Virus record (IMG/VR): IMGVR_UViG_3300042894_003937
Origin: a virus
Taxonomy: Duplodnaviria; Heunggongvirae; Uroviricota; Caudoviricetes
Reading direction: 5' to 3' (one strand)
DNA length: 64,000 nt
Each line of letters begins with the position of its first letter. Within the stretch, counting starts at the first letter, position 1. The notes beneath the pieces are model-generated. The model did no database searches and was not told the origin of the DNA. It saw only the letters and a list, made by a program, of their open reading frames with translations. This document shows, piece by piece, positions 1-64,000 of this stretch. Both the position numbers and the translations under genes were made by a program.

Positions 1-54
1 ATACACGTTATATCAGAACCACGTACTTGGATTAAAGGAACTAAAGTAGTTCAA

Positions 55-486
55 TTGATTAGACCTAGAATACAGGTTATGAAGGTTAATCCATTGGCTC
101 TACAAGAACAACAAAGCTATACAGATAATTTTAAAGCACTTATTGAGAATGTAGATTTAAGTTGTTGTGGAATTAGTTGGTCTAACGGTGTCTTATATGA
201 AAATTGTGAGTCTGCAGTTTTACATTGTTTGAATAAACAATATACTGAAAATACAGGTGCTAGAATGTACTCATATGAAAGAGCAACACATAGAAGAGCT
301 AAATTAGAAAGTAGAGGATGGGAGCAAGTTTCTAGAAATAGAGTTCAAAGAAGAGATTTAAAGATTGACTTTGTACTAGAAAATAAAGAAGAATTTGAGT
401 TTACAAAAGAATGGAATGACACAGAACCACTGACGAAAAGTCAAGATCCACCAGCAAGTATGAGTAGAGGTAAAGTATGGAGCTAA
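55..486 (+). CDS. hypothetical protein (Cys-containing); ORF may begin upstream of the window
   Basis: 143-aa ORF; no recognisable motif; next gene overlaps its stop. Confidence 0.4.
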   Translation: MIRPRIQVMKVNPLALQEQQSYTDNFKALIENVDLSCCGISWSNGVLYENCESAVLHCLNKQYTENTGARMYSYERATHRRAKLESRGWEQVSRNRVQRRDLKIDFVLENKEEFEFTKEWNDTEPLTKSQDPPASMSRGKVWS

Positions 487-689
487 GAAGAGCATTTGTT
501 AAAGAAGACTCATTTTATTTAAAAAAGAATATATTATATGATGTTTATCAAGAAGTATGTGAACCACTTACTTGGACAAAGAATACTTTTTATGTAAAAC
601 ATTCACAAGGAGTTACAGCAGCAGATATAAATGATTTAATCTTTCTTGATGAATTAAGAGATAAAAAAATAGACGAACTATTTAAGTAG
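477..689 (+). CDS. small protein with C-terminal tail motif (..LDELRDKKIDELFK)
   Basis: 70-aa ORF; stop lies inside the palindrome at 657-710; tail motif R-D-K-K-I-D-E-L. Confidence 0.45.
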   Translation: MELRRAFVKEDSFYLKKNILYDVYQEVCEPLTWTKNTFYVKHSQGVTAADINDLIFLDELRDKKIDELFK

Positions 690-710
690 TTCGTCTATTT
701 TTTTATCTCT
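657..710. terminator. perfect inverted repeat (24-nt arms, 6-nt loop) between convergent genes; candidate bidirectional terminator
   Basis: agagataaaaaaatagacgaacta / tttaag / tagttcgtctatttttttatctct; arms are exact reverse complements; T-runs on both strands. Confidence 0.6.
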
Positions 711-1244
711 TCGTGAAGGAACATCTAAAAATCCATCCCATTTCCTAATTTCATCATTCTTAGCTTTAATTAGTTCAGCTCTTTTATTATCATCTAATTG
801 ATTTTTATAAAGCCAATCTAAGTGAGATTTAACATTATCAGAAATATATTTTATAGTACGACCACTAGTATCTATATCTACTAAATCATCTACAGTAAAG
901 ATATTCTGTCTATATAAGAAAAGTTTTTTCTTACCTATTACCGATGGGAAATAACCTAACTCAGAATGATAAATCCATTTTATATTTCTATATCTCTTAA
1001 AATTCCAAATATAGTTAAATATACTTTTCTTTCCATCCATTATAGCACCACCTATAAGACCATTTGTTATTAAATTCCATATCAGAAAGAAAAACAAACT
1101 TGAAAAAAGTACTGCACTAATATTAGTAGGATCTATAATACACATTTTTCCAAACCAAGTACATAAAACTGCACCTAAAATAACCAAACCAATTCCAAAA
1201 AAATGGAATAAAACAAAATTTAACTTACTATTCATATCTTTCAT
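678..1244 (-). CDS. membrane protein (several N-terminal TM helices) with C-terminal tail motif (..RRDKKIDELLK)
   Basis: 188 aa; hydrophobic N-terminal segments; C-terminus is encoded by the other arm of the 657-710 palindrome. Confidence 0.55.
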   Translation of the reverse strand: MKDMNSKLNFVLFHFFGIGLVILGAVLCTWFGKMCIIDPTNISAVLFSSLFFFLIWNLITNGLIGGAIMDGKKSIFNYIWNFKRYRNIKWIYHSELGYFPSVIGKKKLFLYRQNIFTVDDLVDIDTSGRTIKYISDNVKSHLDWLYKNQLDDNKRAELIKAKNDEIRKWDGFLDVPSRRDKKIDELLK

Positions 1245-1515
1245 TATATTTACTTAATTCATTCCAAATTTCTTGTGATGTAAATTGTTCTGCCATATCA
1301 GCAGCAAAACTTTTAACACCTCTATATCCACTTATCCATTCACCTTTACCATCTAATCTGATAAAGACCACAAAACTATTTAAGTTCCAATGTGGTTTAG
1401 TCTCACTATTCGGATTATGAGCACAGTCACCATACCAAACATCAATACATCCTGTAACACAGGGTATTCTTGAGAACCTAACCCATCCTTCTTTTAAATC
1501 TTCAAATTGTACCAT
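1228..1515 (-). CDS. hypothetical protein
   Basis: 95-aa ORF in co-directional block; start overlaps the upstream stop. Confidence 0.45.
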   Translation of the reverse strand: MVQFEDLKEGWVRFSRIPCVTGCIDVWYGDCAHNPNSETKPHWNLNSFVVFIRLDGKGEWISGYRGVKSFAADMAEQFTSQEIWNELSKYNERYE

Positions 1516-1732
1516 CTAGTATTTCATTTATTTTATCTTCTCTACGTTTTGCAATCTCTTTATCACACTGAATTATATAAGCTTCCCACATACCATTTTC
1601 TTGATATGCACTATCTAATGTGTTTTTAAGTTCAACTAAATCCCAAAAATGTAAAGTTTCTATTAGTGAAACTCTTTCAGTTGGTGTTAGTGAAGAAAAT
1701 TGTGTTATGTGTTTCATAATTATTATATACAA
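1502..1732 (-). CDS. small protein with C-terminal tail motif (..REDKINEILDGTI)
   Basis: 76-aa ORF; tail motif. Confidence 0.45.
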   Translation of the reverse strand: MYIIIMKHITQFSSLTPTERVSLIETLHFWDLVELKNTLDSAYQENGMWEAYIIQCDKEIAKRREDKINEILDGTI

Positions 1733-1784
1733 ATATAATGTAAATTATTTAATATATCTAAAATTATTTTACTATATTTGCTAT

Positions 1785-2123
1785 ATGAAAACATTTACAC
1801 ACACATTTGAAATTTCAGACGAAGGTTATTCACTTTTACTTTCTATTCAAAAAGAAGGTTATGTTGAATATAGAGATACTCGTTGGGAATCATTAGAAGA
1901 TTTTCGTGCAGATGATGATGAAACAAAATGGCGTTCAGAAGAACACTTTCTAGAACGTAATCACGGTGGTACTTACTACCTAACTTCAGAACTATTAAAA
2001 TACAATCTAATAGATCATGTTGAAGATGCTTGGCATATAACTTATGAACTAACTGACTTTGGTAAAGAAATGTTATCCTTACAAAATGTTAGAGATCAAA
2101 AAATTATCGAAATATTAAAATGA
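1785..2123 (+). CDS. hypothetical protein with C-terminal tail motif (..VRDQKIIEILK); start placed at internal ATG 1785
   Basis: ORF-track ORF 1620..2123 overlaps the minus-strand gene; the Met at 1785 (MKTFTH..) follows an A/T-rich leader. Confidence 0.5.
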   Translation: MKTFTHTFEISDEGYSLLLSIQKEGYVEYRDTRWESLEDFRADDDETKWRSEEHFLERNHGGTYYLTSELLKYNLIDHVEDAWHITYELTDFGKEMLSLQNVRDQKIIEILK

Positions 2124-2353
2124 TAGTAAGAGTTATTAAAAGTCTAATGGTATGTACCAGTAAAAAGTTAAATAACTTCACTTATGGTAGAGTTTATCGT
2201 TTCATAGATGATCCGGATATATACGATACTGGTTATCATTGGGTTAAAAATGATAAGAAAGTTATTTCAGCAGTTCCGATAAGTTCTTTCAGAACTATTG
2301 AAGAGTTTAAAGAACAATTAGAAAAGATGAAACTTAATGAAAATTTAAAATAA
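2120..2353 (+). CDS. small hypothetical protein
   Basis: 77 aa; ATGA overlap with the upstream gene. Confidence 0.4.
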   Translation: MIVRVIKSLMVCTSKKLNNFTYGRVYRFIDDPDIYDTGYHWVKNDKKVISAVPISSFRTIEEFKEQLEKMKLNENLK

Positions 2354-2358
2354 TATAT

Positions 2359-2562
2359 ATGACACTACAATTTGAAGTCGGAGATAAAGTTTTCTTACAA
2401 TCAAATCCTTTTGAAGATGGTAATTTTCTCACAAGTGGAAAGAAACTTGTTATAGATGTAAAAGATACATCTGATATGCCTGGTGCTAAATCAAATCAAT
2501 GGATTATGGTAGAAGGTTATAATGATTGGATTGATAGTACTTGGTTAAAAAAAATAAAATGA
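2359..2562 (+). CDS. small hypothetical protein
   Basis: 67-aa ORF. Confidence 0.4.
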   Translation: MTLQFEVGDKVFLQSNPFEDGNFLTSGKKLVIDVKDTSDMPGAKSNQWIMVEGYNDWIDSTWLKKIK

Positions 2563-2918
2563 TTAAAGAAATGATAGGATTGACAAAAGCATTAGATTAT
2601 ACAATACTTAAACACTTAGGATTAGAACCTAATGGTAACACACTATATAAGGTATGTTATGAAGGTTTTATTAGTAAGTGTCAACCTTGTTATGATAAAA
2701 TAGTAGAATATCATAAACTACAAAGTGGTAGTGATAAATTAGATGCAGTTTTTAGATTATCAACACCACTATTCATCAAAATACATTCTGATAATTGTAT
2801 TACATACTCTTTATCTCTAAATGATAGAGACCTTTGTTTTTTAGGTGAATTAGATTTAAACGCACTCTTTAAAACAGAAATTAGAGAATATAAATTAGAA
2901 AGTTTATTTGTTTTTTAA
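2541..2918 (+). CDS. hypothetical protein
   Basis: 125-aa ORF. Confidence 0.45.
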   Translation: MVKKNKMIKEMIGLTKALDYTILKHLGLEPNGNTLYKVCYEGFISKCQPCYDKIVEYHKLQSGSDKLDAVFRLSTPLFIKIHSDNCITYSLSLNDRDLCFLGELDLNALFKTEIREYKLESLFVF

Positions 2919-2961
2919 GTAAAATTCCGTATATTTGCTATAGAAATTTAATATATAGTAT

Positions 2962-3264
2962 ATGATAATCGATTTTACTGAATACAAATACGGAACGAAA
3001 TTAAATATGACTTTATCAGACGATAAATCTGATGTAAAGGTGGCCGCAATTGTTGAAGAAATTTCATGGGCACCTAACAGAACCCCGTTTCTAGTACACT
3101 TAATTTTAGACGAAAGTGGAGACACTACTAAATGGCCAAATAAGTCTAAAATAGTTTTAGAAGTGAAGTGTAATGATGAAAAAGAACAAATGTTTCTTTT
3201 AGATTGTCCTGCGATGTTAGGAAGAAAAACATTACGTTGTAAAGCAAAAATTCATTTAAACTAA
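2962..3264 (+). CDS. hypothetical protein
   Basis: 100-aa ORF followed by a terminator. Confidence 0.45.
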   Translation: MIIDFTEYKYGTKLNMTLSDDKSDVKVAAIVEEISWAPNRTPFLVHLILDESGDTTKWPNKSKIVLEVKCNDEKEQMFLLDCPAMLGRKTLRCKAKIHLN

Positions 3265-3336
3265 AATAAGTTCTAAATAGGATAACAACTCTGAGAGGTC
3301 GAAAGACAGGAAATATATCTGGTGCAGTTTAGACAC

Positions 3337-3370
3337 AAAGAGAGAGCAATTTGCTCTCTTTTTTTATTTT
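3337..3370 (+). terminator. rho-independent terminator-like hairpin with T-run
   Basis: aaagagagagcaatttgctctctttttttatttt: stem agagagc/gctctct followed by T-tract. Confidence 0.5.
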
Positions 3371-3406
3371 ATTAGTTTTTTATCTAAAAACTTTAATATA
3401 TAAAAT

Positions 3407-4687
3407 ATGAAATTAAATGAAGCTAAATTTAGAAGTCCAGAGTGGCTAAGAAACTTTGTTGACTTTGAAGTCAATACAGGTGAAGATATTAAAGGTGAAC
3501 CTTCTAAAAGAAAGGCCGCTAAACTTGAGAAAGAAAAACAAGATAAACTTAGAGCAGAAGCTAAAAAAAGAGCAGAAGCTAAAGAAAAAGCGGAAAAAGA
3601 GAGAAAAGAACAAGAGGATAGATATAAAGCTTGGAGAAAACAAGCTGATGAAAAAGAAGAACAAGATAAAATTGAACGAGATCTTAATACTCTTTATCGA
3701 TCAATAATCACTGACTTTAGTTCCGCTCGTTATTCAGATAAGATTAGTACACCACAAAGAAATGGTAAAACTGCGTTCTACTATACATTTGAGAATGGGA
3801 AAGTTATCAGAATGTATAAAAGTGCTACTGATAATAGATACCAGTTAGAATCGGAAACTCATATTTATACACTTGGTGTTATATGGTCAGGTAAATTTAT
3901 AGATTTAGCAAATGAAATGATTAAGAAGGGTACATCAAGACCTACTAGTGGTAGATCTGGTTATGATAGATATGATAGTTATGGTGGTAGTAGATCATCA
4001 GGTTCATCTGGTAGTTCAGGTTCTTCACAACAACAAAGAAAAGCTAATACACCACCAAAATGGAAAGACCATCCGAAAGGAGCAATGTATCAAAACTTAA
4101 AAGATACAGTTAAATTAAGAGAAGAACAATTAAAAAGAGCTAGTGGTTCTGATAGAGAAGCTTTACAAAATGAGTTGAATGCTGCTAAAAGAATGTTAGA
4201 CAATCTTAATAAAAAATATAGTTTTGAAAGTAATATACAGAACTTCTCACAATTCAATCAAATCTTTGAAAAAAGTAAGTTTGTTGATACCGATGAGTTT
4301 AACGAATTATTAGATAAGATAAATGATACTGGAATCACCTCTTTAACAGATATAGAAAAGAAAAGATTAGACCTTTTCTCAATGGATGATGAACCTATTT
4401 TAGATTTAATTGATAGAATGGGAGATTTAACTGCTGAGTTTAAAATAATAAACAAAAAGATAAAACAGTTATCTGACGAAGGTAAATCAGTTGAAGCTAA
4501 GAATTTATTTAGAGATCAATGGGACCCAATGAATGATGAGATGATTAAACTTGAAAGAGAAATCAAAAGTTATGGTATTGAAGTAGGTGACGAAACATTT
4601 ATGTCAATGATGAACAAACACAGAGGTGATGTTTATGGTTATGATGTTGATAATGAAGATGATGATGAATTAGAAATGGATATGTAA
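3407..4687 (+). CDS. K/E-rich coiled-coil protein with Gly/Ser-rich low-complexity segment
   Basis: 426 aa; long KE-rich heptad-like N-terminal region; SGSSGSSGSS tract. Confidence 0.6.
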   Translation: MKLNEAKFRSPEWLRNFVDFEVNTGEDIKGEPSKRKAAKLEKEKQDKLRAEAKKRAEAKEKAEKERKEQEDRYKAWRKQADEKEEQDKIERDLNTLYRSIITDFSSARYSDKISTPQRNGKTAFYYTFENGKVIRMYKSATDNRYQLESETHIYTLGVIWSGKFIDLANEMIKKGTSRPTSGRSGYDRYDSYGGSRSSGSSGSSGSSQQQRKANTPPKWKDHPKGAMYQNLKDTVKLREEQLKRASGSDREALQNELNAAKRMLDNLNKKYSFESNIQNFSQFNQIFEKSKFVDTDEFNELLDKINDTGITSLTDIEKKRLDLFSMDDEPILDLIDRMGDLTAEFKIINKKIKQLSDEGKSVEAKNLFRDQWDPMNDEMIKLEREIKSYGIEVGDETFMSMMNKHRGDVYGYDVDNEDDDELEMDM

Positions 4688-5163
4688 TGAGATATATAAG
4701 AACACTTGAATCATTAAAAGAAGATAAAGAAGAACTTGATCAATTTAAAGAAATAATTAAAATGATTTTTGTTGATTTAATTGATGAAGGATTTTCTCCA
4801 CAAATACTATTACAACAAAGAGTTAAGTCACGTATCAATGATTATACAACTCGTCTGGCAGAAAGTTATAATAACTGTAATGTTGTTTATATTAGACTTG
4901 TGAGAAATAAGTTATGGTCGGACCAAGAAGCATACAACTATCCACAGAATAATAAATCAGAAGAATTTAAAGATAAAATAACTGATTGTTTTGAAACTCT
5001 TCTAGCTTTGTTAGACAGAAGATGGAATGGTGCAAAGATTGAAAAGATTGTTAGACAAGACGCAGTTACTGCTAGTGATACTTACTTTCATGTTTTAGAT
5101 GAAAGAGTATGGAGTAGAGACTTTATATCAATTGCAATTACAATAGTTAAAAAAGAAATATAA
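4687..5163 (+). CDS. hypothetical protein with divergent Fam-A-like N-terminus (MRYIRTLESLKE)
   Basis: 158 aa; stop/start overlap with the neighbour. Confidence 0.5.
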   Translation: MRYIRTLESLKEDKEELDQFKEIIKMIFVDLIDEGFSPQILLQQRVKSRINDYTTRLAESYNNCNVVYIRLVRNKLWSDQEAYNYPQNNKSEEFKDKITDCFETLLALLDRRWNGAKIEKIVRQDAVTASDTYFHVLDERVWSRDFISIAITIVKKEI

Positions 5164-5164
5164 T

Positions 5165-5557
5165 ATGAGATACTTAAAATTATTTGAAGATAACGAAGAT
5201 ATAACTATTGATAAAGATTATATTGAAATGTGTTTCGTTGATTTTATTGATGAGGATAACTTTAAACTAATGTTTCATGGACGAGTAAGTAGCAAAACTT
5301 GTGAGATCACTATTGATATGGAAGATAGTTCTTTACCTTTCTCTAGTTCAATAAGAGAATTTACTATGAGAACTGAACTGAGAAATCAACTATTTAATAA
5401 AATTGAAGAATGTTTATCTAAAGTAAAAATTGAATATCCTACAATGAAACATAAAGTAATGGATATGACTGGTGCTGATCAAACAGAAGTTAAAATTATA
5501 TTATCAGTATCAGAATCTTATATTTCATATAATCCTTCTGGATGGTTTCCGTTATAA
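5165..5557 (+). CDS. hypothetical protein with divergent Fam-A-like N-terminus (MRYLKLFEDNED)
   Basis: 130 aa. Confidence 0.5.
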   Translation: MRYLKLFEDNEDITIDKDYIEMCFVDFIDEDNFKLMFHGRVSSKTCEITIDMEDSSLPFSSSIREFTMRTELRNQLFNKIEECLSKVKIEYPTMKHKVMDMTGADQTEVKIILSVSESYISYNPSGWFPL

Positions 5558-5603
5558 TTTGTATTTTATTAAACTTTTATCTATTTTTGTATAAAATAAA
5601 TAT

Positions 5604-6062
5604 ATGAGAGTAGCATTTTTCCACGGCTTAGAGTCGAAACCCCACAGTGAAAAGAACATAGAATTAGTAAAACATTTTGGTGAATCAAATGTTTATGCGC
5701 CTGCTATGGACTATCGAGATCCTTGGTTATTCGATACTGTATTAAAAGAAATAAAAGAAAGAGATATCCAATTACTTATTGGTTCTTCAATGGGTGGGTA
5801 CTTCTCATATTGTTTATCTACAATCACTGGTATTCCTACTTTATTATTCAATCCTGCCGTGATAGGTCGTTCTTTTGATCCAGTTACTGAATTAGGTAAT
5901 CTACCAGCAAAACACACCGTTGTACTAGGTATGAATGATGATGTAATTGATCCAATTAAATCAACTGCTTACTTTATGAAAAATGGTATAGGTGAGTTTG
6001 AGTATAATAAAGAAGATATAGGACATAGAATTCCTATTGAAATATTTACTAAATACCTATAA
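5604..6062 (+). CDS. alpha/beta-hydrolase-fold esterase (YqiA/UPF0227-like)
   Basis: FFHGLES.., nucleophile elbow GSSMGG, NPAV motif; collinear with E. coli YqiA. Confidence 0.6.
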   Translation: MRVAFFHGLESKPHSEKNIELVKHFGESNVYAPAMDYRDPWLFDTVLKEIKERDIQLLIGSSMGGYFSYCLSTITGIPTLLFNPAVIGRSFDPVTELGNLPAKHTVVLGMNDDVIDPIKSTAYFMKNGIGEFEYNKEDIGHRIPIEIFTKYL

Positions 6063-6114
6063 TCGTTTTTATTTCTGAAAAGTATTCCGTATCTTTGTTG
6101 AAATCAAAAGAGAT

Positions 6115-6813
6115 ATGACAAAAACTACTACAGACTTTACAATAAATCAAAAATTTGACTTTTTAAGTGACTTAACTACTATGGTAGTAAACAATACTAC
6201 ACCATCCATCGTGGTTGTGGGACAAGGTGGACTAGGAAAAACTCACTCTGTGTTAGCAACCATCAAAGACAATGATGTTGATGAAAGTAATTTCTTATTC
6301 ATTAAAGGTTACTCAACTGCGAGAGGTCTTTATAATACTTTATATGATAATAACGGAAAACTGATCGTATTTGACGACTGTGACTCTGTGTTAGAAGATA
6401 AAATCGCACTTAACATCTTAAAATCAGCTCTTGACTCTTACGAAAAAAGAACAATAACTTGGTCTGCTCGTATGAATAAAGCAGATGTTTATCCACAATC
6501 ATTTGATTTCACTGGAAGAATTATCTTTATTTCTAATAAAGACAAATCTAAAATTGATGGTGCTATCTTATCAAGAAGTTTAACTGTTGATTTGAGTATG
6601 ACACCAGATGAAAAAATCGAAAGAATGGAATACATCTTACCTAACATCTTACCAGACTATGAGTTAGCAGTTAAGAAAGATGCTTTAAAATTCTTATCAG
6701 AGAATAAAGAAAGTGATAACTTGAACCTTAGAACATTGATAATGGTGTCTAAAATTAGACATTCTTACAAGAATACTTGGCAAGACTTATCAAACTATAT
6801 GATAAATTCATAA
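6115..6813 (+). CDS. P-loop NTPase (Walker A GQGGLGKT, Walker B LIVFDDCD)
   Basis: 232 aa with both Walker motifs. Confidence 0.6.
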   Translation: MTKTTTDFTINQKFDFLSDLTTMVVNNTTPSIVVVGQGGLGKTHSVLATIKDNDVDESNFLFIKGYSTARGLYNTLYDNNGKLIVFDDCDSVLEDKIALNILKSALDSYEKRTITWSARMNKADVYPQSFDFTGRIIFISNKDKSKIDGAILSRSLTVDLSMTPDEKIERMEYILPNILPDYELAVKKDALKFLSENKESDNLNLRTLIMVSKIRHSYKNTWQDLSNYMINS

Positions 6814-7049
6814 TGACTAATAGATCAGCATACGGAACATTTACCGTTGTTTATATCGACGACTACTATGATACTCTTACTACTGGTAAAGAGTATCAAG
6901 TCGGTATTTATGATATAATCGAACAAGGTTCTTCCGAAGAAAGCTATCTTATTGAAAATGATTTAGGTTACACTGAATGTTTCTATAGTGATAGTTTCAA
7001 AAGAGTAAACAAATCCGAAGAACGTGATATAAAGTTAAAGGAATTGTGA
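6777..7049 (+). CDS. small protein with tail motif (..EERDIKLKEL)
   Basis: 90-aa ORF. Confidence 0.45.
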   Translation: MARLIKLYDKFIMTNRSAYGTFTVVYIDDYYDTLTTGKEYQVGIYDIIEQGSSEESYLIENDLGYTECFYSDSFKRVNKSEERDIKLKEL

Positions 7050-7058
7050 ATATAAACT

Positions 7059-7433
7059 ATGATAAATTTTAAATGGAAAACTAAAAAGTCAGACTCTAGA
7101 GCTACATTCCCATTAGATGTAATCTATACTCGTAATATAAAATTATTATTCGGTATTCAAATAGCGGAATATATTCGTGTAGTTACTTATCCTGGTTGTA
7201 CTAATAAAAGATTTACATATCTACGAAGAGTTCTCACATCTGAAAGTCCGTGGACTCACCTACAAGATCCAAAATGGAAAATCAGAATAACTAGATCTTT
7301 AAATTTACTTCTTCATAAAGATATAGAAGCCAATGAAGTTTTAGAAACAAAATACATTAAAAAGTATCCATTTTTAATGAAAAACTTCTTAGAATTAGAA
7401 AGAGAAAGAAAACTCAAACAACTAGGAATATGA
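7059..7433 (+). CDS. hypothetical protein with tail motif (..RERKLKQLGI)
   Basis: 124-aa ORF. Confidence 0.5.
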   Translation: MINFKWKTKKSDSRATFPLDVIYTRNIKLLFGIQIAEYIRVVTYPGCTNKRFTYLRRVLTSESPWTHLQDPKWKIRITRSLNLLLHKDIEANEVLETKYIKKYPFLMKNFLELERERKLKQLGI

Positions 7434-7461
7434 CAAAAAATCAGTCAACTAATCAAACAAT

Positions 7462-7500
7462 AAATGTCGAGAAAAAACCCGACATTTATATTATTATTAG
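7462..7500. terminator. hairpin terminator between convergent genes
   Basis: aaatgtcg-agaaaaaacc-cgacattt followed by tatattattatt. Confidence 0.5.
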
Positions 7501-7525
7501 TTATATATCATGATGTTACATGTTT

Positions 7526-7720
7526 TTAGTTTATATGGAACTTTTCAATGTTATTTTTTCCACACTTAGTACACTTCTGACGAATGACTTTATACTTTGA
7601 TTCAGCTAAACCAACCGTATTCTCAACCGTTTTGTCTTCCCAATTATGAAGACACTTGTCACGTCTAAGATAAACAATCGCTACCGCAGCAGCACATAAA
7701 AAGAAGAAAGATAAGTCCAT
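7526..7720 (-). CDS. small membrane / CxxC protein
   Basis: 64 aa; N-terminal hydrophobic helix; CTKCGKN. Confidence 0.35.
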   Translation of the reverse strand: MDLSFFFLCAAAVAIVYLRRDKCLHNWEDKTVENTVGLAESKYKVIRQKCTKCGKNNIEKFHIN

Positions 7721-7788
7721 AATGTTTTTTGTTTTGTTTTACAAATATACGAAATATAATCCATATCTTTACAATATAATTAAAAAAA

Positions 7789-8205
7789 ATGAGAGTCATA
7801 TTCACCGACATAGACGGAGTTCTAAATCCACATTGGAAAACAAAGTGGAGCAAGGTTGCTATAGACCAATATAACAAGGTTTGTAGAGACTTTGACTTAA
7901 CGCCTGTAATCACTTCAACCTGGAGACTAAATCACACAATAGAAGAGCTACAAGAGATTTTTACTAAACAAGGTATAACAACCCCAATTTATGATTTCAC
8001 ACCTCATATCGACCAAGCAGATAGAGGAATAGAAATAAAAGAATGGTTAAAGAATAATGCTGTTGATAACTTTGTTATCATAGATGATAAAACTTCCGAT
8101 ATAGAGCGACATATAAATAATGTGGTAAAGTGTCGTAGTTGGATCGGTTTAACAAAAGACGAATATAAAGAAATTGAAATAATACTAAATGAAAGTAATT
8201 TGTAA
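7789..8205 (+). CDS. HAD-superfamily hydrolase-like protein (motif I DxDG: FTDIDGVL)
   Basis: 138 aa; DIDGV near the N-terminus; VIIDDK later. Confidence 0.5.
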   Translation: MRVIFTDIDGVLNPHWKTKWSKVAIDQYNKVCRDFDLTPVITSTWRLNHTIEELQEIFTKQGITTPIYDFTPHIDQADRGIEIKEWLKNNAVDNFVIIDDKTSDIERHINNVVKCRSWIGLTKDEYKEIEIILNESNL

Positions 8206-8413
8206 TATAGGATATGAAGCTACTCACCGTGGTGAAGCAGGGAATGTAAGAATTGTATTTAAGAGAGGTCAAGTATATGATACGTTATCTGAATATGATA
8301 ACTGTTATATGTTCTTATTTGACCACGACATTTATATTATAAAAAAACTGTACTTTCTGACATTAGAACAAGTAGCTAAGAGAAAACTATTCTCGTTTAA
8401 CAAAAAAGCTTAG
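8189..8413 (+). CDS. small hypothetical protein
   Basis: 74-aa ORF. Confidence 0.4.
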   Translation: MKVICNIGYEATHRGEAGNVRIVFKRGQVYDTLSEYDNCYMFLFDHDIYIIKKLYFLTLEQVAKRKLFSFNKKA

Positions 8414-9237
8414 GTTATTTTTTTACCTATTTTCAATTTTATTGAGTACAATCCATATCTTTTAGTAAACTGTTCAGTATCAATATTATCAATAATAACA
8501 TCCTCACACGAGTAGTAATATTTGCTACCCATAAAGGTTTGAAAACAAACAAACTCACTCTTTTTACAATCAAAATCCTCAAAATGAAAGTTGAATAAGT
8601 TATATTGTTTTGACAACATATGTAAGAATGGTATGAAATGATCTTTTACTTCATCCCAAGTAAATATCTGTGTAACACCTGATATTTTAATTACTACTTC
8701 GGTCATATGACCACCATACTGTTCAGTATATTCAACCTCAAAGTTTTTATCTGTAAGGTAAGCTAAGTGAGTATCACAGAAGTCTTCAAGTTCTTCTTTT
8801 GGTGATAAACTCTCATTAAGTTGTTCTTTCTCACCAGATAAATATATATCTATGTAAGATACTACCTCAGTGGATAGTTTATCTAACTGATTTTCAAAGT
8901 TATCTCTGATTACTAAATTTATAGTAGGTCCTAAAATTTTAATTTCACTGATTTCATATTCCTTTTCTAATCTTACACAAAAAGGAATAAAATGATCCTT
9001 AATATCACCCCAATTAAAATCTTCTCTTTCTACACCTCTCTCCGCTCTCTGTTTTAAAGTTAAAGATTCTTTTTTAATTCCAATTGAAACATTTCCTATT
9101 GCATATTGTTGACCAACTCTTATTCGGAAACCTTCATCCATAAGATAAGCTAAATTAGTCTCACAATACTCAGTAAGTTCATTCTTTTGATCTCTCGACC
9201 ATCTATCAAATGCTTCAAATAATTTTATATACTTCAT
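8410..9237 (-). CDS. Fam-A paralog, two-domain (two LAYL..DHFIPF units)
   Basis: MKYIKLFEAF..; EYCETNLAYLMDEGF and DFCDTHLAYLTDKNF; GDIKDHFIPF and DEVKDHFIPFLHML. Confidence 0.7.
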   Translation of the reverse strand: MKYIKLFEAFDRWSRDQKNELTEYCETNLAYLMDEGFRIRVGQQYAIGNVSIGIKKESLTLKQRAERGVEREDFNWGDIKDHFIPFCVRLEKEYEISEIKILGPTINLVIRDNFENQLDKLSTEVVSYIDIYLSGEKEQLNESLSPKEELEDFCDTHLAYLTDKNFEVEYTEQYGGHMTEVVIKISGVTQIFTWDEVKDHFIPFLHMLSKQYNLFNFHFEDFDCKKSEFVCFQTFMGSKYYYSCEDVIIDNIDTEQFTKRYGLYSIKLKIGKKIT

Positions 9238-9668
9238 TTCTTATCATTTATTGTTATAGAGATCTTATCGAGCATCAAATATTTTAAATCTTCTTCATCA
9301 AGTAAATCTTGTAATGAATAACAAATACCACGCATACTTTCATCATATATTACATACGGTTTATCTGACCTATTACTGGATGAATCCTCTAATTCATAAC
9401 GTCTTTCTAATAGTTGTAAAAATGGTAAAATCCTATCTTTTACTGAATCCCAAGAAGTACCTTCATCTTTCTCTATACTTATATTTATACATCTACTATC
9501 AACTGGTATATAACCTTTTTTGGTATTCCAAATCCTAAAATCTATTTCCCAACCTTCATCAACTAAATAAGCTAATGATTGTTCAGTAAGATCCTTTACC
9601 TCTTCTAAAAGATTATCATAATATAATTCAACATCTTTCCAAGATTCAAATAAATTTATATACTTCAT
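9234..9668 (-). CDS. Fam-A paralog
   Basis: MKYINLFESW..LAYLVDEGW..DSVKDRILPFLQLL; ATGA overlaps on both sides. Confidence 0.7.
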   Translation of the reverse strand: MKYINLFESWKDVELYYDNLLEEVKDLTEQSLAYLVDEGWEIDFRIWNTKKGYIPVDSRCINISIEKDEGTSWDSVKDRILPFLQLLERRYELEDSSSNRSDKPYVIYDESMRGICYSLQDLLDEEDLKYLMLDKISITINDKK

Positions 9669-10525
9669 CTTTCCTTTACTATTATTCTTATCCTAGTATA
9701 AAACTTATTGGTAAGCCACTGATCTGCTTCACCACTTACAAGCTCTTCTATATCTTTTCTAGTATCATATTGGTACTGTCTTCCACCATTTTGATAAAAT
9801 ACTATTTCTAAAATATGATACTCTTTATTCAACATATAAATATACGGTGACAATCTATCAGTAATCTCCTCCCAAGTGAAACCCGAACGTTTAACTATTC
9901 TCGTACAAATACAACCAGCATAATTATTAGAACGGTCTGTTACCGGATTATCAGTAGTACCAATCTCAAACCCATCATCCATAAGGTAAACTAAACGATC
10001 CTGAGTAAATTCAAGAACATCATCTTTAAGACTTTCATTAGTTCTCAGTTGCCAAGAATACTGACCAACACTATGATCTAATACAACTACCCTAACAGAA
10101 CTAATTAAAGTAGCATGTTCATAAGAATGATTTTTATAACCTTTAGTCAAACTGAAAATCTTTTCTTTTACCTTGTCATCAATAACATCCTGAAAACTCA
10201 TCTTAACTTGAGCACCTCCTCTAATTTGAAAAAAGATTAAGTTATCCTTAATATCATACTGCTTATCTAAAATCTGTAGAAATGGTATAAATCTATCCTT
10301 TATATGATCCCAATCCATCCAATCAACCGTTCCACCAGCACCAGGTACCCAATTACCATACTGAGTATTATATTTAGGATTAACCAAATCTATTTGAGTT
10401 ACTCTACCGGATTCTCTAAAGTCTAAAGCATAACCATCATCTAACAAATAAGCTAGATACTGCTCACAGAAATCTTTTATCTCACCTGGTTCAATTGCTT
10501 CATTAAATTTCTTTAAGTATCTCAT
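9665..10525 (-). CDS. Fam-A paralog, two-domain
   Basis: MRYLKKFNEA..DFCEQYLAYLLDDGY..IKDRFIPFLQIL plus a second LVYLMDDGF..ITDRLSPYIYML unit. Confidence 0.7.
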   Translation of the reverse strand: MRYLKKFNEAIEPGEIKDFCEQYLAYLLDDGYALDFRESGRVTQIDLVNPKYNTQYGNWVPGAGGTVDWMDWDHIKDRFIPFLQILDKQYDIKDNLIFFQIRGGAQVKMSFQDVIDDKVKEKIFSLTKGYKNHSYEHATLISSVRVVVLDHSVGQYSWQLRTNESLKDDVLEFTQDRLVYLMDDGFEIGTTDNPVTDRSNNYAGCICTRIVKRSGFTWEEITDRLSPYIYMLNKEYHILEIVFYQNGGRQYQYDTRKDIEELVSGEADQWLTNKFYTRIRIIVKER

Positions 10526-10543
10526 AGAACTATATATTAAATC

Positions 10544-10996
10544 CTATTTTTGATCTTCATGCAACAAAATGTAAAAAGAAATACTAACAACATTATCTAA
10601 TGAAACCGTATCTAAATCTTGAATCTTATAATATGAAGTTGATGGTATATTATCCTCATCACGACAAGTAAAGATTATATCATCACCATTATGTTTATAA
10701 ACCTCTAAAATATGATACTTCTTCTTTAAATGATAAACAAATGGAATAAATTGATCTTTAACTTCATCAAAACTAAATGGATTGAATGTATAATGAGGAT
10801 CACTTTCTTCTCTTTTAAGAAAAATAAAGGTAGAAACTAGTTGATTATTTGCATTCACAAAAGTATCACTTCTAAATGAGTAACCATCATCTGCTAAATA
10901 AGCTAAATGAGTAGAACAAAAATCATCCAACTCTTGTCGTAATGCTTTTCTTTGTGGACGATTTAAAGCCTCGTTAAACCTTTTTAAATGTTTCAT
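10544..10996 (-). CDS. Fam-A paralog
   Basis: MKHLKRFNEA..DFCSTHLAYLADDGY..DEVKDQFIPFVYHL. Confidence 0.7.
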   Translation of the reverse strand: MKHLKRFNEALNRPQRKALRQELDDFCSTHLAYLADDGYSFRSDTFVNANNQLVSTFIFLKREESDPHYTFNPFSFDEVKDQFIPFVYHLKKKYHILEVYKHNGDDIIFTCRDEDNIPSTSYYKIQDLDTVSLDNVVSISFYILLHEDQK

Positions 10997-11011
10997 ATAT
11001 TATTTTATTTT

Positions 11012-11944
11012 TTAGTAAAATTGTACTTGTAATTCATAGAATTGTTCAGGAACATCCTGATCCTTTATAACATTTCTAATATCCATATAATAAAAATCTG
11101 CATCATAAACATCAGGTAAGAATCTGTCAAACACAATCGTTCTGTTTCTAGGATTATCATCTATGTAAACTGCCTTTTTTTGCATATGACGAACAATTTT
11201 TTCACGTGGCTCAATACTATACTCTCTTATCAACATATGTAAAAAAGGTATAACCTGATCTTTAACATCATTCCACTGAATTAGATCTTGAGCTCCTTCT
11301 ATAGTACGTCCATCATAACTAATATTTCTTGTTAAACTAACAAAGTAAGATGGTGATGCTCTGTAACCAGACATTTCCCATGTTACACTTAATTGATAAG
11401 TAGTATCATCTAAAAGATTTGCCAAGTAATTTGAACAGAACTCTCTAACATCATCGACACCACCGGCAGATTCATTATAACTCTTTAAGTATCTCATTAA
11501 AGATTCTTGTTCTTTAGTATCATTCTCTAACATTATTTCAATATATTGAATCTCATCATCATCTTCATACCAATTATCCACAACTCTTATAAACTTCTCA
11601 TAAGTGAATTCTCTTGATTCATGTCTCTGACGAACTTCAATCACTGAACCATTATCAGAACCAGAATCATCAAACTTATAATTCTTATGTAACTGAATCA
11701 CAAATGGAACAACATGATCTTTAACTTCACCCCAGTTGAAATTAGTTCTCATTACCTGACCTGAACCTAAATCAACTGTCTTACATAAAATAACCGAAAC
11801 AAATCGAGAAGGTTTCTTCCAATCAGTATCTTCAATTCTTATCTCAAAGTCAGGATCATCCAATAAGTAAGCCAAGTTTGTCTCACAGAAATCTTTCAAC
11901 TCATCTTTATCTAAACTCTCAAAAATCCTTTTTAAATATTTCAT
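11012..11944 (-). CDS. Fam-A paralog, fused doublet (internal MRYLKSYNES leader)
   Basis: MKYLKRIFES..DFCETNLAYLLDD..GEVKDHVVPFVIQL, then internal MRYLKSYNES..EFCSNYLANLLDD..NDVKDQVIPFLHML. Confidence 0.7.
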   Translation of the reverse strand: MKYLKRIFESLDKDELKDFCETNLAYLLDDPDFEIRIEDTDWKKPSRFVSVILCKTVDLGSGQVMRTNFNWGEVKDHVVPFVIQLHKNYKFDDSGSDNGSVIEVRQRHESREFTYEKFIRVVDNWYEDDDEIQYIEIMLENDTKEQESLMRYLKSYNESAGGVDDVREFCSNYLANLLDDTTYQLSVTWEMSGYRASPSYFVSLTRNISYDGRTIEGAQDLIQWNDVKDQVIPFLHMLIREYSIEPREKIVRHMQKKAVYIDDNPRNRTIVFDRFLPDVYDADFYYMDIRNVIKDQDVPEQFYELQVQFY

Positions 11945-12825
11945 TTTGTATCTTCTTTTTCTGTTAAAATAATCTGTAATCTAATTCTAATATCACCAAA
12001 ATAATACTGACCTGCAGCAGTCTTAAAAGACATAACAATCTTCTTACTAGCAAAATTATCCGATAAACTTAATAAAATCTTATCAGCAGCATCCTGTGCG
12101 AAAAACTCAACCTGATTCAATATATCAGATCTAAAATTAGATAACGGAACTGGCTTCTTAAATTGATTAGTAGTGAATACTCTCATCGGTTCAGACCTTA
12201 CACCAATTATCACATTCTCATATATAATACCTGTTCTTAAAATAGATTGCCACTCTTCCGTAGTAAGTGCTCTCTCCATAGAAATTGCTGTCATTGGTTC
12301 AATATTATCAGGACTTTTAGTAACCCTAACCCCTTCAAATCCAGAATCCAATAACTCAACCAAATAATGTTCTACATCATCTGTCTTTAATTCAACAGAC
12401 TCTTTAATAGGTTTCTTTTTTTCAGACCTGTAAGTCCAAGATTTGAGATCTACCCAAACTAAAATCTGTATTAAAGGTTCATTATCATATACATTTGGTA
12501 AAGGATTACCAGATAAAATTGTTTCAATATCAAACTCCGTATCATCATCTCCATCATAAAACTCTATAGTCTGATCTATTATATTATAATCTCTGTTTAA
12601 CATATGTAAAAATGGAATATATGACTCTTTAACATCTAACCAAGTAAAATCAATCACCTCATTATCAACCTTACCCAAACTTATCAAAAATGTCTTATTA
12701 TTATTTGTAGGTGAAACTTGTATTTTGTAACCATCATCTAACAAATAAGCTAGATAAGACTCACTAAAATCACGTAGCTGTGATTCTATATCAACAGACT
12801 CATTAAATCTTTTTAAATATCTCAT
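11941..12825 (-). CDS. Fam-A paralog with C-terminal extension
   Basis: MRYLKRFNES..DFSESYLAYLLDDGY..LDVKESYIPFLHML. Confidence 0.7.
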   Translation of the reverse strand: MRYLKRFNESVDIESQLRDFSESYLAYLLDDGYKIQVSPTNNNKTFLISLGKVDNEVIDFTWLDVKESYIPFLHMLNRDYNIIDQTIEFYDGDDDTEFDIETILSGNPLPNVYDNEPLIQILVWVDLKSWTYRSEKKKPIKESVELKTDDVEHYLVELLDSGFEGVRVTKSPDNIEPMTAISMERALTTEEWQSILRTGIIYENVIIGVRSEPMRVFTTNQFKKPVPLSNFRSDILNQVEFFAQDAADKILLSLSDNFASKKIVMSFKTAAGQYYFGDIRIRLQIILTEKEDTK

Positions 12826-13292
12826 TCTACCAATTTATTTTTCATTCCAACCTGAAGTGTAATCTCTAATAAAGGAACATCATCATATCTACCAGGTAAA
12901 GGATCACCAGATAAAACATCCTTAATCGAAACACAAAAGTTTTGACTACCATTATATAAACAAATACAAGGAACATCCCATTGTCCTGCGTTTCTACTTG
13001 CTTCACCTTTATCCATTATCTCATACTGCTTATCTAACATATGTAAAAAAGGAATATAAGAATCTTTAACCTCATTCCAAGTAAAACCAGTTGCTTTTCC
13101 CCATCCTAAATCCCAATTTAATTTACATAGATTTATATTATAATCATCTTCTTCTCTTCCTAAATAACCGTGTCCGTTCCAGATAACAGATAATTCAAAA
13201 TCACCATCCAACAAATAAGCTAGATAAGTCTCACAGAAATCTCTTAAATCTTTCTCTAAATCAACAGATTCAAATGTTTTTAAATACCTCAT
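12822..13292 (-). CDS. Fam-A paralog
   Basis: MRYLKTFESV..DFCETYLAYLLDGDF..NEVKDSYIPFLHML. Confidence 0.7.
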   Translation of the reverse strand: MRYLKTFESVDLEKDLRDFCETYLAYLLDGDFELSVIWNGHGYLGREEDDYNINLCKLNWDLGWGKATGFTWNEVKDSYIPFLHMLDKQYEIMDKGEASRNAGQWDVPCICLYNGSQNFCVSIKDVLSGDPLPGRYDDVPLLEITLQVGMKNKLVE

Positions 13293-13759
13293 ATCTTTAT
13301 AGTATTTTTTACTACAATACCAATCTCTTTTATATCATCACCAGTCCAATAATCTGGTCTTTTCACAAGTCTTTGACCCCAATCCTCAATCTCATCTGCT
13401 TTCAAAAATAATTGATTTCCCGACATAAAATTGATAATAATACTCGACTCCCTCTGATCTAAATCTTTATCATTCAAATCATACTCTCTTGATAAAATAG
13501 TAACAAATGGAATATAATAATCTTTAATGTCATTCCAATGAAAAGGTTGAATACGACGATCCACTAAAGTTTTACCCAACCATATAATATACGAGTCCCA
13601 GGCAGATTTAGCTCCAGACCTTTCAGTATCAATAACTTCTATCTTAAAACTCGTATCATCCAATAAGTAAGCTAAATAAGTCTCACAGAAATCTTGTAAC
13701 TCTACTTCATCAACCTGACTATATAAATCGTTCTCGAAAATCTTTTTTAAATATTTCAT
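13289..13759 (-). CDS. Fam-A paralog
   Basis: MKYLKKIFEN..DFCETYLAYLLDD..NDIKDYYIPFVTIL. Confidence 0.7.
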   Translation of the reverse strand: MKYLKKIFENDLYSQVDEVELQDFCETYLAYLLDDTSFKIEVIDTERSGAKSAWDSYIIWLGKTLVDRRIQPFHWNDIKDYYIPFVTILSREYDLNDKDLDQRESSIIINFMSGNQLFLKADEIEDWGQRLVKRPDYWTGDDIKEIGIVVKNTIKI

Positions 13760-14202
13760 ATCTTACGTTTTACTTTAAACATTATTTTTCTAACTGGTTG
13801 ATTACCCGGTATTAAATCATTTAGTATCTTTTCCTTTGGTACATTCGCGCCTGAAAAATCTACCAAATTATTAACAAGACTTCCGTCTTTCATACTACGA
13901 GAAACACTAGGTATCAATTCATAATTATCTATCAAAACTTTGAAGAATGGTATAAAATAATCAGATACATCATCCCAAGTAGCATTAGGATAACTATGTG
14001 ATCCATCAGCATTCGTTTCATATCTTCTCCAAATCATACAGTCATAATAACCAGTATTTGGATAAACTGAAGTTCTCATAGCAATGTCTATTCGCCAATT
14101 ACCATCATCTAATAAGTAAGCTAAATACATCTCACAGAAATCTTTTAACTGCTCATACTCATCTCTATTGACCTCTTCAAAAATTTTTCTTAAATACTTC
14201 AT
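13756..14202 (-). CDS. Fam-A paralog
   Basis: MKYLRKIFEE..DFCEMYLAYLLDDGN..DDVSDYFIPFFKVL. Confidence 0.7.
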   Translation of the reverse strand: MKYLRKIFEEVNRDEYEQLKDFCEMYLAYLLDDGNWRIDIAMRTSVYPNTGYYDCMIWRRYETNADGSHSYPNATWDDVSDYFIPFFKVLIDNYELIPSVSRSMKDGSLVNNLVDFSGANVPKEKILNDLIPGNQPVRKIMFKVKRKI

Positions 14203-14216
14203 ACTCTATATATTAT

Positions 14217-14636
14217 TTAAAAATTTCTAAACCACGCTTTTTCAACCCTTTCTCCCTTTTTAACAACCCTAATGTATAAAGTAGCTATCTCAGTATCATC
14301 TGGTAAATCATTTATCTGATTTAATGTTAAAGGCTTTTGTTTAATACCAGAACCACCATGAAAAACAATACCCATAGCAGGTTCAACATCATTATCATAA
14401 TATAATTCGTAATACTTAAATAGAAAATGTAAGAAAGGTAGAACCTGATCCTTTACTTCAGACCATAAAAAATTAATTGGCTCAGAAGTACCCAACATTA
14501 TCTGATGATAATCATCTCCTTCAAACTTTGAAATCCTTACTTTAAAACCCTCATCTAACAAATAAGCTAAATTAGTCTCACAGAAATCTAATAACTCTTC
14601 TTTTAAACTCTCATTGAACTTTCTCAAATGTTTCAT
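14217..14636 (-). CDS. Fam-A paralog
   Basis: MKHLRKFNES..DFCETNLAYLLDEGF..SEVKDQVLPFLHFL. Confidence 0.7.
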   Translation of the reverse strand: MKHLRKFNESLKEELLDFCETNLAYLLDEGFKVRISKFEGDDYHQIMLGTSEPINFLWSEVKDQVLPFLHFLFKYYELYYDNDVEPAMGIVFHGGSGIKQKPLTLNQINDLPDDTEIATLYIRVVKKGERVEKAWFRNF

Positions 14637-14644
14637 ACCTAATC

Positions 14645-15490
14645 TTATTTTTCTTTAATCATAATACCCACCGAATATATACCTTGCTTATCCGAATAAG
14701 AACCAAATAAAGTATCATTCACCACCGAATATAACGGGAAATCACTAAACGCCTCATCAGTATAACCATGATGTAATCTAAACCTAACCTGACTTGTCGA
14801 ACGACCATCTTTCCTCGGATTACCAAATCCAATAATCTGATACCTATTATGTAATAACTTTAATAACGGTATGTAATAATCCTTTATATCATCCCAAGTG
14901 AAAGTATCACTCTTAAGCGCATATTGATTACTAAGTGATAACCAAATCGCAGTAGTATCATCCTCTGAACCTCTAGGAATAAAAATACGAAAACCCTCAT
15001 CCAATAAATAAGCTAAACAACTTTCTACGAAATCCGTTAACTCATCCTTATCTATACTCTCATTAAACATCTTCAAATGTTTCATACCATCCTTTTTAAC
15101 CACAATCGAAAAACTATAAAATAACATATCATCTCGTAAATCCTCTAACCGATCTATATCCTTAATATGTATATCATCCGAATAAGTCGCTTCTATCCTA
15201 ATAATCGATGAACTGCCCTCATAACCCACCTGATACCTATTAGATAACATCTGTACAAAAGGAATAATACGATTCTTTACCGATGACCACTCAACATCAT
15301 CATGATGAATCCTATTGTTTCTAACCGACCTAGGCGATAACAAAACAATCTTATACGATGTAGTAAATCCCCACACCGATACCGACCACTCATCATCGAT
15401 AAGATAAGCTAAGTAATCATTAGCAAACTCCTGTAACTCTGCCCTTTTATCAGTAGATTCATCATTGAAAGCTTCATTCAAATACTTCAT
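14645..15490 (-). CDS. Fam-A paralog, fused doublet (internal MKHLKMFNES leader)
   Basis: First unit EFANDYLAYLIDDEW..SSVKNRIIPFVQML; second unit starts with an intact internal leader MKHLKMFNESIDKDELTDFVESCLAYLLDEGF..DDIKDYYIPLLKLL. Confidence 0.7.
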   Translation of the reverse strand: MKYLNEAFNDESTDKRAELQEFANDYLAYLIDDEWSVSVWGFTTSYKIVLLSPRSVRNNRIHHDDVEWSSVKNRIIPFVQMLSNRYQVGYEGSSSIIRIEATYSDDIHIKDIDRLEDLRDDMLFYSFSIVVKKDGMKHLKMFNESIDKDELTDFVESCLAYLLDEGFRIFIPRGSEDDTTAIWLSLSNQYALKSDTFTWDDIKDYYIPLLKLLHNRYQIIGFGNPRKDGRSTSQVRFRLHHGYTDEAFSDFPLYSVVNDTLFGSYSDKQGIYSVGIMIKEK

Positions 15491-15924
15491 ACCTTTTCAC
15501 CTTTAATTTTAAATTGAATTGTATAAATCTTATAATCATCACGAAGACGACTAGAAGGAACAATCTGCTCCGATATAATATCATCCATATTAAACCAATC
15601 AGAATATGTACTCTCCAAACCAATTATCTCAATTCTTACATTAGGCGAAACAAGCCTACGATCCATCGTAACTAAATCATACCCATTTCTTAAATGTGTC
15701 AAAAATGGTATAACCTGATCCTTTATCTGACCCCACCTCTTATTAGCAAATAATCTAAATGATAACGTCACCTTATAATCTATAATCTTTAAATCAAAAT
15801 AATCTGGTGAAACCAAAACCCTTAAACCATCATCCATCAAATAAGCTAAGTGAGTCTCACAGAAATCTTGTATATCTTGCTCAGTTAAATCTTTATTCTC
15901 ATTATATCTTCTCAAATGTTTCAT
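15487..15924 (-). CDS. Fam-A paralog
   Basis: MKHLRRYNEN..DFCETHLAYLMDDGL..GQIKDQVIPFLTHL. Confidence 0.7.
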   Translation of the reverse strand: MKHLRRYNENKDLTEQDIQDFCETHLAYLMDDGLRVLVSPDYFDLKIIDYKVTLSFRLFANKRWGQIKDQVIPFLTHLRNGYDLVTMDRRLVSPNVRIEIIGLESTYSDWFNMDDIISEQIVPSSRLRDDYKIYTIQFKIKGEKV

Positions 15925-15927
15925 ACA

Positions 15928-16464
15928 TTATTTATTATTTTCAAAGTTAATTAAAATCGGATCTTTGTAAATATATCCATTTTCAATTCTCTGTGTTTGT
16001 TTAGCATTAGGCCAATAAGAAACAAGTTTATATAAACTTTCACATACTTTTATTGAATTTTTATATTCTTTTCTTACTTCACCATTTACTATCCATTTAT
16101 TTCCATGTACATATACCTGATTCGATTTCTTTTCTTTAATATCTTCCATATTATTATAAAATATTATCTCACTATGCCACTGAATATCAAAAAATATACT
16201 ATACTTTTCCATTCCTAGCTTTGTACCCTGATATATCACATCTTCAATATCATCTATATTATGATGACCTGTCAAAATAATATCAATATCAAGTGGTGTA
16301 CCTTCATCATTTAGTAATTTATTCGCAAAACTTCCTAATAACAAAACATCAAATTTTTCCGCATTCGGTATTTTAAAAAAATCCTCTCGCCAAGCAAAAA
16401 ATGACTCTACACTTGGCGACTTCCAATTTATATCTATATCTATTTTTCCGTATTTTATATTCAT
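15928..16464 (-). CDS. putative nucleotidyltransferase (pol-beta superfamily motif GS-x15-DIDI)
   Basis: LLLGSFANKLLNDEGTPLDIDIILTG fits hG[GS]..[DE]h[DE]h; further acidic residue in FFDIQ; 178 aa. Confidence 0.45.
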   Translation of the reverse strand: MNIKYGKIDIDINWKSPSVESFFAWREDFFKIPNAEKFDVLLLGSFANKLLNDEGTPLDIDIILTGHHNIDDIEDVIYQGTKLGMEKYSIFFDIQWHSEIIFYNNMEDIKEKKSNQVYVHGNKWIVNGEVRKEYKNSIKVCESLYKLVSYWPNAKQTQRIENGYIYKDPILINFENNK

Positions 16465-16590
16465 TATTCTAATTTATTTTATCACTCACTAAACCCCTAC
16501 GTGCGTCAGCACGTTTACGACTCCGACGACCCACATTCTTCTTGCCGAAGGCAACGACTCCACCGAAACCCAATTGGTCCCACCACAATC
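16465..16590 (-). other. GC-rich intergenic island with three short palindromes (candidate structured leader / ori / pac-like element)
   Basis: acgtgcgtcagcacgt, ttgccgaaggcaa, ccaattgg; direct repeat acgactcc x2; compositional outlier in an AT-rich genome; immediately upstream of the nucleotidyltransferase start. Confidence 0.4.
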
Positions 16591-17034
16591 CTAATCCTTC
16601 TTTAAACCCTTAACCGTCAACTTAACCGTAGTAACCAAAAAATCCGGTGCTCCATCATTTACTATCTGATCCACCGTAAATACCTTCTTATTTATATCCA
16701 ACTGCTCGGTACTATAAAAATGAATCCATTCAGACAAATCATACCTCCTAGATAATATACGAACCAACGGGATAAACCTATCCATCACCAAAGAATAATC
16801 ATATAACTTATTAGTAAATCTGCCTATTTGGTCTGGACGACCATCAGTTAAAGATAACCTTATATCAAACTCACCATTCCAAGCCGGTCTTATCTCATAC
16901 GTAAATCCATCATCCGACAACGGTGCCAAAAATTGCTCACATAAATCATCCAACCCATCCTGTAAATCATCACCTTTCAACCTAACATAAAAATCTGACT
17001 CCATAAAACTTTTTAAATACCTCATCATATACAT
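16591..17034 (-). CDS. Fam-A-like paralog (divergent)
   Basis: MYMMRYLKSFMES..DLCEQFLAPLSDDGF..MDRFIPLVRIL. Confidence 0.65.
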   Translation of the reverse strand: MYMMRYLKSFMESDFYVRLKGDDLQDGLDDLCEQFLAPLSDDGFTYEIRPAWNGEFDIRLSLTDGRPDQIGRFTNKLYDYSLVMDRFIPLVRILSRRYDLSEWIHFYSTEQLDINKKVFTVDQIVNDGAPDFLVTTVKLTVKGLKKD

Positions 17035-17052
17035 ATATATAAATCTTTAATA

Positions 17053-17661
17053 ATGAAACTATCATCCGAACTAAAAAAATTTATAGATAAAGAATACTCC
17101 AATCACCAATGCTTCCCACCTAAACACCTTATACTACACGCACTAAACAACATAGAAAACACCAAAGTTATCATCATAGGTCAAGACCCCTACCACGGCC
17201 ATAACCAAGCTCACGGTCTAGCTTTCTCCACACTCGACACCACAATCCCACCTTCTCTGAAAAACATCTTTAAAGAGCTTAATAACGATTTAAACATCGA
17301 AACACCAACACACGGTAACCTAACCCATTGGCATAACCAAGGAGTACTTCTTCTCAATACAATACTAACAGTAAGAAAACACCAACCACTATCCCATAAG
17401 AATAAAGGATGGGAACAATACACCAATAACATTATATCAGAACTAAATAATAATAAGAATAATCTCGTATTCATTCTATGGGGTTCACAAGCTCACAAGA
17501 CAGAGAAACTTATCGATACGAATAAACACCTTATATTAAAGTCTGGCCATCCATCACCACTATCCGCTAATGCAGGGAAATGGTTCAATAATAAACACTT
17601 TAGTAAAACGAATCAATATCTCACAGAGAATAATATAACACCTATCGACTGGACACTATGA
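17053..17661 (+). CDS. ung: uracil-DNA glycosylase, family 1
   Basis: GQDPYHGHNQAHGLAFS, VLLLNTILTVR, GHPSPLSA and PIDW are collinear with E. coli Ung; catalytic Asp and His motifs are intact. Confidence 0.92.
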   Translation: MKLSSELKKFIDKEYSNHQCFPPKHLILHALNNIENTKVIIIGQDPYHGHNQAHGLAFSTLDTTIPPSLKNIFKELNNDLNIETPTHGNLTHWHNQGVLLLNTILTVRKHQPLSHKNKGWEQYTNNIISELNNNKNNLVFILWGSQAHKTEKLIDTNKHLILKSGHPSPLSANAGKWFNNKHFSKTNQYLTENNITPIDWTL

Positions 17662-17996
17662 TAACAACTACCGCACTACCTAAATCAAAATACTTTATTA
17701 AGAACGTAATAGAAAGTTTTCACATACAAGGAACTACTATTGAGATAGAAGCATTCTATGATACATTACATAAAGGTAATAGATACTCTTGTACAGTCAA
17801 ATCAATAAGAACACAATATCCAACAGGACACTACAACCGTAAATCATTTAAAGTATGTGGTGGATATGGCAAAGATAATCAAATTACCCATCCAACATAC
17901 GAGAGTATTCTTCTACACGCTTTACAAATGGCCGAACTAGGTAACGATATAATAAGAGACTTTAAACTTAAACTTATACTAAATTCTACTGAATGA
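17658..17996 (+). CDS. hypothetical protein
   Basis: 112 aa; ATGA overlap with ung. Confidence 0.5.
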   Translation: MITTTALPKSKYFIKNVIESFHIQGTTIEIEAFYDTLHKGNRYSCTVKSIRTQYPTGHYNRKSFKVCGGYGKDNQITHPTYESILLHALQMAELGNDIIRDFKLKLILNSTE

Positions 17997-18229
17997 AAAC
18001 AACTGATGGGTACGAACTACCAGAAGAACACCTCGAAGTAATCAGAAATGTCTGTAATGTAAATGGTCAAGACTTTAATATAACTCTTATACAAAAGATG
18101 AAAAGATCTTACCAAATAGAAGGTACTTATAAAGGTATCGATAAACATTATACCGCTGAAATTGAATTCGATTATATCAAACAAGAGATTAGAAATAATC
18201 GAATAAATGATGTGTTAAATAACAAATAA
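17993..18229 (+). CDS. small protein with tail-like motif (..IRNNRINDVLNNK)
   Basis: 78 aa. Confidence 0.45.
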   Translation: MKTTDGYELPEEHLEVIRNVCNVNGQDFNITLIQKMKRSYQIEGTYKGIDKHYTAEIEFDYIKQEIRNNRINDVLNNK

Positions 18230-18273
18230 CTGAATTAAGGTAAATATACGTAAAATATGGGTAGCTACCAAAA

Positions 18274-18302
18274 GTGTATAAAATCCGGTCGTTTTTTATA
18301 CA
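18274..18302. promoter_or_regulatory. palindromic element P1 (gtgtataaaa-N9-ttttatacac); adjacent palindrome GGTAGCTACC at 18260-18269
   Basis: 10-bp perfect inverted arms; near-identical copies at 20265-20294 and 22456-22485; about 130 bp upstream of the RHH gene. Confidence 0.45.
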
Positions 18303-18432
18303 AATTTTTAGTTGATCCTATTCGTGTTTGTAAGGTTGTCCCAAAACCTTTTTCGTGGTCATTACATTTATTTGCGATTGTGGATAACTTTTCGCATTAT
18401 TTAGAATATATATAGAAAGAAAATAGTTGACG

Positions 18433-18624
18433 ATGTTTGAAAGAGCGAAGAAAGGTTTTAAACCACCTAAACCAAAAAAGCAAAGGATAAACTTCTTTAT
18501 GAACAAAGAGGTGTATGACCAGTTTGAGTTGTACTGTGATGCGAACCAATATAAGAGAAACGAATTGATTGAATGTATCTTAGAAGAGTTTCTGAATAAG
18601 TATGGAACAGATAAAAAAAGGTAG
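18433..18624 (+). CDS. ribbon-helix-helix (CopG/Arc-like) DNA-binding protein
   Basis: KKQRINFFMNKEVYDQFELYCDANQYKRNELIECILEEFL: beta-strand/helix/helix pattern typical of RHH; ORF track begins at TTG 18427, ATG at 18433. Confidence 0.55.
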   Translation: MFERAKKGFKPPKPKKQRINFFMNKEVYDQFELYCDANQYKRNELIECILEEFLNKYGTDKKR

Positions 18625-18625
18625 A

Positions 18626-18751
18626 ATGAAAGATATGTTACCAGTGGGTTCATTTTATGTTACCTATGAAGATGTTAGACCATATTGGAGACCTGTTATA
18701 CTAGCGAGAAAGTATAAGATTAAAAGGATTCTGTCATGGCGATTCCTTTAG
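18626..18751 (+). CDS. tiny basic peptide, Fam-D (..WRPVILARKYKIKRILSWRFL), 41 aa
   Basis: Translated by hand; below the ORF-track cut-off; shares the RKxKIKRI core with seven other tiny ORFs. Confidence 0.35.
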   Translation: MKDMLPVGSFYVTYEDVRPYWRPVILARKYKIKRILSWRFL

Positions 18752-18762
18752 TCCCATATGGT

Positions 18763-18864
18763 ATGAGTTATGCTGATTGGGCTAAACGGGTTCATAGACC
18801 GACGAATTTAAAGTGGATAAGAAAGAACTCACGAATGAGAAAGATTAAAAGGATATATGAATAA
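18763..18864 (+). CDS. tiny basic peptide, Fam-D (MSYADWAKRVHRPTNLKWIRKNSRMRKIKRIYE), 33 aa
   Basis: Hand translation; RMRKIKRIYE core. Confidence 0.35.
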   Translation: MSYADWAKRVHRPTNLKWIRKNSRMRKIKRIYE

Positions 18865-18868
18865 TGAT

Positions 18869-18905
18869 AAAACCCACTTAATAGTGGGTTTATCTGTTAT
18901 TATTT
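18869..18905. terminator. hairpin terminator aaaacccact-taat-agtgggttt plus T-rich tail; identical copy at 21755-21790
   Basis: 9-10 bp GC-containing stem, 4-nt loop, followed by atctgttattattt. Confidence 0.55.
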
Positions 18906-18929
18906 ATATACTATTATAAAAAAAAATAA

Positions 18930-19451
18930 TTAAAATGCGTATTGATCAAATGATTTATATCTTTCTCCTTCTTTATATTTATCAAATTTCACTCTTGTAG
19001 ATGTACCGTTATAAATATAACCTTCATTAAATTCTAAAATATATGTTAAATTCCCATCTTTGTAAGAAATTGATTCTTGATCAACATCTAAAACTTCGAA
19101 GTCTTGACCATCTATTGTTATGTAATCATTATTAGGTTGATAGTTTAAACTAATGTTACCTTGAACGGCAGTATTTATAAATTGTTGGGAATTGATAATA
19201 TAATTTTCATTTCCGGGGTTATAATATTTAAGTACTAATTCGGCATTTATCACGAATCCTTTTTCAGGATTTATGTGTTTTTGTTTAACTACGTTTTCTA
19301 TGTTATCATCGGGTGTACATGATTGAAAAGGACTTCCAAGTAGACATGCACCCATAGCGGCACCAATAATTGCTTTCTTACCGAAGTTTGCTAAGCCTTC
19401 GTTAGTTTCTTCACTTTTAGTGAATTTATTAAAATCGTTTAAATATTTCAT
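18930..19451 (-). CDS. secreted/lipoprotein-like protein with Fam-A-type leader (MKYLNDFNKF)
   Basis: Hydrophobic segment AIIGAAMGACLLGSPFQSC after the leader. Confidence 0.55.
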   Translation of the reverse strand: MKYLNDFNKFTKSEETNEGLANFGKKAIIGAAMGACLLGSPFQSCTPDDNIENVVKQKHINPEKGFVINAELVLKYYNPGNENYIINSQQFINTAVQGNISLNYQPNNDYITIDGQDFEVLDVDQESISYKDGNLTYILEFNEGYIYNGTSTRVKFDKYKEGERYKSFDQYAF

Positions 19452-19551
19452 TTTTTGATTATTTTTTTAAGTATATATTATTATTTAAAAATAATTTTTC
19501 TCTGTGTTTAATTAAAGATGATGGTAGACATAAATTGTTACTATATAATTT

Positions 19552-20169
19552 ATGATTATATATACAGACAAAAGTCAATCAGAAGAGGTTGAACCACATC
19601 CAGAACTAATTTTATACTTTCAAGAGACACAAAAATTTTCAGGAAAACTACCAGATGATTATAATGAGGGAAATGAATTCTACAATATAGTAAGTAATAT
19701 TGAACAAAATATATTTTTATTAGATAGATTAAATGAAAGAAATCTACTTAAAGAAAATAACAATATGATAGATTGTGGAATAGGTCTTGGATTTTCTCTT
19801 TTTGATTTTTATTTACAATCTCTTAGTTTAAATAGAAATTTCACATTCACTGGAATTGAAAAACAAAAAATATATGTTGATTATCTTAAAGAAAATCTAC
19901 TATCATTTTGGAATGAAGAGTTGAATATAATTGAAGATGATATAATGAATCATAGTTACAGTGATTATAATATTGTTTATTCATACACACCATTTCGTTC
20001 TGGAAAAAGTTTAAATGAGTTTTATAATAAAATAGCTTATGAAGTAAAAAGTGGTTCAATTATAATTGAGAATGCTAATTGGGGATTAGGTTATCATGAT
20101 TTGTTAAAAAATATTGATTTGTTAGAACCTATTGAGATAGATGATATACATATTTTTGTAAAAAGATAA
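19552..20169 (+). CDS. hypothetical protein, possible SAM-methyltransferase fold (MIDCGIGLG)
   Basis: Gly-rich motif-I-like segment; weak. Confidence 0.45.
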   Translation: MIIYTDKSQSEEVEPHPELILYFQETQKFSGKLPDDYNEGNEFYNIVSNIEQNIFLLDRLNERNLLKENNNMIDCGIGLGFSLFDFYLQSLSLNRNFTFTGIEKQKIYVDYLKENLLSFWNEELNIIEDDIMNHSYSDYNIVYSYTPFRSGKSLNEFYNKIAYEVKSGSIIIENANWGLGYHDLLKNIDLLEPIEIDDIHIFVKR

Positions 20170-20264
20170 TTTCATTATAAAATAGGTTGGAGTCTACTCT
20201 TCTGATCTTATCAACCCGTCATCCAATACAAAGATAAGAAGATTATATGGTTCTACCAAGTAAA

Positions 20265-20294
20265 GCGTATAAAATCCGTACGTTTTTTACACGC
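20265..20294. promoter_or_regulatory. palindromic element P2 (gcgtataaaatccgtacgttttttacacgc)
   Basis: Copy of P1/P3; shares upstream tatgg.t.ctaccaa with the P1 flank. Confidence 0.45.
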
Positions 20295-20334
20295 TTTATA
20301 ATAAAACTTATCATTACAGGTTCTATATAATTAT

Positions 20335-20457
20335 ATGGGTTGGGTAAATAAGAATGTTTGGATAGATGAACCAGAGGATGATGGGATAAGTCATTTCAAG
20401 TTTTTGAGAAGGATTAGAAGGAAAACAAAGATAAAAAGGTTATTTGTCTGTATTTAA
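20335..20457 (+). CDS. tiny basic peptide, Fam-D (..HFKFLRRIRRKTKIKRLFVCI), 40 aa
   Basis: Hand translation; RRKTKIKRLF core. Confidence 0.35.
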   Translation: MGWVNKNVWIDEPEDDGISHFKFLRRIRRKTKIKRLFVCI

Positions 20458-20764
20458 AGGAAAGTGTATTGTGGAGAAAGGTGATATAGTGCAAAGCACT
20501 CTCTGCGTGGGTGGAGTATTAGTTTGTAGGAAGACTTATTGTAGATATGTTTTATATAATCGTAGTTGGTCGAGAAATATAAGTGGTAAGAGTTATATTA
20601 TAATGGCGATAAAGGAAAGTGTAAATGTTTATGTTTCTAATGAAGAGGGAGGTTCTATGTTATTTTCTTTATATGATGATGGTAAGTTACCATATTTAGG
20701 GGATTATTTTATTTCGTTGGTGGATTTTCGTGAGGAAAAATTAGAACAAATTATAGGTAAATGA
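20444..20764 (+). CDS. small protein with C-terminal tail motif (..DFREEKLEQIIGK); start may be the internal ATG at 20603
   Basis: 106-aa ORF; stop overlaps the purN start (ATGA). Confidence 0.45.
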   Translation: MSVFKGKCIVEKGDIVQSTLCVGGVLVCRKTYCRYVLYNRSWSRNISGKSYIIMAIKESVNVYVSNEEGGSMLFSLYDDGKLPYLGDYFISLVDFREEKLEQIIGK

Positions 20765-21336
20765 AAAAGATTATACTTTTTGCTTCGGGTAATGGTTCTA
20801 ATGTTGAGAATATCATTGAATATTTCAATGCAGGTGAAGTTACTGTTGTGGGTGTTTTTACTAATAACTCAAATGCTAAGGTTTTAGAAAAGGTTAGTAG
20901 GTATGGTATTCAAACGGTAATTTTCAGTAGGGAAGATTTTACTTCGGGATTTGTTTTAGATAAGATAATTTCGTTTGAACCGGATTTAATTGTTTTGGCG
21001 GGATTTCTTTGGAAGATACCTGAATCGATTATTAGTTATTATACTAATAGAATAATCAATATACATCCTTCTTTATTACCAAAATATGGAGGAAAGGGTA
21101 TGTATGGAATGAATGTTCATCAATCTGTTTTAGACAATCGTGACAAGGAAACTGGGATTACTATTCATTATGTGAATAATGATTATGATGATGGTGAATT
21201 CATTTTTCAACAAAGTGTGATGATTGATGATTGTTTTTCCGCTGCTGATATTGCGGTTAAAATACATGAGTTGGAATATAGGTATTTACCTGTTGTAATA
21301 AAAAGAATACTGATTGGATATGAAAAATTGGGATAA
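20761..21336 (+). CDS. purN: phosphoribosylglycinamide formyltransferase
   Basis: ILFASGNGSN, LIVLAGFL, NIHPSLLPKYGG and H..V..G.TIHYV are collinear with PurN. Confidence 0.88.
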   Translation: MKKIILFASGNGSNVENIIEYFNAGEVTVVGVFTNNSNAKVLEKVSRYGIQTVIFSREDFTSGFVLDKIISFEPDLIVLAGFLWKIPESIISYYTNRIINIHPSLLPKYGGKGMYGMNVHQSVLDNRDKETGITIHYVNNDYDDGEFIFQQSVMIDDCFSAADIAVKIHELEYRYLPVVIKRILIGYEKLG

Positions 21337-21562
21337 TTTGGCTGTTACAGATAAGTTTAACATTACTGGTCGTGGAGTTGTGTTGATTGTTGATTTCATT
21401 AAGTCTGGTTTATGTACAGAGGTATGGGAGAAGGATTTACCGAAAATTGACGTGGGAGACACGATTTTATATGAAGGTATAACTTATACTATACGAGCTA
21501 TAGATAGTTCAAGGAACACGTTTAATGGTCGTTTAATGACAAGGATAGGAGTATTGGTTTGA
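21314..21562 (+). CDS. hypothetical protein
   Basis: 82-aa ORF overlapping the purN end. Confidence 0.45.
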   Translation: MDMKNWDNLAVTDKFNITGRGVVLIVDFIKSGLCTEVWEKDLPKIDVGDTILYEGITYTIRAIDSSRNTFNGRLMTRIGVLV

Positions 21563-21564
21563 TT

Positions 21565-21699
21565 ATGGATTTAAAATTGAGGATTACGGACTCTATTGAG
21601 AGGAAGTTGGGTTTAAAGGATTCGGGGTTGATAAGTTCTTATTCGTTATATAATACGATTAGGCGGATGCAGATTATAAGTAATTTGTTTAAAAAATAA
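21565..21699 (+). CDS. tiny basic peptide, divergent Fam-D (..LKLRITDSIERKLG..IRRMQIISNLFKK), 44 aa
   Basis: Hand translation; Arg-rich; same island type. Confidence 0.3.
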   Translation: MDLKLRITDSIERKLGLKDSGLISSYSLYNTIRRMQIISNLFKK

Positions 21700-21754
21700 C
21701 CGGATTTTAAACAATGAGACTTGGTATTCTATATTAGAATGAGTTGGATATGAT

Positions 21755-21790
21755 AAAACCCACTTAATAGTGGGTTTATCTGTTATTATT
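21755..21790. terminator. hairpin terminator identical to the one at 18869-18905
   Basis: gataaaacccacttaatagtgggtttatctgttattattt. Confidence 0.55.
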
Positions 21791-21799
21791 TTAGTTAAC

Positions 21800-22390
21800 T
21801 TAGTTGTATACTCTGATTTCTATTGGACTTGATTGTAAAAGGTCATTAAACGGTGTATTATCATAAGAAGTATGTAACTGCATAGTTCCTGTAGTTGTTA
21901 AATCAATTCCTAATATATAGGTGCCACCACTTCCACCATAAGGTAAACCCATAGCCCATGTTTTATTAGTAAACGCTCCATTTATTATATATCCTCCTAC
22001 TCCATTATAAGAAAAAGTAGGTGTAAATCCTAAAGTATTTTCTAACACAACAGCAGTTGGAGCTGCTGTACCACTCTGTGTTAATAAAGCAGTATAAACT
22101 GAGTATAACGGTAATGCAGATGTTCCGGAAGTACCATTTAAACCAGAGGTTCCAGAAGTACCATTTATACCAGAAGTTCCAGAGGTTCCAGAGGTTCCAG
22201 AAGTACCATTTATACCAGAAGTTCCATTTATACCAGAAGTACCAGAGGTTCCAGCTATACCAGAAGTTCCAGAAGTACCAGAGTTTGATTGTGTTAAACC
22301 AGCTAACTGATCTTCTAAATAGTGAAAGTTGTTATCCATTTGAGCAACTGATAATGCTCCGTCTTGTTCTGATCTATATGTAATACCCAT
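21800..22390 (-). CDS. collagen-like repeat tail-fibre-like protein, short paralog (Gly-Thr-Ser triplets)
   Basis: N-terminal 33 aa identical to the 22497..24305 product; (GTS)n/(GIN) triplet run; shared C-terminal domain ending PIEIRVYN. Confidence 0.7.
22287..22390. repeat. about 104-bp near-identical repeat (fibre gene 5' end), copy 1
   Basis: Matches 24202..24305 apart from a few substitutions. Confidence 0.6.
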
Positions 22391-22455
22391 TTTTTATATT
22401 TTTTTTATACTACTCTTTTATTTTGATATAAATAAATGTAGCTCTCTGTGAAACA

Positions 22456-22485
22456 GTGTATAAAATCTGTACGTTTTTTATACAC
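22456..22485. promoter_or_regulatory. palindromic element P3 (gtgtataaaatctgtacgttttttatacac)
   Basis: Copy of P1/P2; lies in the upstream region of the short fibre gene. Confidence 0.45.
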
Positions 22486-22496
22486 CTTTAACAAAT

Positions 22497-24305
22497 TTAG
22501 TTATATACTCTTATTTCGATTGGAGTTCTTAATATTAAATCGTCTGCACCAGTACTACTCTGATTAGTTGCTATATATATATCATTAGAAGTAGTGTCTT
22601 CATTATCAACATAAAAGTCATAATCATTGATAGCCCAATGATTTTTACAAAAGAACACTACGGTTTTTAATAAAGGAAATCCACCAGTACTACTTAAAAA
22701 ATATAAACCGGGAGAGTCTCTATTCCAAACGGGAGTAAAACCTAAAGTATTTTCTAACACAGAGGCTGTTGGTGATGCTGTACCACTCTGTGTTAATATA
22801 GCGGTATAAACTTTATATTTTGGTGCATAAGCCGTAGTTTGAACCGAATTATCTGGGAATGTTATACTTCCAGTTGTACCAAATACCCAGTTTTCAGGTC
22901 CATCATTATCACCAGTTTGTATAGTAACAGTTCCATTATCAGCAATCACTCTACCACTCTGATAACGAATTATTTCTATATCTATTCCAGTTATAGCCAA
23001 ACTCGCAGTTGGTGCATTCTGGTCCACGGTTAAAACTATTGGGTTTGACTGGACCTTATTCGTGATATTTAGGCTTACTGCTGTAGTTGGATCGTAAAAC
23101 ACTGTAAATATGTCTGTTGCTACTTGATAACCGTTTATGAAATTTACTAGAGTTGAATCTGGATTAGTAATAGTTATCAGATTGCCAGACCATGTAGCAG
23201 AATCATAGTTAGATCCTACAGAGCAACTTGCAGAATCTTGAGTGTATAAATTCTTTGAATTTATTTGTACTGTTTTACTAGTGTCACTAACTTTTAAGTT
23301 ATTATCTTCACCACCAATGAATAGATCAGTTGCACTATCATCGATAGGACCACCTGCACGAATATGTATATGATTAGGACTTCCTTCAGTAGGATCTAAT
23401 ATAATGTATTGGTCAGTTTCTAAAGAAGAATCTGGTTTTAATACTATTATTGGACCAAGACCAAGATTGACTGATTCTATTTGACTACCATTAGAATTTA
23501 TAGCACCAGTAATATTCACATCACCATCTACATCTAAAGCTACTGATGGATTGGTTGTTCCTATACCTATCTTACCATCATTAGTAATTCTCATTCTTTC
23601 ATCACCATCAGTTTGCACGATTACGTTTCCTCCCGCGGTGCCTCCACCTCCTGCGTTTATAACGATATTACCACCAGTATTAGCTCCGTAACCAGATTCA
23701 ATGTATACTTCACCACCATAACCATTATTACTTTGTCCTGCATATATTTCAACAAAACCACCATCACCTGTATCTGTGTATCCACCTCTTATCTTAACTG
23801 TACCTCCTTCTGAGATACCTTCTCCTGCATCAACTTTAATATCTCCACCATTTTGTCCTTTACCGGCCCATAGGTAAATGTCTCCACCTTCGCCACTGTA
23901 GGTAAGTCCATTTTGATAACTATCACCACCAGATATGACTAATCTTTCAACGGTCGGAGCAGATCCTGTTCCATCTTGAGTTGATATGATTTTTTGGTAT
24001 ACACTTCCTTTTTCAAATTGAAGGTTATCTCCGCTTCCTGTTCTTTGGTTACCTGGTAAGAATGGAAAACTAATTGCACCGGTTGTACCAAACCCTGCAG
24101 GTCCTGTAGCACCTTGTGGTCCAGTAGGTCCTTGAGGTCCTGTAGCACCATTTATACCAGAAGGTCCTGTAGCACCGGCAGGTCCAGTAGCACCAGAACC
24201 AGAGTTTGTTAAACCAGCTAACTGATCTTCTAAATAGTGAAAGTTGTTATCCATTTGAGCAACTGATAATGCACCGTCTTGTTCTGATCTATATGTAATA
24301 CCCAT
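22497..24305 (-). CDS. collagen-like repeat tail-fibre-like protein, long paralog
   Basis: 602 aa; G-X-Y collagen-like repeats (GATGPAGATGPSG..); Gly-rich beta-rich middle; C-terminal domain shared with the short paralog. Confidence 0.75.
   Translation of the reverse strand: MGITYRSEQDGALSVAQMDNNFHYLEDQLAGLTNSGSGATGPAGATGPSGINGATGPQGPTGPQGATGPAGFGTTGAISFPFLPGNQRTGSGDNLQFEKGSVYQKIISTQDGTGSAPTVERLVISGGDSYQNGLTYSGEGGDIYLWAGKGQNGGDIKVDAGEGISEGGTVKIRGGYTDTGDGGFVEIYAGQSNNGYGGEVYIESGYGANTGGNIVINAGGGGTAGGNVIVQTDGDERMRITNDGKIGIGTTNPSVALDVDGDVNITGAINSNGSQIESVNLGLGPIIVLKPDSSLETDQYIILDPTEGSPNHIHIRAGGPIDDSATDLFIGGEDNNLKVSDTSKTVQINSKNLYTQDSASCSVGSNYDSATWSGNLITITNPDSTLVNFINGYQVATDIFTVFYDPTTAVSLNITNKVQSNPIVLTVDQNAPTASLAITGIDIEIIRYQSGRVIADNGTVTIQTGDNDGPENWVFGTTGSITFPDNSVQTTAYAPKYKVYTAILTQSGTASPTASVLENTLGFTPVWNRDSPGLYFLSSTGGFPLLKTVVFFCKNHWAINDYDFYVDNEDTTSNDIYIATNQSSTGADDLILRTPIEIRVYN
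24202..24305. repeat. about 104-bp near-identical repeat (fibre gene 5' end), copy 2
   Basis: Matches 22287..22390. Confidence 0.6.
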
Positions 24306-24353
24306 GATTTATATTTATGTTTTTTTATATACTATATATTTAATATAAATATT

Positions 24354-24385
24354 AAAAAAACCCACTATTAAGCGGGTTTGTTTTT
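24354..24385. terminator. hairpin aaaccc-N10-gggttt plus T-run (variant of the 18869 hairpin)
   Basis: aaaaaaacccactattaagcgggtttgttttt. Confidence 0.45.
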
Positions 24386-24935
24386 ATTTAACGGCTACTA
24401 TTTCAAAGTAACCGTTATGATCAATTGAACCAACATCAGCAACTCTAGCTTCTTCACCTTTATCTAAACGACAATAAATTCCTACTTCACCTTTCAACTG
24501 AGTAGTATTATAATAATTATTAGTCGGTATATCTTGATATTCTGTTCCATATGAAGAATAGATACCTATTTCACCAGCTTCTTTATTGTATTTTATAAAA
24601 TAATTATTTGTTGGTATATCCTGACTACGACTTCTATAATCTTCAATGTCTTTTGGATCGTAATTCTTGAATAGTAGGTAGTATTCACCATGTTTCATTT
24701 CCAAACCTTTAGCTTCTTTATGTGATAAAGAAGGAGTTGATGCTAAATCTATCCAACTACCGAAATAAAACCAGTTATCTCTTGGCGGCGTTAAAGCAAT
24801 TGCCGATTTAATATAATTATCCCAAAATTTATCATAACCACTCTGAGTAAATTTAACAACAATTTTATCAGGGTTGTTTTTCGTATTTTCATAATTATAT
24901 TCATTAAACTCCTCAAATAATTTTACGTATTTCAT
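24384..24935 (-). CDS. hypothetical protein with MKYVKLFEEF leader and internal YQDIPTNNY repeat
   Basis: 183 aa; two copies of QDIPTNNY..GE(I/V)GIY. Confidence 0.55.
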   Translation of the reverse strand: MKYVKLFEEFNEYNYENTKNNPDKIVVKFTQSGYDKFWDNYIKSAIALTPPRDNWFYFGSWIDLASTPSLSHKEAKGLEMKHGEYYLLFKNYDPKDIEDYRSRSQDIPTNNYFIKYNKEAGEIGIYSSYGTEYQDIPTNNYYNTTQLKGEVGIYCRLDKGEEARVADVGSIDHNGYFEIVAVK

Positions 24936-24985
24936 AATCTTTTATATTTTTTTATATTAAGCGGTATTTCATAATTTTTTTAATT

Positions 24986-25390
24986 CTAATTGAAGATCAA
25001 ACCATTTAATGTAGAAGGATCCACTTTACAATCTCTTTCATCGAATGCCATAAGAATTTTATCACCTTCGTGTAATACACCGATAAGTTTATCATCCATT
25101 CCTTGATCAATAAGTTCTACTACAGAGAATTTCTTCTCACCATTTACATATTGTTTCCAAAATGTTTCAGCTCTTGGTCTAGTTAATCCAAATCCTGTCT
25201 CGTACGATGGATTACCATAAAGACACCATAACACTGGTTTATTATTTTCTTCAATCCATTCAGAAACAGTTAGACAAAAATCACCATGTTCTTCTGGTCC
25301 AAATGTATGTGTAGAAAACATCTTACCATTTGGGTTTTGATACTTAACTTCTTCATTAGTGAAGTTTTCAAATAATTTTACGTATTTCAT
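24986..25390 (-). CDS. hypothetical protein with MKYVKLFENF leader
   Basis: 134 aa. Confidence 0.5.
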   Translation of the reverse strand: MKYVKLFENFTNEEVKYQNPNGKMFSTHTFGPEEHGDFCLTVSEWIEENNKPVLWCLYGNPSYETGFGLTRPRAETFWKQYVNGEKKFSVVELIDQGMDDKLIGVLHEGDKILMAFDERDCKVDPSTLNGLIFN

Positions 25391-25667
25391 AATTGTTTAT
25401 TTTTTTTTCTTATAGTATATATTATTTAATTTCTACTATATTTTTATTCTTTAACACAATAAATTGAGATAGGATAAAGCCAGTGACATTTAGTGGAGAT
25501 AGAGTATAACATATCACCACCTAACATCTTTGTCATCTTGTGAATCAAGAGAATATTTTTTATAGTATATATATTATAGAAATTAAAATTTATTGATAAA
25601 AAGTGTGAATTATATAAAAATCGTTTTTTTTAATAAATATATACTTTTATAAAAAATAATTAAAATT

Positions 25668-26171
25668 ATGAAACACATTAAAGAATTTAATCAAATCAAC
25701 GAAGGTAAAGGTGATTGGATAAGAACAATACAAACACTTTTTGATAAATCTGACGTAGGATCTTTTTCTGGTGATGAAATGGATTTCGAAATGTTTCAGA
25801 AATGGGATAATTTATTACCATATCTTGATCAATATGGTGAAATAAATAACTCTAAGCCTTTAGGTCCTATTGAAGAAACTATTAGACATTTTGAAAATAA
25901 ACAATTAAAGAAAGAATTTATTCCAATGCAAGATATTTCAAAAGAAGAGAAGGAAATCAAAAAGAGAGAAGGCACTCCAAAAGTTTATACTGCCTTCGGA
26001 GAACATGAATGGAATTTAGATAGTTATAATAAAGAATATCAAGATGGTGTTAAAAAACTTAGAAAAGCTTGGATGAGTTTCTTAAAAGAGGCGGGTACAT
26101 TTGCGGGAAAGGCTCATTTTGATATTGATATTGAACCTGGTAGAAAAGTTATTGGAGTACCCAGAAAGTAA
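25668..26171 (+). CDS. hypothetical protein with MKHIKEFNQ leader
   Basis: 167 aa. Confidence 0.5.
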   Translation: MKHIKEFNQINEGKGDWIRTIQTLFDKSDVGSFSGDEMDFEMFQKWDNLLPYLDQYGEINNSKPLGPIEETIRHFENKQLKKEFIPMQDISKEEKEIKKREGTPKVYTAFGEHEWNLDSYNKEYQDGVKKLRKAWMSFLKEAGTFAGKAHFDIDIEPGRKVIGVPRK

Positions 26172-26271
26172 GATTTGAACCATTAAAATCATCATTGACA
26201 CAAATTTAGATGCTGATTACAAATTCGTAGTTCTAAATAGAAACTAAAATAATAAATTATACAAACAAAAT

Positions 26272-26302
26272 AAAAAAACCAGTTAAAGACTGGTTTTTTT
26301 AT
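26272..26302. terminator. bidirectional hairpin aaaaaaaccagt-taaag-actggttttttt
   Basis: Perfect 12-bp stem flanked by A- and T-runs, between convergent genes. Confidence 0.55.
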
Positions 26303-26499
26303 TCTACCTTCTTTTCTATTCTATTTGTTTTCGTATTAAATAACATATCACCACCTATAATCTCATACGCTATCCCATTTATAACCTTTGTTTTACCGTG
26401 GTCTTTATGTGAACGTATTGTTTTGAGTAAGGTTGAATTATCTTCACAGAAAACTCTGTGAGGTGCTTTTCTAGTAGTAGTTGCCATTAGTTTATACAA
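26299..26499 (-). CDS. small hypothetical protein
   Basis: 66 aa. Confidence 0.45.
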   Translation of the reverse strand: MYKLMATTTRKAPHRVFCEDNSTLLKTIRSHKDHGKTKVINGIAYEIIGGDMLFNTKTNRIEKKVE

Positions 26500-26687
26500 A
26501 CAGCATTTACATCTTCATCACCTTCTTGGAACTCCATATCTTCATAGTAACCTTTGGATGGTGTATAATGAACTTCTTGGAACCCATTACCTTCATCATC
26601 ACGTGAGTAGATAACATCCATATCTAATGTTTCTGGGTTTGCTTCGGCAAACTTTTGTAATTGTTCGATATATTCTCTTAGTTTCAT
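26487..26687 (-). CDS. small acidic hypothetical protein
   Basis: 66 aa. Confidence 0.45.
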   Translation of the reverse strand: MKLREYIEQLQKFAEANPETLDMDVIYSRDDEGNGFQEVHYTPSKGYYEDMEFQEGDEDVNAVCIN

Positions 26688-27058
26688 TTTATATTTAATT
26701 GTTTTAGTTTATCTTCTCTTATTTCTGCAATTGATCTAGTATGTAATAACATTTCTTTTTTAATCTTCCAATGCCAATATTGTGTATAAGGATCAAAAAA
26801 CGGTATGAAGTCTTTATGTATGTAACCATTGGTTAGTTTAATAGTTTCATCTTGTTTAAAGTATAAAACTGCACCAGGTTTATCTTTAGATGTGAATGTA
26901 ATGAATATTTCATTATTACTACTCAATATATAATCTTTATTCTTTATAACAAGATAGGTTTCTTTATAATACTTATACTTTGGATAGTAAGTTAAGAATG
27001 AAGCAAGCCAAAATATACTTATTACTACCAGTAATACTGAAGTCAAGATTAGTATCAT
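26684..27058 (-). CDS. membrane protein (N-terminal TM) with tail motif (..IREDKLKQLNIK)
   Basis: 124 aa. Confidence 0.5.
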   Translation of the reverse strand: MILILTSVLLVVISIFWLASFLTYYPKYKYYKETYLVIKNKDYILSSNNEIFITFTSKDKPGAVLYFKQDETIKLTNGYIHKDFIPFFDPYTQYWHWKIKKEMLLHTRSIAEIREDKLKQLNIK

Positions 27059-27351
27059 TATATTTTAGGATAAACTCTTGATTTAGAAACTTCAATAACC
27101 ATCTTAACTTTATCTTCTGTAACTTCAAGAATTTCACCATTTATACTACCAGACATAACAGGAGTATAAACTAGGTCACCTTGCTTCATAGTAGGTGTAT
27201 ATTCTTTTCTTTTCTTTTCAGTTTGTAATGTTCTGTAAGCCGCATAAACTATAAATGAACCTAAGAAGGCTAATAGTAATAATAGAATTAGATTTGTATA
27301 TAAGATTGCATCTTGCATTGCTAAATCAGTAACCGGTAGTTTTGCGTTCAT
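27058..27351 (-). CDS. small membrane protein
   Basis: 97 aa; one TM helix. Confidence 0.5.
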   Translation of the reverse strand: MNAKLPVTDLAMQDAILYTNLILLLLLAFLGSFIVYAAYRTLQTEKKRKEYTPTMKQGDLVYTPVMSGSINGEILEVTEDKVKMVIEVSKSRVYPKI

Positions 27352-27352
27352 A

Positions 27353-27841
27353 TTATATTTCTAGTTTAATGTATTTCGAATCTTCTTTATAATCAATGAA
27401 CGTAATGTCGGTCACCTCATCTTCAATACTATCTTTTATCTTTTGTTTGGTTTCTTCTGAGATTGTGAATAGTTTCATTACTGATTTATAGATAGACCCA
27501 AAAGTCTGTTGTCTACTTTTTATATCATATACTTCTACTAAGCCATCCTTATAGTCATACGAGAACCATAATCCTTCCACCCATACACTCTGTTCTCTTT
27601 TTATATTTAGTGTCTTATCTAACGCTATATCTCTCCAATATGATATAGTCAATGAGTCTACTATTGGTTTAATCCAAGTTAGTAAATTTCTATCATCTAC
27701 TTCATCCTCTGGAAAGTTTACCCAATATGATTTACCATCAGGTCTTTCGATGGTAGCTCTTCTTTCGTCCGTATTATGACCTGAGTATCTACAAGGTTGT
27801 TTTGTCATATTACAAAGATACAATTTATATTTCAGTCTCAC
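27353..27841 (-). CDS. hypothetical protein
   Basis: 162 aa. Confidence 0.5.
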   Translation of the reverse strand: MRLKYKLYLCNMTKQPCRYSGHNTDERRATIERPDGKSYWVNFPEDEVDDRNLLTWIKPIVDSLTISYWRDIALDKTLNIKREQSVWVEGLWFSYDYKDGLVEVYDIKSRQQTFGSIYKSVMKLFTISEETKQKIKDSIEDEVTDITFIDYKEDSKYIKLEI

Positions 27842-28475
27842 AAGAAGACATCACTTCATTTATCTTCTTTTCTCTACTATCTGCAATTATCTGATAGATA
27901 TAATCGGTAAGACCTTCTTGTTTAAGAGTATCTATATTATTGAAAACACTTCTACTTTCTACATAATCTTCTATGAAGAATGGTTGATTCTGTTTTAACC
28001 AATCAATCCAAGCCCTTTGACTATTAATATCAATATTTGGTTTATCCCATTCTTGTTGAATAACTTCACAGTTATCGAATGATGGTAAATGACCGATATA
28101 TGAACCTATCAATTTAATATTTATTTTTAGATGATCGTTATTTCTTGGATCAAACTGGTAAGAATTTATTAGTTTATCTTTGAGTGTTTTACCAACTAAA
28201 GTAAATTTTATCTGACCTTCGTGATAGATACAAAGAGCTATCTTTGTGTTTTGTAGTTTTGATGGATAATTTCCCTGAGCTAACGCACCACCTTGATACA
28301 ATCCTTCTTGATAAGCTTTGGTTTTTAAAGCCGTTTTTAGATGATTCTGTGGTGTATCATAGATTACTTTACCACCAATATAAAAACCTCTTAGTTCTTC
28401 TACTGGTGAGAATGAGCCGTCTTTTTTAATGATTGGTAGTATTTTTATTATGTCACCGTCTTTTAGTTTGTACAT
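27825..28475 (-). CDS. hypothetical protein
   Basis: 216 aa. Confidence 0.5.
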   Translation of the reverse strand: MYKLKDGDIIKILPIIKKDGSFSPVEELRGFYIGGKVIYDTPQNHLKTALKTKAYQEGLYQGGALAQGNYPSKLQNTKIALCIYHEGQIKFTLVGKTLKDKLINSYQFDPRNNDHLKINIKLIGSYIGHLPSFDNCEVIQQEWDKPNIDINSQRAWIDWLKQNQPFFIEDYVESRSVFNNIDTLKQEGLTDYIYQIIADSREKKINEVMSSCETEI

Positions 28476-28484
28476 GATTTTAAC

Positions 28485-28781
28485 TTAATTAAAGCAGATA
28501 TAATTACCTACATAATATCTATTAAAAGTTTGAGGATCGATATAAACCGTTATAAATGTACCATTCTGATTTATATCAAATGAATATTGAGTGTTTCCAT
28601 TATTTCTTTTAGAAGCGATTAAGCCACAACCATAATATCTTTCAGTATAATTTGGATATAAAAATCCAATATTGTAATAAACTGGATTTATATAATTTGG
28701 AATTTGATAATTTGGAATTGGTTCTACAACACATCCACTTAATGTAAATGATAGTACAATTGCTAATATAATTTTTTTCAT
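28485..28781 (-). CDS. lipoprotein (signal peptide plus lipobox LSGC)
   Basis: MKKIILAIVLSFTLSGCVV. Confidence 0.55.
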   Translation of the reverse strand: MKKIILAIVLSFTLSGCVVEPIPNYQIPNYINPVYYNIGFLYPNYTERYYGCGLIASKRNNGNTQYSFDINQNGTFITVYIDPQTFNRYYVGNYICFN

Positions 28782-28785
28782 AGTT

Positions 28786-29013
28786 TTATTTTTTTAGTTT
28801 TTTTATTTCAATTATAAATATGTATTTGAATGCTGCCCACATCCAAAATACGGTAGCAGAGGTAACTACTAGATTTATGAACAATTGTTTTATCGAGAAA
28901 CCTTGTTGGTATATATACCACCATCCACATATACTATTAACGATTAGTGATAGCATACATAAAATCATAAATGTTATATAAATAACATCACCAGGTGTTG
29001 GTTTTACTTTCAT
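28786..29013 (-). CDS. small membrane protein (2 TM)
   Basis: 75 aa, hydrophobic. Confidence 0.5.
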   Translation of the reverse strand: MKVKPTPGDVIYITFMILCMLSLIVNSICGWWYIYQQGFSIKQLFINLVVTSATVFWMWAAFKYIFIIEIKKLKK

Positions 29014-29297
29014 ATTAAATCGTTTTTATATATCTCTACTGCTCTTTCTAAGATTCTTTTCAACTCTTTTTTATCCATTCTTGGGTCTTCAATATCAAAA
29101 TCAACATTAAATGCAAATTTAGGTCGTTGTTCTACTATTTTATCACCAAAGAGCCAATATTTTTTATACACTTCTTCGGTATATCCAAAATAAAAGTTGT
29201 ACCCTTTAAAGATGGCTGTTGATGCGGCATCATTACTATGAGTGTAATGTTTTGAATAAAAATATTCTTCACCTAAAATTATTATACTTTTCATCAT
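29010..29297 (-). CDS. hypothetical protein
   Basis: 95 aa. Confidence 0.5.
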   Translation of the reverse strand: MMKSIIILGEEYFYSKHYTHSNDAASTAIFKGYNFYFGYTEEVYKKYWLFGDKIVEQRPKFAFNVDFDIEDPRMDKKELKRILERAVEIYKNDLI

Positions 29298-29516
29298 TTA
29301 TATCAATTTATTTAATTTTTTATCTCTTTCTACTTCTAAGGTAGCATCTTCAAATTGTCCCAATAAAAGATAGTATGAATCATTATCATAGTTATCATTG
29401 ACTTTAACAATTAAATTAGCATCAAACTTTGAAGTACCAATATAGTCGATTACTTTATATACTTCACCTTCACTTAATCGGTAACCATCCTTTTTTATAC
29501 ATCTTACCCACTTCAT
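29298..29516 (-). CDS. small protein with tail motif (..VERDKKLNKLI)
   Basis: 72 aa. Confidence 0.5.
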   Translation of the reverse strand: MKWVRCIKKDGYRLSEGEVYKVIDYIGTSKFDANLIVKVNDNYDNDSYYLLLGQFEDATLEVERDKKLNKLI

Positions 29517-29905
29517 AACTCTCCTTTGTTTTTTAATTCTCTATATGTTTCATGTTCTACAAACTTACCCTCAACTTTATATCCCCACTGTCTCTTTGGT
29601 TTTGTCACGAAGAAAAGTGTATAAACAACTGGACTTAGCAGTTCTAGTATCTTATGATAGTCTTCACCGTTTCTTATATTGATATGACCAGGTGTTTGAA
29701 GATAAACACCCGTTTGTGTCAGTTCTTTATAAGAACCTTTTAAAACGATTGATTTAAAGTCCCAAGGGTGGTTATGAAGATGTTTATCAGCATCGGCTTT
29801 ATAAATAGCGTGTAACCAGATAGAACCCCAACGTGTTTTAAGGATTTCCCAACGTTTGAAGTGTAGTTCACCGGTTTTCGACTTTATTTCTTTGATTAGT
29901 TTCAT
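29513..29905 (-). CDS. hypothetical protein (His-rich segment HLHNHPWDF)
   Basis: 130 aa. Confidence 0.5.
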   Translation of the reverse strand: MKLIKEIKSKTGELHFKRWEILKTRWGSIWLHAIYKADADKHLHNHPWDFKSIVLKGSYKELTQTGVYLQTPGHINIRNGEDYHKILELLSPVVYTLFFVTKPKRQWGYKVEGKFVEHETYRELKNKGEL

Positions 29906-29906
29906 A

Positions 29907-30017
29907 TTACATTAATAGTATTGTTAATACAAGTATTATACCGAGTATTACTCTTGCTATAGACCAATACTTAGCTTCTTTGGCATTTTTCTTTGCGGTT
30001 TCTTCAAATGGATTCAT
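29907..30017 (-). CDS. tiny membrane peptide (MNPFEETAKKNAKEAKYWSIARVILGIILVLTILLM), 36 aa
   Basis: Hand translation; fills the gap between genes; single TM helix. Confidence 0.3.
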   Translation of the reverse strand: MNPFEETAKKNAKEAKYWSIARVILGIILVLTILLM

Positions 30018-30343
30018 TACTTAGATTTTTTAATCACTATGATGGAATCATTCTCAGATATAACTGATTCTACATTGATAGTTGTTGGTGTTCCCTTATT
30101 TACAAGTATTACTGATTGTTGGTGTTTACCTGATTGATAAGTTGTAGAAACAACTTGGTTATTTAGAATACCTACTTTTACATATTCATTATCACCACAA
30201 GATACTCTATAGACTTTAAGTCCTTTTAGTTCTGCTGGTAAGGTTGGTTCGTCACCAGTTAGTCTTTGACTGGTTACACCTTTATCTTCACAGGAAATTG
30301 TTAGTAGTGCGATACAGAATAGGATTGTTAAGATTTTTTTCAT
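30017..30343 (-). CDS. lipoprotein (signal peptide plus lipobox TISC)
   Basis: MKKILTILFCIALLTISCEDKG. Confidence 0.55.
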   Translation of the reverse strand: MKKILTILFCIALLTISCEDKGVTSQRLTGDEPTLPAELKGLKVYRVSCGDNEYVKVGILNNQVVSTTYQSGKHQQSVILVNKGTPTTINVESVISENDSIIVIKKSK

Positions 30344-30365
30344 TGTTATTTAGTTTATTTTTTAT

Positions 30366-30710
30366 TTATGAGAAATGTGAGAAGATGAATAGGGTTGGTT
30401 CTGTTGTAGGGTATATACCAAATAATTCAACATATTTGGATTTAACCTTTTCTGCATCACAAGAAGCAATGTCAAGGTTTACAAAGTCCCAACCTTCGTA
30501 TTCATCATTACAGTGTTGTACATTAAGTCCAAAGACGTTATACCTACCACACATTCCATCTGTGATTAAAGCAAAGTCTTCTCCTTCAAATCCACACATA
30601 ATGGATTCAAATTTTTCATGGTAAAGGTCAATTTTATTACCTTCATTATCAAGTATTTCATATGGTAGTTTCCAACCATATACAATATAATCACTTCTGT
30701 CTATTCCCAT
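30366..30710 (-). CDS. hypothetical protein
   Basis: 114 aa. Confidence 0.5.
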   Translation of the reverse strand: MGIDRSDYIVYGWKLPYEILDNEGNKIDLYHEKFESIMCGFEGEDFALITDGMCGRYNVFGLNVQHCNDEYEGWDFVNLDIASCDAEKVKSKYVELFGIYPTTEPTLFIFSHFS

Positions 30711-30711
30711 A

Positions 30712-31041
30712 TTAGTTAAGGTTTTGTAGTTGTAGTTGTAATCTTTCGATTTGTTGAGTAATCAATCTTCTTTGAGCTTCTCTTTGAGCTAAACGAATAG
30801 AATCCCATTGTGTTGGTATTTTAGTAGATACTTTTGTTTCTGTATCAAAGATATAAGCACTTAGTATACCACAAGATGTTGTTGTAGCTGAGAATTTCTC
30901 GATAGCTTCGTTTATAGTAATTTCACTATTGCTATCACGTGTTTCTATAATACACATATCATCCTCGGTTAAAGGGACGTTAAATCTGTTGTAAGCACTG
31001 TTTAAAACTAATCTTCTCATTTCATTTTCATTTAAGTACAA
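30712..31041 (-). CDS. hypothetical protein
   Basis: 109 aa. Confidence 0.5.
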   Translation of the reverse strand: MYLNENEMRRLVLNSAYNRFNVPLTEDDMCIIETRDSNSEITINEAIEKFSATTTSCGILSAYIFDTETKVSTKIPTQWDSIRLAQREAQRRLITQQIERLQLQLQNLN

Positions 31042-31094
31042 AGATAAACAAATTTTATGTAAAAAGATATTTTGGAAATGATATTTTTATTTAA

Positions 31095-31106
31095 TATATA
31101 CATAAT
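31095..31106 (+). promoter_or_regulatory. ATATATACATAAT box abutting the start codon (recurrent upstream motif)
   Basis: Same ATATACATTAT-type box occurs directly 5' of the ATGs at 34240, 35189, 54669 and (variant) 42517, 53117, 59930. Confidence 0.35.
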
Positions 31107-31523
31107 ATGAAGATAAAGAGAATAGGTGAATTCAATACCACAAATATCAAGACAAAACAATATAAAGACTATCTTTTAGTCATAGGTAAAAGTTCAGACA
31201 TATTCGACTATTTTGGAGTTGAAGAACTACACGGGTTAAAAAGATCTGAATGCTACGATACACCAGATGATGCATACATTGCCGGGCTTTGTAATCAATT
31301 CCCTGATGATCCATCAAAGCAGTTCTTATTCATAAATGAGATAAGAATTGGAAGAAGCTACAAAGACGTTCTTTTGATAATGCATGAGGCAATGCATCTA
31401 TCATTGGAAGTACATGGATATAACCTACAAGGTGATACAGAAGAAGTAGCAATTACATATGGGGAAAATGTGGCTACAGAGATATGTGAATATCTAAAGT
31501 CGATAGGAATATTGAAGATATGA
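31107..31523 (+). CDS. hypothetical protein with HExxH (HEAMH) zinc-peptidase-like motif
   Basis: 138 aa; LIMHEAMHLSLEVHG. Confidence 0.45.
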   Translation: MKIKRIGEFNTTNIKTKQYKDYLLVIGKSSDIFDYFGVEELHGLKRSECYDTPDDAYIAGLCNQFPDDPSKQFLFINEIRIGRSYKDVLLIMHEAMHLSLEVHGYNLQGDTEEVAITYGENVATEICEYLKSIGILKI

Positions 31524-31529
31524 TAGAAA

Positions 31530-31570
31530 AAAAAGAGAGGGTCTTAATAAGACCCTCTCTTTTATTATTT
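31530..31570. terminator. strong bidirectional hairpin agagagggtctta / taagaccctctct plus T-run
   Basis: 13-bp GC-containing stem between convergent genes. Confidence 0.6.
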
Positions 31571-32395
31571 TAATCCTTTTATGACAGTTGTTCCTGCACC
31601 AAAGACGTTGTTATTACCATAACGTGATACACCTTTATCAGCCCACTTCTCTTCAATCTCAAGTTCTTTCAATCTCAAGATTGCTGGTTGAGACATAAGT
31701 GCTTTAGCTTTCGTATCATACTCAGCTGTTTCAAAACGTCCTCTAGCTGCTTCTACTGTAGATGCTGCGATATTTGTTTCATAAGCTTTCAATTTCTCTG
31801 CTTTCAAGTTAAGTTGCTCTTGTTCTTGTTTAGCGATAATAGCTGAAGCAATAGCAGATGGTAAATCAACATCGGTAACTTCGGCAAATGCAACGTGAAT
31901 ATTTTCTTTAGCTAGTGAAGTTCTAATACTTGTTTCGATTTCACTTTCAACGTTTTCACGTTTAGCTCCATATATTTGTTCGTATCCATATCTACCGATA
32001 GCATCTTTAATAGCTCCGGATGATTGTACATCAATTACACTGGCTTCATAGCCTGGTCCGTGTTTAAGGTGGACAGATGGTGATTTACCTCGTAGTAAAG
32101 CGGCAGATACGGTTACAGATACGGTTACTTCGGTTCCGTCTTTATCAAGTACTTTGGCGGTGTACTTATAAGATTTATATTGTACATTATAGGTAATCAT
32201 TTCTTTCCAAGGAAGGTATGGTGTATACCCTTCACTATAGGTCATGGTTTTATCGATACCGCCGCCGAAGCTATCGAAGAGGAAACCTTCTTCTCCGGGT
32301 TTGATTGTTTTACCACTAAAGGCAAAGATTAAGAATGTGATTACAAGACCGAGTCCTGCTAAAATTTTTACAATTGTAGAAAAGTTTAAGTTCAT
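31565..32395 (-). CDS. SPFH/band-7 (stomatin/prohibitin-like) membrane protein
   Basis: N-terminal TM; band-7-like core; coiled-coil tail EQEQLNLKAEKLKAYETNIAAS. Confidence 0.6.
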   Translation of the reverse strand: MNLNFSTIVKILAGLGLVITFLIFAFSGKTIKPGEEGFLFDSFGGGIDKTMTYSEGYTPYLPWKEMITYNVQYKSYKYTAKVLDKDGTEVTVSVTVSAALLRGKSPSVHLKHGPGYEASVIDVQSSGAIKDAIGRYGYEQIYGAKRENVESEIETSIRTSLAKENIHVAFAEVTDVDLPSAIASAIIAKQEQEQLNLKAEKLKAYETNIAASTVEAARGRFETAEYDTKAKALMSQPAILRLKELEIEEKWADKGVSRYGNNNVFGAGTTVIKGLK

Positions 32396-32610
32396 TATTT
32401 TTTTGTTTTTTTTGTTATTAAATATTGTTGAAAGTCAGGATATTTGAAGATTGCCCATATGGAACCTAATGTTCCTAAAATTCCTATGATTTTAAGAGGT
32501 CTGGCGAGTCTTAGCATTTCGATTGATAGAAATAATAGGAAAGCTACTATTACCATATAAGCCATAAAGACAAAGATGTTGTCACGTGCTGATTTAAAGT
32601 ATTTGTTCAT
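32395..32610 (-). CDS. small 2-TM membrane protein co-transcribed with the SPFH gene
   Basis: 71 aa; ATGA overlap. Confidence 0.5.
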   Translation of the reverse strand: MNKYFKSARDNIFVFMAYMVIVAFLLFLSIEMLRLARPLKIIGILGTLGSIWAIFKYPDFQQYLITKKTKK

Positions 32611-32661
32611 ATTTTTTAATTTGTTTTACAAAGATAGGTATAAAAATTGAATAACCTAACT

Positions 32662-33048
32662 TTACTCTAATATTTTATTTAATTGTTTATCTCTATATAA
32701 TTCAATAGAGAATAATTGTTTTATATTTTCTTTTGTTAGTTCGATATATTGTTTACCTTCCTTAAGCATTGCTCTATCTTTTATTCTTCTTAAAGCTTCT
32801 TTAACATCTACTGATAATGATAATGTAGAATTATCAACACCTTCTTTTAATACTGGTTCTTGCCATACAGGATGAGTATAAACTTTATAGTTATCTATAT
32901 CAAATGAGAGTTTAAGTGTTTCGAGTGATATAATAGGTTCTGTTGAAAGACTTATATTTTGGTGGAGTTTTTCTAGGTCTTGATCTTTCGTTTCTAGATT
33001 GATAGTATATGGAAGTTGCATCATTGTTATGATTGCGTCTATTGTCAT
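32662..33048 (-). CDS. hypothetical protein with tail motif (..YRDKQLNKILE)
   Basis: 128 aa. Confidence 0.5.
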   Translation of the reverse strand: MTIDAIITMMQLPYTINLETKDQDLEKLHQNISLSTEPIISLETLKLSFDIDNYKVYTHPVWQEPVLKEGVDNSTLSLSVDVKEALRRIKDRAMLKEGKQYIELTKENIKQLFSIELYRDKQLNKILE

Positions 33049-33236
33049 AGTATTTGATTTAGTTTATCTTCTCTTAATTCTTGTACAGTAGCAAAGTTTA
33101 CTTTGTGATACCGAGAAGAGTTCCAAGGTATATCAGTATGGTTTTCTAATTGGAATGATTGTGAGGAGGAAAGTATTACCTTATACCATTCTCCTTTTAT
33201 CAGAAATCTTGAACCTCTTACACACAGAACTTTCAT
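33045..33236 (-). CDS. Fam-B small protein (MKVLCV.., ..ELREDKLNQIL)
   Basis: 63 aa. Confidence 0.5.
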   Translation of the reverse strand: MKVLCVRGSRFLIKGEWYKVILSSSQSFQLENHTDIPWNSSRYHKVNFATVQELREDKLNQIL

Positions 33237-33253
33237 ATGGTTTATTTATTTGT

Positions 33254-33353
33254 AGTCAGGACAGGATTCGAACCTGTATGTAACTTTATGTTTCCACTCC
33301 GTCTATAGTTACTACGGTATACTTAGCGTCTTACCAATTCCGCCACCTGACTA
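33254..33353 (-). tRNA. tRNA-like gene (Leu-like D-arm; canonical acceptor and T arms; anticodon arm not resolved, about 100 nt)
   Basis: Minus-strand RNA AGTCAGG-TG-GCGGAATTGGTAAGACGC..ACAGG-TTCGAAT-CCTGT-CCTGACT; 7-bp acceptor stem, GGTTCGAATCC T-arm, GGCGGAATTGGTA D-arm; no canonical 5-7-5 anticodon arm found by hand. Confidence 0.45.
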
Positions 33354-33438
33354 AAAATGAGAGTTCCATACTTCCGGGAAGTCACTCACAACCCACCTGC
33401 TTCTTTGTTTACTTTACAAAGATATGATATATATTTGA

Positions 33439-33672
33439 TTATATAATCTTATTTATTTGTTGTTCTCTCCATTTATCTAATTCCATAAAGTATTTCATCA
33501 TGTAAGCATAGTACTGGTTATTATCATCAGTAATCCATACTGCTATATCACCATCTAAAGAAAATATCTTATCTACGGTATAAACTTTCTGTAGGGTTAG
33601 ACCATCTATTTTAACACCATCAGGATAATGTTTGTTGATGGCTATATTATTTATACAAATGATTTGGTTCAT
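33439..33672 (-). CDS. Fam-B-like small protein (..KWREQQINKII)
   Basis: 77 aa. Confidence 0.45.
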   Translation of the reverse strand: MNQIICINNIAINKHYPDGVKIDGLTLQKVYTVDKIFSLDGDIAVWITDDNNQYYAYMMKYFMELDKWREQQINKII

Positions 33673-33680
33673 TATGGTAA

Positions 33681-33896
33681 CTATATTCCTATTTGTTTTA
33701 ATTTTTGTAATCGATTATTAAGTTTTATTTGGTCTTCGTGTATTTCTAGTTCAGATTCAACGAATGGGAAATTAGAGTTCTCGACATAAACAAATAAAGC
33801 ATCTATATTAGTTATAATACGTCTTGTGCCGGGAATACTTTTAATCTTTACTATATCACCAACATTCATATTAGTCAATGTTTTGAAATTCTTCAA
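33681..33896 (-). CDS. small protein with tail motif (..LQKLKQIGI)
   Basis: 71 aa. Confidence 0.45.
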   Translation of the reverse strand: MKNFKTLTNMNVGDIVKIKSIPGTRRIITNIDALFVYVENSNFPFVESELEIHEDQIKLNNRLQKLKQIGI

Positions 33897-34182
33897 CTGC
33901 TAAGTTATATGCGTCTTGTAGATTTTTATCTGCAGGTCTATTGATAGTTTTGATTAGTTTTAATACTTGACTATGTTTTAACAAACCTTGTTTGATTTGA
34001 TTATCAGTAGGGTTGTGGTATCTATTTACAACCTTTAACAGAGACTTAAACTGTTCTGCTAATGAAGTAGCAGTATGTGCCAGTTTTAGTTCTTCTAAAG
34101 CTTTATTATAAGTAAAGTTAGTTGCTTTGAAGTTATTCATTTCTTCTTTATGTATTTCTTGTAATTCTTTGATAGATGTCAT
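33871..34182 (-). CDS. hypothetical helical protein
   Basis: 103 aa. Confidence 0.45.
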   Translation of the reverse strand: MTSIKELQEIHKEEMNNFKATNFTYNKALEELKLAHTATSLAEQFKSLLKVVNRYHNPTDNQIKQGLLKHSQVLKLIKTINRPADKNLQDAYNLAVEEFQNID

Positions 34183-34227
34183 ATGTCGTTATTTAATACA
34201 ACAAAGATATGGATATTATTTTATAAT

Positions 34228-34238
34228 ATATACATTAT
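34228..34238 (+). promoter_or_regulatory. ATATACATTAT box 1 nt upstream of the ATG
   Basis: Recurrent start-proximal motif. Confidence 0.35.
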
Positions 34239-34239
34239 T

Positions 34240-34686
34240 ATGAAACATTTAAAAAAATTTAATGAAAGTTTAGAACCAGTTGAGATCGATGAGTTAAAAG
34301 ACTTCTGTGAGACATCACTCGCTTATCTATTAGATGATGGGTATCAAGTTAGTGTATATGAATCAAGATTTAAAGATGTATCTGTAAGAGATAAAGTAAA
34401 GTATCCTGAGAAAGAACATACAATTGTAAGTTTGGGTTTAAAAGGAAAAATGGGTTATAGGTTATTCGATTGGAATGATATAAAAGATTATTACATACCA
34501 TTTCTTCAAATGTTAGTAAGAAGATATGAATTACTACCTTTCGGAATGTATGATAAGATTTGTTATTTTAATACCGAAGGTGGTTTTAGATATTTATCAT
34601 TAGATCAAGTTATAAATGATAGGGTTGGCTCAGAACTTGGTAGTCGTTTGTGGGGAATAAATATAATGATAGTAGATAAGATATGA
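34240..34686 (+). CDS. Fam-A paralog (start at MKHLKKFNES)
   Basis: DFCETSLAYLLDDGY..NDIKDYYIPFLQML; the ORF-track start upstream is unlikely. Confidence 0.7.
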   Translation: MKHLKKFNESLEPVEIDELKDFCETSLAYLLDDGYQVSVYESRFKDVSVRDKVKYPEKEHTIVSLGLKGKMGYRLFDWNDIKDYYIPFLQMLVRRYELLPFGMYDKICYFNTEGGFRYLSLDQVINDRVGSELGSRLWGINIMIVDKI

Positions 34687-35123
34687 AACATTTGAAAAGA
34701 TATAATGAAAGTTTACAACCTAATGAGGTTGACGAGTTAAAAGACTTCTGTGAGACTTCATTGGCTTATCTATTAGATGATGGATATAATGTTGATGTTT
34801 CTATAAGAAATTCAGTAGGGTATCCAGGAAATAATCAAGTAATCGTAAGTTTGGGTTTACCTACATATAGTGAAAGTGGTTTACTGGATTATAAAAGGTT
34901 CCATTGGAATGATGTAAAAGATTATTACATACCATTTCTTCAAATCTTAGTAAGAAGATATGAGTTGCTGCCTTATAGAGGTGAGGGTTATGTTTATTTT
35001 AATGGTGAGATGGGATTTGACTATTTCTCATTAGATGAAGTAATAGATGATACGGTCAGTGGTATGAATCACATTGGTAGTAGTTTATGGGGTATAAATA
35101 TAAAAATAGTAGATAAGATATAA
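34683..35123 (+). CDS. Fam-A paralog
   Basis: MKHLKRYNES..DFCETSLAYLLDDGY..NDVKDYYIPFLQIL; ATGA overlap. Confidence 0.7.
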   Translation: MKHLKRYNESLQPNEVDELKDFCETSLAYLLDDGYNVDVSIRNSVGYPGNNQVIVSLGLPTYSESGLLDYKRFHWNDVKDYYIPFLQILVRRYELLPYRGEGYVYFNGEMGFDYFSLDEVIDDTVSGMNHIGSSLWGINIKIVDKI

Positions 35124-35179
35124 ACTATCTCCTTGAGACATATACACCCAGACTCAAACTTTTTAAAAATAATTTTAAT

Positions 35180-35190
35180 ATATACATTAT
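35180..35190 (+). promoter_or_regulatory. ATATACATTAT box overlapping the ATG
   Basis: Recurrent start-proximal motif. Confidence 0.35.
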
Positions 35191-35965
35191 GAAATACTGT
35201 AGAAAACAAAGTGTAAGTTCAGGAAGAACTTTACGCTATATTAAAAGTTTTAATCAAACACTTGAGAACTACTCAACTGTTGCCAATACATTTAGAGGAT
35301 TACGACCATCTATTAAAAATCTTGCCATATTAACCGCACAGAACCCACATGGTGAGCAACATTCAAATGAGTTTAACAAATCTGCGAACCAAGAACTTGA
35401 AGAGGTTCTATCTAAAGCTAAATTAGGTTATAAAAAGGTTAAAGGTTCGTATGTTCAAAAAGAGAAATCATTTATTGTTTTTAATATACCTTATGCAGTA
35501 GCTATAGAAATTGGTACAAGATTTAAACAAGATAGTATTATCTATGGTGAGATTAACGATAAACAAAGTTATGATGATGATGAATCAATGTTATTTAAAA
35601 TTATAGGAACTGATCAAAGTAAGCCAGAAGAATATAAGAAAGTTTTGGCAGAAACTAGTGTTTTTGTTAGTAGAGATAATGCGGATGATTTTTATAGTGA
35701 GATTAAAGGTAGGAAATTTATATTACCATTTTATGATGTGATTGATCAATCTGATGATCCTACGATACTTAATATAAAAAAGGATTATACTGGAAGTAAA
35801 TGGAAAGGTGGTAAAGCGGAACCTACATCAACAACAACTTATCGACTTCCTGATTGGTTATTAAAATGGCAGCAAGATCAAAGGATAAAAGAACATGAGG
35901 AAAAACATTCAATGTACAATAAATCCAAAAAACCTTTCATTAGAAAGGTAACTGGTGATAACTAA
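35189..35965 (+). CDS. hypothetical protein
   Basis: 258 aa. Confidence 0.5.
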   Translation: MKYCRKQSVSSGRTLRYIKSFNQTLENYSTVANTFRGLRPSIKNLAILTAQNPHGEQHSNEFNKSANQELEEVLSKAKLGYKKVKGSYVQKEKSFIVFNIPYAVAIEIGTRFKQDSIIYGEINDKQSYDDDESMLFKIIGTDQSKPEEYKKVLAETSVFVSRDNADDFYSEIKGRKFILPFYDVIDQSDDPTILNIKKDYTGSKWKGGKAEPTSTTTYRLPDWLLKWQQDQRIKEHEEKHSMYNKSKKPFIRKVTGDN

Positions 35966-35979
35966 AAGTAAAGTATAAT

Positions 35980-37230
35980 ATGATACAATCTATAATAGGA
36001 ACAAGTTTTACCGGAGGTTATAATCCACCTTTACCATTTGACATAACTGCTAACTGGAGTTTGACAACACCTGCTGTTGTAGATGAGGTATCTTTTAAAA
36101 CTTTTCTAGAAAGTGGTGAAGATGGAGATGATGAGACAAATGAGTTAACAGGTGTAGTCATTACTGACTTCTTACTTGAAGGAAACAGGTTAACTTGTAA
36201 TCTTTCTGCTAGTGGTTATAATTTTTACCTTAGTTATACAGAAGTTTCAGTTGTAAATAGTATAGGTAATATTGTAGGATTAGAAAATTTGAATTTAAGT
36301 GTTAATCAAATAACATCATTCGATCCCTCTATTGCATTACCTAGTTCATTACTTAGTTTAGCTTTAGGTGTCAATCAAATAACATCATTCGATCCCTCTA
36401 TTGCTTTACCTAGCAGTTTACAACAATTAAGTTTAAGTGATAATCAATTAACATCATTTGATCCCTCTATTACTTTGCCTAGCAGTTTACAACAATTAAG
36501 TTTAAGTGATAATCAATTAACATCATTTGATCCCTCTATTGCTTTACCTAATTCATTGTTAGAATTAAGTTTAAGTTATAATCAAGTATCGATGAACTTT
36601 ACCCCAAGTTTACCATTACCCAGTTCATTACAATATTTAAGCTTGGATAATTCTAATATAGTTACATTTGATCCAGCATATGATTTGCCTAGCAGTTTAC
36701 AACAATTAAGTTTAAGTGATAATCAAATAGTGAATTTTACTCCAAGTAACTCGCTTGGGGGTGGATTACAATATTTAGATTTAAGTGATAATCAAATAGT
36801 AACATTTGATCCTGTTGCAGCATTACCAAGTTCATTACAATCAATATTCTTAAACCGCAATCAAATTGTGACATTTGATCCCACTATAGCTTTACCTACT
36901 GGATTAACAAGTTTAGATTTAACTGGTAATCAAATTGTGACATTTGATCCCACTATAGCTTTACCTACTGGATTATTATACTTACAATTAGCGGATAATC
37001 AAATTGTTACATTTGATCCTAGCATTACGTTACCAAATTCATTAATTGTTTTAAATTTAGTTAATAATCAAATGACAACAGCTGGTTATACTGCATCTGA
37101 ACCATGGGCAAATGCTATGTCTGTGATTCCTGGGAGAGGTAGTGTATATTTTGGTGCTAATCCAAATTCTGTAAGTGGAACAAATCTTGGAACAATATTA
37201 CAATCTAAAGGTTGGAGTGTAAACGTATAA
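35980..37230 (+). CDS. leucine-rich-repeat protein (about 14 LRRs of LSLSDNQLTSFDPSIALPSSLQQ type)
   Basis: Regular 22-residue LxxLxLxxNxL repeats; N-terminal 16 aa identical to the next gene. Confidence 0.7.
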   Translation: MIQSIIGTSFTGGYNPPLPFDITANWSLTTPAVVDEVSFKTFLESGEDGDDETNELTGVVITDFLLEGNRLTCNLSASGYNFYLSYTEVSVVNSIGNIVGLENLNLSVNQITSFDPSIALPSSLLSLALGVNQITSFDPSIALPSSLQQLSLSDNQLTSFDPSITLPSSLQQLSLSDNQLTSFDPSIALPNSLLELSLSYNQVSMNFTPSLPLPSSLQYLSLDNSNIVTFDPAYDLPSSLQQLSLSDNQIVNFTPSNSLGGGLQYLDLSDNQIVTFDPVAALPSSLQSIFLNRNQIVTFDPTIALPTGLTSLDLTGNQIVTFDPTIALPTGLLYLQLADNQIVTFDPSITLPNSLIVLNLVNNQMTTAGYTASEPWANAMSVIPGRGSVYFGANPNSVSGTNLGTILQSKGWSVNV

Positions 37231-37244
37231 AAATAAAGTATAAT

Positions 37245-37982
37245 ATGATACAATCTATAATAGGAACAAGTTTTACAGGAGGTTATAATCCACAAGGTCC
37301 ATCATTTAGACTTATGTTTACAGATATAAGTTTTGCTAATACCCTAGTAGGGGATGCGTCAAATGTTAATGATTGGAATACATATTTAGATTTACCTCTT
37401 TTGGGTACACCTTTCACTAGTGTAAACGTTAGTGGTGATGAAGTGTCTTTGTATGGCGGAGTAGGTATTACATTAAAAACTTCTGCATTTACTATTAATC
37501 TAAAAAAAAATGAAGTTCCTTATTTAGTTTCTGTAGATGATGAAAGTGGAGTGATTGTGGAATTACAAGAAGAAACTTTTTCAAGTCAATCATTATTAAC
37601 AACTGTATCTTTACCACAACTAATTACTGCAGATATTTTCTGTTTTAATGGTTGTGACAATTTAGCCATTATTAATTTACCACAGTTAACAACTGCAGGT
37701 GTTGGCTGTTTTAATACTTGTGACAATTTAGCCATTATTAATTTACCACAGTTAACAACTGCAGGTGCTGGATGCTTTGCTGGTTGTAGTTTAACAACAG
37801 TAACATTACCTCTCTGTACAAACTTAGGTGGCGGTGTTTTAAATGATAATGTGTTTTCAGACATAATTGGAAACACAATTTCTTTAACTATACCTGAGTC
37901 TTTAATGACTTGTAATTCAGGAAATCCAGATGGTGATATTCAATACTTGCAGGCAAATAACACAGTAACAATAATAAGTTAG
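37245..37982 (+). CDS. repeat protein with Cys-containing LRR-like repeats (INLPQLTTAG.GCF..C.NL); start placed at MIQSIIGT
   Basis: N-terminal 16 aa and about 45 bp upstream identical to the 35980 gene. Confidence 0.6.
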   Translation: MIQSIIGTSFTGGYNPQGPSFRLMFTDISFANTLVGDASNVNDWNTYLDLPLLGTPFTSVNVSGDEVSLYGGVGITLKTSAFTINLKKNEVPYLVSVDDESGVIVELQEETFSSQSLLTTVSLPQLITADIFCFNGCDNLAIINLPQLTTAGVGCFNTCDNLAIINLPQLTTAGAGCFAGCSLTTVTLPLCTNLGGGVLNDNVFSDIIGNTISLTIPESLMTCNSGNPDGDIQYLQANNTVTIIS

Positions 37983-37985
37983 ATT

Positions 37986-38050
37986 CATTTAACAGAACTC
38001 TTGTAGTTCTTCTTTGAAGGTGTCACCTACTAAATGGTTTTAAATGTTTC
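37986..38050 (-). pseudogene. degenerate fragment of a Fam-A 5' end (MKHLKPF-frameshift-GDTFKEELQEFC)
   Basis: Near-identical to the first about 70 nt of gene 39100..39636 apart from a 9-nt deletion that causes a frameshift and stop. Confidence 0.45.
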
Positions 38051-38055
38051 ATATA

Positions 38056-39054
38056 TTATCGTTTACCTTTGAATGATTCAAATGTTTTAATCCATTTTTT
38101 ATTAGAAGTTTTTTCCATAGTTAAATCAGGATTACCTAAGATTCTTTTTATAATCTCAAACGCTTCTTCTTTAGTTTTACCAGCTATTTCTTTATTTATT
38201 TGACCAATCTGTGGACCTTTTGCACCATATTTCATAATGTCTTGTGCAGTGAATAAAACAGGAGCTTTCTCTGCTTTAATCTCAACTAATTCTGATTTTT
38301 TGAATTGGTCTTTCAATGGGCATTCTTCATCCCATTTATCATAAGATGGATTATCCCATTTTAAAGATTCTGCATTAAAGTCATTACCCATATTATCCAT
38401 TTTAGAAAATACACATAACTTATAAAAAGATTTAGCTTTTTCATTATTATCAACACCAGGAGCATCCGCGAATATTTTAAATCTTGTGTTTGGATTTAAT
38501 TCACCACCTTCTGATGGTCCACCAGTCACACTTGCCAACCAACCTTTAATAACCATATGTTTTGCACATATATAAACAACTAACTCATTCGCACCACCTG
38601 CAGAAGCTGACTCGGCACCTGCTTTATCATGACCTAAAGAAGTTGGCCATCCCATCTTATTAAAAGAAACAGTATCAAACTTGGCTATATCGTGATAAAG
38701 TGCTGCAGTAATCAAATCTTGATCATTAGTTTCAATTCCTCTACTCATAACTATCTTAATATGAACTAAAGAGTTTCTTTCTGGATGCCACTTAGGATTT
38801 TCATTTATATAAACATTTCTAAGTAATTGTTTTTTTAAATCTGTGCCTAAACCACCAATAAGTGAATCACACTGATCAAAAGCACCTTTATACTTATTCT
38901 CTAGTTCCATACTAACTTGTTTTTCGGTTCTCATAGATTCTGATTTGCCTAAAGCTTCATCAACTATTGTTTGTTGTACATCATTCAAAGAAACACCTTC
39001 AAGTGGATCGACATTCCACTGATCTTTTATTGTTTTTGCATTATCACTTTCCAT
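38056..39054 (-). CDS. HD-domain phosphohydrolase-like protein
   Basis: H..H...YHDIAKF metal-binding HD signature. Confidence 0.55.
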   Translation of the reverse strand: MESDNAKTIKDQWNVDPLEGVSLNDVQQTIVDEALGKSESMRTEKQVSMELENKYKGAFDQCDSLIGGLGTDLKKQLLRNVYINENPKWHPERNSLVHIKIVMSRGIETNDQDLITAALYHDIAKFDTVSFNKMGWPTSLGHDKAGAESASAGGANELVVYICAKHMVIKGWLASVTGGPSEGGELNPNTRFKIFADAPGVDNNEKAKSFYKLCVFSKMDNMGNDFNAESLKWDNPSYDKWDEECPLKDQFKKSELVEIKAEKAPVLFTAQDIMKYGAKGPQIGQINKEIAGKTKEEAFEIIKRILGNPDLTMEKTSNKKWIKTFESFKGKR

Positions 39055-39099
39055 AAAATATTATTTTTTTTATTGTTCTTTTTTCTAATAGACTATATA

Positions 39100-39636
39100 T
39101 TATTTAAAGAATGATTTTAATTTGGTTAGAACAGATTTATTTTCTTGTTTATATCCATCTATTATAAATTCAAACTCTGTTATATAAGATTCTAAAACAT
39201 CATCAGTATCAGTATCATAATAAAGACCTGATTTTATATCATCATTGATTAGTTTATTTACTTGGTAAAATAATTCTGTTTTACGATGAGGCCAGTGTTG
39301 TCTAGCAGCTTCTAAGTCACGTGTTACTTCTATTATGACATCTTTTTTATTTTTACGAGTATGTCCCATTTGTCTAGCATATTGTTTAAGTTCATATTGA
39401 TTAGTAAGTCTGGTTAAGAATGGTATCATATGGTCTTTTATATCGGACCATAATCTAGGATTCTCATTTAATTCTAGTGTAAGTTTGAAACTTAAACCTA
39501 AACCACTTCTAACTAACGTTATAGAAATATTTAATTCTTCATCTAATAGATAAGCTAGATTCATTTCACAGAAGTCTTGTAGTTCTTCTTTGAAGGTGTC
39601 ACCTACTGCTTCATTGAATGGTTTAATATGTTTCAT
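39100..39636 (-). CDS. Fam-A paralog
   Basis: MKHIKPFNEA..DFCEMNLAYLLDEE..SDIKDHMIPFLTRL. Confidence 0.7.
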   Translation of the reverse strand: MKHIKPFNEAVGDTFKEELQDFCEMNLAYLLDEELNISITLVRSGLGLSFKLTLELNENPRLWSDIKDHMIPFLTRLTNQYELKQYARQMGHTRKNKKDVIIEVTRDLEAARQHWPHRKTELFYQVNKLINDDIKSGLYYDTDTDDVLESYITEFEFIIDGYKQENKSVLTKLKSFFK

Positions 39637-39638
39637 AT

Positions 39639-40865
39639 TTAGAGAATGAATTTATTTACAATACTAGATATTTGACTGGCTCCATTTTTACATATATCAT
39701 GGTGTTCTACTCCTGGTATAACTGTTAAAGATGTTTTATCATTAGGAAAATTACCTTTGTCATCTTTTTCAGCTTGTTCCTTAGTAAGTACACCTGAGTC
39801 TGTTTTACCAGCTCTAATAATTAAACACTCAACACTATCATCTAACTTTTCTATTTCTTTTGGATCTCTCTGTAATGATCCAACCATACCAATCGCTTGA
39901 CTGTGTAAGAAATCTATATTATATTTTCTATCTCCATTTTCTATATCACAATAGTAGTTCTTTTTATCTGATGAATCAAATTTATCTTCTACTATCCAAA
40001 CATTATTAGGATTTTTAATACCTGATGAAGTAATAATTGATTTGATGTATTCAATAGATGTTTTACCATCATTTGTTGGTATTTCTTCTTGCTTCACACC
40101 TTTTTTCCAAACTGATGATGGATTAGTTTTACTAGGATAATGTTTACCTACTCTTTCTGTGAATGGTTCATCTATGAATTCAATTACAAGTTCTTTTGTT
40201 GCTCTCCATTTTTCATAATCTGATTGTAATTTGAATTCAAAATCTGATAGTTTTGCTTTACTAAAATCAAAATCTGATGGATTTTTTTTATGTACTTCTG
40301 GTTTATATGTATATTTGAATTGAATAATTTCGTCTTTTGTTGGATTAGTTTGAGAATCTTTTTCATAAAAAGGAAAGGTAACACAATTATACCTTCTCAT
40401 TGTGTTATTTTTCATTGTTGTACTTACATATTTATCAGGTGCTATTGCATTAGGAGCGGCAGCATCTATACATATAAATTTACCTTTGAAATCTGATCCT
40501 AATTCTTTAATTATCCAAAATCCAAAAGTTGTACCCATTGAAAATCCTAGAATAGATAAATTAGGATATGATTTTAATTGTTTTGCGATTTCCTTACATC
40601 TATCTTTACCATTATCTTTAACGTTCTCATCATATGAAAATGTTATTAAGTTAAATGTTTCTTTTAACAGAGAAGCAAGTACCTCGTAATCATCTATTGG
40701 ATTACCACCACCACCTGGAATTAAAAGAAGTGTTGGTTTATTTTTATCATTATCTGATTCTATTGGATAAGGTTGAATAATAAATTTCTCAGGTGATAAT
40801 TTTTCTTTATTATCTTCTAATATAAGTCTAAATTGTTTATATAACTTTAAGTGTTTCATAATCAT
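39639..40865 (-). CDS. alpha/beta hydrolase (GFSMG nucleophile elbow) carrying a Fam-A-type leader (MIMKHLKLYKQF)
   Basis: 408 aa; LLLIPGGGGN..ILGFSMGTTFG. Confidence 0.6.
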   Translation of the reverse strand: MIMKHLKLYKQFRLILEDNKEKLSPEKFIIQPYPIESDNDKNKPTLLLIPGGGGNPIDDYEVLASLLKETFNLITFSYDENVKDNGKDRCKEIAKQLKSYPNLSILGFSMGTTFGFWIIKELGSDFKGKFICIDAAAPNAIAPDKYVSTTMKNNTMRRYNCVTFPFYEKDSQTNPTKDEIIQFKYTYKPEVHKKNPSDFDFSKAKLSDFEFKLQSDYEKWRATKELVIEFIDEPFTERVGKHYPSKTNPSSVWKKGVKQEEIPTNDGKTSIEYIKSIITSSGIKNPNNVWIVEDKFDSSDKKNYYCDIENGDRKYNIDFLHSQAIGMVGSLQRDPKEIEKLDDSVECLIIRAGKTDSGVLTKEQAEKDDKGNFPNDKTSLTVIPGVEHHDICKNGASQISSIVNKFIL

Positions 40866-40873
40866 TAATTTTT

Positions 40874-41098
40874 TTATTCTAATTCATCAAGAAATTTTTT
40901 ATAGTCAAACTTAATCTTCTCTTTTTTGAATTGTTTAACCATATCATTGGCTATCTCTATTCTATTTTCTTTATCTTTGACTTTCTTTAGTATATCAATT
41001 ATACCTGATACCATTTGGTAATAGTTATTATTACCAAGCTCTGCTTTTATTTCAGATTTAGATTCTTTTACTTGTGAGTATGTTTTTAAATGTTTCAT
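40874..41098 (-). CDS. small helical protein with MKHLKTY leader
   Basis: 74 aa. Confidence 0.45.
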   Translation of the reverse strand: MKHLKTYSQVKESKSEIKAELGNNNYYQMVSGIIDILKKVKDKENRIEIANDMVKQFKKEKIKFDYKKFLDELE

Positions 41099-41108
41099 AG
41101 TTTATATA

Positions 41109-42437
41109 TTAAATTATATAAGAGGTAGGATTTAAACTTCCGTAACTTCCATACCCTAAATCAGATATTAAGTCAACTCTATCAGTAAAATCATTATACT
41201 TTATTTTTATTAGTTTAGTTGTAGGGTTTGGTATTTTATTAGGATCTATATCCCAAGATCCTGTTGCATATGTATTAGTTGGTGCCTCACCATTAAGATA
41301 AATATATCCATCTGAAAAAATTGAATTATCATCTGTTATTAATGTATCTATTGGAATGGATTCTTCGATAGCTAACGTATCAATATTCATTCGCACTAAA
41401 CTTCTATGTGAAGTAGTAGTACCCATTATAGCATTACTTATTATTAACTTATCATTATAAACTCCCATCCAGTGTGGCAAAGGTATAAATGATGGAGTTC
41501 CTGCATTTATAGTTTGACTATAAATTTGTCTTTTTCTAATACCATCTAATCCCCATACTTCCATTCCCATTTGACTAAATCCTGAACCGCCGGCAGCATT
41601 ATTAACAATAGGTATGTAAATCTCATCATTATAAATTAAATATGAGGAAAAAGTTCTTACTCTTCTAGATGGAACTGATAAGGTTCCAGTTATTAGTAAT
41701 TCACTATATGTTCCAAGTGTTAAATCCATTTTTAAAATAATACCATTGGAAGTAGTTAATGATGGCATTATATATACATAATCTTTATAAGCTATAATAT
41801 CAGTTGTTTGTTTATTCAAATATTTAGCGGGTAAAGTAAGTGTGATAATATTATCAATATTACCAGAATCTATTCTAGCGACAGTAGTTGTGGCAGATCT
41901 TGATGCTAAATAAAGGTAACCTTTATAGAAACACATACCGTGTACTAGATTTATATTAGATGTTATAAGTTTATATTCAATTTTATCAAACTGAAGAATA
42001 AGACCATTTTTTAATTTACAATTTGTTAATTTTAAAAAGTAAGTATCTGAAGGTCCAAAATTACCACATAAATAAAAATCAGAACCATTTCTAACAATTT
42101 CATTACTGTTTCTAACATTTATACTTGGATCCAAATAACTTTCTAAATCTATTCTACGAAAAGAATCTGTATAATATAATAGCTCACTGCTATTTACTAA
42201 AGTAGATATATAAAAGTCTTCTGGTATATCTTTAAATATACCTCCCCCTGAGTTACTACTCGCGACTGCATTATTAGCCATTTGTAAAGAGTTTTCATAA
42301 ATCTTGAGTCTTCTAAGATGTTCTTCTTTTTGTTTTTGTTGAATTTCTAACGCATCTACTAAATATTTTGTTTCTTTTAAATCTCTCTCCCTCTTTTCTT
42401 CTTCAATTTTCATAAGAATCTCTTCAATTGATTTCAT
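41109..42437 (-). CDS. hypothetical protein, N-terminal coiled coil plus beta-rich domain (structural?)
   Basis: 442 aa. Confidence 0.55.
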   Translation of the reverse strand: MKSIEEILMKIEEEKRERDLKETKYLVDALEIQQKQKEEHLRRLKIYENSLQMANNAVASSNSGGGIFKDIPEDFYISTLVNSSELLYYTDSFRRIDLESYLDPSINVRNSNEIVRNGSDFYLCGNFGPSDTYFLKLTNCKLKNGLILQFDKIEYKLITSNINLVHGMCFYKGYLYLASRSATTTVARIDSGNIDNIITLTLPAKYLNKQTTDIIAYKDYVYIMPSLTTSNGIILKMDLTLGTYSELLITGTLSVPSRRVRTFSSYLIYNDEIYIPIVNNAAGGSGFSQMGMEVWGLDGIRKRQIYSQTINAGTPSFIPLPHWMGVYNDKLIISNAIMGTTTSHRSLVRMNIDTLAIEESIPIDTLITDDNSIFSDGYIYLNGEAPTNTYATGSWDIDPNKIPNPTTKLIKIKYNDFTDRVDLISDLGYGSYGSLNPTSYII

Positions 42438-42504
42438 AAATAAAAAACTTTTTATGTATATATTAAAATAAAATCAGTATAAATGATTTTAAATATCTTA
42501 TTTT

Positions 42505-42516
42505 TATATATACTTT
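42505..42516 (+). promoter_or_regulatory. TATATATACTTT box abutting the ATG (variant of the recurrent motif)
   Basis: Motif variant. Confidence 0.3.
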
Positions 42517-43131
42517 ATGAAATACTTAAAATCATTTAATGAAGGTTCTACTACGACTGATGTAGATTATTATAAATCCGCTATACATTACTTCAATAAT
42601 AATTTGAATAATGATAGAGCATTAGAATATATCAATAAAGCCATTGAGTTATCAGATAGAAAAAGTAATCCATACTATTTCGCTTTAAAACAAATGATTG
42701 AGGAAAAAGGACCTGAACCAAAGTTTGAAAGTAATGAGCAACAGATAGAAGCTTTAAAAGATTTATGTGATACTAATCTAGCTTATCTAAAAGATGATAA
42801 TTTCATTGTAAGGGTTGTTCCTTCTAGACCTGATAGTTTCTATATATTTATTGGATCAGATGGATTTAATCCAAGTGGTGAAAGATATTATTTTAGTTGG
42901 TTATCTGTAAAGAATCATTTAATACCATTCTTTCATTACCTACTAAAAGATTTTAAGATACAAGATAATCCAAAGGGTACTAATAACAGAGGTGTATCAT
43001 TTGTTAGTTATGGTACTTTTAATGATACTAATGAGTATGTTAAGGTTGATCAAATCTTAAATGATGAGATAGAAGATGATAAACAAATAGCGGGTATATC
43101 TATTTATATTAAGTCGGAATACTTTATTTAA
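42517..43131 (+). CDS. Fam-A paralog with N-terminal helical (TPR-like) extension
   Basis: MKYLKSFNEG..DLCDTNLAYLKDDNF..LSVKNHLIPFFHYL. Confidence 0.6.
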   Translation: MKYLKSFNEGSTTTDVDYYKSAIHYFNNNLNNDRALEYINKAIELSDRKSNPYYFALKQMIEEKGPEPKFESNEQQIEALKDLCDTNLAYLKDDNFIVRVVPSRPDSFYIFIGSDGFNPSGERYYFSWLSVKNHLIPFFHYLLKDFKIQDNPKGTNNRGVSFVSYGTFNDTNEYVKVDQILNDEIEDDKQIAGISIYIKSEYFI

Positions 43132-43168
43132 TATAATTATTTAATATATAAAAGAAAAAATAATAAAA

Positions 43169-43624
43169 ATGGAAAATATGTCAAGAAAAGAAATGTGTAA
43201 TATGTTATGTAATATGGGACACGATATGCGAGATCTAGAAGTTTGTTCAAATGAAGAACTAGCACAAATGTGTAGTGGTATGAACCACGATATGGATAAA
43301 GAAATAGTGGAAAATCAATCATCCAGAATCATTAAAAGTTTTAAAGACTTTAGAAAAACATTCGAAGAATTAAGTCCAGAGATTTATAAAAGAGCCGCTG
43401 CTGGTTTTAGAAAAAGAGATGAAAAAGATAGATCTCAACGTAAAATGTTAGGTATGTCGGATGAATATGAAGAAGACTTTCTTTTAGATAAAGAAGGTAA
43501 TCTAGTTGAGGACGAAAAAGGCAATTTTATTAGAAAGGCTGATGCTTCAGCAAAGAACTTAGAAGATCATGCCAAAGAAAGAGAAGGAAGAACCATAACT
43601 TGGGCAAATCAATCTACGAAATGA
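43169..43624 (+). CDS. hypothetical protein with Cys/Met-rich N-terminal repeats
   Basis: 151 aa; CNMGHDM and CSGMNHDM. Confidence 0.5.
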   Translation: MENMSRKEMCNMLCNMGHDMRDLEVCSNEELAQMCSGMNHDMDKEIVENQSSRIIKSFKDFRKTFEELSPEIYKRAAAGFRKRDEKDRSQRKMLGMSDEYEEDFLLDKEGNLVEDEKGNFIRKADASAKNLEDHAKEREGRTITWANQSTK

Positions 43625-43639
43625 CTTTAGATAATTAGA

Positions 43640-43672
43640 AAAGAAGTGTGGTGAAAACTACACTTCTTTTAT
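43640..43672. terminator. bidirectional hairpin aaagaagtgtg..cacacttcttt
   Basis: 11-bp stem between convergent genes, flanked by A/T runs. Confidence 0.55.
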
Positions 43673-43840
43673 TATACCTACATAGTAACCTTTAAAGCTA
43701 CTTTCTTCAATAAGGTTCTCTGTAACTAACCTTTCTATTTGTTGTTTAGTTGATTGCATATCCTCTTTGGTGATATAAGAACTTATATAAGTTATATGGG
43801 TTGGTAGCTTTAAATGTTTTATTAGAACTTCATCTTTCAT
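43658..43840 (-). CDS. small hypothetical protein
   Basis: 60 aa; overlaps the terminator, uncertain. Confidence 0.35.
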   Translation of the reverse strand: MKDEVLIKHLKLPTHITYISSYITKEDMQSTKQQIERLVTENLIEESSFKGYYVGIIKEV

Positions 43841-44268
43841 TATCTATCAATCTTAGCAATTCTATCTAAATGTCTTCCACCTTCAAATCCTGTATTGATG
43901 AATTCATCTACACATTCAAACGCAGTTTCATCAGAGATATATCTTGCTGGTAAAGTAAGTATATTCGCATCATTATGTAATCTAGCCATATTAGCTATCT
44001 CTGCGCTCCAACAAACCGCTGATCTAACACCAGACCATTTATTGGCGGTCATACTGATACCATTACCGGAACCACAGATTAGGATACCGAAGTCACAATT
44101 TTGATTGGTAACATCATTGGCAACTGCGTGAGCGAAGTCTGGATAGTCACATCGTTCTTCTGAGTGACAACCAAAGTCATTTACTTCGATATTTTTGGTG
44201 GTTAGATATTGTTTAACCTTTTCTTTAAGTTCGTATGCTGCGTGGTCGCAACCGATAGATATTTTCAT
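43840..44268 (-). CDS. rpiB: ribose-5-phosphate isomerase B (RpiB/LacAB family)
   Basis: MKISIGCDHAAYELK, ILICGSGNGISMTANK and GGRH are collinear with E. coli RpiB. Confidence 0.88.
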   Translation of the reverse strand: MKISIGCDHAAYELKEKVKQYLTTKNIEVNDFGCHSEERCDYPDFAHAVANDVTNQNCDFGILICGSGNGISMTANKWSGVRSAVCWSAEIANMARLHNDANILTLPARYISDETAFECVDEFINTGFEGGRHLDRIAKIDR

Positions 44269-44298
44269 AGTGGTTTTTATTTATTATAGAATCTTATA

Positions 44299-44487
44299 TT
44301 ATTCTAATTCTATTTGTTTATTTTTTCTTCTATCAGCTTTTCTTCTAGCTACTTTCGCTTTGGCTCTTGCTTTTCTAGCATTACCATAACGTTCACCTCT
44401 TTCTTCTTGCCACGTTGCTTCGCCTCGGTCGGCGTTTAAACTGATGGTGTAACCAGTTCGTGTCGATAGTTTTGATACTTTTTTCAT
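44299..44487 (-). CDS. small highly basic protein
   Basis: 62 aa; RKARAKAKVARRKADRRKNK. Confidence 0.4.
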   Translation of the reverse strand: MKKVSKLSTRTGYTISLNADRGEATWQEERGERYGNARKARAKAKVARRKADRRKNKQIELE

Positions 44488-44723
44488 ATTCCCAATTCTT
44501 TTAACTTGTTATCTCTTGACATTGATTTTGTGATAAACATATTTTTCTTGTAGTAAACTTTCATATCACCTAAGTCGGTTCTAATGAAAAGGTGTTTACT
44601 TTCTACACCATTATAAACAAAACCTCCAAACTCATAAGACTTACCTTTGGTTAGTTCCTTTACTTTGCCTTGACCTGGTATATTTCGGTAGAAGTCTCTT
44701 ACTGGTATTACTATATCTATCAT
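44484..44723 (-). CDS. small protein with tail motif (..SRDNKLKELGI)
   Basis: 79 aa. Confidence 0.45.
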   Translation of the reverse strand: MIDIVIPVRDFYRNIPGQGKVKELTKGKSYEFGGFVYNGVESKHLFIRTDLGDMKVYYKKNMFITKSMSRDNKLKELGI

Positions 44724-44728
44724 ATTCT

Positions 44729-45448
44729 TTACTTTTTAAATTCAAATTGTATTAAACCCCAATCAACTTCAAGGCCGTTTGCGGTAGATTTTATTCCTAA
44801 TATATCACGAATCCCATCATAAATAATATTTTCATTGACTTTATCTAACCCAAAGAAATAAGAAAAGAAACAAAGCATCTCAGATTTATCTTTAAATACA
44901 AACGGATACTGGTTATATTGTGTTCTTATAATCTTTTGTTGTAATAATGGAAATTCATTAAATGAATCTTCTGTAAAGAAAATTCCATTATGACCTAATG
45001 AATTATATTCATTAACAAATTCATTTAAAAAAATATCAACTGCGGTATCTTTTTTTACATCAGAGAAGATAAATGAACCATTTGCTTTCAAAACTCTCAA
45101 ACATTCGTTCACAAATTTAGGAACATCATTCAAATGATGTAAACCACTTAAAGAAAGAACTAAGTCAAATGAATTATCCGAATATGAAAATTGTGTAGGA
45201 TCTACAAGTTGTATATTTTCATTTGTAAAACCTTCTGAAAAGTCTGCCGAGATAAGTTCAATATTGTTAGGAAGATATTTTTTTAAATACCCACCACCAG
45301 ATGGAATATCTAAAACGTTCTTAATGTTTGAAAAATCGGTACTACCGATTAAACTTTCAAATTCATAAGAACGAACATCTGGATATTTCTGCATCGCCCA
45401 GTGATAATCATTTGCTCTTTTTTCAAAAATCTTTTGGTAGTCGTTCAT
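44729..45448 (-). CDS. class I SAM-dependent methyltransferase
   Basis: Motif I VLDIPSGGGYL, acidic loop, FDLVLSLSGLHH, LKANGSFIFSD. Confidence 0.65.
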   Translation of the reverse strand: MNDYQKIFEKRANDYHWAMQKYPDVRSYEFESLIGSTDFSNIKNVLDIPSGGGYLKKYLPNNIELISADFSEGFTNENIQLVDPTQFSYSDNSFDLVLSLSGLHHLNDVPKFVNECLRVLKANGSFIFSDVKKDTAVDIFLNEFVNEYNSLGHNGIFFTEDSFNEFPLLQQKIIRTQYNQYPFVFKDKSEMLCFFSYFFGLDKVNENIIYDGIRDILGIKSTANGLEVDWGLIQFEFKK

Positions 45449-46339
45449 TTACTTATTTATAAAATTTTTCATTTTCCAAGCTTCCAATGTATTTAGAATC
45501 AATCCCGATATAGTCATTGGTCCAACACCTCCAGGTACTGGAGTTATTCTAGCTTTCTTTACAATTTCTTCATAGTCACAATCACCTACTAGTTTACCAT
45601 TATCTAGTTTATTGATACCAACATCAATCACAACTGCACCTTCTTTAATCATATCTGCTGTTACTAAATTAGGTTTACCAACTGCTACAATAACAATATC
45701 TGCTTTTAAACACTCTTCATTTAGAAGCAACTTAGGTGTATTTATATCACACGTGGTTACTGTTGATCTTCCAATGTTAAAATCATTAGATAACATAATA
45801 GAGATAGGTTTACCAACGTGATTTGATTTCCCTATAACAACGACATGTTTTCCTTTTGTTTCAATTTGGTAATACTCTAGAAGTTTCAGAATACCATAAG
45901 CGGTGGCGGGTCTCATTGATTTTTGACCTAAACACATTTTACCAAAGTTAAGTGGATGAAAACCATCAATATCTTTGTAAGCACTTATTTCATTGATAAT
46001 TGGTTCAGGTCGGATATGATTAGGTAGTGGTAGTTGAACTATGAATCCATCGTGGTGAGATTTATTTAGATTTTTGACTTCTAGTAATAAATCATACTCG
46101 GATATAGTTTCATCAAATCTAATTAGGTTGTAGTTGATGTTAGCGGATTCACAAGCTTTTAATTTGGCTTTGACATATGATTCGGATGCGGGGTTATTAC
46201 CGACAAGAATGATTGCTATACTAGGTTTAGCAATTTTATATCCTAATCTGATTTTAGATTCATTTATATGTTCGTCAACTGACTCTTTAATTTGGTTGAT
46301 AATTTTATCTGCTACTAGTTTGCCGTTTAATCTATTCAT
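45449..46339 (-). CDS. folD: bifunctional methylene-THF dehydrogenase/cyclohydrolase
   Basis: Full-length collinearity with FolD: GKHVVVIGKSNHVGKP, PVPGGVGPMT, DVDGFHP. Confidence 0.92.
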   Translation of the reverse strand: MNRLNGKLVADKIINQIKESVDEHINESKIRLGYKIAKPSIAIILVGNNPASESYVKAKLKACESANINYNLIRFDETISEYDLLLEVKNLNKSHHDGFIVQLPLPNHIRPEPIINEISAYKDIDGFHPLNFGKMCLGQKSMRPATAYGILKLLEYYQIETKGKHVVVIGKSNHVGKPISIMLSNDFNIGRSTVTTCDINTPKLLLNEECLKADIVIVAVGKPNLVTADMIKEGAVVIDVGINKLDNGKLVGDCDYEEIVKKARITPVPGGVGPMTISGLILNTLEAWKMKNFINK

Positions 46340-46568
46340 TATTTAATAGTTGATTTAATTTTTGTTCTCTTATATTTTGTATAGTCATAAAGTAGGTAAT
46401 TATTTTACCACTTTCATAACCATAAAGTGAAGGCCAACCTCTCACACCACGATCATTTAGAATGTCTAGGTTAAAACCAGTTAAATCACTTATTAGTTGG
46501 TATTTCTTACCTTTAGTAAAGTTAGCAAATCTGTGATCAACACATACTACCCAATCACCTTTTTTCAT
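46332..46568 (-). CDS. Fam-B small protein (..NIREQKLNQLLNNE)
   Basis: 78 aa; stop overlaps the folD start. Confidence 0.5.
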   Translation of the reverse strand: MKKGDWVVCVDHRFANFTKGKKYQLISDLTGFNLDILNDRGVRGWPSLYGYESGKIITYFMTIQNIREQKLNQLLNNE

Positions 46569-46792
46569 ATCAATTTATCTAATTGTTGTTCTCTCCACTG
46601 TTCTATGGTAAGAAAGTATTTTCTATCTAAAGCATATTCTGTACCTTCTTTAACAAAGAAGTATCTAGTTTTTAGAAATGGTTCAGAATCTTCTGAGTAA
46701 TCATTTCTAGATTTTTCAGTTACATCAATCCATTCACCTAACTTAATACGAAGAGTTCTTAAATGAGTATTTGATACACATATTACTTTCAT
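46565..46792 (-). CDS. Fam-B small protein (MKVICVSNT.., ..EQWREQQLDKLI)
   Basis: 75 aa; 5' 27 nt plus 13 nt upstream identical to the gene at 47138..47383. Confidence 0.55.
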   Translation of the reverse strand: MKVICVSNTHLRTLRIKLGEWIDVTEKSRNDYSEDSEPFLKTRYFFVKEGTEYALDRKYFLTIEQWREQQLDKLI

Positions 46793-47136
46793 ATACCTAG
46801 TTTATTTAATTTCTTCTCTCTTGTCTTATCTATACGATTCAGAAAATCTGGTATATCAGGAACTTCGTGATATTCCCACCACTCTGAACCATCATACTCA
46901 CCTCTTGTTGTCCAAGTACCGTCTTCATACCAAATCATACCATCTAGTTCTTGGCCACCATACCCGTTATTATACTCTCTATCTATATCAGATAAAAACT
47001 GATTATATTCATCTTCGGTGTATCCGGTTGTAAGTGAGAACCTTTCATCTTCATAATCTAACTCTATATAAGCACATTTGATTACTTTACTTTTGGTGTG
47101 TCTAACAAACTCTTCTTTTGCATTTATTATAGCCAT
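46789..47136 (-). CDS. small acidic protein with tail motif (..TREKKLNKLGI)
   Basis: 115 aa. Confidence 0.5.
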   Translation of the reverse strand: MAIINAKEEFVRHTKSKVIKCAYIELDYEDERFSLTTGYTEDEYNQFLSDIDREYNNGYGGQELDGMIWYEDGTWTTRGEYDGSEWWEYHEVPDIPDFLNRIDKTREKKLNKLGI

Positions 47137-47137
47137 A

Positions 47138-47383
47138 TTATATTCCCAGTTTTTCTAATTGGTTATTTCTCCATTTTTGTTTGTAATCTTCTGCCTTGAC
47201 AAAATATCCAGGTGGTATCCATCTTTGTTCTTCCTCAACCCAATTTGAGAAAGTTTCCCAATTATCTATATCAGTTTGCATTACTAATCCAGATAATGTA
47301 TATTCTTTACCTATTACTAGTAATGGTTCGCTTCTTTTATAATTATTTATTACGATAGTATTTGATACACATATTACTTTCAT
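47138..47383 (-). CDS. Fam-B small protein (MKVICVSNT.., ..KWRNNQLEKLGI)
   Basis: 81 aa. Confidence 0.55.
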   Translation of the reverse strand: MKVICVSNTIVINNYKRSEPLLVIGKEYTLSGLVMQTDIDNWETFSNWVEEEQRWIPPGYFVKAEDYKQKWRNNQLEKLGI

Positions 47384-47607
47384 ATACCTAGTTTATCTAA
47401 TTTATCTTGTCTATCTTGTTGAATATCTGCTTCAATAAATTCACCTGTGTGGTTTATAAAGATGTTACACGTATTCGAGAAACCTTTATCACAATTGTGT
47501 TTAACCCCATAGAAGTTTTTACCAATATGAAATACAACACCTTTTACGTTATAGATTTCGGATATCCTTTTGGTTATGATTACGTTATCTCCTATTTTAA
47601 AATTCAT
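47380..47607 (-). CDS. small protein with tail motif (..QDRQDKLDKLGI)
   Basis: 75 aa. Confidence 0.5.
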   Translation of the reverse strand: MNFKIGDNVIITKRISEIYNVKGVVFHIGKNFYGVKHNCDKGFSNTCNIFINHTGEFIEADIQQDRQDKLDKLGI

Positions 47608-47845
47608 CTAATAGTTCTTCTAATTGTTTATTTCTCCATTCTGGTAAAGATATGAAATCTTGTTGTAATACAGTAACCGCATAATTTTTACCATCAATAA
47701 AATCTATTACAATATTTATCTTATCTCCGCTCAGTTGATAATAAACAGGTTGTAATCGTGCTACTTCAAATTGGTCACCTATATTGAAATAATAATCTAA
47801 ATGGTTGAATGAATACAAACATTCTTTAATACATACTACTTTCAT
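47597..47845 (-). CDS. Fam-B small protein (MKVVCIKE.., ..EWRNKQLEELLDEF)
   Basis: 82 aa. Confidence 0.5.
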   Translation of the reverse strand: MKVVCIKECLYSFNHLDYYFNIGDQFEVARLQPVYYQLSGDKINIVIDFIDGKNYAVTVLQQDFISLPEWRNKQLEELLDEF

Positions 47846-48200
47846 CTAATATACTATTTAATTTATTATCTCTTAGTATTTGTGTAAAGTTTACAAAAGT
47901 ATAATCATCCCAATCACCATAGACATCATAGTCCCTATTAGACCTAGAATATAGTTGGTATTCAAATCTTACACCAAATTCCATACTTATTATTCTTTTC
48001 CTTACTAAAATGATAGAACTATGTTTCGTGGATAGAAATTGAGTATATTTTTCAAACATATCTTCTTCTTCACTTTCTTTCCAATCCATCTTCTGATAAG
48101 TAATGCCTTCTTGTTTACTTATCTCGATAAATTGTTTTATATGTTCGAATGTATCACATATAAATGCGGTATTACCGTTTTCTATTATTTCTTTAATCAT
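47826..48200 (-). CDS. hypothetical protein with tail-like motif (..ILRDNKLNSILDESSMY)
   Basis: 124 aa. Confidence 0.5.
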   Translation of the reverse strand: MIKEIIENGNTAFICDTFEHIKQFIEISKQEGITYQKMDWKESEEEDMFEKYTQFLSTKHSSIILVRKRIISMEFGVRFEYQLYSRSNRDYDVYGDWDDYTFVNFTQILRDNKLNSILDESSMY

Positions 48201-48411
48201 TTAAAATCTGATTTATTTTATTATCTCTTAATTGTTGAATTGTAATAAAGCTTTCTTTCCGAAACTGACTTTGTATATTATTATCTGCAATAAGTAAATA
48301 TCCATGTTCATTGATGGATTCCACCTCATATATTTCACCTACTGTTAGAAATCTATAGTGTATAGTATTCGGATTTTCATTTGCCGCAGTTGATATACAT
48401 TTAACTTTCAT
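48193..48411 (-). CDS. Fam-B small protein (MKVKCIS.., ..QQLRDNKINQILND)
   Basis: 72 aa. Confidence 0.5.
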   Translation of the reverse strand: MKVKCISTAANENPNTIHYRFLTVGEIYEVESINEHGYLLIADNNIQSQFRKESFITIQQLRDNKINQILND

Positions 48412-48622
48412 TTAAAATCTGATTTATTTTATTCTCTCTTACCTCTGCGGTCGCATCTTCGAACCATGTATGAATATCATATGTACATTCAAAATCTGCA
48501 TCATTTGTTAGTATGATATAGGTAAGATTACTCCAATCTGATGTCCAGTAACGTTTGACCTCATATACTTTTTGATACGTTAGATTGACTGCCAATGGAT
48601 TCACACACTTAACCCAGTTCAT
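48401..48622 (-). CDS. Fam-B small protein (MNWVKCV.., ..EVRENKINQILNES)
   Basis: 73 aa. Confidence 0.5.
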   Translation of the reverse strand: MNWVKCVNPLAVNLTYQKVYEVKRYWTSDWSNLTYIILTNDADFECTYDIHTWFEDATAEVRENKINQILNES

Positions 48623-48846
48623 TACAATCGTCTTAGTTCAAAGATTTCATCTTCAAAGGTTTTATCTAAATAATCTTGGGCTTCTTGCTCTGAGTCGTCT
48701 TCTAATGATAAACCTAATAGTTCAATTTGTTTTGGTTCATTATCAATGATTTCGTATATGGTAACAAGTTTGCTACCGGTACATTCTAGTACATCGTCTC
48801 CGTAATCTTCTACGGCGATGTCTACTACATAGTAAAATTTTCTCAT
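48622..48846 (-). CDS. small acidic protein
   Basis: 74 aa. Confidence 0.45.
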   Translation of the reverse strand: MRKFYYVVDIAVEDYGDDVLECTGSKLVTIYEIIDNEPKQIELLGLSLEDDSEQEAQDYLDKTFEDEIFELRRL

Positions 48847-48847
48847 A

Positions 48848-49120
48848 TTAGTTTTCTTCTGTTTGTTCTACTTCTTCTACATAAACATCGATTTCATCAC
48901 CATCATCACCTTGATAGTCTAATTCATACTTATATGAATCTTTGACGTAGGTTCCTGGGAAATGTTCTGATTCTGGACTGAATCTAGCTAATCTAGACCA
49001 ATCTTCTGTTGCTTCATAGATTTCTTCTTCTAAGTCTTCTAATGCCAAGTCTGATTCGATTTCTAGTTCAACTCTAACCTGTGCGGTTACATACTGGTTT
49101 AAATAAATTTTGTACTTCAT
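48848..49120 (-). CDS. small acidic protein
   Basis: 90 aa. Confidence 0.45.
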   Translation of the reverse strand: MKYKIYLNQYVTAQVRVELEIESDLALEDLEEEIYEATEDWSRLARFSPESEHFPGTYVKDSYKYELDYQGDDGDEIDVYVEEVEQTEEN

Positions 49121-49121
49121 A

Positions 49122-49394
49122 TTATTGTTTTAGTGTTATTTTTCGTATATCTGGTTTAACAAAACATAAGTCAATACCTTTATTTTGAATTATTTGTTTT
49201 AATTGATCTTCATTCCAATGATTAAGTTGAATAGAAGGTGCTGCAATGTTATGTATCGGTGTTAAAACACTGACATCACCTTCGTCTTCACCTACTGGTG
49301 TAAAGAATATATAATCATTTTCTGATACGTCAAATTGTTCCATTACTAGATTCAATTTATCAATCAGTTGTTTTATTGTTAAAGGTTGTATCAT
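49122..49394 (-). CDS. small hypothetical protein
   Basis: 90 aa. Confidence 0.45.
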   Translation of the reverse strand: MIQPLTIKQLIDKLNLVMEQFDVSENDYIFFTPVGEDEGDVSVLTPIHNIAAPSIQLNHWNEDQLKQIIQNKGIDLCFVKPDIRKITLKQ

Positions 49395-49406
49395 AATTTA
49401 TTTGTT

Positions 49407-49586
49407 TTAAAAATCCTCACTGATTGAATCTAATCTAGATGTCGTATTTACTTTATCCACCTTTTGATTGATAGATTCACATGCAGTTAGATATCCTTTA
49501 ATTTCTTCTTCTGACCAACCTTCAAATGATTGTTCTTTTAAAGTTTTGATATATCGTTTTATCTCTTCAAAATAATAGTTGTTCAT
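49407..49586 (-). CDS. small hypothetical protein (59 aa, MNNYYFEEIKRYIKTLKEQSFEGW..)
   Basis: Hand translation; one residue below the ORF-track cut-off; fills the gap. Confidence 0.4.
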   Translation of the reverse strand: MNNYYFEEIKRYIKTLKEQSFEGWSEEEIKGYLTACESINQKVDKVNTTSRLDSISEDF

Positions 49587-49592
49587 ATTTTT

Positions 49593-50018
49593 TTATAATT
49601 GAATTGGTAATAAGTGTTCTGGTAAGTATTGTTCTGGACAAACGATTGTATAACTATCTATATTGTATTCATACTTTAATAGGTAGTTTATATCTTCCGC
49701 CTTCTTATCATGATAATTGATTATCACATAAGGAATCTTAACTTTATTATCAAGTTTGATACGTATCTTCTGAAAGTCCATTTGTAAGTATCTATATTCT
49801 CCATCAACGGCTCCCATCGCTTTGACATCAGTAGTGGTATAAGTACCAGAACTAGCGGATCCTGCAATCAAAAAGAATGATGCTGATGAATAGGTTTCCT
49901 TTGTCTCACTTTTGACAAGTTGACGTAAAGGAATTTTTTTTGTATGTCTATCTGTATAAGGTTGACCACACGAAGTTAAAAGCACTATGGCTACAAGTAA
50001 AAGGATTAGTTTTTTCAT
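49593..50018 (-). CDS. lipoprotein (lipobox LTSC)
   Basis: MKKLILLLVAIVLLTSCGQ. Confidence 0.55.
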   Translation of the reverse strand: MKKLILLLVAIVLLTSCGQPYTDRHTKKIPLRQLVKSETKETYSSASFFLIAGSASSGTYTTTDVKAMGAVDGEYRYLQMDFQKIRIKLDNKVKIPYVIINYHDKKAEDINYLLKYEYNIDSYTIVCPEQYLPEHLLPIQL

Positions 50019-50029
50019 ATTTATTTTAT

Positions 50030-50278
50030 TTATTTAAGTTGAATCATTGCTATACCTCTGGAGTCATTATACAGAAGTATTTCCTTACCATCTTGTAAGG
50101 TTACTTTGTACAATCCAATACTACGACCATTGGTATGTAATTCACCAGTGATGTATTCGATACTTTTAGCTTTATGATTTTTTGTGGTTACTTCTATAGG
50201 TTCAGTTGGTTTATCTGGTGCGAATAGATCACAAGATGTTGCGGTGATAGCAAGTAATAATAAGATTATTTTTTTCAT
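50030..50278 (-). CDS. lipoprotein (start at MKKIILLLLAITATSC)
   Basis: ORF-track start extended; internal Met followed by signal peptide and Cys. Confidence 0.5.
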   Translation of the reverse strand: MKKIILLLLAITATSCDLFAPDKPTEPIEVTTKNHKAKSIEYITGELHTNGRSIGLYKVTLQDGKEILLYNDSRGIAMIQLK

Positions 50279-50304
50279 ATTTAGTAATTTATTTAATTTT
50301 TTAT

Positions 50305-50691
50305 TTAATTTAATTCCCAACATAAGTCAGATAAAAGTTTATCTCTTTCATCTATCGACTGTATGATTTCTAGTTTATGTTGTTCTGATTTTTCACCATT
50401 ATCTTTCCAACAAGTTTCTTGGTCGAAATCATTTAATGTAGCTGATCTAACTAACTCGTTATAATCTTCATCACGTAGATAACCTTTTAGTGGCATTAAA
50501 CGACCTACACATGTATTCCATGTTAGTTTTCTACCATCATAGGTGATCCAATACAAATCGTGTTCGTCTTCACCTATCGCTACTAATCTTTCGATTTTAT
50601 GGCTTTGAGTGATTACGAACTGGCCTTTTAGTGATTCAAACTCTTGTTTTACTCTTTCTTCTGGTGTCATATTATATTTTTTCGTGTTCAA
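50305..50691 (-). CDS. hypothetical protein
   Basis: 128 aa. Confidence 0.5.
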   Translation of the reverse strand: MNTKKYNMTPEERVKQEFESLKGQFVITQSHKIERLVAIGEDEHDLYWITYDGRKLTWNTCVGRLMPLKGYLRDEDYNELVRSATLNDFDQETCWKDNGEKSEQHKLEIIQSIDERDKLLSDLCWELN

Positions 50692-51043
50692 TTAGTCTAG
50701 AGGCAGTAGCATAATTTGTTGCTAAAGGTATATCATAAACATTACATAGTCTCATAAGCATGTGAATATCTACTGAATGTGGATGTGAAAACATTGGATC
50801 TATAAAGAATAGAACCATATCAATTTTACCTTCTACGATAAGAGTCGCGATTTGTGCGTCTCCACCTAATGGTCCCGACTTCAAACATTCGACTTCTAAA
50901 CCACCTGCGTGTATGATATGTGAACCGGTTGTACCGGTTGCGAATAATTTTACATCTTTTTGTTTAAAGAATTTTAATCGTTTCATAACGAAAGCGACCA
51001 TATCGGCTTTCTTATTATCGTGTGCAATGATTGCTATGTTCAT
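50672..51043 (-). CDS. mgsA: methylglyoxal synthase
   Basis: IALIAHD.., ATGTTG, SGPLGGDAQI and the FF.DP...HPHSVD..L.RL....IP.ATN block are collinear with E. coli MgsA; 123 aa. Confidence 0.85.
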   Translation of the reverse strand: MNIAIIAHDNKKADMVAFVMKRLKFFKQKDVKLFATGTTGSHIIHAGGLEVECLKSGPLGGDAQIATLIVEGKIDMVLFFIDPMFSHPHSVDIHMLMRLCNVYDIPLATNYATASRLIEHEKI

Positions 51044-51091
51044 ATTATATCTTTTTATTTATACAAAGTTACGTATAAAGATTTATATAAC

Positions 51092-51412
51092 CTAATATAA
51101 ATCTTCCGAGTATAAAGTCGTCTTTAACTCTTCAGTCTGACCTGCCATAAAAGCTATTTGACCTGCTTCTTTTCTATCAACAAATCTATTAGTATTGGTT
51201 AAGAACCCTTGTTCGTATTCACCAACACCATCAACCGCGTTTGTGACACTTCTTAGTCCAGTTAAAGAAGCCATAGTCCACATACATTGACCGTGACGAT
51301 GGCCTAGAACAACTAAGCCTTTATCACAGTTTTTTGGTAGAACTTGAGGTATTTCTTTCTTTAAAGGGATTTCTTTGTACCAGATAGCGGCACATAGTAT
51401 GTACTCTTTCAT
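51092..51412 (-). CDS. hypothetical protein
   Basis: 106 aa. Confidence 0.5.
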   Translation of the reverse strand: MKEYILCAAIWYKEIPLKKEIPQVLPKNCDKGLVVLGHRHGQCMWTMASLTGLRSVTNAVDGVGEYEQGFLTNTNRFVDRKEAGQIAFMAGQTEELKTTLYSEDLY

Positions 51413-52044
51413 TAAGCTATATTTAATTCGTTAAGTTTCATTTCTCTTAGAACTTCTAAGTTTATTGATAATGGTTCATTCTTTGAAGCATATCTTTTAT
51501 TATGTTTAATAAGATACTCTTCAATTGTTATTTCATTATCTCCCATATCACTAGGGGATATACCATAAGGAATTACTAGTTTATCACCTAACATGTATGA
51601 ACTAATATAATTCATTTTAAGGTCCCAATCTTTTATCATGGTGTAAACCTTTTGGTAGTTAAGAAAAGCATTGAATAGTACTTCCCATTTAGAGACTAAT
51701 TCTTTTTTAATAATACGCTGGGCTATATCATCTGTTATAGGATAAACTTTATAAGCAAAAACTTGATTATCATATTTAGATGAATAGTGTCTAGGTGTAT
51801 TTATGATGTCGTGTTCAAAGTAGTAGTATTGGTTACCTTGTTTAGTTAAACCATCTCTTATATGGTCGGAAGATCTTGGATAATCTTCGTGTTTTACAAA
51901 AGCGATAGCCGTTTCATCGGTGATTACATCGATGAAAGGTTCGCATTTAGTTAAGGTTTTTATGGATTTATCTCTTATTACTATCATTTTCATATTTTTT
52001 TCTACCCACACATTTTGTTTTTTCTTTTGTGTCCCATAGGTCAC
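51412..52044 (-). CDS. hypothetical protein with tail-like motif (..LREMKLNELNIA); start may be the internal Met at 51993
   Basis: 210 aa. Confidence 0.5.
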   Translation of the reverse strand: MTYGTQKKKQNVWVEKNMKMIVIRDKSIKTLTKCEPFIDVITDETAIAFVKHEDYPRSSDHIRDGLTKQGNQYYYFEHDIINTPRHYSSKYDNQVFAYKVYPITDDIAQRIIKKELVSKWEVLFNAFLNYQKVYTMIKDWDLKMNYISSYMLGDKLVIPYGISPSDMGDNEITIEEYLIKHNKRYASKNEPLSINLEVLREMKLNELNIA

Positions 52045-52171
52045 CTCGTTTATCTTGAGGTATCATATGACAATTATGTGCTTTATCATATTTCTTTGAG
52101 TGTTCGATAATCATATCATTGAATTTATTTCTAACAACCCACGGACATTCTTTACAGGGAGTCTTACACAT
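51968..52171 (-). CDS. small Cys/His-rich protein (possible zinc-binding)
   Basis: MCKTPCKECPW..HNCHMIP; overlaps the neighbour's 5' end. Confidence 0.3.
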   Translation of the reverse strand: MCKTPCKECPWVVRNKFNDMIIEHSKKYDKAHNCHMIPQDKRGDLWDTKEKTKCVGRKKYENDSNKR

Positions 52172-52324
52172 TATTTACGTTTGATTAAAGATAAAAGGTC
52201 TGATAAAATTGGTACAACTAAAAAACATATAATTAGTGCGATACCTGCGGCTGAGTCTGTCATATAATTTCTTTTCACAAAGATAGTAAAAATAATTATA
52301 AAATAAAAATATGTATTGACTAAC

Positions 52325-53035
52325 TTAGGTATTATTATTGATAATAAATTTAGAGCATTCTAATAAAAAATTCATATCCCAAATACTTTTAAACATATTT
52401 ATACTATGCCATACTAATTGAATATTATCTAACTCATAAGTTCCTCCATTCTTTTTGGGATTTATTCTATCTATTGATGGTAATTTTGGACTTCCATTTT
52501 TTAATTCAAAGTCCTGTCCAGTTATTGCACATTTATAATTTTGTTTTTCTAGGACAGACATTAAATCATTTATGGAAAAATAATCCTTTCTATTTCTTTT
52601 ATTCATTAGTGATTGGAAATATTTTTCAAATGAAGAGTATCTATTTAGGTTCAAATTATATTTATTCAAATAGTAATAATCTTTTTTCTGATCTAATGCA
52701 CAATCAGTACAATATTTATGTCCCCATTTAAAGGATGATTCTAGTTTATATTCCTCACATCGATAACATAGAAAATCTCCATTTAAACACTTTAACTCTT
52801 TTAAAACTCTTTTATTTTTATTTCTGACAATCTCTATTCCTTTTTCGACAACTTGGTCTATAGCATCAAATGCGTCATTCCAACTTGGGAAAAATGCAAC
52901 ATGTTTTCCGTCGAATACTAACTGATAAGGATTTTTTGAATATTGTTTACAGTTTGCTATTGTAAGTTTACTAATACCTAAATCTTTTTTCTTTTGAAAA
53001 AGTATTTTAGTTTCGTTTGTCCATTTCTTTCCCAT
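52325..53035 (-). CDS. HNH endonuclease (free-standing, homing-endonuclease-like) with N-terminal Cys-rich module
   Basis: CAITGQDFELKNGSPKLPSIDRINPKKNGGTYELDNIQLVWHSIN is an HNH-type motif; CYRCEEY..CTDC Zn-finger-like. Confidence 0.7.
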   Translation of the reverse strand: MGKKWTNETKILFQKKKDLGISKLTIANCKQYSKNPYQLVFDGKHVAFFPSWNDAFDAIDQVVEKGIEIVRNKNKRVLKELKCLNGDFLCYRCEEYKLESSFKWGHKYCTDCALDQKKDYYYLNKYNLNLNRYSSFEKYFQSLMNKRNRKDYFSINDLMSVLEKQNYKCAITGQDFELKNGSPKLPSIDRINPKKNGGTYELDNIQLVWHSINMFKSIWDMNFLLECSKFIINNNT

Positions 53036-53104
53036 ATATATTGTTTTTAATTTTATATATTATTTCTCACAATACCTATACTGATTTTTATTGAAAAAAA
53101 AATT

Positions 53105-53116
53105 TATATATACTTA
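53105..53116 (+). promoter_or_regulatory. TATATATACTTA box abutting the ATG
   Basis: Motif variant. Confidence 0.3.
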
Positions 53117-53701
53117 ATGAAACATTTGAAAACATTTGATGAGATTACCGAATCTTATAATAAACCAAGAGCTGGTGGTAAGAAACGCTGGTCGGTCAAA
53201 TATAAGAAGTCAATAAATTGCTCTAATGCAAAGGGGTTTTCTCAAAAGCAGTATTGTAAGAGGAAAAGAAAAGGTGGTTCTTATAAGAATGAGTCTGTTG
53301 AATCTGTGATGGGTGGTTTAATTCAAAAAGTTGGTAAGGTTATTGAAGGTGTTGATGAATTGTGTGAACAACATTTAGTTTACTTACAGGATGATGGGTT
53401 TAAATATTTCATTGATATAAATGAAGATCTAAACAGTGATTTATATAATCAAGGTGATGTTATCTTTATTTTAGAGAGAAATCGAGAAGAATTTTCTTGG
53501 GATCAGGTCAAGGATAGGTTTATACCATTTTTGATTATGTTGAAAAGGGATTTCAAACCGTTATCAGATATTGAATTCGCTTTGGGTACTAACTGGAGGT
53601 ATGCGACTAATAATGAGAAGTTTGAAATAAATCTTCTTATAAATGATGCTATTGATTCGTATAGTAACATAGTAGAAATAATTATAAAGATAAACGTATA
53701 A
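53117..53701 (+). CDS. Fam-A paralog with basic N-terminal insertion
   Basis: MKHLKTFDEI..ELCEQHLVYLQDDGF..DQVKDRFIPFLIML. Confidence 0.6.
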   Translation: MKHLKTFDEITESYNKPRAGGKKRWSVKYKKSINCSNAKGFSQKQYCKRKRKGGSYKNESVESVMGGLIQKVGKVIEGVDELCEQHLVYLQDDGFKYFIDINEDLNSDLYNQGDVIFILERNREEFSWDQVKDRFIPFLIMLKRDFKPLSDIEFALGTNWRYATNNEKFEINLLINDAIDSYSNIVEIIIKINV

Positions 53702-53702
53702 T

Positions 53703-54212
53703 TTATATATCTAATTTTACTTGATTTTTCTTTACCTTTATAATAACACCAATACTTATCAAATCTGGATCTGGTGTCCACTTATAATATATATGATCCT
53801 TCCAATAACCTTCTGAATCAAATACATCATCATTAATGACTCTGGCATAACTGAAATTTTTACTAACATTTACAAATGAATAATCGTTCTTTTGACGGTA
53901 TCTAAATCTAACACTTGGTTCACGTGAATCTACATCACCATCGAAAAAAGTACCTATATCATATCTATTAGATAATAATTGTAAGAAAGGAATATAATAA
54001 TCCTTTACATCATCCCATTTAAAAAACTCTCTACCATTATTCTTTGCTAAAAAAATACCAAACTGTCCCGTAGTTGCCCTTGCACGTGGATCGTCACCGC
54101 CCCTAATAGTAACGTTGAAGCTCTCATCCATTAGATAAGCTAATGATGATTCACAGAAGTCTTGTAGGTCTTCTTGGGTTACTCCCTCGTTAAATCTTTT
54201 CAAATGTTTCAT
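53703..54212 (-). CDS. Fam-A paralog
   Basis: MKHLKRFNEG..DFCESSLAYLMDESF..DDVKDYYIPFLQLL. Confidence 0.7.
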   Translation of the reverse strand: MKHLKRFNEGVTQEDLQDFCESSLAYLMDESFNVTIRGGDDPRARATTGQFGIFLAKNNGREFFKWDDVKDYYIPFLQLLSNRYDIGTFFDGDVDSREPSVRFRYRQKNDYSFVNVSKNFSYARVINDDVFDSEGYWKDHIYYKWTPDPDLISIGVIIKVKKNQVKLDI

Positions 54213-54604
54213 TTTAGAAAGAATACTATTTTTTCGACAATCTTTTCTTGTGGAAGATTTTCTAATTCATCATATGAAAGATAAAGTTCTTTGCTATAAT
54301 TACCCACAAAATTTCGATTTGAAACTTGTACTATAATGAATTTATCAGAACCATCTTCTAAACTATTTATTTCATAAACATTATTAAATCTATGTAAGAA
54401 TGGTATAATCTGATCTTTGATTTCTGACCACGGTCTACCGTGTCCATTAGATTGGTAAAGGTATAGTGTAACAAATAAATCTGATCGGTCATTATCAATT
54501 CTAACTTCTAATCCTTCATCCATTAGATAAGCTAGATGGGTTTCACAATAATCTTTTAGATCATATTCGTTTATACTTTCATTAAATCTTTTCAAATATC
54601 TCAT
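54209..54604 (-). CDS. Fam-A paralog
   Basis: MRYLKRFNES..DYCETHLAYLMDEGL..SEIKDQIIPFLHRF. Confidence 0.7.
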   Translation of the reverse strand: MRYLKRFNESINEYDLKDYCETHLAYLMDEGLEVRIDNDRSDLFVTLYLYQSNGHGRPWSEIKDQIIPFLHRFNNVYEINSLEDGSDKFIIVQVSNRNFVGNYSKELYLSYDELENLPQEKIVEKIVFFLK

Positions 54605-54642
54605 AAACTATATATAAATAAAAGTGATTTAATTTTTTAATA

Positions 54643-54670
54643 TATACATTATAAAAATAATATACATTAT
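54643..54670 (+). promoter_or_regulatory. two tandem ATATACATTAT boxes immediately 5' of the ATG
   Basis: atatacattataaaaataatatacattATG. Confidence 0.35.
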
Positions 54671-54878
54671 GAAAAACTTACTAATCTTTGAAGACTTTAA
54701 AGAGGTTCTTATTGTAGAGAAAAATGTGCCGACAAATTCTGAATTGTGGAATACTTGTAAAGCTTGGGCTAAGTCGAAGTATGATGTATGGCCATCTGCG
54801 TATGCTTGTGGTGCTGCTGCAAAAAGATATAAGGCTAAAGGTGGTAAGTGGAAAAAAGCTAAAAAGAAAAAGAAATAA
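54669..54878 (+). CDS. small basic protein (Lys-rich tail KWKKAKKKKK)
   Basis: 69 aa; paralogous N-terminus (M.N.LIFEDF) with the next gene. Confidence 0.45.
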   Translation: MKNLLIFEDFKEVLIVEKNVPTNSELWNTCKAWAKSKYDVWPSAYACGAAAKRYKAKGGKWKKAKKKKK

Positions 54879-55171
54879 TGGAACATATATTATTATTTGA
54901 ACAATTTATTTTAGAGGAAAAGAAAACTAAAGGTGGTTTAGACAAATGGTTTAAAGAAAAATGGGTAGATATATCTAAAACCAATGCTGATGGTTCACAC
55001 CCACCTTGTGGTCGTGATGATGCTGACAAAGGTGGTTATCCAAAATGTAGAAAGGTTAGAGTTGCTGCAAGGATGTCTGCAAAAGAGAAAAAAGCATCTG
55101 TTGCAAGAAAGAGAAAAGTAGAGAAAACCGGTTCGAAAGGTGAAGGTAGAAAACCAAACTATGCAAAATAA
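54878..55171 (+). CDS. small basic protein (K/R-rich C-terminal half)
   Basis: 97 aa; MEHILLFEQF; ATAATG junction. Confidence 0.45.
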   Translation: MEHILLFEQFILEEKKTKGGLDKWFKEKWVDISKTNADGSHPPCGRDDADKGGYPKCRKVRVAARMSAKEKKASVARKRKVEKTGSKGEGRKPNYAK

Positions 55172-55254
55172 TACAAAAGTGATATAATATTTTATATCAC
55201 TTTTTTTATACATTATATTTATCAACAAAGTTATACTCAAATTATATAACGTGT

Positions 55255-56358
55255 ATGAATAAATTAGATAAACAATACACAGACTTGCTACTAGACATTT
55301 TACATAATGGTCAAGCAAAAGGTGATAGAACCGGTACAGGAACAATCTCAGTATTCGGTAGACAGATCAGACATGATATGAAGGATGGTTTTCCTTTACT
55401 AACAACCAAAAAGATGCCATTCAAAACAATCGTAACAGAATTGTTATGGTTTTTAAATGGTGATACTAATATAAAGTATCTAGTTGATAATGGTTGTAAC
55501 ATTTGGAATGGTGATGCTTATAAAAACTATGTCACAAAATTCAAAGAGTATTGGAGTGGAAAAGGATATGATGTACCTACAATGGAAACCTTCGTCGATA
55601 GAATTAAGAATCAACAAGGATTTTCTGAAGAGAATGGTCAGCTAGGTCCAATTTACGGAGCTCAGTGGAGATCTTGGAGAGTTGGTAAGGGAATTGAAAC
55701 TACATTAAAAACTGAAGATGGTGAATCTATATATGAGGCAGGTTCAATGTATATTGACCAAATTGCAAACCTAATCAAAGATTTAAAAACAAATCCAGAT
55801 TCTAGACGATTGATGGTTTCTGCTTGGAATGTGGGAGAATTGGAGAATATGGTTTTACCACCTTGTCATTATGGATTTCAAGTTTATACCAGAGAGTTAG
55901 ATGCAGAGACTAGATATAACATCTGGTTTAATAACAATTATGAAACAGGTATGGAAAGATTCTTTGATCCTAACAAACTACCTGATTATGATAATACATA
56001 TTATATACCGACACCTACCAGAGCAATCTCACTTATGTGGAATCAACGTTCAGTAGATACATTCTTAGGATTGCCATTTAATATAGCTTCTTATGCTCTT
56101 TTATTAGAGATTATTGCAAGAGAAGTGAATATGGTGCCGGATCAATTGATTGGAAATTTAGGTGATGTTCATTTATATTCTAATCATATTGAACAAGCTA
56201 AGGAACAGATTGCGAGAAAAGGATTGGATTTACCTAGTATAATTATAAATAAAGTTATGAAGAAAGCAGATGATTCATTACCTTTATACAATATAACTGA
56301 CTTTAAATTAAATGATTATAAGTCACACGAAACAATTAAAGCAAAATTAAGTAATTAA
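55255..56358 (+). CDS. thyA: thymidylate synthase (ThyA-type, with insertions)
   Basis: DRTGTGT, catalytic LPPCH, WNQRSVDTFLGLPFNIASYALLLEIIA and GD.HLYSNH are collinear with ThyA; 367 aa, so about 80-100 aa of inserts. Confidence 0.92.
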   Translation: MNKLDKQYTDLLLDILHNGQAKGDRTGTGTISVFGRQIRHDMKDGFPLLTTKKMPFKTIVTELLWFLNGDTNIKYLVDNGCNIWNGDAYKNYVTKFKEYWSGKGYDVPTMETFVDRIKNQQGFSEENGQLGPIYGAQWRSWRVGKGIETTLKTEDGESIYEAGSMYIDQIANLIKDLKTNPDSRRLMVSAWNVGELENMVLPPCHYGFQVYTRELDAETRYNIWFNNNYETGMERFFDPNKLPDYDNTYYIPTPTRAISLMWNQRSVDTFLGLPFNIASYALLLEIIAREVNMVPDQLIGNLGDVHLYSNHIEQAKEQIARKGLDLPSIIINKVMKKADDSLPLYNITDFKLNDYKSHETIKAKLSN

Positions 56359-56361
56359 GAT

Positions 56362-56901
56362 ATGGCAAACATTATGACAACTTATGTTAAGGTAGGTAAC
56401 CTTAATGAAGAAACCCACAAAAGATTTGTGGATCTATTTGAAGATACAGAGGATTTACTATCACACTTCAATAAAATATATTCTACTGAATTTTCAGACT
56501 ATGATGAATTAGATAGAGATTGGATGGTAGAAAACATTGGATCTAAATGGATATCTATAGAATGTGACGACGATTTATCTTATAATGATAGTATGGATTT
56601 AGTTTTAGAAACAGCTTGGTCAGTACCAACTGAATACCTTCAAAAGGTGGTTGAATTTATTGGTGATGATGTTGTTGTATATGGAACTTATGAGGATGAA
56701 TCTTATGATCCAATCGGTGCATTCGTATATGCAGTTGATTATGATGATATTGAGGATTATGAAGAGGTTGAATTAGAGCGTATTCATGAAGATGATGATT
56801 ATATGGAATCGATGTATGATGAATTATACCAACTTCGTGATTCTTTATATGAATCATATCTTGAAGTAATTTATGAGAGAGCAAACGAAGAACAAATATG
56901 A
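56362..56901 (+). CDS. highly acidic hypothetical protein
   Basis: 179 aa, D/E-rich. Confidence 0.5.
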   Translation: MANIMTTYVKVGNLNEETHKRFVDLFEDTEDLLSHFNKIYSTEFSDYDELDRDWMVENIGSKWISIECDDDLSYNDSMDLVLETAWSVPTEYLQKVVEFIGDDVVVYGTYEDESYDPIGAFVYAVDYDDIEDYEEVELERIHEDDDYMESMYDELYQLRDSLYESYLEVIYERANEEQI

Positions 56902-57401
56902 AAAGAATACTAACAACACTTTTACTAATAGTTTCAATAGTATGTACCGCTCAAACACCAGTAACTCTCGTATTTGACAATGGTATGACTGTGGTAAATG
57001 GATTTGTAGATGATGGTGTTCAGATTATTCTACCACCGAAATATAACTTCTTTATGTATGGTGAGAGAAACATTATGGGTATTGAACAGTTTGATTCGAT
57101 TGAACAATATAGATTAGTTGAGAAGGAGTTTCGGTATATGTATCAAGCTAGATTATATGGAGATACAGAAGTATCGATAGAGATTCAAGATCATCCAATG
57201 TTTGAATATTGTACTGTGATTTACTTCTTTTATGAGTCTGGCATGTCTACTAATGGTATAACAAATATGTGGACTTCGATGGGTAATGGGGATCATCATA
57301 TTATTATAACGACTTATGAAGGTATTTACTATAAAGCTTTTATAAGAATAAAAGATGGATGTTTGGTAGAACAAAGAGAGTTACCGATATATCATGAGTA
57401 A
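56898..57401 (+). CDS. secreted hypothetical protein (signal peptide)
   Basis: MKRILTTLLLIVSIVCTAQ. Confidence 0.5.
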   Translation: MKRILTTLLLIVSIVCTAQTPVTLVFDNGMTVVNGFVDDGVQIILPPKYNFFMYGERNIMGIEQFDSIEQYRLVEKEFRYMYQARLYGDTEVSIEIQDHPMFEYCTVIYFFYESGMSTNGITNMWTSMGNGDHHIIITTYEGIYYKAFIRIKDGCLVEQRELPIYHE

Positions 57402-57546
57402 TTATATTTGTAGTGTTGATTTAGTAACTGATAATCCAACGGTTATTATTACGTCAACACCTTATGGAAGTAATTGGTCAAGTTTTATAGGCTTCCATTT
57501 CAAATTAAGACGTATAGAAAAGATTAGACGAATTTTCAATGGGTAA
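57394..57546 (+). CDS. tiny basic peptide, Fam-D (..FHFKLRRIEKIRRIFNG), 50 aa
   Basis: Hand translation; overlaps neighbours by ATGA-type junctions. Confidence 0.3.
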   Translation: MSNYICSVDLVTDNPTVIITSTPYGSNWSSFIGFHFKLRRIEKIRRIFNG

Positions 57547-57643
57547 AAATAAATGGAGAAATATATTTCGAGCTAGATTAAGAAAGCATAAAATTAGAAG
57601 GATATTCTCTATGGGAATACCTGAATACTGGCAAAATATTTAA
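57539..57643 (+). CDS. tiny basic peptide, Fam-D (MGKNKWRNIFRARLRKHKIRRIFSMGIPEYWQNI), 34 aa
   Basis: Hand translation; its nucleotides aaggatattctctatgggaatacc are homologous to 18726-18750. Confidence 0.3.
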   Translation: MGKNKWRNIFRARLRKHKIRRIFSMGIPEYWQNI

Positions 57644-57648
57644 AAGAA

Positions 57649-57759
57649 ATGTATCAAAAAACATCAGGAAAATGGAATCCAATTACTAGACATAGTATAT
57701 TACGATCAAATGTAAGAAAGATTAAGATAATGAATATCTTTATGAATATAAAAAAATAA
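57649..57759 (+). CDS. tiny basic peptide, Fam-D (..ILRSNVRKIKIMNIFMNIKK), 36 aa
   Basis: Hand translation. Confidence 0.3.
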   Translation: MYQKTSGKWNPITRHSILRSNVRKIKIMNIFMNIKK

Positions 57760-57766
57760 AAAATAA

Positions 57767-58195
57767 ATGAAAAAGGAAATACAATTAAGATCAATACTAG
57801 ATGATGAAGGTCATTTAGCTAGTCCACAATTACCATCTGATATTAAAAATTATCTAATAGATATTGATGGTACTATTACAGATGATGTACCTAATGAAGA
57901 GCATGAACGTATGTCAGTAGTTATACCTTACTCTGATTCTGTAGAAACATTAAATAGATGGTATGATGAAGGACATGTTATCACATTCTTTACTTCTAGA
58001 ACAGAAGAGCATAGAGACATAACTGAGGCTTGGTTAAACAAGTGGGGTTATAAGTATCATGGATTACTAATGAATAAACCAAGAGGTGGTAACTATCATT
58101 GGGTAGATAATCATATTGTAAAGGGAACTAGATACGAGGGTGTTTGGAGTGATCTTGTTAGAGAAGAAAGAACGATAGAAGTTTTCCCATCATAA
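57767..58195 (+). CDS. HAD-superfamily hydrolase-like protein (motif I LIDIDGTITDD)
   Basis: 142 aa; DxDGT near the N-terminus; FFTSRTEEHRD motif-II-like. Confidence 0.5.
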   Translation: MKKEIQLRSILDDEGHLASPQLPSDIKNYLIDIDGTITDDVPNEEHERMSVVIPYSDSVETLNRWYDEGHVITFFTSRTEEHRDITEAWLNKWGYKYHGLLMNKPRGGNYHWVDNHIVKGTRYEGVWSDLVREERTIEVFPS

Positions 58196-58225
58196 GTAAT
58201 TAAACAATTAAAAATAATAATAAAT

Positions 58226-58555
58226 ATGAAAAAACATTTTAGAGCGACTGAATATTTTACTATTTACGCAGCAACAGAACCAATTGAATTAGACAGTGAT
58301 TTATTCCCAGAGTTTGAGGGAACAACTGAACAGGAATTTTTTGACTACATATCAGAGAATTATAATGACTTAGCAGAGGATGAATCTTTACCAGAAGAAG
58401 TAAGAAATTCTCTTTGGACACTTATTGAAGGTGAGAAGTTTGATTACTTTAATTCATCATATAAAGGTTATGAAGGTGATATTCAAATGGGTAAACCAAA
58501 TGAAACTTGGCATAAGACTGGTGGATTTGAAGTTGAACTTACAACTGGATACTAA
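58226..58555 (+). CDS. acidic small protein, Fam-C (ATEYFT..ELDSD..FEG..E.F.DYI)
   Basis: Paralogous to 62013..62273 and 62276..62569. Confidence 0.5.
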   Translation: MKKHFRATEYFTIYAATEPIELDSDLFPEFEGTTEQEFFDYISENYNDLAEDESLPEEVRNSLWTLIEGEKFDYFNSSYKGYEGDIQMGKPNETWHKTGGFEVELTTGY

Positions 58556-58813
58556 TTGAATCTCGACAATATACAAAAGGTTATCTGTATAAAAAATACA
58601 CGTGAGATTGATGGTGAGATATTTGTAGAAAATAGATTACAGGTTGGTAAGATATATGATATGCAACGTATTTTATATACTGATGATAACTCCTGGGACT
58701 TATGGAATTGTTATATACATGATGGAGAGGTTTTTATAGTACCTTTAGATTTTTTTGAGTATTTAGAACAGTGGAGAGATAAACAATTAAATATTTTATT
58801 AAATAGCAAATGA
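58556..58813 (+). CDS. Fam-B small protein (..KVICIKN.., ..EQWRDKQLNILLNSK)
   Basis: 85 aa. Confidence 0.5.
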   Translation: MNLDNIQKVICIKNTREIDGEIFVENRLQVGKIYDMQRILYTDDNSWDLWNCYIHDGEVFIVPLDFFEYLEQWRDKQLNILLNSK

Positions 58814-59019
58814 GAAAAATAATAACATTACTTGCCATTTTACTTCTTTTTAGTTGTAAAACAGCAGAAGAAAGAATATACAAACATAGTTATACTGATT
58901 CTTGGTATTATACAGACAGCGGAGAAAGATACCAAGTATACCAAACTTCTATGGGTAATAAGTATATTTTAGTTATAAACAAGAAACAAACAAAAACTAT
59001 TAGAAAATACATAAAATGA
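58810..59019 (+). CDS. small lipoprotein (lipobox LLFSC)
   Basis: MRKIITLLAILLLFSCKT. Confidence 0.5.
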   Translation: MRKIITLLAILLLFSCKTAEERIYKHSYTDSWYYTDSGERYQVYQTSMGNKYILVINKKQTKTIRKYIK

Positions 59020-59171
59020 GTAACCCGGCAAGACAAATTCGTAAGAGATTTAGTGATGAAGTAATCAGTAAGTTATTAGAATTGAAATGGTGGGATAAAA
59101 CTGAGTCTGAGATAAATGATATATCTGATATTCTTTGCTCTGATGATATACAAAAATTAAATAAATTATAA
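59016..59171 (+). CDS. small hypothetical protein (51 aa, MSNPARQIRKRFSDEVISKLLELKWWDK..)
   Basis: Hand translation; ATGA and TAATG junctions with both neighbours. Confidence 0.35.
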   Translation: MSNPARQIRKRFSDEVISKLLELKWWDKTESEINDISDILCSDDIQKLNKL

Positions 59172-59752
59172 TGAAAAGAACAGATATTATAAATAAACTT
59201 GTTGTAAAATATAACTACAAATCATATTTAGAGGTTGGTACTCAAGATCCATCATCTAACTTTGATCTAATAAATATAGAACATAAGGTTTCTATTGACC
59301 CATTTCCTAGAGGTGCAGTTACTTTTGTTGGAACATCTGATGAATATTTTGATTCAATTACTAAGGATGTAAAGTATGATATTATTTTTATTGATGGTTT
59401 ACATCATTCAGAACAAGTATTAAAAGATATTGAAAATTCATTAAATCATTTATCTGATAATGGAACAATTGTTTGTCATGATTGTTTACCAACAACTGAA
59501 AAGATGCAATATAGAGAAGATCACGGTGAAGAATGGACTGGTGATGTTTGGAAAGCAATTGCCGAATTAAGAGTTGTACGAACTGATTTAGATATAAAGG
59601 TAGTAGATAGTGATTATGGTTGTGGTATAATTAGAAGAGGTACTAATATACCATATCAAACATCTGAGGATTATAAAACATATTCTCACTTTTCATTAAA
59701 TAGAAATCATTTAATGAATGTTATCTCAACCAATGATTTATTAAAAATATGA
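59171..59752 (+). CDS. class I SAM-dependent methyltransferase-like protein (TylF/CmcI-like fold)
   Basis: LEVGTQDPSS.., DIIFIDGLH, DNGTIVCHD. Confidence 0.5.
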   Translation: MKRTDIINKLVVKYNYKSYLEVGTQDPSSNFDLINIEHKVSIDPFPRGAVTFVGTSDEYFDSITKDVKYDIIFIDGLHHSEQVLKDIENSLNHLSDNGTIVCHDCLPTTEKMQYREDHGEEWTGDVWKAIAELRVVRTDLDIKVVDSDYGCGIIRRGTNIPYQTSEDYKTYSHFSLNRNHLMNVISTNDLLKI

Positions 59753-59874
59753 TAAAATTTGATTTAGACTTAGGACAGAAAGATTGGACTGAAAAAGATT
59801 GGATAGAACTTGATTCACGTATGAGAGCTATCCGAAGAATGATGAAGATAAAAGATATATTTGAACATGACTGA
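59749..59874 (+). CDS. tiny peptide, Fam-D (..WIELDSRMRAIRRMMKIKDIFEHD), 41 aa
   Basis: Hand translation; SRMR.I.R core as in 18763..18864. Confidence 0.35.
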   Translation: MIKFDLDLGQKDWTEKDWIELDSRMRAIRRMMKIKDIFEHD

Positions 59875-59888
59875 TTAAAATTTAATAG

Positions 59889-59920
59889 AAGATTCTAAAT
59901 TTTTAGAGTCTTTTTTTTAT
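59889..59920 (+). terminator. hairpin agattctaaa-ttt-ttagagtct plus T8
   Basis: Stem with one G:U, then tttttttt. Confidence 0.5.
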
Positions 59921-59929
59921 ATATAAGTA

Positions 59930-60340
59930 ATGAAGTATTTAAAAAGTATTTTTGAGTCTAGGAGTGAAAAAGATCTTACTGAGTTACAAGATACTTGTGA
60001 GATGTATCTAGCTTATTTAATTGATAATGGATTTCATGTTGAGATACAAGATTTTGATATAATAGATATAGACATTAGAAATGATTTAGATGCTAATGAG
60101 GAAGAAACTTTTAAATGGTCGGACGTAAAGGATCATGTGATACCTTTAATAACTTTATTTAAGAATGATCATTTTAGATATAAATTAAAAGAGACTGTTT
60201 TATTCTATAAGGGTAAGCCAGATGATATGGTGAGTATTTCTAATTTTAATTCTGGTAGACGCCACATAGGATTAGATGAGAATTTAGAATCAATAAAAGA
60301 AGATCAAGAAATAATTTGCTTAACAATAAGAGTTCGATAG
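59930..60340 (+). CDS. Fam-A paralog
   Basis: MKYLKSIFES..DTCEMYLAYLIDNGF..SDVKDHVIPLITLF. Confidence 0.7.
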   Translation: MKYLKSIFESRSEKDLTELQDTCEMYLAYLIDNGFHVEIQDFDIIDIDIRNDLDANEEETFKWSDVKDHVIPLITLFKNDHFRYKLKETVLFYKGKPDDMVSISNFNSGRRHIGLDENLESIKEDQEIICLTIRVR

Positions 60341-60341
60341 T

Positions 60342-60788
60342 ATGAGATATTTAAGAAAATTTGAGAATTTACAGGATAGATTTACCACTGATGAATTGTC
60401 TGAAATAAGGAATAAGTGTGAGATGTATCTGGCTTATTTAGTTGATAATGGATTTGATATTGATATAGATAATACAGAAAGTACTCATAGTTGTATAGAT
60501 ATAACACAATCTAATACACTGGATGCTAAACTACATTTTACTGAAACTGGTGATGGTGTATCTTGGTCAGAAATAAAGGATAATATTATTCCTTTAATTT
60601 CTTTATTTATGAAAGGTGACTTTGATTGTCAATTATTAAATATAGAATTTTTCTTTTGGAGAAAAAGACCTATACTAGTGGAAGCTGAAGATTTTGAGGA
60701 TTTTATTAATGATAGACCTCATTCATTTTCATTGAAAGATTTAGAAGGTAATGGTATATCGTGTATAACATTAGAAATAAAGAAATAA
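60342..60788 (+). CDS. Fam-A paralog
   Basis: MRYLRKFENL..NKCEMYLAYLVDNGF..SEIKDNIIPLISLF. Confidence 0.7.
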   Translation: MRYLRKFENLQDRFTTDELSEIRNKCEMYLAYLVDNGFDIDIDNTESTHSCIDITQSNTLDAKLHFTETGDGVSWSEIKDNIIPLISLFMKGDFDCQLLNIEFFFWRKRPILVEAEDFEDFINDRPHSFSLKDLEGNGISCITLEIKK

Positions 60789-60790
60789 GT

Positions 60791-61261
60791 ATGAGATATT
60801 TAAAAAAATTTTTTGAGAGTTTTGAAGAAAATGTATTACAAGACTTCTGTGAAACCCATCTAGCTTATTTGTTAGATGAAGGATATGAATTATATATTGG
60901 TGATGAACGTGGTAAGAAAACAATCAGTATAACTATACCGAGTGATGTAAGTGATGAAGATGGTGAGTATGATACTGGTGAATTTGAATGGAATAATGTT
61001 AAAGATCATTACATAACATTTTTAACACATTTGAATAATAAGTATAACGTTGTTCCTTATTTTGATCAAAACTCTTTTGTAGCGTACGATTGGTTTACGA
61101 GAGATGAAAAAGATGTCGTCGAATTTTTTACTAACTCTGCCGGAGTGAAGCCAGGAGAAGAACAATATAGACATTATTATTCAGTACAAGAAGTACTTGA
61201 TGATAAACCTTCAGAATTAGATAGTTGTTTATATGAAATAACTGTAAAGGTGCAATTATAA
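60791..61261 (+). CDS. Fam-A paralog (start at MRYLKKFFES)
   Basis: DFCETHLAYLLDEGY..NNVKDHYITFLTHL. Confidence 0.7.
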   Translation: MRYLKKFFESFEENVLQDFCETHLAYLLDEGYELYIGDERGKKTISITIPSDVSDEDGEYDTGEFEWNNVKDHYITFLTHLNNKYNVVPYFDQNSFVAYDWFTRDEKDVVEFFTNSAGVKPGEEQYRHYYSVQEVLDDKPSELDSCLYEITVKVQL

Positions 61262-61912
61262 TATTGGTTTATAAACGGTATTTACAAATACCATTTTTTC
61301 GTTACTATTGTATATTAGTTGTTTATAAGGTTCATAATTGATTGATTTCATAAAGTTATTATAATCTACTGCTCTCGTATCTATCTCTAGTACTATGATA
61401 GGTTTGTCTCTTTCTATAAGCTCTTTAGCACCTTTTAAAGCATTAAACTCATATCCTTCGAGGTCTAAATGTATTAAATCGATTTTTTCAATAAGAAAAT
61501 CATCTAATTTGATCATATCTATTCTAATACCTTCTCCGATTTCACTTCGAGGTCCCATTTCTAATCCTGATTCATCGATATGTTTTAGACTACTTTTACA
61601 ATTACTTTCACCTAAAGCTTGTTTATATAAGCTAACATTGGTTAAATTATTTAGTACTATTGTTTGTAAAGTACATTTGTGCATTAAAGGATTAGGCTCA
61701 AAAACAAATACTCGATTACAATCTTTTAGTGCTGGTAGAAAATCACCAAATCCGGAACCTGCGTGTATAACATTTCCACCAATTGATTTTATGTATTCGA
61801 TTGTAGTTTCTTCGTGAACACCACCGTCTATAATAGTTTGAGCGGTATATGTGTATTTGATTTCTTCGGGTATTACGTATACTCCGTATTTATTCTGTGC
61901 TTTTAACATCAT
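61256..61912 (-). CDS. FkbM-family methyltransferase
   Basis: IHAGSGFGDF..; IDLIHLDLEGYEFNALKGAKELIERDKPIIVLEI matches the FkbM-domain signature. Confidence 0.65.
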   Translation of the reverse strand: MMLKAQNKYGVYVIPEEIKYTYTAQTIIDGGVHEETTIEYIKSIGGNVIHAGSGFGDFLPALKDCNRVFVFEPNPLMHKCTLQTIVLNNLTNVSLYKQALGESNCKSSLKHIDESGLEMGPRSEIGEGIRIDMIKLDDFLIEKIDLIHLDLEGYEFNALKGAKELIERDKPIIVLEIDTRAVDYNNFMKSINYEPYKQLIYNSNEKMVFVNTVYKPIL

Positions 61913-61920
61913 ATTATTTG

Positions 61921-62002
61921 ATATTGGGATAGGACTCGAACCTACAACGATACAACCTTTGAAAGGATGACATGCCTTTTTGCCATTACGTACTACCCAA
62001 TA
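61921..62002 (-). tRNA. tRNA-like gene (canonical acceptor and T arms; middle non-canonical; possible UCA anticodon loop)
   Basis: Minus-strand RNA TATTGGG..GTAGG-TTCGAGT-CCTAT-CCCAATA-T; candidate anticodon loop TTTCAAA flanked by an imperfect stem CATCC/GGTTG. Confidence 0.4.
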
Positions 62003-62012
62003 ATTGTTCTAT

Positions 62013-62273
62013 TTAATCAGTAAGAACTTCTGTTTCATCACCAGTGATTTTGTTTTTAACAATCTCTTGATCCATTAATTCATCCCATAGTGAATAGTAG
62101 TTATCAGTATCTTCTCCTTCTTTATACATATCAGAAGAATTCCATTTGATGTAATCTTTTGCTTCTTCTTCGGACATTCCTTTTAATTCATGGTAGTCCT
62201 CAGTATTGATTATAAGTTCATCCCTTACTATATAAGTGGTGAAGTATTCTGTTGCTTGTGCTTTAATTTCCAT
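62013..62273 (-). CDS. acidic small protein, Fam-C
   Basis: ..ATEYFTTYIVRDELIINTEDYHELKGMSEEEAKDYI.. Confidence 0.5.
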   Translation of the reverse strand: MEIKAQATEYFTTYIVRDELIINTEDYHELKGMSEEEAKDYIKWNSSDMYKEGEDTDNYYSLWDELMDQEIVKNKITGDETEVLTD

Positions 62274-62275
62274 TA

Positions 62276-62569
62276 TTAGAACATTTCTAATTGAGCATTG
62301 ATTTCTTGAGTCTCATTTGTGATTTTATCTCTACGGATATCTTGATCATTAAGTTCATCTGCCAATGAATCATACATATCTGGATTTGTTGATGGCATTT
62401 CCCATGCATTAGACTCAACATAGTCAATTGCTTCTTCTGCACTCATACCTTCCAATTCTGGATAATCTTCAATGTTTAATTCAATAGGTTCTCTAGTGAT
62501 AGATGTTTCGTAATACTCAGTTGCGAATACTGCGATTGTTTTCTGGGTTGTTTCTGTTTGTTCTGACAT
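62276..62569 (-). CDS. acidic small protein, Fam-C
   Basis: ..ATEYYETSITREPIELNIEDYPELEGMSAEEAIDYV.. Confidence 0.5.
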   Translation of the reverse strand: MSEQTETTQKTIAVFATEYYETSITREPIELNIEDYPELEGMSAEEAIDYVESNAWEMPSTNPDMYDSLADELNDQDIRRDKITNETQEINAQLEMF

Positions 62570-62583
62570 AATTTATATTTGTT

Positions 62584-62751
62584 TTAATTGTTACGTTGTT
62601 TAGATTTCGTGTATAGGTTTTCAGATTTCTTTTGAAGAGAACCGTCACGAACCGCCATTTCGGCAATGAGTTTAGAAAATTTATTTGTTGTTAGTAGAAG
62701 ACCTGAGCCAGACACTATGAAACCTAACTTTCTGAAAATGTAATTTATCAT
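62584..62751 (-). CDS. possible small protein (55 aa)
   Basis: Hand translation, MINYIFRKLGFIVSGSGLLL..; uncertain. Confidence 0.3.
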   Translation of the reverse strand: MINYIFRKLGFIVSGSGLLLTTNKFSKLIAEMAVRDGSLQKKSENLYTKSKQRNN

Positions 62752-62771
62752 TATATTATATTGTTGAAAAT

Positions 62772-62978
62772 TTATTTGTTTAGTAAATCATTTAATAATT
62801 TATCTCTTTTTTCTTCAATTGGTTCAAAACGATCTTTAGTGAACCAAAAGTTTCTACCTAAATCATCAATTATTCGGTAGCCAATCGTATCTATATCAGT
62901 TAGTTGATAGTAAGCATCTATTCTTAATCCTTTTAATCTACCTACACCATCATGATCTTTAATACATTTAACTTTCAT
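62772..62978 (-). CDS. Fam-B small protein (MKVKCIKDH.., ..EEKRDKLLNDLLNK)
   Basis: 68 aa. Confidence 0.5.
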   Translation of the reverse strand: MKVKCIKDHDGVGRLKGLRIDAYYQLTDIDTIGYRIIDDLGRNFWFTKDRFEPIEEKRDKLLNDLLNK

Positions 62979-62983
62979 TGGAC

Positions 62984-63916
62984 TTATCTTTTTATTTTAT
63001 AAGTTGTTATTGTATCGTTACTTATTGATTTTACAATATAGATACCTTGTTGTAGATCATCTATATTATCTCCGACAAAAACACCCGACATATCAAATAT
63101 CTTTACAGAATTTACTTTAGCAGCAACAGTGTTTACTACAACAGTTTGAAATAAATCATTATATCCTTTAGTTGGTACCCAAGTATTTATGTTGGCAAAT
63201 TGTATAGCATAATTTACATTTGTACTATTTGGATCTGGTATATGAAGGTAAAGCTTGTAAGTACCGATTGGTAGATTATAGTTTAGTGGTACACTAATTG
63301 TTTTAGTAGTGCCTTCTAACCATTGATTGGGACTACTGACTTCAAATTTATATTCTGTTCCTAATGTATTTTGAAAAATCAAAAAAACTTTTCTTGTTTT
63401 GAAAACATTGGCCCAACCAGTATTCTTAATATTTACTGTTAAAACATTATTAGTTATATTAGAATTGACCAATTCATATCTATATCCTAATTTCTTTTGT
63501 ATTTCAGTAAAACATCCATTAGTTTGCCAGTTTGATATAACTGTTGGGAAATAATCTTTATTGATAAGACTCCAATTATATCTATTTAGTTCTATCATAG
63601 CGTTAGCACAATCTGTTCTTGGAGCGTTAACCATATTTGATTCCCCACTTACCGGATTGTTTACTGTATTGGTTTGCCAATATGTTACATCAGCAGCAGA
63701 TGGTGTACCATATTTTGAACTAACATTGAATGTACCACTATCACCCCATGTTCCTAAGAAGCTGTCATTGTAAAATCCAATTCTGCCTACAAAAGTATTT
63801 CCATACATTTTTTGTTTAGCAAAAACATATCTAACTTGTAACGGAATAGAAGAATCAAATGAACTAATCATTGAATCCATTACTTTTTTTCTATTATTCC
63901 ATTGTGTAGTTGTCAA
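62984..63916 (-). CDS. beta-rich protein with C-terminal T9SS-sorting-domain-like module
   Basis: C-terminus ..KVNSVKIFDMSGVFVGDNIDDLQQGIYIVKSISNDTITTYKIKR matches the Por/T9SS C-terminal-domain pattern (IYD.SGR.V..GVYLVK..K.IK); no N-terminal signal peptide. Confidence 0.55.
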   Translation of the reverse strand: MTTTQWNNRKKVMDSMISSFDSSIPLQVRYVFAKQKMYGNTFVGRIGFYNDSFLGTWGDSGTFNVSSKYGTPSAADVTYWQTNTVNNPVSGESNMVNAPRTDCANAMIELNRYNWSLINKDYFPTVISNWQTNGCFTEIQKKLGYRYELVNSNITNNVLTVNIKNTGWANVFKTRKVFLIFQNTLGTEYKFEVSSPNQWLEGTTKTISVPLNYNLPIGTYKLYLHIPDPNSTNVNYAIQFANINTWVPTKGYNDLFQTVVVNTVAAKVNSVKIFDMSGVFVGDNIDDLQQGIYIVKSISNDTITTYKIKR

Positions 63917-64000
63917 TACTGTAAAATTACCATCCCCAAATTCTGATGATCCAGTGTAGTACCATTCACCATACCTACCTATAAACCCAGCTTGTATACT

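Follow-up and report, generated by a model that had tools for sequence, protein, structure and literature searches.

The question raised by this locus is why proteins of quite different kinds, encoded along one stretch of viral DNA, begin with nearly the same few residues. The same block of ~10 residues heads a family of small proteins (Fam-A), an alpha/beta hydrolase, a DUF3293 protein, a member of a lipoprotein family and several orphans in the window, by which we mean the whole stretch of 64,000 nucleotides (64 kb) that was analysed. The initial annotation had described a leader shared by unrelated proteins and had suggested that it might be a propeptide or a virion-targeting signal. The observation of a shared leader is confirmed, and it is larger than first described.

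A shared decapeptide opens about one gene in five

Six-frame translation of the window yielded 35 matches to the core pattern M-[KR]-[YH]-[LIV]-[KRN], where ~1 is expected by chance (second-order Markov simulations gave 1.15 +/- 1.03 matches, with a maximum of 4 over 200 runs). Between 31 and 33 of these matches lie at ORF starts, two lie inside fused two-domain proteins and one is a remnant; carriers make up ~18-22% of the window's ORFs, or about one gene in five. The consensus is M-[KR]-[YH]-[LI]-K-x-[FY]-[EN]-x-[FYS], ten residues long, beyond which the information content is at background level. Carriers overlooked in the first reading are the ORFs at 4687-5163, 5165-5557 and 35189-35965, two internal copies and a nine-codon remnant. 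The ORFs that had been named exist and start as described, but those at 54669 and 54878 carry degenerate variants only. An ending in F-[NE]-E, also described earlier, holds within the window, where E9 is present in 19 of 31 leaders, but not in a less biased sample, in which E or N at residue 8 and F or Y at residue 10 are conserved and residue 9 is weak; conservation of E9 is restricted to the Fam-A leader subtype.

Most carriers are Fam-A paralogs and the remainder include different folds

An HMM of Fam-A built without the leader residues matches 23 carrier ORFs (28 domains) out of ~34 carriers, and the majority of carriers are therefore paralogs of one another. To this extent the leader does not sit on unrelated proteins as had been proposed, whereas the hydrolase, the DUF3293 protein and the lipoprotein-family member do represent different folds. 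The Fam-A genes and their leaders are as follows.

8410..17025, minus strand: tandem array of 13 Fam-A genes, each opened by the leader
8410-9237, 9665-10525, 11012-11944 and 14645-15490, minus strand: two-domain Fam-A proteins in this array
11468-11497 and 15056-15085, minus strand: complete internal leaders in fused Fam-A proteins
34240-34686 and 34683-35123, plus strand: Fam-A pair with leaders MKHLKKFNES and MKHLKRYNES
39100..39636, minus strand: Fam-A paralog of 178 aa, leader MKHIKPFNEA at 39607-39636, leader-free HMM E=5.9e-29
42517..43131, plus strand: leader MKYLKSFNEG, a spacer of ~70 aa, then a Fam-A domain (residues ~75-200)
53117-53701, plus strand: leader, a basic 60-aa spacer, then a Fam-A domain
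53703-54212 and 54209-54604, minus strand: Fam-A genes with leader
59930-60340, 60342-60788 and 60791-61261, plus strand: Fam-A triplet with leader

A Fam-A fusion with the internal leader MKHLKMF[KN]ES is kept in metagenome homologues, and the second domains of older fusions retain decayed leaders only. The gene at 42517..43131 illustrates that the leader remains N-terminal even when the Fam-A domain is displaced, since the ~70-aa spacer lies between them.

Eight or nine leader carriers have no match to the Fam-A HMM. Features outside the clear Fam-A set, including a remnant and a promoter-like motif, are listed next.

4687-5163 and 5165-5557, plus strand: leader ORFs, MRYIRTLESL and MRYLKLFEDN, with weak mutual similarity (E=0.005)
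18930..19451, minus strand: lipoprotein-family protein in which the leader MKYLNDFNKF and an acidic linker (~22 aa) precede a signal peptide with lipobox ...SPFQSC
24384-24935 and 24986-25390, minus strand: two orphan ORFs, leaders MKYVKLFEEF and MKYVKLFENF
25668..26171, plus strand: orphan ORF of 167 aa, leader MKHIKEFNQI
35189..35965, plus strand: DUF3293 protein with a split leader, MKY[CRKQSVSSGRTLR]YIKSFNQ, interrupted by a 13-codon insertion
38023..38052, minus strand: remnant leader ORF of 9 codons, MKHLKPFSR*, directly downstream of an HD-domain gene
39639..40859, minus strand: alpha/beta hydrolase of 406 aa with a GFSMG nucleophile elbow, leader MKHLKLYKQF at 40830-40859
40874..41098, minus strand: orphan ORF of 74 aa, leader MKHLKTYSQV, without Pfam or PHROG family
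41103-41110: promoter-like motif TTTAATATATA, ending 4 nt upstream of the ATG of 40874..41098
54669..55171, plus strand: two small basic proteins with degenerate leaders outside the core pattern, MKNLLIFEDF (54669) and MEHILLFEQF (54878)

The ORFs at 4687 and 5165 have no match to the Fam-A HMM and may be remote Fam-A relatives. With the leader trimmed, the orphans at 24384 and 24986 show neither similarity to each other nor a Fam-A match. The leader is missing from the window's ThyA, PurN, UDG, RpiB, HD, Band_7 and LRR genes, and no recognised housekeeping or structural gene is among the carriers.

The hydrolase ORF as first listed, 39639-40865, opens MIMKHLKLYKQF. The ATG at 40865 only adds 'MI' and is probably not used: of 35 listed homologues, reaching down to 36% identity, 28 open with M[KR][YF][LI]K, mostly as MKYLKLYE.F, which makes 40859 (MKHLK) the almost certain start of the gene. 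Its AF2 model (pLDDT 83) renders residues 2-21 as a lower-confidence helix, and its Foldseek matches in the PDB are esterases and thioesterases of the alpha/beta hydrolase type (E about 1e-7). The insertion that splits the DUF3293 leader is 39 nt long (35195-35234), forms a hairpin in a computed fold (-10.5 kcal/mol, z -2.9) and recurs in a Fam-A gene on another contig at ~93% DNA identity between unrelated flanks.

The leader lies outside the cargo folds and has been grafted onto pre-existing protein families. In the AF2 model of the Fam-A protein at 34683-35123 (mean pLDDT 85.5), residues 1-8 score below 50 and have no secondary structure. Homologues of the lipoprotein-family member (P0278, P0281-P0283 and P0286) have their signal peptide at the very start and no leader; the true signal peptide of ORF 18930 lies downstream of the leader. 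The linker that follows the leader is acidic, with a net charge of -2.9 over residues 11-30 against -0.4 in other proteins (p=5e-6), and the carriers as a whole are acidic (median pI 4.9). Identity of the leader with a Sec, lipoprotein or Tat signal peptide was rejected, as it is charged or amphipathic, lacks an h-region or twin-arginine motif and is followed by an acidic linker; the window's genuine lipoprotein signals look quite different.

Selection acts on the peptide

Comparison of synonymous with non-synonymous variation, the check proposed in the initial annotation for separating selection on the peptide from selection on nucleotides, favours the peptide. Homologous genes differ by a pS of 0.409 in the leader and 0.414 in the bodies, and by a pN of 0.122 and 0.224, which puts pN/pS at 0.30 and 0.54, respectively. 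With synonymous divergence unchanged and pN cut to about half, the leader peptide is under active purifying selection. Substitutions within it are conservative (K/R, Y/H, L/I/V, F/Y), its synonymous codon use is close to background (190 major codons against 177 expected, of 262), with Leu encoded by TTR only and Arg by AGR only, and the DNA upstream of leader genes shows no conservation. The leader is thus a short N-terminal module selected as a peptide and not as DNA. A nucleotide-level element, be it an initiation region, a recombination site or part of a promoter, was rejected on the grounds that synonymous sites are free and upstream DNA is unconserved. The same freedom of synonymous sites argues against recombination as the main force behind the motif, as which a recombination linker had been considered, although one variant, that with the 39-nt insertion, has clearly moved between unrelated genes.

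The leader is virus-specific

The leader occurs in at least 120 loci of AT-rich IMG/VR viral contigs, and 242 carriers from the first 120 loci listed fall into 167 BLAST clusters. Genomes of bacteria and archaea totalling 596 Gb, AT-rich and Bacteroidota genomes included, contain 22 matches, several of which are internal to other proteins or lie on mis-binned viral contigs. The leader is virus-specific, and its near-absence from prokaryotic genomes weakens the earlier suggestion that it reflects a constraint on translation in an SD-less host.

A complete 642-kb relative, LR756502.1, carries the leader on 89 of its 970 ORFs, and 112 of its 120 six-frame matches have at most 30 in-frame residues upstream. 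Pfam recognises only lysozyme, SET, GNAT, HNH and, weakly, GCN5L1 among these 89 proteins, and weak Fam-A-like matches are present among the ORFs of this genome. PHROG and Pfam searches gave no family for the carriers. Scans of two cultured phages, ~150 of the 225 kb of Tenacibaculum phage PTm1 and the first 50 kb of the 160-kb Flavobacterium phage immuto, gave no more leader matches than chance would, and the sampled regions of ~40 kb of Lak-A1 and of the 735-kb LR756501 gave none. Megablast and tblastn searches of 50,697 phage records with the region, Fam-A and the hydrolase returned no match, and no cultured carrier was found among these records, PHROG and the scanned parts of PTm1 and immuto. 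A locus search with a single Fam-A protein found no relative, and the leader motif was not described in literature retrieved by full-text searches on the motif itself, the CTS and huge phages. A giant-virus origin was rejected on account of T4-type portal, baseplate and capsid genes together with bacterial lipoprotein signals.

The leader co-occurs with T4-type head genes and a promoter-like motif

Carrier genomes encode a portal protein of the PF07230 family (E=2e-56). In LR756502.1 specifically, the T4-type portal is accompanied by a Gp23 major capsid protein (E=4e-28) and by a gp21-like protease-scaffold ORF of 699 aa, the last scoring 20.2 bits against Peptidase_S77, below the Pfam threshold of 27, and containing the catalytic-type motifs EFDHPD and VSSRAAG. 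Two leader ORFs lie directly upstream of the portal gene. The T4-type head module was read in this relative, the window's own genome being known within 64 kb, and, with contigs compared by length, Fam-A matches had no contig in common with the best 120 portal matches. LR756501, Lak-A1 and PTm1 possess the same type of head module and their scanned regions are free of the leader, which indicates that the leader is not intrinsic to the T4-type head-assembly system.

A promoter-like motif, WATATATA, precedes 10 of 30 leader genes but only 10 of 105 others (p=0.003), and in LR756502 the same motif, TATATATA, precedes the portal, protease-scaffold and capsid genes. It ends 4-6 nt before many leader ATGs, at 4 nt in at least 10 carriers; within the window, such motifs stand 4 nt upstream of 53117 and 54604. 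Genes that lie within operons and lack a separate promoter bear the leader too. The leader therefore co-occurs with both a T4-type head module and a common promoter-like motif.

A candidate address tag for the capsid

By analogy with phage T4, we posit that the leader may be a CTS-like address tag for the capsid or for ejection, a reading to which we assign a probability of about 45%. Under this reading a lineage of huge, AT-rich phages that infect Bacteroidota and are related to T4 would use the leader as a movable N-terminal address peptide without structure of its own. Late synthesis of the tagged proteins, in step with that of the head proteins, would be followed by docking: the leader's hydrophobic face (residues 3/4, 7 and 10) would bind the scaffolding/protease core of the assembling prohead, which would bring the tagged proteins inside the capsid. 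The gp21-like prohead protease may trim the tag together with its acidic linker. The cargo that would enter the next host with the DNA consists mainly of small, acidic accessory proteins that diversify fast, with a few enzymes. These steps of docking, packaging, cleavage and ejection are inferred.

Several observations weigh against a capsid tag. Carriers are far more numerous than a packaging signal would lead one to expect, at 18-22% of window ORFs and 89 of 970 in LR756502 where T4 has ~5, and they are acidic; the lipoprotein precursor encoded by ORF 18930 would normally be exported; there is no cleavage motif at a constant position; the Peptidase_S77 score is sub-threshold; and the head module of relatives occurs without the leader in the regions scanned. 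That the leader is a genome-wide 'ejectome' tag, by which ~9-20% of genes (~90 proteins per 642 kb) would be packaged and injected, is a more tentative proposal. Its cargo, if the proposal were true, would include the Fam-A arrays, lysozyme, a SET methyltransferase, a GNAT acetyltransferase, an HNH nuclease and the alpha/beta hydrolase, and would constitute by far the largest known set of co-injected phage proteins, readable from sequence.

Alternative explanations

A cytoplasmic partner would accommodate the abundance of carriers more easily than the space inside a capsid, and a portable, disordered, peptide-selected N-terminal motif fits such a partner equally well. The leader could dock onto a phage or host chaperone, an adaptor or protease, a host hub or another phage compartment, which would commit a class of accessory proteins to common handling, be it folding, stabilisation, timed degradation or localisation. 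Hydrophobic residues flanked by basic ones resemble the binding preferences of Hsp70, and DnaK-like ORFs, recognised by N-terminal sequence only, are present in two carrier loci (L023 and L029). We nevertheless consider docking outside the prohead rather unlikely: it comes with no candidate partner, and it leaves unexplained the likeness to the T4 CTS, the leader ORFs adjacent to the portal gene and the motif shared with head genes.

Somewhat stronger doubt attaches to the idea that the leader has no sorting function and is the ancestral N-terminus of a huge, fast-diverging Fam-A-like superfamily, spread by recombination within a promoter-plus-start cassette at the capture of new genes and kept as a working start. 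The predominance of Fam-A (23 of ~34 carriers), the weak Fam-A-like matches in LR756502, the decayed leaders on second domains of older fusions and the passage of the 39-nt-insertion leader between DUF3293 and Fam-A genes all accord with it, as does the spacing of only 4 nt in at least 10 carriers, by which promoter-like motif and leader form one compact cassette. Against these stand the halved pN at equal pS, the hydrolase orthologues that hold the leader down to 36% identity, the leaders on intra-operon genes lacking their own promoter, and a synonymous divergence too high for recurrent recent recombination.

Improbable to a further degree is a role in boosting translation initiation or early elongation in an SD-less host, possibly on phage-modified ribosomes. 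Transcripts of leader genes could be near-leaderless, as TATATATA ends 4-6 nt before the ATG, and the use of TTR for Leu and AGR for Arg keeps the gene start AT- and purine-rich; ribosomal proteins of huge phages (S21, S1) have been proposed to favour phage mRNAs (PMC7162821). Synonymous sites, however, are as free as elsewhere in genes, and what is conserved are classes of amino acids (Y/H at 3, L/I/V at 4, F/Y at 7) rather than AT content. The motif is not in use in bacterial genomes, those of Bacteroidota among them; it is missing from recognised housekeeping enzymes and from the most highly expressed genes (capsid, portal), and intra-operon genes carry it as well.

That the leader is a mere structural element of its carriers, such as a first helix or strand, is scarcely credible despite the helix that the hydrolase model shows running to residue 21, given that it is disordered and of low confidence in Fam-A, lies 60-70 aa ahead of the Fam-A domain in some proteins, and is common to hydrolase, DUF3293 protein, lipoprotein precursor and orphans while absent from the lipoprotein homologues; as an N-terminal element of Fam-A in particular, it was rejected for its disorder there, its presence on other folds and the same separability.

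Implications

If the leader is a packaging or ejection signal, as in the preferred capsid-tag reading, an inventory of the proteins that uncultured huge phages inject could be drawn up without data beyond their sequences. Such a role would also help to explain a sizeable part of their 'dark' genes and the tandem paralog arrays, as effectors made in advance and sent in with the DNA in the contest with host defences, and would provide a ten-residue handle for loading foreign proteins into Bacteroidota phages. Whatever its destination, a peptide-selected, virus-specific N-terminal motif spanning more than 100 families represents an unusual code for protein sorting in bacterial viruses, and one open to testing.

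Comparison with known systems

The closest comparison is with the CTS of phage T4 (IPI, IPII, IPIII and the Alt propeptide), to which the initial annotation had likened the leader. Both are N-terminal, ~10 residues long, start with MK and head unrelated, fast-evolving accessory proteins. T4 IPII and IPIII begin MKTYQEFIAE and IPI begins MKTFKEFTST, sequences only loosely like MK[YH]LKx[FY][EN]x[FY]: M1, K2, a hydrophobic residue 4 and F/Y at 7 are shared and the rest differs, in a peptide too short for statistics. Targeting by the T4 CTS depends on residues 4 and 7 (PMC9026906), the positions at which the leader keeps hydrophobic or aromatic residues, and an acidic residue near position 8-10 occurs in both. 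The systems differ in the number of carriers per genome (tens to ~90 here, ~5 in T4) and in cargo, which is mostly acidic here, unlike the DNA-binding internal proteins of T4. The proposed cleavage after FNE finds no support in the sequences, as there is no fixed [LI]-x-E site: the leader Glu is mostly at residue 8 or 9 with a variable P3, E9 is conserved only in the Fam-A subtype, and only the LFE/IFE-type variants fit L/I-x-E. The analogy is thus favoured by length, MK start, hydrophobic positions 4 and 7 and the T4-type head genes of a relative, and is weakened by the want of a fixed processing site.

Encapsulin cargo-loading peptides and the encapsulation peptides of bacterial microcompartments are likewise short, portable, often amphipathic and terminal, joined to unrelated cargo enzymes by a flexible linker and recognised at the shell interior. 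They differ from the leader in sequence and in their shells, and are cellular and not phage-specific, which leaves an analogy only. Autotransporters have an extended signal peptide region, an N-terminal extension ahead of the signal peptide, and the leader of ORF 18930 sits ahead of its lipoprotein signal peptide in a similar way. Sec, lipoprotein and Tat signals themselves are distinguished by a hydrophobic core or a twin-arginine motif, neither of which the leader has, and the other carriers are without any signal peptide.

N-terminal segments that direct proteins into the prohead are also represented by the P1 DarB signal and by the long propeptides of head or ejection proteins in phiKZ, 201phi2-1 and SPN3US. 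In SPN3US, gp53 and gp54 are identical at the N-terminus although their bodies have diverged, and the propeptide of gp47 is followed by a transmembrane segment (PMC9024508, PMC5694885), an arrangement that ORF 18930 resembles. These signals are 20-130 residues long and protein- or family-specific, with no genome-wide consensus, whereas the leader presents one decapeptide consensus over more than 100 families.

The leader and its carriers

The shared N-terminal leader reported in the initial annotation is real, as evidenced by 35 matches to its core, M-[KR]-[YH]-[LIV]-[KRN], in the six-frame translation of the window, compared with 1.15 ± 1.03 (maximum 4) expected from second-order Markov simulations. 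Of the 35, all but 3 coincide with the first ATG of a genuine ORF. The ORF starts within 39100-41098 all stand as first given; the hydrolase start, placed at 40865, should be 40859 because nearly all homologues begin M[KR]Y[LI]K. ORFs 54669 and 54878, listed earlier as carriers, have only degenerate variants, and the carriers at 4687, 5165 and 35189 had been missed. Internal and remnant copies are:

11468-11497: internal leader copy in a fused two-domain protein
15056-15085: internal leader copy in a fused two-domain protein
38023-38052 (-): remnant leader ORF of nine codons, MKHLKPFSR*, directly downstream of the HD-domain gene

The remnant resembles a leader gene of which only a degraded start is left. 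The fusions (11012-11944 (-) and 14645-15490 (-)) join two genes of Fam-A, the main paralog family of carriers, in frame and retain a complete internal Met-leader, conserved in relatives as VVKKD[GD]MKHLKMF[KN]ES, which could be an internal initiation or processing site.

The description of the carriers as unrelated proteins holds in part. A Fam-A profile from which the first 12 residues were left out matches 23 carrier ORFs (28 domains), which makes most of the carriers paralogous copies of a single domain of ~140 aa with the conserved motifs L.DFCE..LAYL.D.GF and W..VKD..IPF. Eight or nine others have neither Fam-A signal nor mutual similarity after leader trimming, and three are demonstrably different:

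39639-40859: alpha/beta hydrolase with a GFSMG elbow (AF2 pLDDT 83; Foldseek matches to esterases and thioesterases, E ~1e-7)
35189-35965: DUF3293 protein, leader carrier
18930-19451: lipoprotein-family protein, leader carrier

Gene content and host

The window has a G+C content of 30% and densely packed short ORFs. A 111-kb JGI metagenome contig is identical to it from position 22,231 on, as judged from a 20-kb locus in which the ORFs are arranged alike and a Fam-A protein is identical, and contigs of 515-649 kb carry close relatives of its genes. The source appears to be a huge phage infecting Bacteroidota, and probably Flavobacteriia, based on Bacteroidota-type lipoprotein signal peptides, promoter-like TAnnTTTG motifs, a thymidylate synthase whose nearest relatives are in a Flavobacterium phage and in the phages LR745206 and LR756502 (635-642 kb), and the host predictions published for the latter two (PMC7162821). 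Auxiliary genes in the rest of the window encode ThyA, PurN, UDG, HD, Band_7, RpiB, LRR and collagen-like fibre proteins.

The thymidylate synthase (55255-56358 (+)) has an insertion of ~100 residues (367 aa versus a 266-position model); it aligns over its full length only with LR745206 and LR756502, and a cultured phage of Flavobacterium ranks first among its partial matches (62%). Several other proteins also share N-termini. The adjacent ORFs 21800-22390 (-) and 22497-24305 (-), the longer of which has collagen-like repeats, are identical in their first 25 residues; this shared part is probably the attachment module of alternative tail-fibre proteins. The consecutive leucine-rich-repeat proteins 35980-37230 (+) and 37212-37982 (+) have the N-terminus MIQSIIGTSFTGGYNPPLPFDITAN in common. 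A second family of small proteins (~70-80 aa) starting MKV.C[IV] forms a tandem array at 46565-48622 (-), with further members at 8189-8413, 29298-29516, 33045-33236 and 62772-62978; the ORFs preceding these genes have similar C-terminal ends (...DNK[IL]N.IL). The DUF6576 protein 3407-4687 (+), 426 aa, matches the 735-kb phage LR756501.1 (530871-530972) in its first 35 residues only (71% identity), which may be another transferable N-terminal module.

The leader in genomes with T4-type head genes

Carrier loci elsewhere encode a T4-type portal (PF07230, E=2e-56), 80% identical to that of LR756502.1, and a gp6-like baseplate wedge. LR756502.1 is a curated 642-kb 'Mahaphage' with Bacteroidetes as predicted host (PMC7162821). 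On this genome, joined from 14 overlapping segments, the leader begins 89 of 970 ORFs, clustered in arrays and falling into 81 BLAST clusters; the only Pfam matches among the 89 are phage lysozyme, SET, GNAT acetyltransferase, HNH nuclease and a weak GCN5L1. The genes are concentrated in the first 100 kb and at ~380-426 kb; smaller groups occur near 560-600 kb, and a frequent variant, MKHLKxYK[IL]FE[SD], has two extra residues (e.g. 10332-16154, 20622-25572 and 419029-421860; loci L158-L171). Near the portal lie a T4-type TerL, a Gp23 capsid protein (E=4e-28) and a 699-aa ORF with a sub-threshold N-terminal Peptidase_S77 match (motifs EFDHPD and VSSRAAG); in PTm1, a cultured relative, the equivalent gene carries the annotation 'prohead core scaffolding protein and protease'. 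The N-terminus of the capsid protein parallels the T4 gp23 propeptide, with I-N-E standing where the boundary would be expected. Leader ORFs immediately precede the portal gene, two in LR756502.1 and one in a further locus, L085.

The best-supported reading, to which we assign a probability of roughly 0.45, is that the leader is an address peptide resembling the capsid targeting sequence (CTS) of T4 internal proteins: accessory proteins bearing it would be made late, docked by it to the prohead core, encapsidated and then probably ejected. Objections are that carriers are so numerous, that the cargo is acidic, that there is no cleavage site at a fixed position, that the leader is absent from sampled regions of the relatives LR756501, Lak-A1 and PTm1, which have the same type of head module, and that the 64-kb window contains no head genes of its own genome. 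A tag docking its carriers to a non-capsid partner is the next candidate, and an unlikely one.

Selection on the peptide and spread of the leader

Comparison of synonymous with non-synonymous change, as proposed in the initial annotation, favours selection on the peptide. When genes of the window are paired with their homologues on related contigs (16 pairs), leader codons 2-10 and the remainder of the gene diverge equally at synonymous sites (0.409 versus 0.414), while non-synonymous divergence is halved in the leader (0.122 versus 0.224). Synonymous positions vary (AAA/AAG, TAT/TAC, TTA/TTG, TTT/TTC, GAA/GAG), replacements are conservative (K/R, Y/H, L/I/V, F/Y/I), and the DNA upstream of 33 leader copies is not alignable.

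In many first-in-operon leader genes, a T-rich stretch and then WATATATA stand 4-6 nt ahead of the start codon. This promoter-like motif is enriched upstream of leader genes (10/30 versus 10/105, p=0.003) and lies equally close to the ATG of many genes of the window, for example:

41103-41110 (-): T-run and WATATATA
54609-54616 (-): T-run and WATATATA
42505-42512 (+): T-run and WATATATA
53105-53112 (+): T-run and WATATATA
59918-59925 (+): T-run and WATATATA
35177-35184 (+): T-run and WATATATA
3395-3402 (+): T-run and WATATATA

The motif resembles the T4 late promoter, TATAAATA, and also occurs 20-27 nt upstream of the ATGs of the LR756502.1 portal, protease-scaffold and capsid genes; we infer that it is a late promoter. 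A spacing of 4 nt to the ATG suggests that transcripts may be nearly leaderless. A second gene class in the window has host-type TAnnTTTG motifs.

A promoter-plus-start cassette could have spread passively within a giant paralog superfamily. Some support comes from a 39-nt insertion after leader codon 3, present in the DUF3293 gene (35195-35234 (+)) and, on other contigs, in Fam-A genes (locus L157, 719-760), with MKY[C.KQSVSS.RTL.]Y.. as the encoded pattern. Its copies have ~93% DNA identity with unrelated flanks and fold as a hairpin in which GUAAGUUC and GAACUUUAC are the two arms of the stem, with energies of -10.5 and -13.7 kcal/mol (z -2.9 and -2.4); the window has a single copy and IMG/VR none. 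Given the selection on the peptide, we consider passive spread somewhat less likely still than a non-capsid docking tag.

A translational role is improbable. Nucleotide-level bias is small, with Leu encoded by TTR and Arg by AGR codons only, and major codons fill 190/262 of leader positions 2-9 versus 177 expected from the bodies of the same genes. An exact scan with a degenerate 26-nt leader pattern matched at least 120 loci in IMG/VR. Among the matches listed, these have G+C contents of 21-32%, lie on contigs of 4-640 kb and usually hold several further leader ORFs, giving at least 242 distinct carriers, of which only 13 are Fam-A, in at least 167 BLAST clusters. The same pattern matched 22 times in 596 Gb of prokaryotic sequence (one genome per species, 185,579 species); several of these matches fall within a conserved protein, and others come from low-G+C contigs resembling mis-binned phage DNA. 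The leader is therefore a feature of viruses rather than hosts, which argues against a general translation-initiation requirement of AT-rich or SD-less bacteria.

A portable N-terminal module

Fam-A residues 1-8 are the best-conserved alignment columns despite AlphaFold pLDDT <50 and no secondary structure; in the AF2 model of the hydrolase, whose homologues retain the leader down to 36% identity, it begins a lower-confidence N-terminal helix. Among 120 carriers chosen on residues 1-7 only, residues 8 (E/N) and 10 (F/Y) are conserved, and beyond these information falls to background. The linker that follows is acidic (net charge of residues 11-30 -2.9 versus -0.4 in other proteins, p=5e-6). 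The leader remains N-terminal in 42517-43131 and 53117-53701, where the Fam-A domain begins only 60-70 residues further in. The clearest case of grafting is the lipoprotein family: in five homologues a standard lipoprotein signal peptide forms the very N-terminus, and ORF 18930-19451 has 22 extra residues (leader and acidic linker) ahead of it. It is highly improbable that the leader belongs structurally to the folds of its cargo.

Comparison with known systems

The CTS-like reading can be compared with T4, in which MKTYQEFIAE opens both IPII and IPIII, and MKTFKEFTST opens IPI. The first 10 residues of IPIII are enough for packaging, with residues 4 and 7 serving targeting and 8 and 10 processing, and gp21 cleaves after L/I-x-E (PMC9026906). 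The T-even internal proteins are diverse anti-defence proteins whose only common part is the CTS (PMC3012670). The leader has the same length, position, MK start and conserved hydrophobic residues 4 and 7, but lacks a fixed L/I-x-E; Glu occurs at residue 8 or 9, and only some variants (…LFE…, …IFE…) fit. We found no description of the motif in the literature and no leader among the cultured phages checked. This kind of signal is already known from the T4 CTS, P1 DarB and giant-phage propeptides; what sets the leader apart is its consensus, its occurrence on a genome-wide scale and the >100 families that carry it.

What the first reader, a model, noticed from the sequence alone, without database searches (positions are those of the whole stretch)
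46332..49586. 13-gene tandem array of small ORFs sharing a C-terminal tail motif; about 28 ORFs window-wide end in the same motif
Many small proteins that are otherwise dissimilar end within their last 10-14 residues in [W/F/L]-R-[ED]-x-[KQ]-[LI]-[NDE]-x-[LI]-[LIG]. Examples are ..EQWREQQLDKLI, ..KWRNNQLEKLGI, ..EWRNKQLEELL, ..QLRDNKINQIL, ..VRENKINQIL, ..IREQKLNQLL, ..FREEKLEQIIGK, ..LRDKKIDELFK and ..YRDKQLNKILE. Codon usage for the motif varies (aga/cgt, aaa/caa, tta/cta/att), so conservation is at the protein level. Several members also share an N-terminal MKV[IKV]C[VI] beta-strand ('Fam-B'). The motif-bearing stop codons routinely overlap the next start (..GGTATATGA). A common C-terminal tag on dozens of unrelated small proteins suggests a shared docking/assembly peptide, a targeting or degron signal, or a protein-level footprint of a translational-coupling element. 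I know of no described equivalent.
Basis: seen in the sequence. Interest (0 to 1): 0.8.

Follow-up and report, generated by a model that had tools for sequence, protein, structure and literature searches.

The report
Shared C-terminal helix tag, huge phage
About a fifth of the small genes in this stretch of a giant bacteriophage genome, and 10-15% of all genes in a published 635-kb relative, end in the same short helical peptide although their bodies are unrelated, so the peptide looks like an undescribed phage-specific protein tag whose binding partner is unknown.

Summary
The motif R-[EDNQ]-x-[KQR]-[LI]-x-x-[LIV] ends 28 of 137 window ORFs, against 0.04 expected. Of 29 matches, 28 lie within 8 residues of the stop codon. 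In the flagged 13-gene array, 9 genes carry it, not 13.

"Otherwise dissimilar" is half right. Twelve to fourteen carriers form one divergent SH3-like family (Pfam DUF6501/DUF7244 relatives). The others fall into about 20 unrelated body types. These include membrane proteins and a phrog_3972 homologue whose relatives in T5-like phages lack the tail.

Conservation is at the protein level. Codons vary at conserved hydrophobic positions, and orthologues change only E/D and L/I. AlphaFold predicts a helix. Only the "-GI" ending (GGN ATA TGA) reflects start/stop overlap.

The tag is specific to one phage clade. A 634,780-bp Mahaphage genome has 97-146 tagged ORFs. 596 Gbp of cellular genomes gave one DNA-pattern hit. 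No paper found in the library describes it, and neither PDB nor Pfam has a match to the tail.

Best reading: a cytoplasmic helical docking tag for an unknown shared partner, spread by recombination at repeated tail/start junctions. The function is inferred, not shown.

The parts
46332..46568 (-). Array gene 1, 78 aa, SH3-like body, tail IREQKLNQLLNNE; its stop overlaps the folD start
46565..46792 (-). Array gene 2, 75 aa, SH3-like (MKVICV...), tail WREQQLDKLI
46789..47136 (-). Array gene 3, 115 aa, phrog_3972 body with appended tail TREKKLNKLGI. T5-like and Shemara homologues lack the tail. AlphaFold predicts the tail as helix 102-112 with pLDDT 64-69.
47138..47383 (-). Array gene 4, 81 aa, SH3-like, tail WRNNQLEKLGI
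47380..47607 (-). Array gene 5, 75 aa, body not matched by the SH3 profile, tail DRQDKLDKLGI
47597..47845 (-). Array gene 6, 82 aa, SH3-like, tail WRNKQLEELLDEF
47826..48200 (-). Array gene 7, 124 aa, unrelated body, tail LRDNKLNSILDESSMY
48193..48411 (-). Array gene 8, 72 aa, SH3-like. AlphaFold model has pLDDT 92.8, five strands and tail helix 58-71 (IQQLRDNKINQILN).
48401..48622 (-). Array gene 9, 73 aa, SH3-like, tail VRENKINQILNES. Its 34-nt tail DNA is 97% identical to that of gene 8.
48622..49586 (-). Four upstream array ORFs (74, 90, 90 and 59 aa) WITHOUT the tail. They lie inside the flagged interval but are not part of the tagged set.
477..689 (+). 70 aa, tail LRDKKIDELFK; convergent with the next entry
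678..1244 (-). 188 aa, two transmembrane segments, C-terminal domain predicted cytoplasmic, tail RRDKKIDELLK
657..711 (.). Near-perfect palindrome (24+24 bp arms; folds as a 25-bp stem, -38.8 kcal/mol, z = -10.6) that encodes the same tail on both strands at the convergent gene ends
1502..1717 (-). 71 aa, tail RREDKINEILDGTI
1707..2123 (+). 138 aa, tail VRDQKIIEILK
2559..2918 (+). 119 aa, tail IREYKLESLFVF; next gene 43 nt away
6813..7049 (+). 78 aa, SH3-like, tail ERDIKLKEL (motif ends at the stop)
7059..7433 (+). 124 aa, tail ERERKLKQLGI; no downstream co-oriented gene (convergent, 92 nt)
17658..17996 (+). 112 aa, tail IRDFKLKLILNSTE
17993..18229 (+). 78 aa, tail IRNNRINDVLNNK; convergent end
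20603..20764 (+). 53 aa, tail FREEKLEQIIGK
26684..27058 (-). 124 aa, N-terminal membrane anchor, C-terminus predicted inside, tail IREDKLKQLNIK
27825..28475 (-). 216 aa, tail SREKKINEVMSSCETEI
29298..29516 (-). 72 aa, SH3-like, tail ERDKKLNKLI
32662..33048 (-). 128 aa, tail YRDKQLNKILE; next gene 51 nt away
33045..33236 (-). 63 aa, SH3-like, tail LREDKLNQIL
33439..33672 (-). 77 aa, SH3-like, tail WREQQINKII; next gene 202 nt away
44484..44723 (-). 79 aa, SH3-like, tail SRDNKLKELGI
51412..51993 (-). 193 aa, tail LREMKLNELNIA. Nearly all (about 71) of the 74 homologues (34-96% identity, on contigs up to 640 kb) end in this tail or a close variant.
58661..58813 (+). 50 aa, tail WRDKQLNILLNSK
62772..62978 (-). 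68 aa, SH3-like, variant tail KRDKLLNDLLNK (loose regex only)
2120..2353 (+). 77 aa, SH3-like body with a degenerate tail (FKEQLEKMKLNENLK)
8189..8413 (+). 74 aa, SH3-like body with a degenerate tail (VAKRKLFSFNKKA)
46766..46821 (.). Junction repeat copy 1 (end of tail, ATGA, then the MKVICVSNT start). It is 91% identical over 56 nt to 47357-47412, although the upstream gene bodies are unrelated.
47357..47412 (.). Junction repeat copy 2

Best explanation
The window comes from an uncultured huge phage related to the 634,780-bp Mahaphage genome LR745206.1. In this clade a 10-17-residue C-terminal peptide forms a short, hydrophilic alpha-helix. Its consensus is h-[ST]-h-x-[EQ]-h-R-[ED]-x-[KQ]-[LI]-[ND]-x-[LI]-[LG]-[I/x]. 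The conserved residues (Leu/Trp, an invariant Arg, Lys/Gln, Leu, Leu) lie on one face.

Shown here:
- The peptide is conserved at the amino-acid level.
- It sits on many unrelated cytoplasmic or cytoplasm-facing small proteins.
- It was appended to at least one protein family that lacks it elsewhere, and then stayed almost invariant.
- It is specific to phage sequence in the collections scanned.

Inferred: it is a portable docking tag, a helical short linear motif. It brings a large and fast-changing set of accessory proteins to one common partner, either phage-encoded or a conserved host hub, which remains unidentified.

Inferred from DNA repeats and shuffled gene order: the tag spreads, and the arrays expand and shuffle, by recombination. 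The substrate is the repeated junction formed by the end of the tail, the ATGA stop/start overlap and the conserved 5' end of the next gene.

The '-GI' ending is a secondary DNA-level adaptation. It creates the overlapping ATG of the next gene.
For: Position and excess: 28 C-terminal matches against 0.04 expected; 28 of 29 matches are terminal.

Protein-level selection:
- Codons are mixed at conserved hydrophobic positions.
- In 9 window/L001 orthologue pairs there were 7 synonymous changes, and the 8 substitutions at key positions were conservative, mostly E/D and L/I.
- In 54 tail-bearing phrog_3972 homologues (49-97% identical bodies), R is 54/54, [DE] 51/54, K 49/54, [LI] 54/54 and [IL] 53/54.

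Portability:
- The phrog_3972 body is 48-56% identical to T5-like and Shemara proteins that end before the tail.
- 66 of 120 homologues lack it.
- 58 BLAST-level body clusters occur among 103 carriers.
- LR745206.1 has only 7 SH3-like bodies but 97-146 tails.

Structure: helix 58-71 at pLDDT 78-90 on the SH3-like protein. On the phrog_3972 protein it is a separate, lower-confidence helix 102-112 after a loop.

Cytoplasmic location:
- All 5 transmembrane carriers have the C-terminus inside by the positive-inside rule.
- No lipoprotein-like ORF carries the tag.

Clade specificity: the DNA pattern hits once in 596 Gbp of cellular genomes but 35 times on IMG/VR contigs of up to 476 kb.

Spread by recombination:
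- A 56-nt junction repeat at 91% identity lies between unrelated upstream genes.
- Junction matches of 34-73 nt at non-orthologous places, with shuffled gene order, appear against L001.
- A near-perfect palindrome encodes the tail on both strands.
- About 20 internal copies in LR745206.1 look like cassette fusions.
Against: - No partner was identified and no binding was tested. 'Docking' rests on the pattern of conservation, namely one conserved face with an invariant Arg on unrelated bodies.
- The helix scores high confidence in the SH3-like model, so in that family it may simply pack on its own domain.
- Arg is AGA in 29 of 32 tails and the same-codon fraction is 0.71 against 0.54 expected. 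Some DNA- or RNA-level constraint, or recent gene conversion, therefore also acts.
- Tail genes overlap the next start twice as often as other small ORFs: 61% against 30%, p = 6e-10.
- No tagged protein has a known function, so there is no functional anchor.
- The greedy ORF calls include some false genes among the 'non-tail' controls.
Confidence: 0.45

Rival explanations
1. Self-association module. The tail is a generic homo- or hetero-oligomerisation helix that dimerises or bundles small effector proteins, with no separate receptor.
For: It is a helix with hydrophobic residues at i, i+3/4 and i+7. Tandem-repeat relatives of the SH3-like domain exist as single polypeptides, so non-covalent joining of single domains would be a plausible equivalent.
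Against: The helix is only about 14 residues long, short for a stable coiled coil. An invariant Arg and a Lys/Gln sit in the middle of the conserved face (helical-wheel reasoning). The amphipathic moment is low, 0.20. Uncontrolled hetero-association among 100-150 different proteins would seem costly.
Confidence: 0.18
2. Family signature only. The tail is simply the conserved C-terminal helix of one divergent paralogous family, so nothing is shared between unrelated proteins.
For: With tails masked, jackhmmer joins 26 window and L001 proteins. The body-only HMM finds 12 of 32 window carriers (14 window ORFs in all, two with degenerate tails). In the exhaustive search, 95 of 102 small relatives carry the tail.
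Against: The phrog_3972 body has tail-less homologues at 48-56% identity. Membrane proteins, a 731-aa protein and about 20 other window body types carry the tail. LR745206.1 has 97-146 tails but only 7 SH3-like bodies.
Confidence: 0.05
3. Footprint of translational coupling or the initiation region. The last codons are constrained because they form the A-rich, Shine-Dalgarno-less initiation region of the overlapping downstream gene.
For: Start regions are 55-64% A and G-poor, with no SD. Tail genes overlap the next start in 61% of cases against 30%. 26 of 29 '-GI' endings are GGN ATA TGA. AGA and TTA are over-used.
Against: - 37 of 128 carriers have no close downstream gene, and 17 of these are convergent.
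- The distance from motif to stop varies from 0 to 8 residues.
- Position 8 uses eight different codons.
- The residue pattern is position-specific and helical rather than merely A-rich.
- Genuine-looking internal copies exist.
- The tail is kept when -LGI is exchanged for -IL(E) between orthologues.
Confidence: 0.07
4. Recombination junction is the selected unit. The repeated DNA at gene boundaries is maintained because it drives cassette shuffling, as proposed for the promoter/stem-loop cassettes of T4-type phages, and the peptide is a by-product.
For: Junction repeats of 34-73 nt at 80-97% identity occur between non-orthologous genes. Gene order is shuffled between the window and L001 with breakpoints at junctions. 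The tail is encoded by a palindrome. There is an excess of shared codons.
Against: Conservation follows amino-acid class across different codon families. The tail is nearly invariant as protein in families diverged to 34-49% identity. A distant lineage (L009) keeps the same residue pattern, SEIRNE[KT]INKLLEDES.
Confidence: 0.1
5. Degron or timer. The tail marks early proteins for degradation by a host or phage protease.
For: It has a C-terminal location on many small, probably early, accessory proteins. This is only the general analogy with C-terminal degrons (established knowledge).
Against: Known C-terminal degrons such as ssrA are read at the free carboxyl end. Here 0-8 variable, mostly polar residues follow the motif, and the motif also occurs internally. 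No test was possible.
Confidence: 0.08
6. Membrane-targeting amphipathic helix, as in MinD or FtsA.
For: It is a C-terminal helix with Trp, Arg and Lys next to Leu. A second, basic tail type (RRxxKIKRIF) in the same genome looks more like such a helix.
Against: The hydrophobic moment is 0.17-0.23 with mean hydrophobicity -0.25 to -0.39, against 0.45-0.57 for the MinD and FtsA helices. The net charge is about zero or negative, and Arg sits at the centre of the face.
Confidence: 0.03

Closest known systems
Capsid-targeting sequence of phage T4 internal proteins (IPI-III, Alt) and propeptides of phiKZ-like internal head proteins
   Same: A short terminal peptide shared by several otherwise different phage proteins, which directs them to one destination. 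The genes are often paralogous and lie in arrays.
   Different: Those signals are N-terminal and are removed by the prohead protease. This tag is C-terminal, has no evident cleavage site, and sits on 10-23% of ORFs, including membrane proteins. The comparison is from memory and no virion data exist. The N-terminal MKYLKxFxE family in the same window is a closer formal match to that system.
Encapsulin cargo-loading peptides
   Same: A C-terminal tag of about 10-15 residues on unrelated cargo proteins, read by a shell protein with the HK97 phage-capsid fold.
   Different: The consensus is different (Gly/Ser/Leu-rich and extended, not an Arg-centred helix). There is no evidence that tagged proteins enter the capsid, and the partner is untested.
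Poxvirus ankyrin/PRANC (F-box-like) proteins and other viral adaptor families with a constant C-terminal docking element
   Same: Many fast-evolving viral proteins with variable target-binding bodies share a constant C-terminal element that plugs them into one cellular machine.
   Different: PRANC is a folded domain of about 50 residues that binds Skp1. Here the element is a single short helix in a bacterial virus, and the hub is unknown. This is a functional analogy only.
Pfam DUF6501 / DUF7244 small phage SH3-like domains (for example B. subtilis SPbeta YorP, PDB 2HEQ)
   Same: The bodies of 12-14 window carriers are related to these domains. The window profile retrieves proteins that pass the DUF6501 threshold. 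The AlphaFold model is an SH3-like barrel.
   Different: The Pfam models end before the tail. The tail also occurs on non-SH3 bodies. Multi-repeat DUF6501 proteins lack it.
Promoter/stem-loop (PeSL) mobile cassettes of T4-type phage hyperplastic regions
   Same: Repeated short sequences at gene boundaries in arrays of small accessory genes, associated with modular shuffling.
   Different: PeSLs are intergenic regulatory DNA. Here the repeat is coding (tail end plus next start) and the peptide itself is under selection.

Membership tests
Pfam DUF6501 (PF20111) / DUF7244 (PF23896) | HMM match at or above the gathering score | tested here: inconclusive
   The best window protein (48193-48411) scores 20.4 bits against a cut-off of 23.8. 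Its 79%-identical relative P0003 carries a precomputed PF20111 hit. Proteins retrieved by the window-family profile score 41-73 bits. This applies to the SH3-like bodies only, not to the tail.
SH3-like small beta-barrel fold | Five-stranded barrel that superposes on SH3 domains | tested here: met
   The AlphaFold model has pLDDT 92.8 with five strands. The top Foldseek PDB hits are SH3 domains, with probability 0.9-0.99 and TM 0.5-0.6 but E >= 0.1. BFVD hits are uncharacterised phage proteins.
T4-type capsid-targeting sequence | N-terminal position followed by a prohead-protease cleavage site | tested here: not met
   The tag is C-terminal in 28 of 29 window matches and 97 of 118 LR745206.1 matches. 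The family definition is from memory.
T4-type capsid-targeting sequence | Tagged proteins are found inside the virion | not testable with these tools
   There is no cultured phage and no proteome.
Encapsulin cargo-loading peptide | Short C-terminal peptide on unrelated cargo proteins | tested here: met
Encapsulin cargo-loading peptide | Binds the inner face of an HK97-fold shell protein | not testable with these tools
   No multimer prediction is available, and the capsid gene is not in the window.
Bacterial/T4 sliding-clamp-binding motif (QL[SD]LF type) | Consensus Q-L-x-L-[FL] at or near the C-terminus | tested here: not met
   The tail consensus from 82 copies is R-[ED]-x-[KQ]-[LI]-N-x-[LI]-[LG]. 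The spacing differs and an invariant upstream Arg is present. The clamp-motif consensus is from memory.
C-terminal degron of the ssrA/ClpX type | Recognition residues fixed at the free C-terminus | tested here: not met
   Between 0 and 8 variable residues follow the motif, and internal copies exist.
MinD/FtsA-type membrane-targeting helix | Strongly amphipathic, net-basic terminal helix | tested here: not met
   The hydrophobic moment is 0.17-0.23, against 0.45-0.57 for MinD and FtsA.
Type IX secretion C-terminal domain (Bacteroidota) | C-terminal beta-sandwich domain of about 70-100 aa on proteins with a signal peptide | tested here: not met
   The tail is a 10-17-aa helix. No lipoprotein-like ORF carries it, and the transmembrane carriers have the C-terminus inside.
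Any curated family covering the tail itself | A match of the tail segment to Pfam, PHROGs or PDB sequences | tested here: not met
   The tail-only profile gives 0 PDB hits at E <= 10. No Pfam or PHROG hit covers the tail.

The most novel reading that the evidence does not exclude
These huge phages run their own protein-sorting code. Two terminal tags are mutually exclusive. The N-terminal M-K-Y-L-K-x-F-x-E tag is on 17% of window ORFs and 7% of LR745206.1 ORFs. The C-terminal R-E-x-K-L-N-x-L helix is on 20-23% and 10-15% respectively. Under this reading the two tags send roughly a fifth of the proteome to different destinations: for instance, the N-tag to the capsid interior, and the C-tag to a phage-built cytoplasmic hub. 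That hub could be an adaptor that hands host targets bound by the variable bodies to a protease, or a scaffold or compartment of the infection factory.
Probability: 0.15. Interest if true: 0.9.

Novelty: new variant of a known kind. Interest (0 to 1): 0.72.

Why it matters
Huge phages (350-735 kb) consist mostly of genes with no known function. A single portable peptide on 10-23% of their ORFs would be a handle on that dark matter. One pull-down with a 15-residue peptide could identify the hub to which more than 100 accessory proteins are delivered, and so show what those proteins are for. If the partner is a host hub, the tag is a new example of viral motif mimicry in bacteria. If the partner is phage-encoded, it points to protein sorting or scaffolded assembly organised by a phage. 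The junction repeats also suggest how a coding tag and modular gene shuffling can reinforce each other in hyperplastic phage regions. In practice, the motif is a clean marker for this clade in metagenomes, with one hit in 596 Gbp of cellular genomes.

Tried and rejected
- Pfam and PHROGs on 20 window carriers and on the 10 largest LR745206.1 carriers. The only significant hit was phrog_3972; DUF6501 and two other PHROGs (phrog_4927, phrog_33140) matched only weakly.
- A tail-only profile against PDB sequences gave no hit at E <= 10. The family profile gave only spurious WD40 and adhesin hits.
- Literature searches on phage small proteins with C-terminal motifs, DUF6501/DUF7244/YorP, and huge, jumbo or mega phages with a conserved C-terminal or targeting sequence found nothing relevant. 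Neither the Mahaphage paper nor the jumbo-phage comparative review contains a passage on such a motif.
I replaced it with a degenerate DNA pattern scan.
- The listing of cluster members gave no names or organisms.
- The idea that SH3-like barrels are themselves the receptors for tails in trans was dropped as the main model. LR745206.1 has only 7 such bodies for about 100-150 tails and no multi-repeat receptor.
- A nascent-peptide arrest element was rejected because the distance from motif to stop is not fixed.
- Promoter or Shine-Dalgarno roles for the core motif were rejected. There is no SD signal genome-wide and third codon positions vary.
- Single 50-kb samples of Lak-A1 (read with codes 11 and 15) and of the 735-kb genome LR756501.1 showed no tails. 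One sample each is too little to call the tag absent there.

Full report
**1. What is in the sequence**

The window is 29-32% GC and densely packed with short ORFs. The flagged interval 46332-49586 holds 13 co-oriented minus-strand ORFs of 59-124 aa. They lie immediately upstream of folD (45449-46339) and a methyltransferase gene.

Of these, 28 matches end 0-8 residues before the stop. Shuffling each protein 2,000 times gives a mean of 0.51 matches anywhere and 0.04 at C-termini.

In the array itself only the nine genes from 46332 to 48622 carry the tail. The four genes from 48622 to 49586 do not.

Over 82 copies from five loci the extended consensus is F-F-I-T-[LI]-x-E-[WLI]-R-[ED]-x-K-[LI]-N-x-[LI]-[LG]-I.

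**2. Protein level or DNA level**

- Codons: the hydrophobic residue at position 8 is encoded by CTA, TTA, TTG, CTG, ATA, ATT, ATC and GTG. Position 4 uses AAA, AAG and CAA. Position 5 uses TTA, CTN and ATA.
- Orthologues: between nine window/L001 orthologue pairs, the eight motif codons show 48 identical codons, 7 synonymous changes and 17 replacements. The 8 replacements at the key positions are conservative, mostly E/D or L/I.
- A weaker DNA-level signal also exists. Arg is AGA in 29 of 32 tails against 70% genome-wide. The same-codon fraction among tails is 0.71 against 0.54 expected.
- Start regions in this genome are 55-64% A and G-poor, with no Shine-Dalgarno signal. This is the pattern known for Bacteroidota. 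A-rich codon choice near the next start is therefore expected.
- The '-GI' ending is clearly shaped by DNA. 26 of 29 such endings are GGN-ATA-TGA, and 25 of those overlap the next ATG. Between orthologues, -LGI is freely exchanged for -IL(E).
- The core motif does not depend on a downstream gene. 37 of 128 small tail-bearing ORFs in four data sets have none nearby, and 17 of these are convergent. The distance from the motif to the stop varies from 0 to 8 residues, peaking at 2-3.

**3. One family or many**

With tails masked, jackhmmer joins 26 window and L001 proteins. An HMM of the body alone finds 14 window ORFs; 12 of the 32 window carriers match it.

L-T-x-G-x-x-Y-x-V ... F-x-T-[IL]-x-x-W-R.... 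AlphaFold (pLDDT 92.8) predicts five strands followed by helix 58-71, which is the tail. The barrel superposes on SH3 domains. An exhaustive profile search finds 4,232 cluster representatives. The small ones (95 of 102) carry the tail, and the multi-repeat giants do not. The domain corresponds to Pfam DUF6501/DUF7244.

The remaining carriers are different proteins.
- After trimming tails, 103 carriers from five loci fall into 58 BLAST-level clusters, 21 of them with a window member.
- They include membrane proteins.
- They also include the 115-aa product of 46789-47136. Its body is phrog_3972 (E = 7.5e-25) and is 48-56% identical to proteins of T5-like phages and of phage Shemara. Those proteins stop at ...PEIPDFLK or carry an unrelated end.
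- Of 120 metagenomic homologues of that protein, the 54 closest (49-97% identity) have the extension ...L-N-R-I-D-K-V-R-[ED]-x-K-[LI]-N-x-[IL]-L, with R at 54/54 and [LI] at 54/54. The other 66 end just after P-x-I-P-x-x-L.
- The tail was therefore added to a pre-existing protein and then held under strong purifying selection. In its AlphaFold model the tail is a separate helix (102-112, pLDDT 64-69) behind a loop, while the body scores 80-94.
- A second carrier, 51412-51993 (193 aa), keeps LRE[ML][KR][LF]NELNIA in nearly all of its 74 homologues down to 34% identity. These lie on contigs of up to 640 kb.

**4. Where else it occurs**

- Syntenic metagenomic contigs carry it on 28 of 58 ORFs (L001) and 24 of 61 ORFs (L008). 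A 25%-GC contig (L006) carries it on 4 of 11.
- I reassembled LR745206.1 from 13 fetched pieces. At 634,780 bp it matches by length the 634-kb genome of Al-Shayeb et al. 2020. That paper places all genomes above 634 kb in the Mahaphage clade and predicts Bacteroidetes hosts (PMC7162821).
- In LR745206.1, 963 greedy ORFs include 97 with strict and 146 with loose C-terminal tails, spread over the genome with clusters near its ends.
- Only 7 ORFs there have the SH3-like body. None of the 10 largest carriers, up to 731 aa, has a Pfam domain.
- About 20 internal matches in that genome look genuine (for example RDKKIDHILNG and RDIKINQILENR). They are most simply read as fused cassettes.
- The degenerate DNA pattern AGAGANNNNAARYTNAAYNNNYTNGGNATATGA occurs once in 596 Gbp of bacterial and archaeal genomes, on a 3.5-kb MAG contig. 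It occurs 35 times on 16 IMG/VR contigs, several of them 170-476 kb long.
- One 50-kb sample each of Lak-A1 and of the 735-kb genome showed none. This is too little to claim absence.
- A distinct lineage (L009, 24% GC) has about 45 tandem SH3-like genes that all end in SE[IL]RN[ED][KT]I[ND]KLLEDES.

**5. Cellular location**

- All five transmembrane carriers have the tail on the side predicted to be cytoplasmic by the positive-inside rule.
- No lipoprotein-like ORF carries it.
- The helix is hydrophilic and weakly amphipathic (moment 0.17-0.23), unlike the MinD and FtsA membrane helices (0.45-0.57).
- On a helical wheel the conserved Leu(-4), Trp/Leu(-1), Arg(0), Lys(3), Leu(4) and Leu(7) fall on one face, with Arg at its centre (my calculation from the consensus). 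This is the usual look of a docking helix rather than a zipper or a lipid anchor.

**6. How it spreads**

- Inside the array, 46766-46821 and 47357-47412 are 91% identical over 56 nt. Each consists of the end of a tail, the ATGA overlap and the MKVICVSNT start of the next gene. The upstream genes, phrog_3972 and a 75-aa protein, are unrelated.
- The 34-nt tail segments of genes 8 and 9 are 97% identical, although their bodies have diverged.
- Against L001, junction segments of 34-73 nt match several non-orthologous junctions at 80-91% identity. Gene order differs between the two, with breakpoints at junctions.
- At 657-711 a near-perfect palindrome (24+24 bp arms; folds as a 25-bp stem, -38.8 kcal/mol, z = -10.6) encodes RDKKIDEL on both strands. 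It lies at the ends of two convergent, unrelated genes.
- These repeats are plausible substrates for unequal or illegitimate recombination. Such events would expand and shuffle the arrays and fuse incoming genes to a resident tail. This step is inferred.

**7. Interpretation**

Shown: a clade-specific C-terminal helix, selected at the protein level and portable, on about 20% of the ORFs in this window and 10-15% of those in a complete relative.

Inferred (confidence about 0.45): it docks its carriers to one common partner.

Rivals, each treated in its own entry: self-association, degron, coupling footprint, recombination junction as the selected unit, membrane helix, and family signature.

No curated family, solved structure or paper found in the accessible library describes the tail. 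I therefore treat it as a new variant of the general class of shared terminal tags. It is not a member of any named system.

**8. Limits**

- ORFs were called greedily (longest ATG ORF, at most 45 nt of overlap), so the non-tail controls include some false genes.
- Regex-based counts define Arg(0) by construction. The homology-based alignments are the independent check.
- No multimer prediction, expression data or virion data were available.

Noticed in passing
window 4687-5557, 8410-17034 (13 in tandem), 18930-19451, 24384-25390, 25668-26171, 34183-35123, 39100-41098, 42517-43131, 53117-54604, 59930-61261: A second terminal motif. 23 of 137 window ORFs and 69 of 963 LR745206.1 ORFs begin M-[KR]-[YH]-[LIV]-[KR]-x-[FY]-x-E (MKYLKRFNES..., often followed by DFCE). 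This motif and the C-terminal tail are mutually exclusive: 0/32 against 23/105 in the window (p = 0.002), and 3/146 against 66/817 in LR745206.1 (p = 0.008). From memory it resembles the T4 capsid-targeting sequence MKTYQEFIAE, but it may simply be a paralogous family.
   Followed up: partly
window 657-711: A near-perfect inverted repeat (24+24 bp arms; folds as a 25-bp stem, -38.8 kcal/mol, z = -10.6) at the overlapping 3' ends of convergent genes 477-689(+) and 678-1244(-). It encodes the same tail peptide on both strands and may also act as a bidirectional terminator.
   Followed up: partly
window 18736-18864, 20335-20457, 21565-21699, 57394-57546, 59749-59874; L001 1437-1556, 1658-1807, 7888-7995: Very short ORFs (35-50 aa) end in a basic variant, R-R-x-x-K-I-[KR]-[RD]-[IL]-F (for example RKIKRIYE, KIRRIFNG, KIKRLF). 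The spacing matches the main tail but the peptide is strongly cationic. It might be a membrane- or nucleic-acid-binding helix.
   Followed up: no
window 46789-47136, residues 92-100; homologues P0161-P0280: The phrog_3972 family ends in, or continues past, a conserved P-[ED]-I-P-[DE]-[FYSE]-L-[KN] segment. The DIPDFLNR and EIPDFLK versions resemble, from memory, the FtsZ C-terminal peptide D-I-P-x-F-L-[RK] that binds FtsA and ZipA. The Phe is not conserved across the family, so the resemblance is weak.
   Followed up: no
L009 (ENA ERZ28616081 scaffold_178), 171-4043 and 10001-16058: About 45 tandem 61-78-aa DUF6501-like genes in a 24%-GC contig, nearly all ending in SE[IL]RN[ED][KT]I[ND]KLLEDES. 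They sit next to a 704-aa protein made of about 6 repeats of the same domain and lacking the tail.
   Followed up: partly
window 21800-22390 and 22497-24305; 35980-37230 and 37245-37982: Two pairs of adjacent paralogues with identical N-termini. One pair is 196 and 602 aa ([25 protein letters not shown]); the 602-aa member has a weak, sub-threshold collagen-repeat match. The other pair begins MIQSIIGTSFTGGYNP; the 416-aa member has leucine-rich repeats, and the 245-aa one was not scanned. These may be interchangeable receptor-binding or host-interaction modules.
   Followed up: no
window 17053-17661, 43840-44268, 44729-46339, 50672-51043, 55255-56358: Host-like metabolic genes are interspersed with the arrays. 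They include a uracil-DNA glycosylase family protein (Pfam hit on the window ORF). Through their syntenic L001 counterparts, I also identify RpiB/LacAB, a methyltransferase plus FolD, an MGS-like protein and thymidylate synthase. folD is the only part of window 44500-52000 with a DNA-level match to LR745206.1 (73%).
   Followed up: partly
LR745206.1 71455-71883, 194897-195382, 271072-271620, 332300-332968, 357716-358123 and others: About 20 genuine-looking copies of the tail motif lie near the N-terminus or in the middle of longer ORFs, followed by [ND]-G and a further domain. The simplest reading is fusion of a tagged cassette to the next gene. It also shows that the motif can be tolerated internally.
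   Followed up: partly
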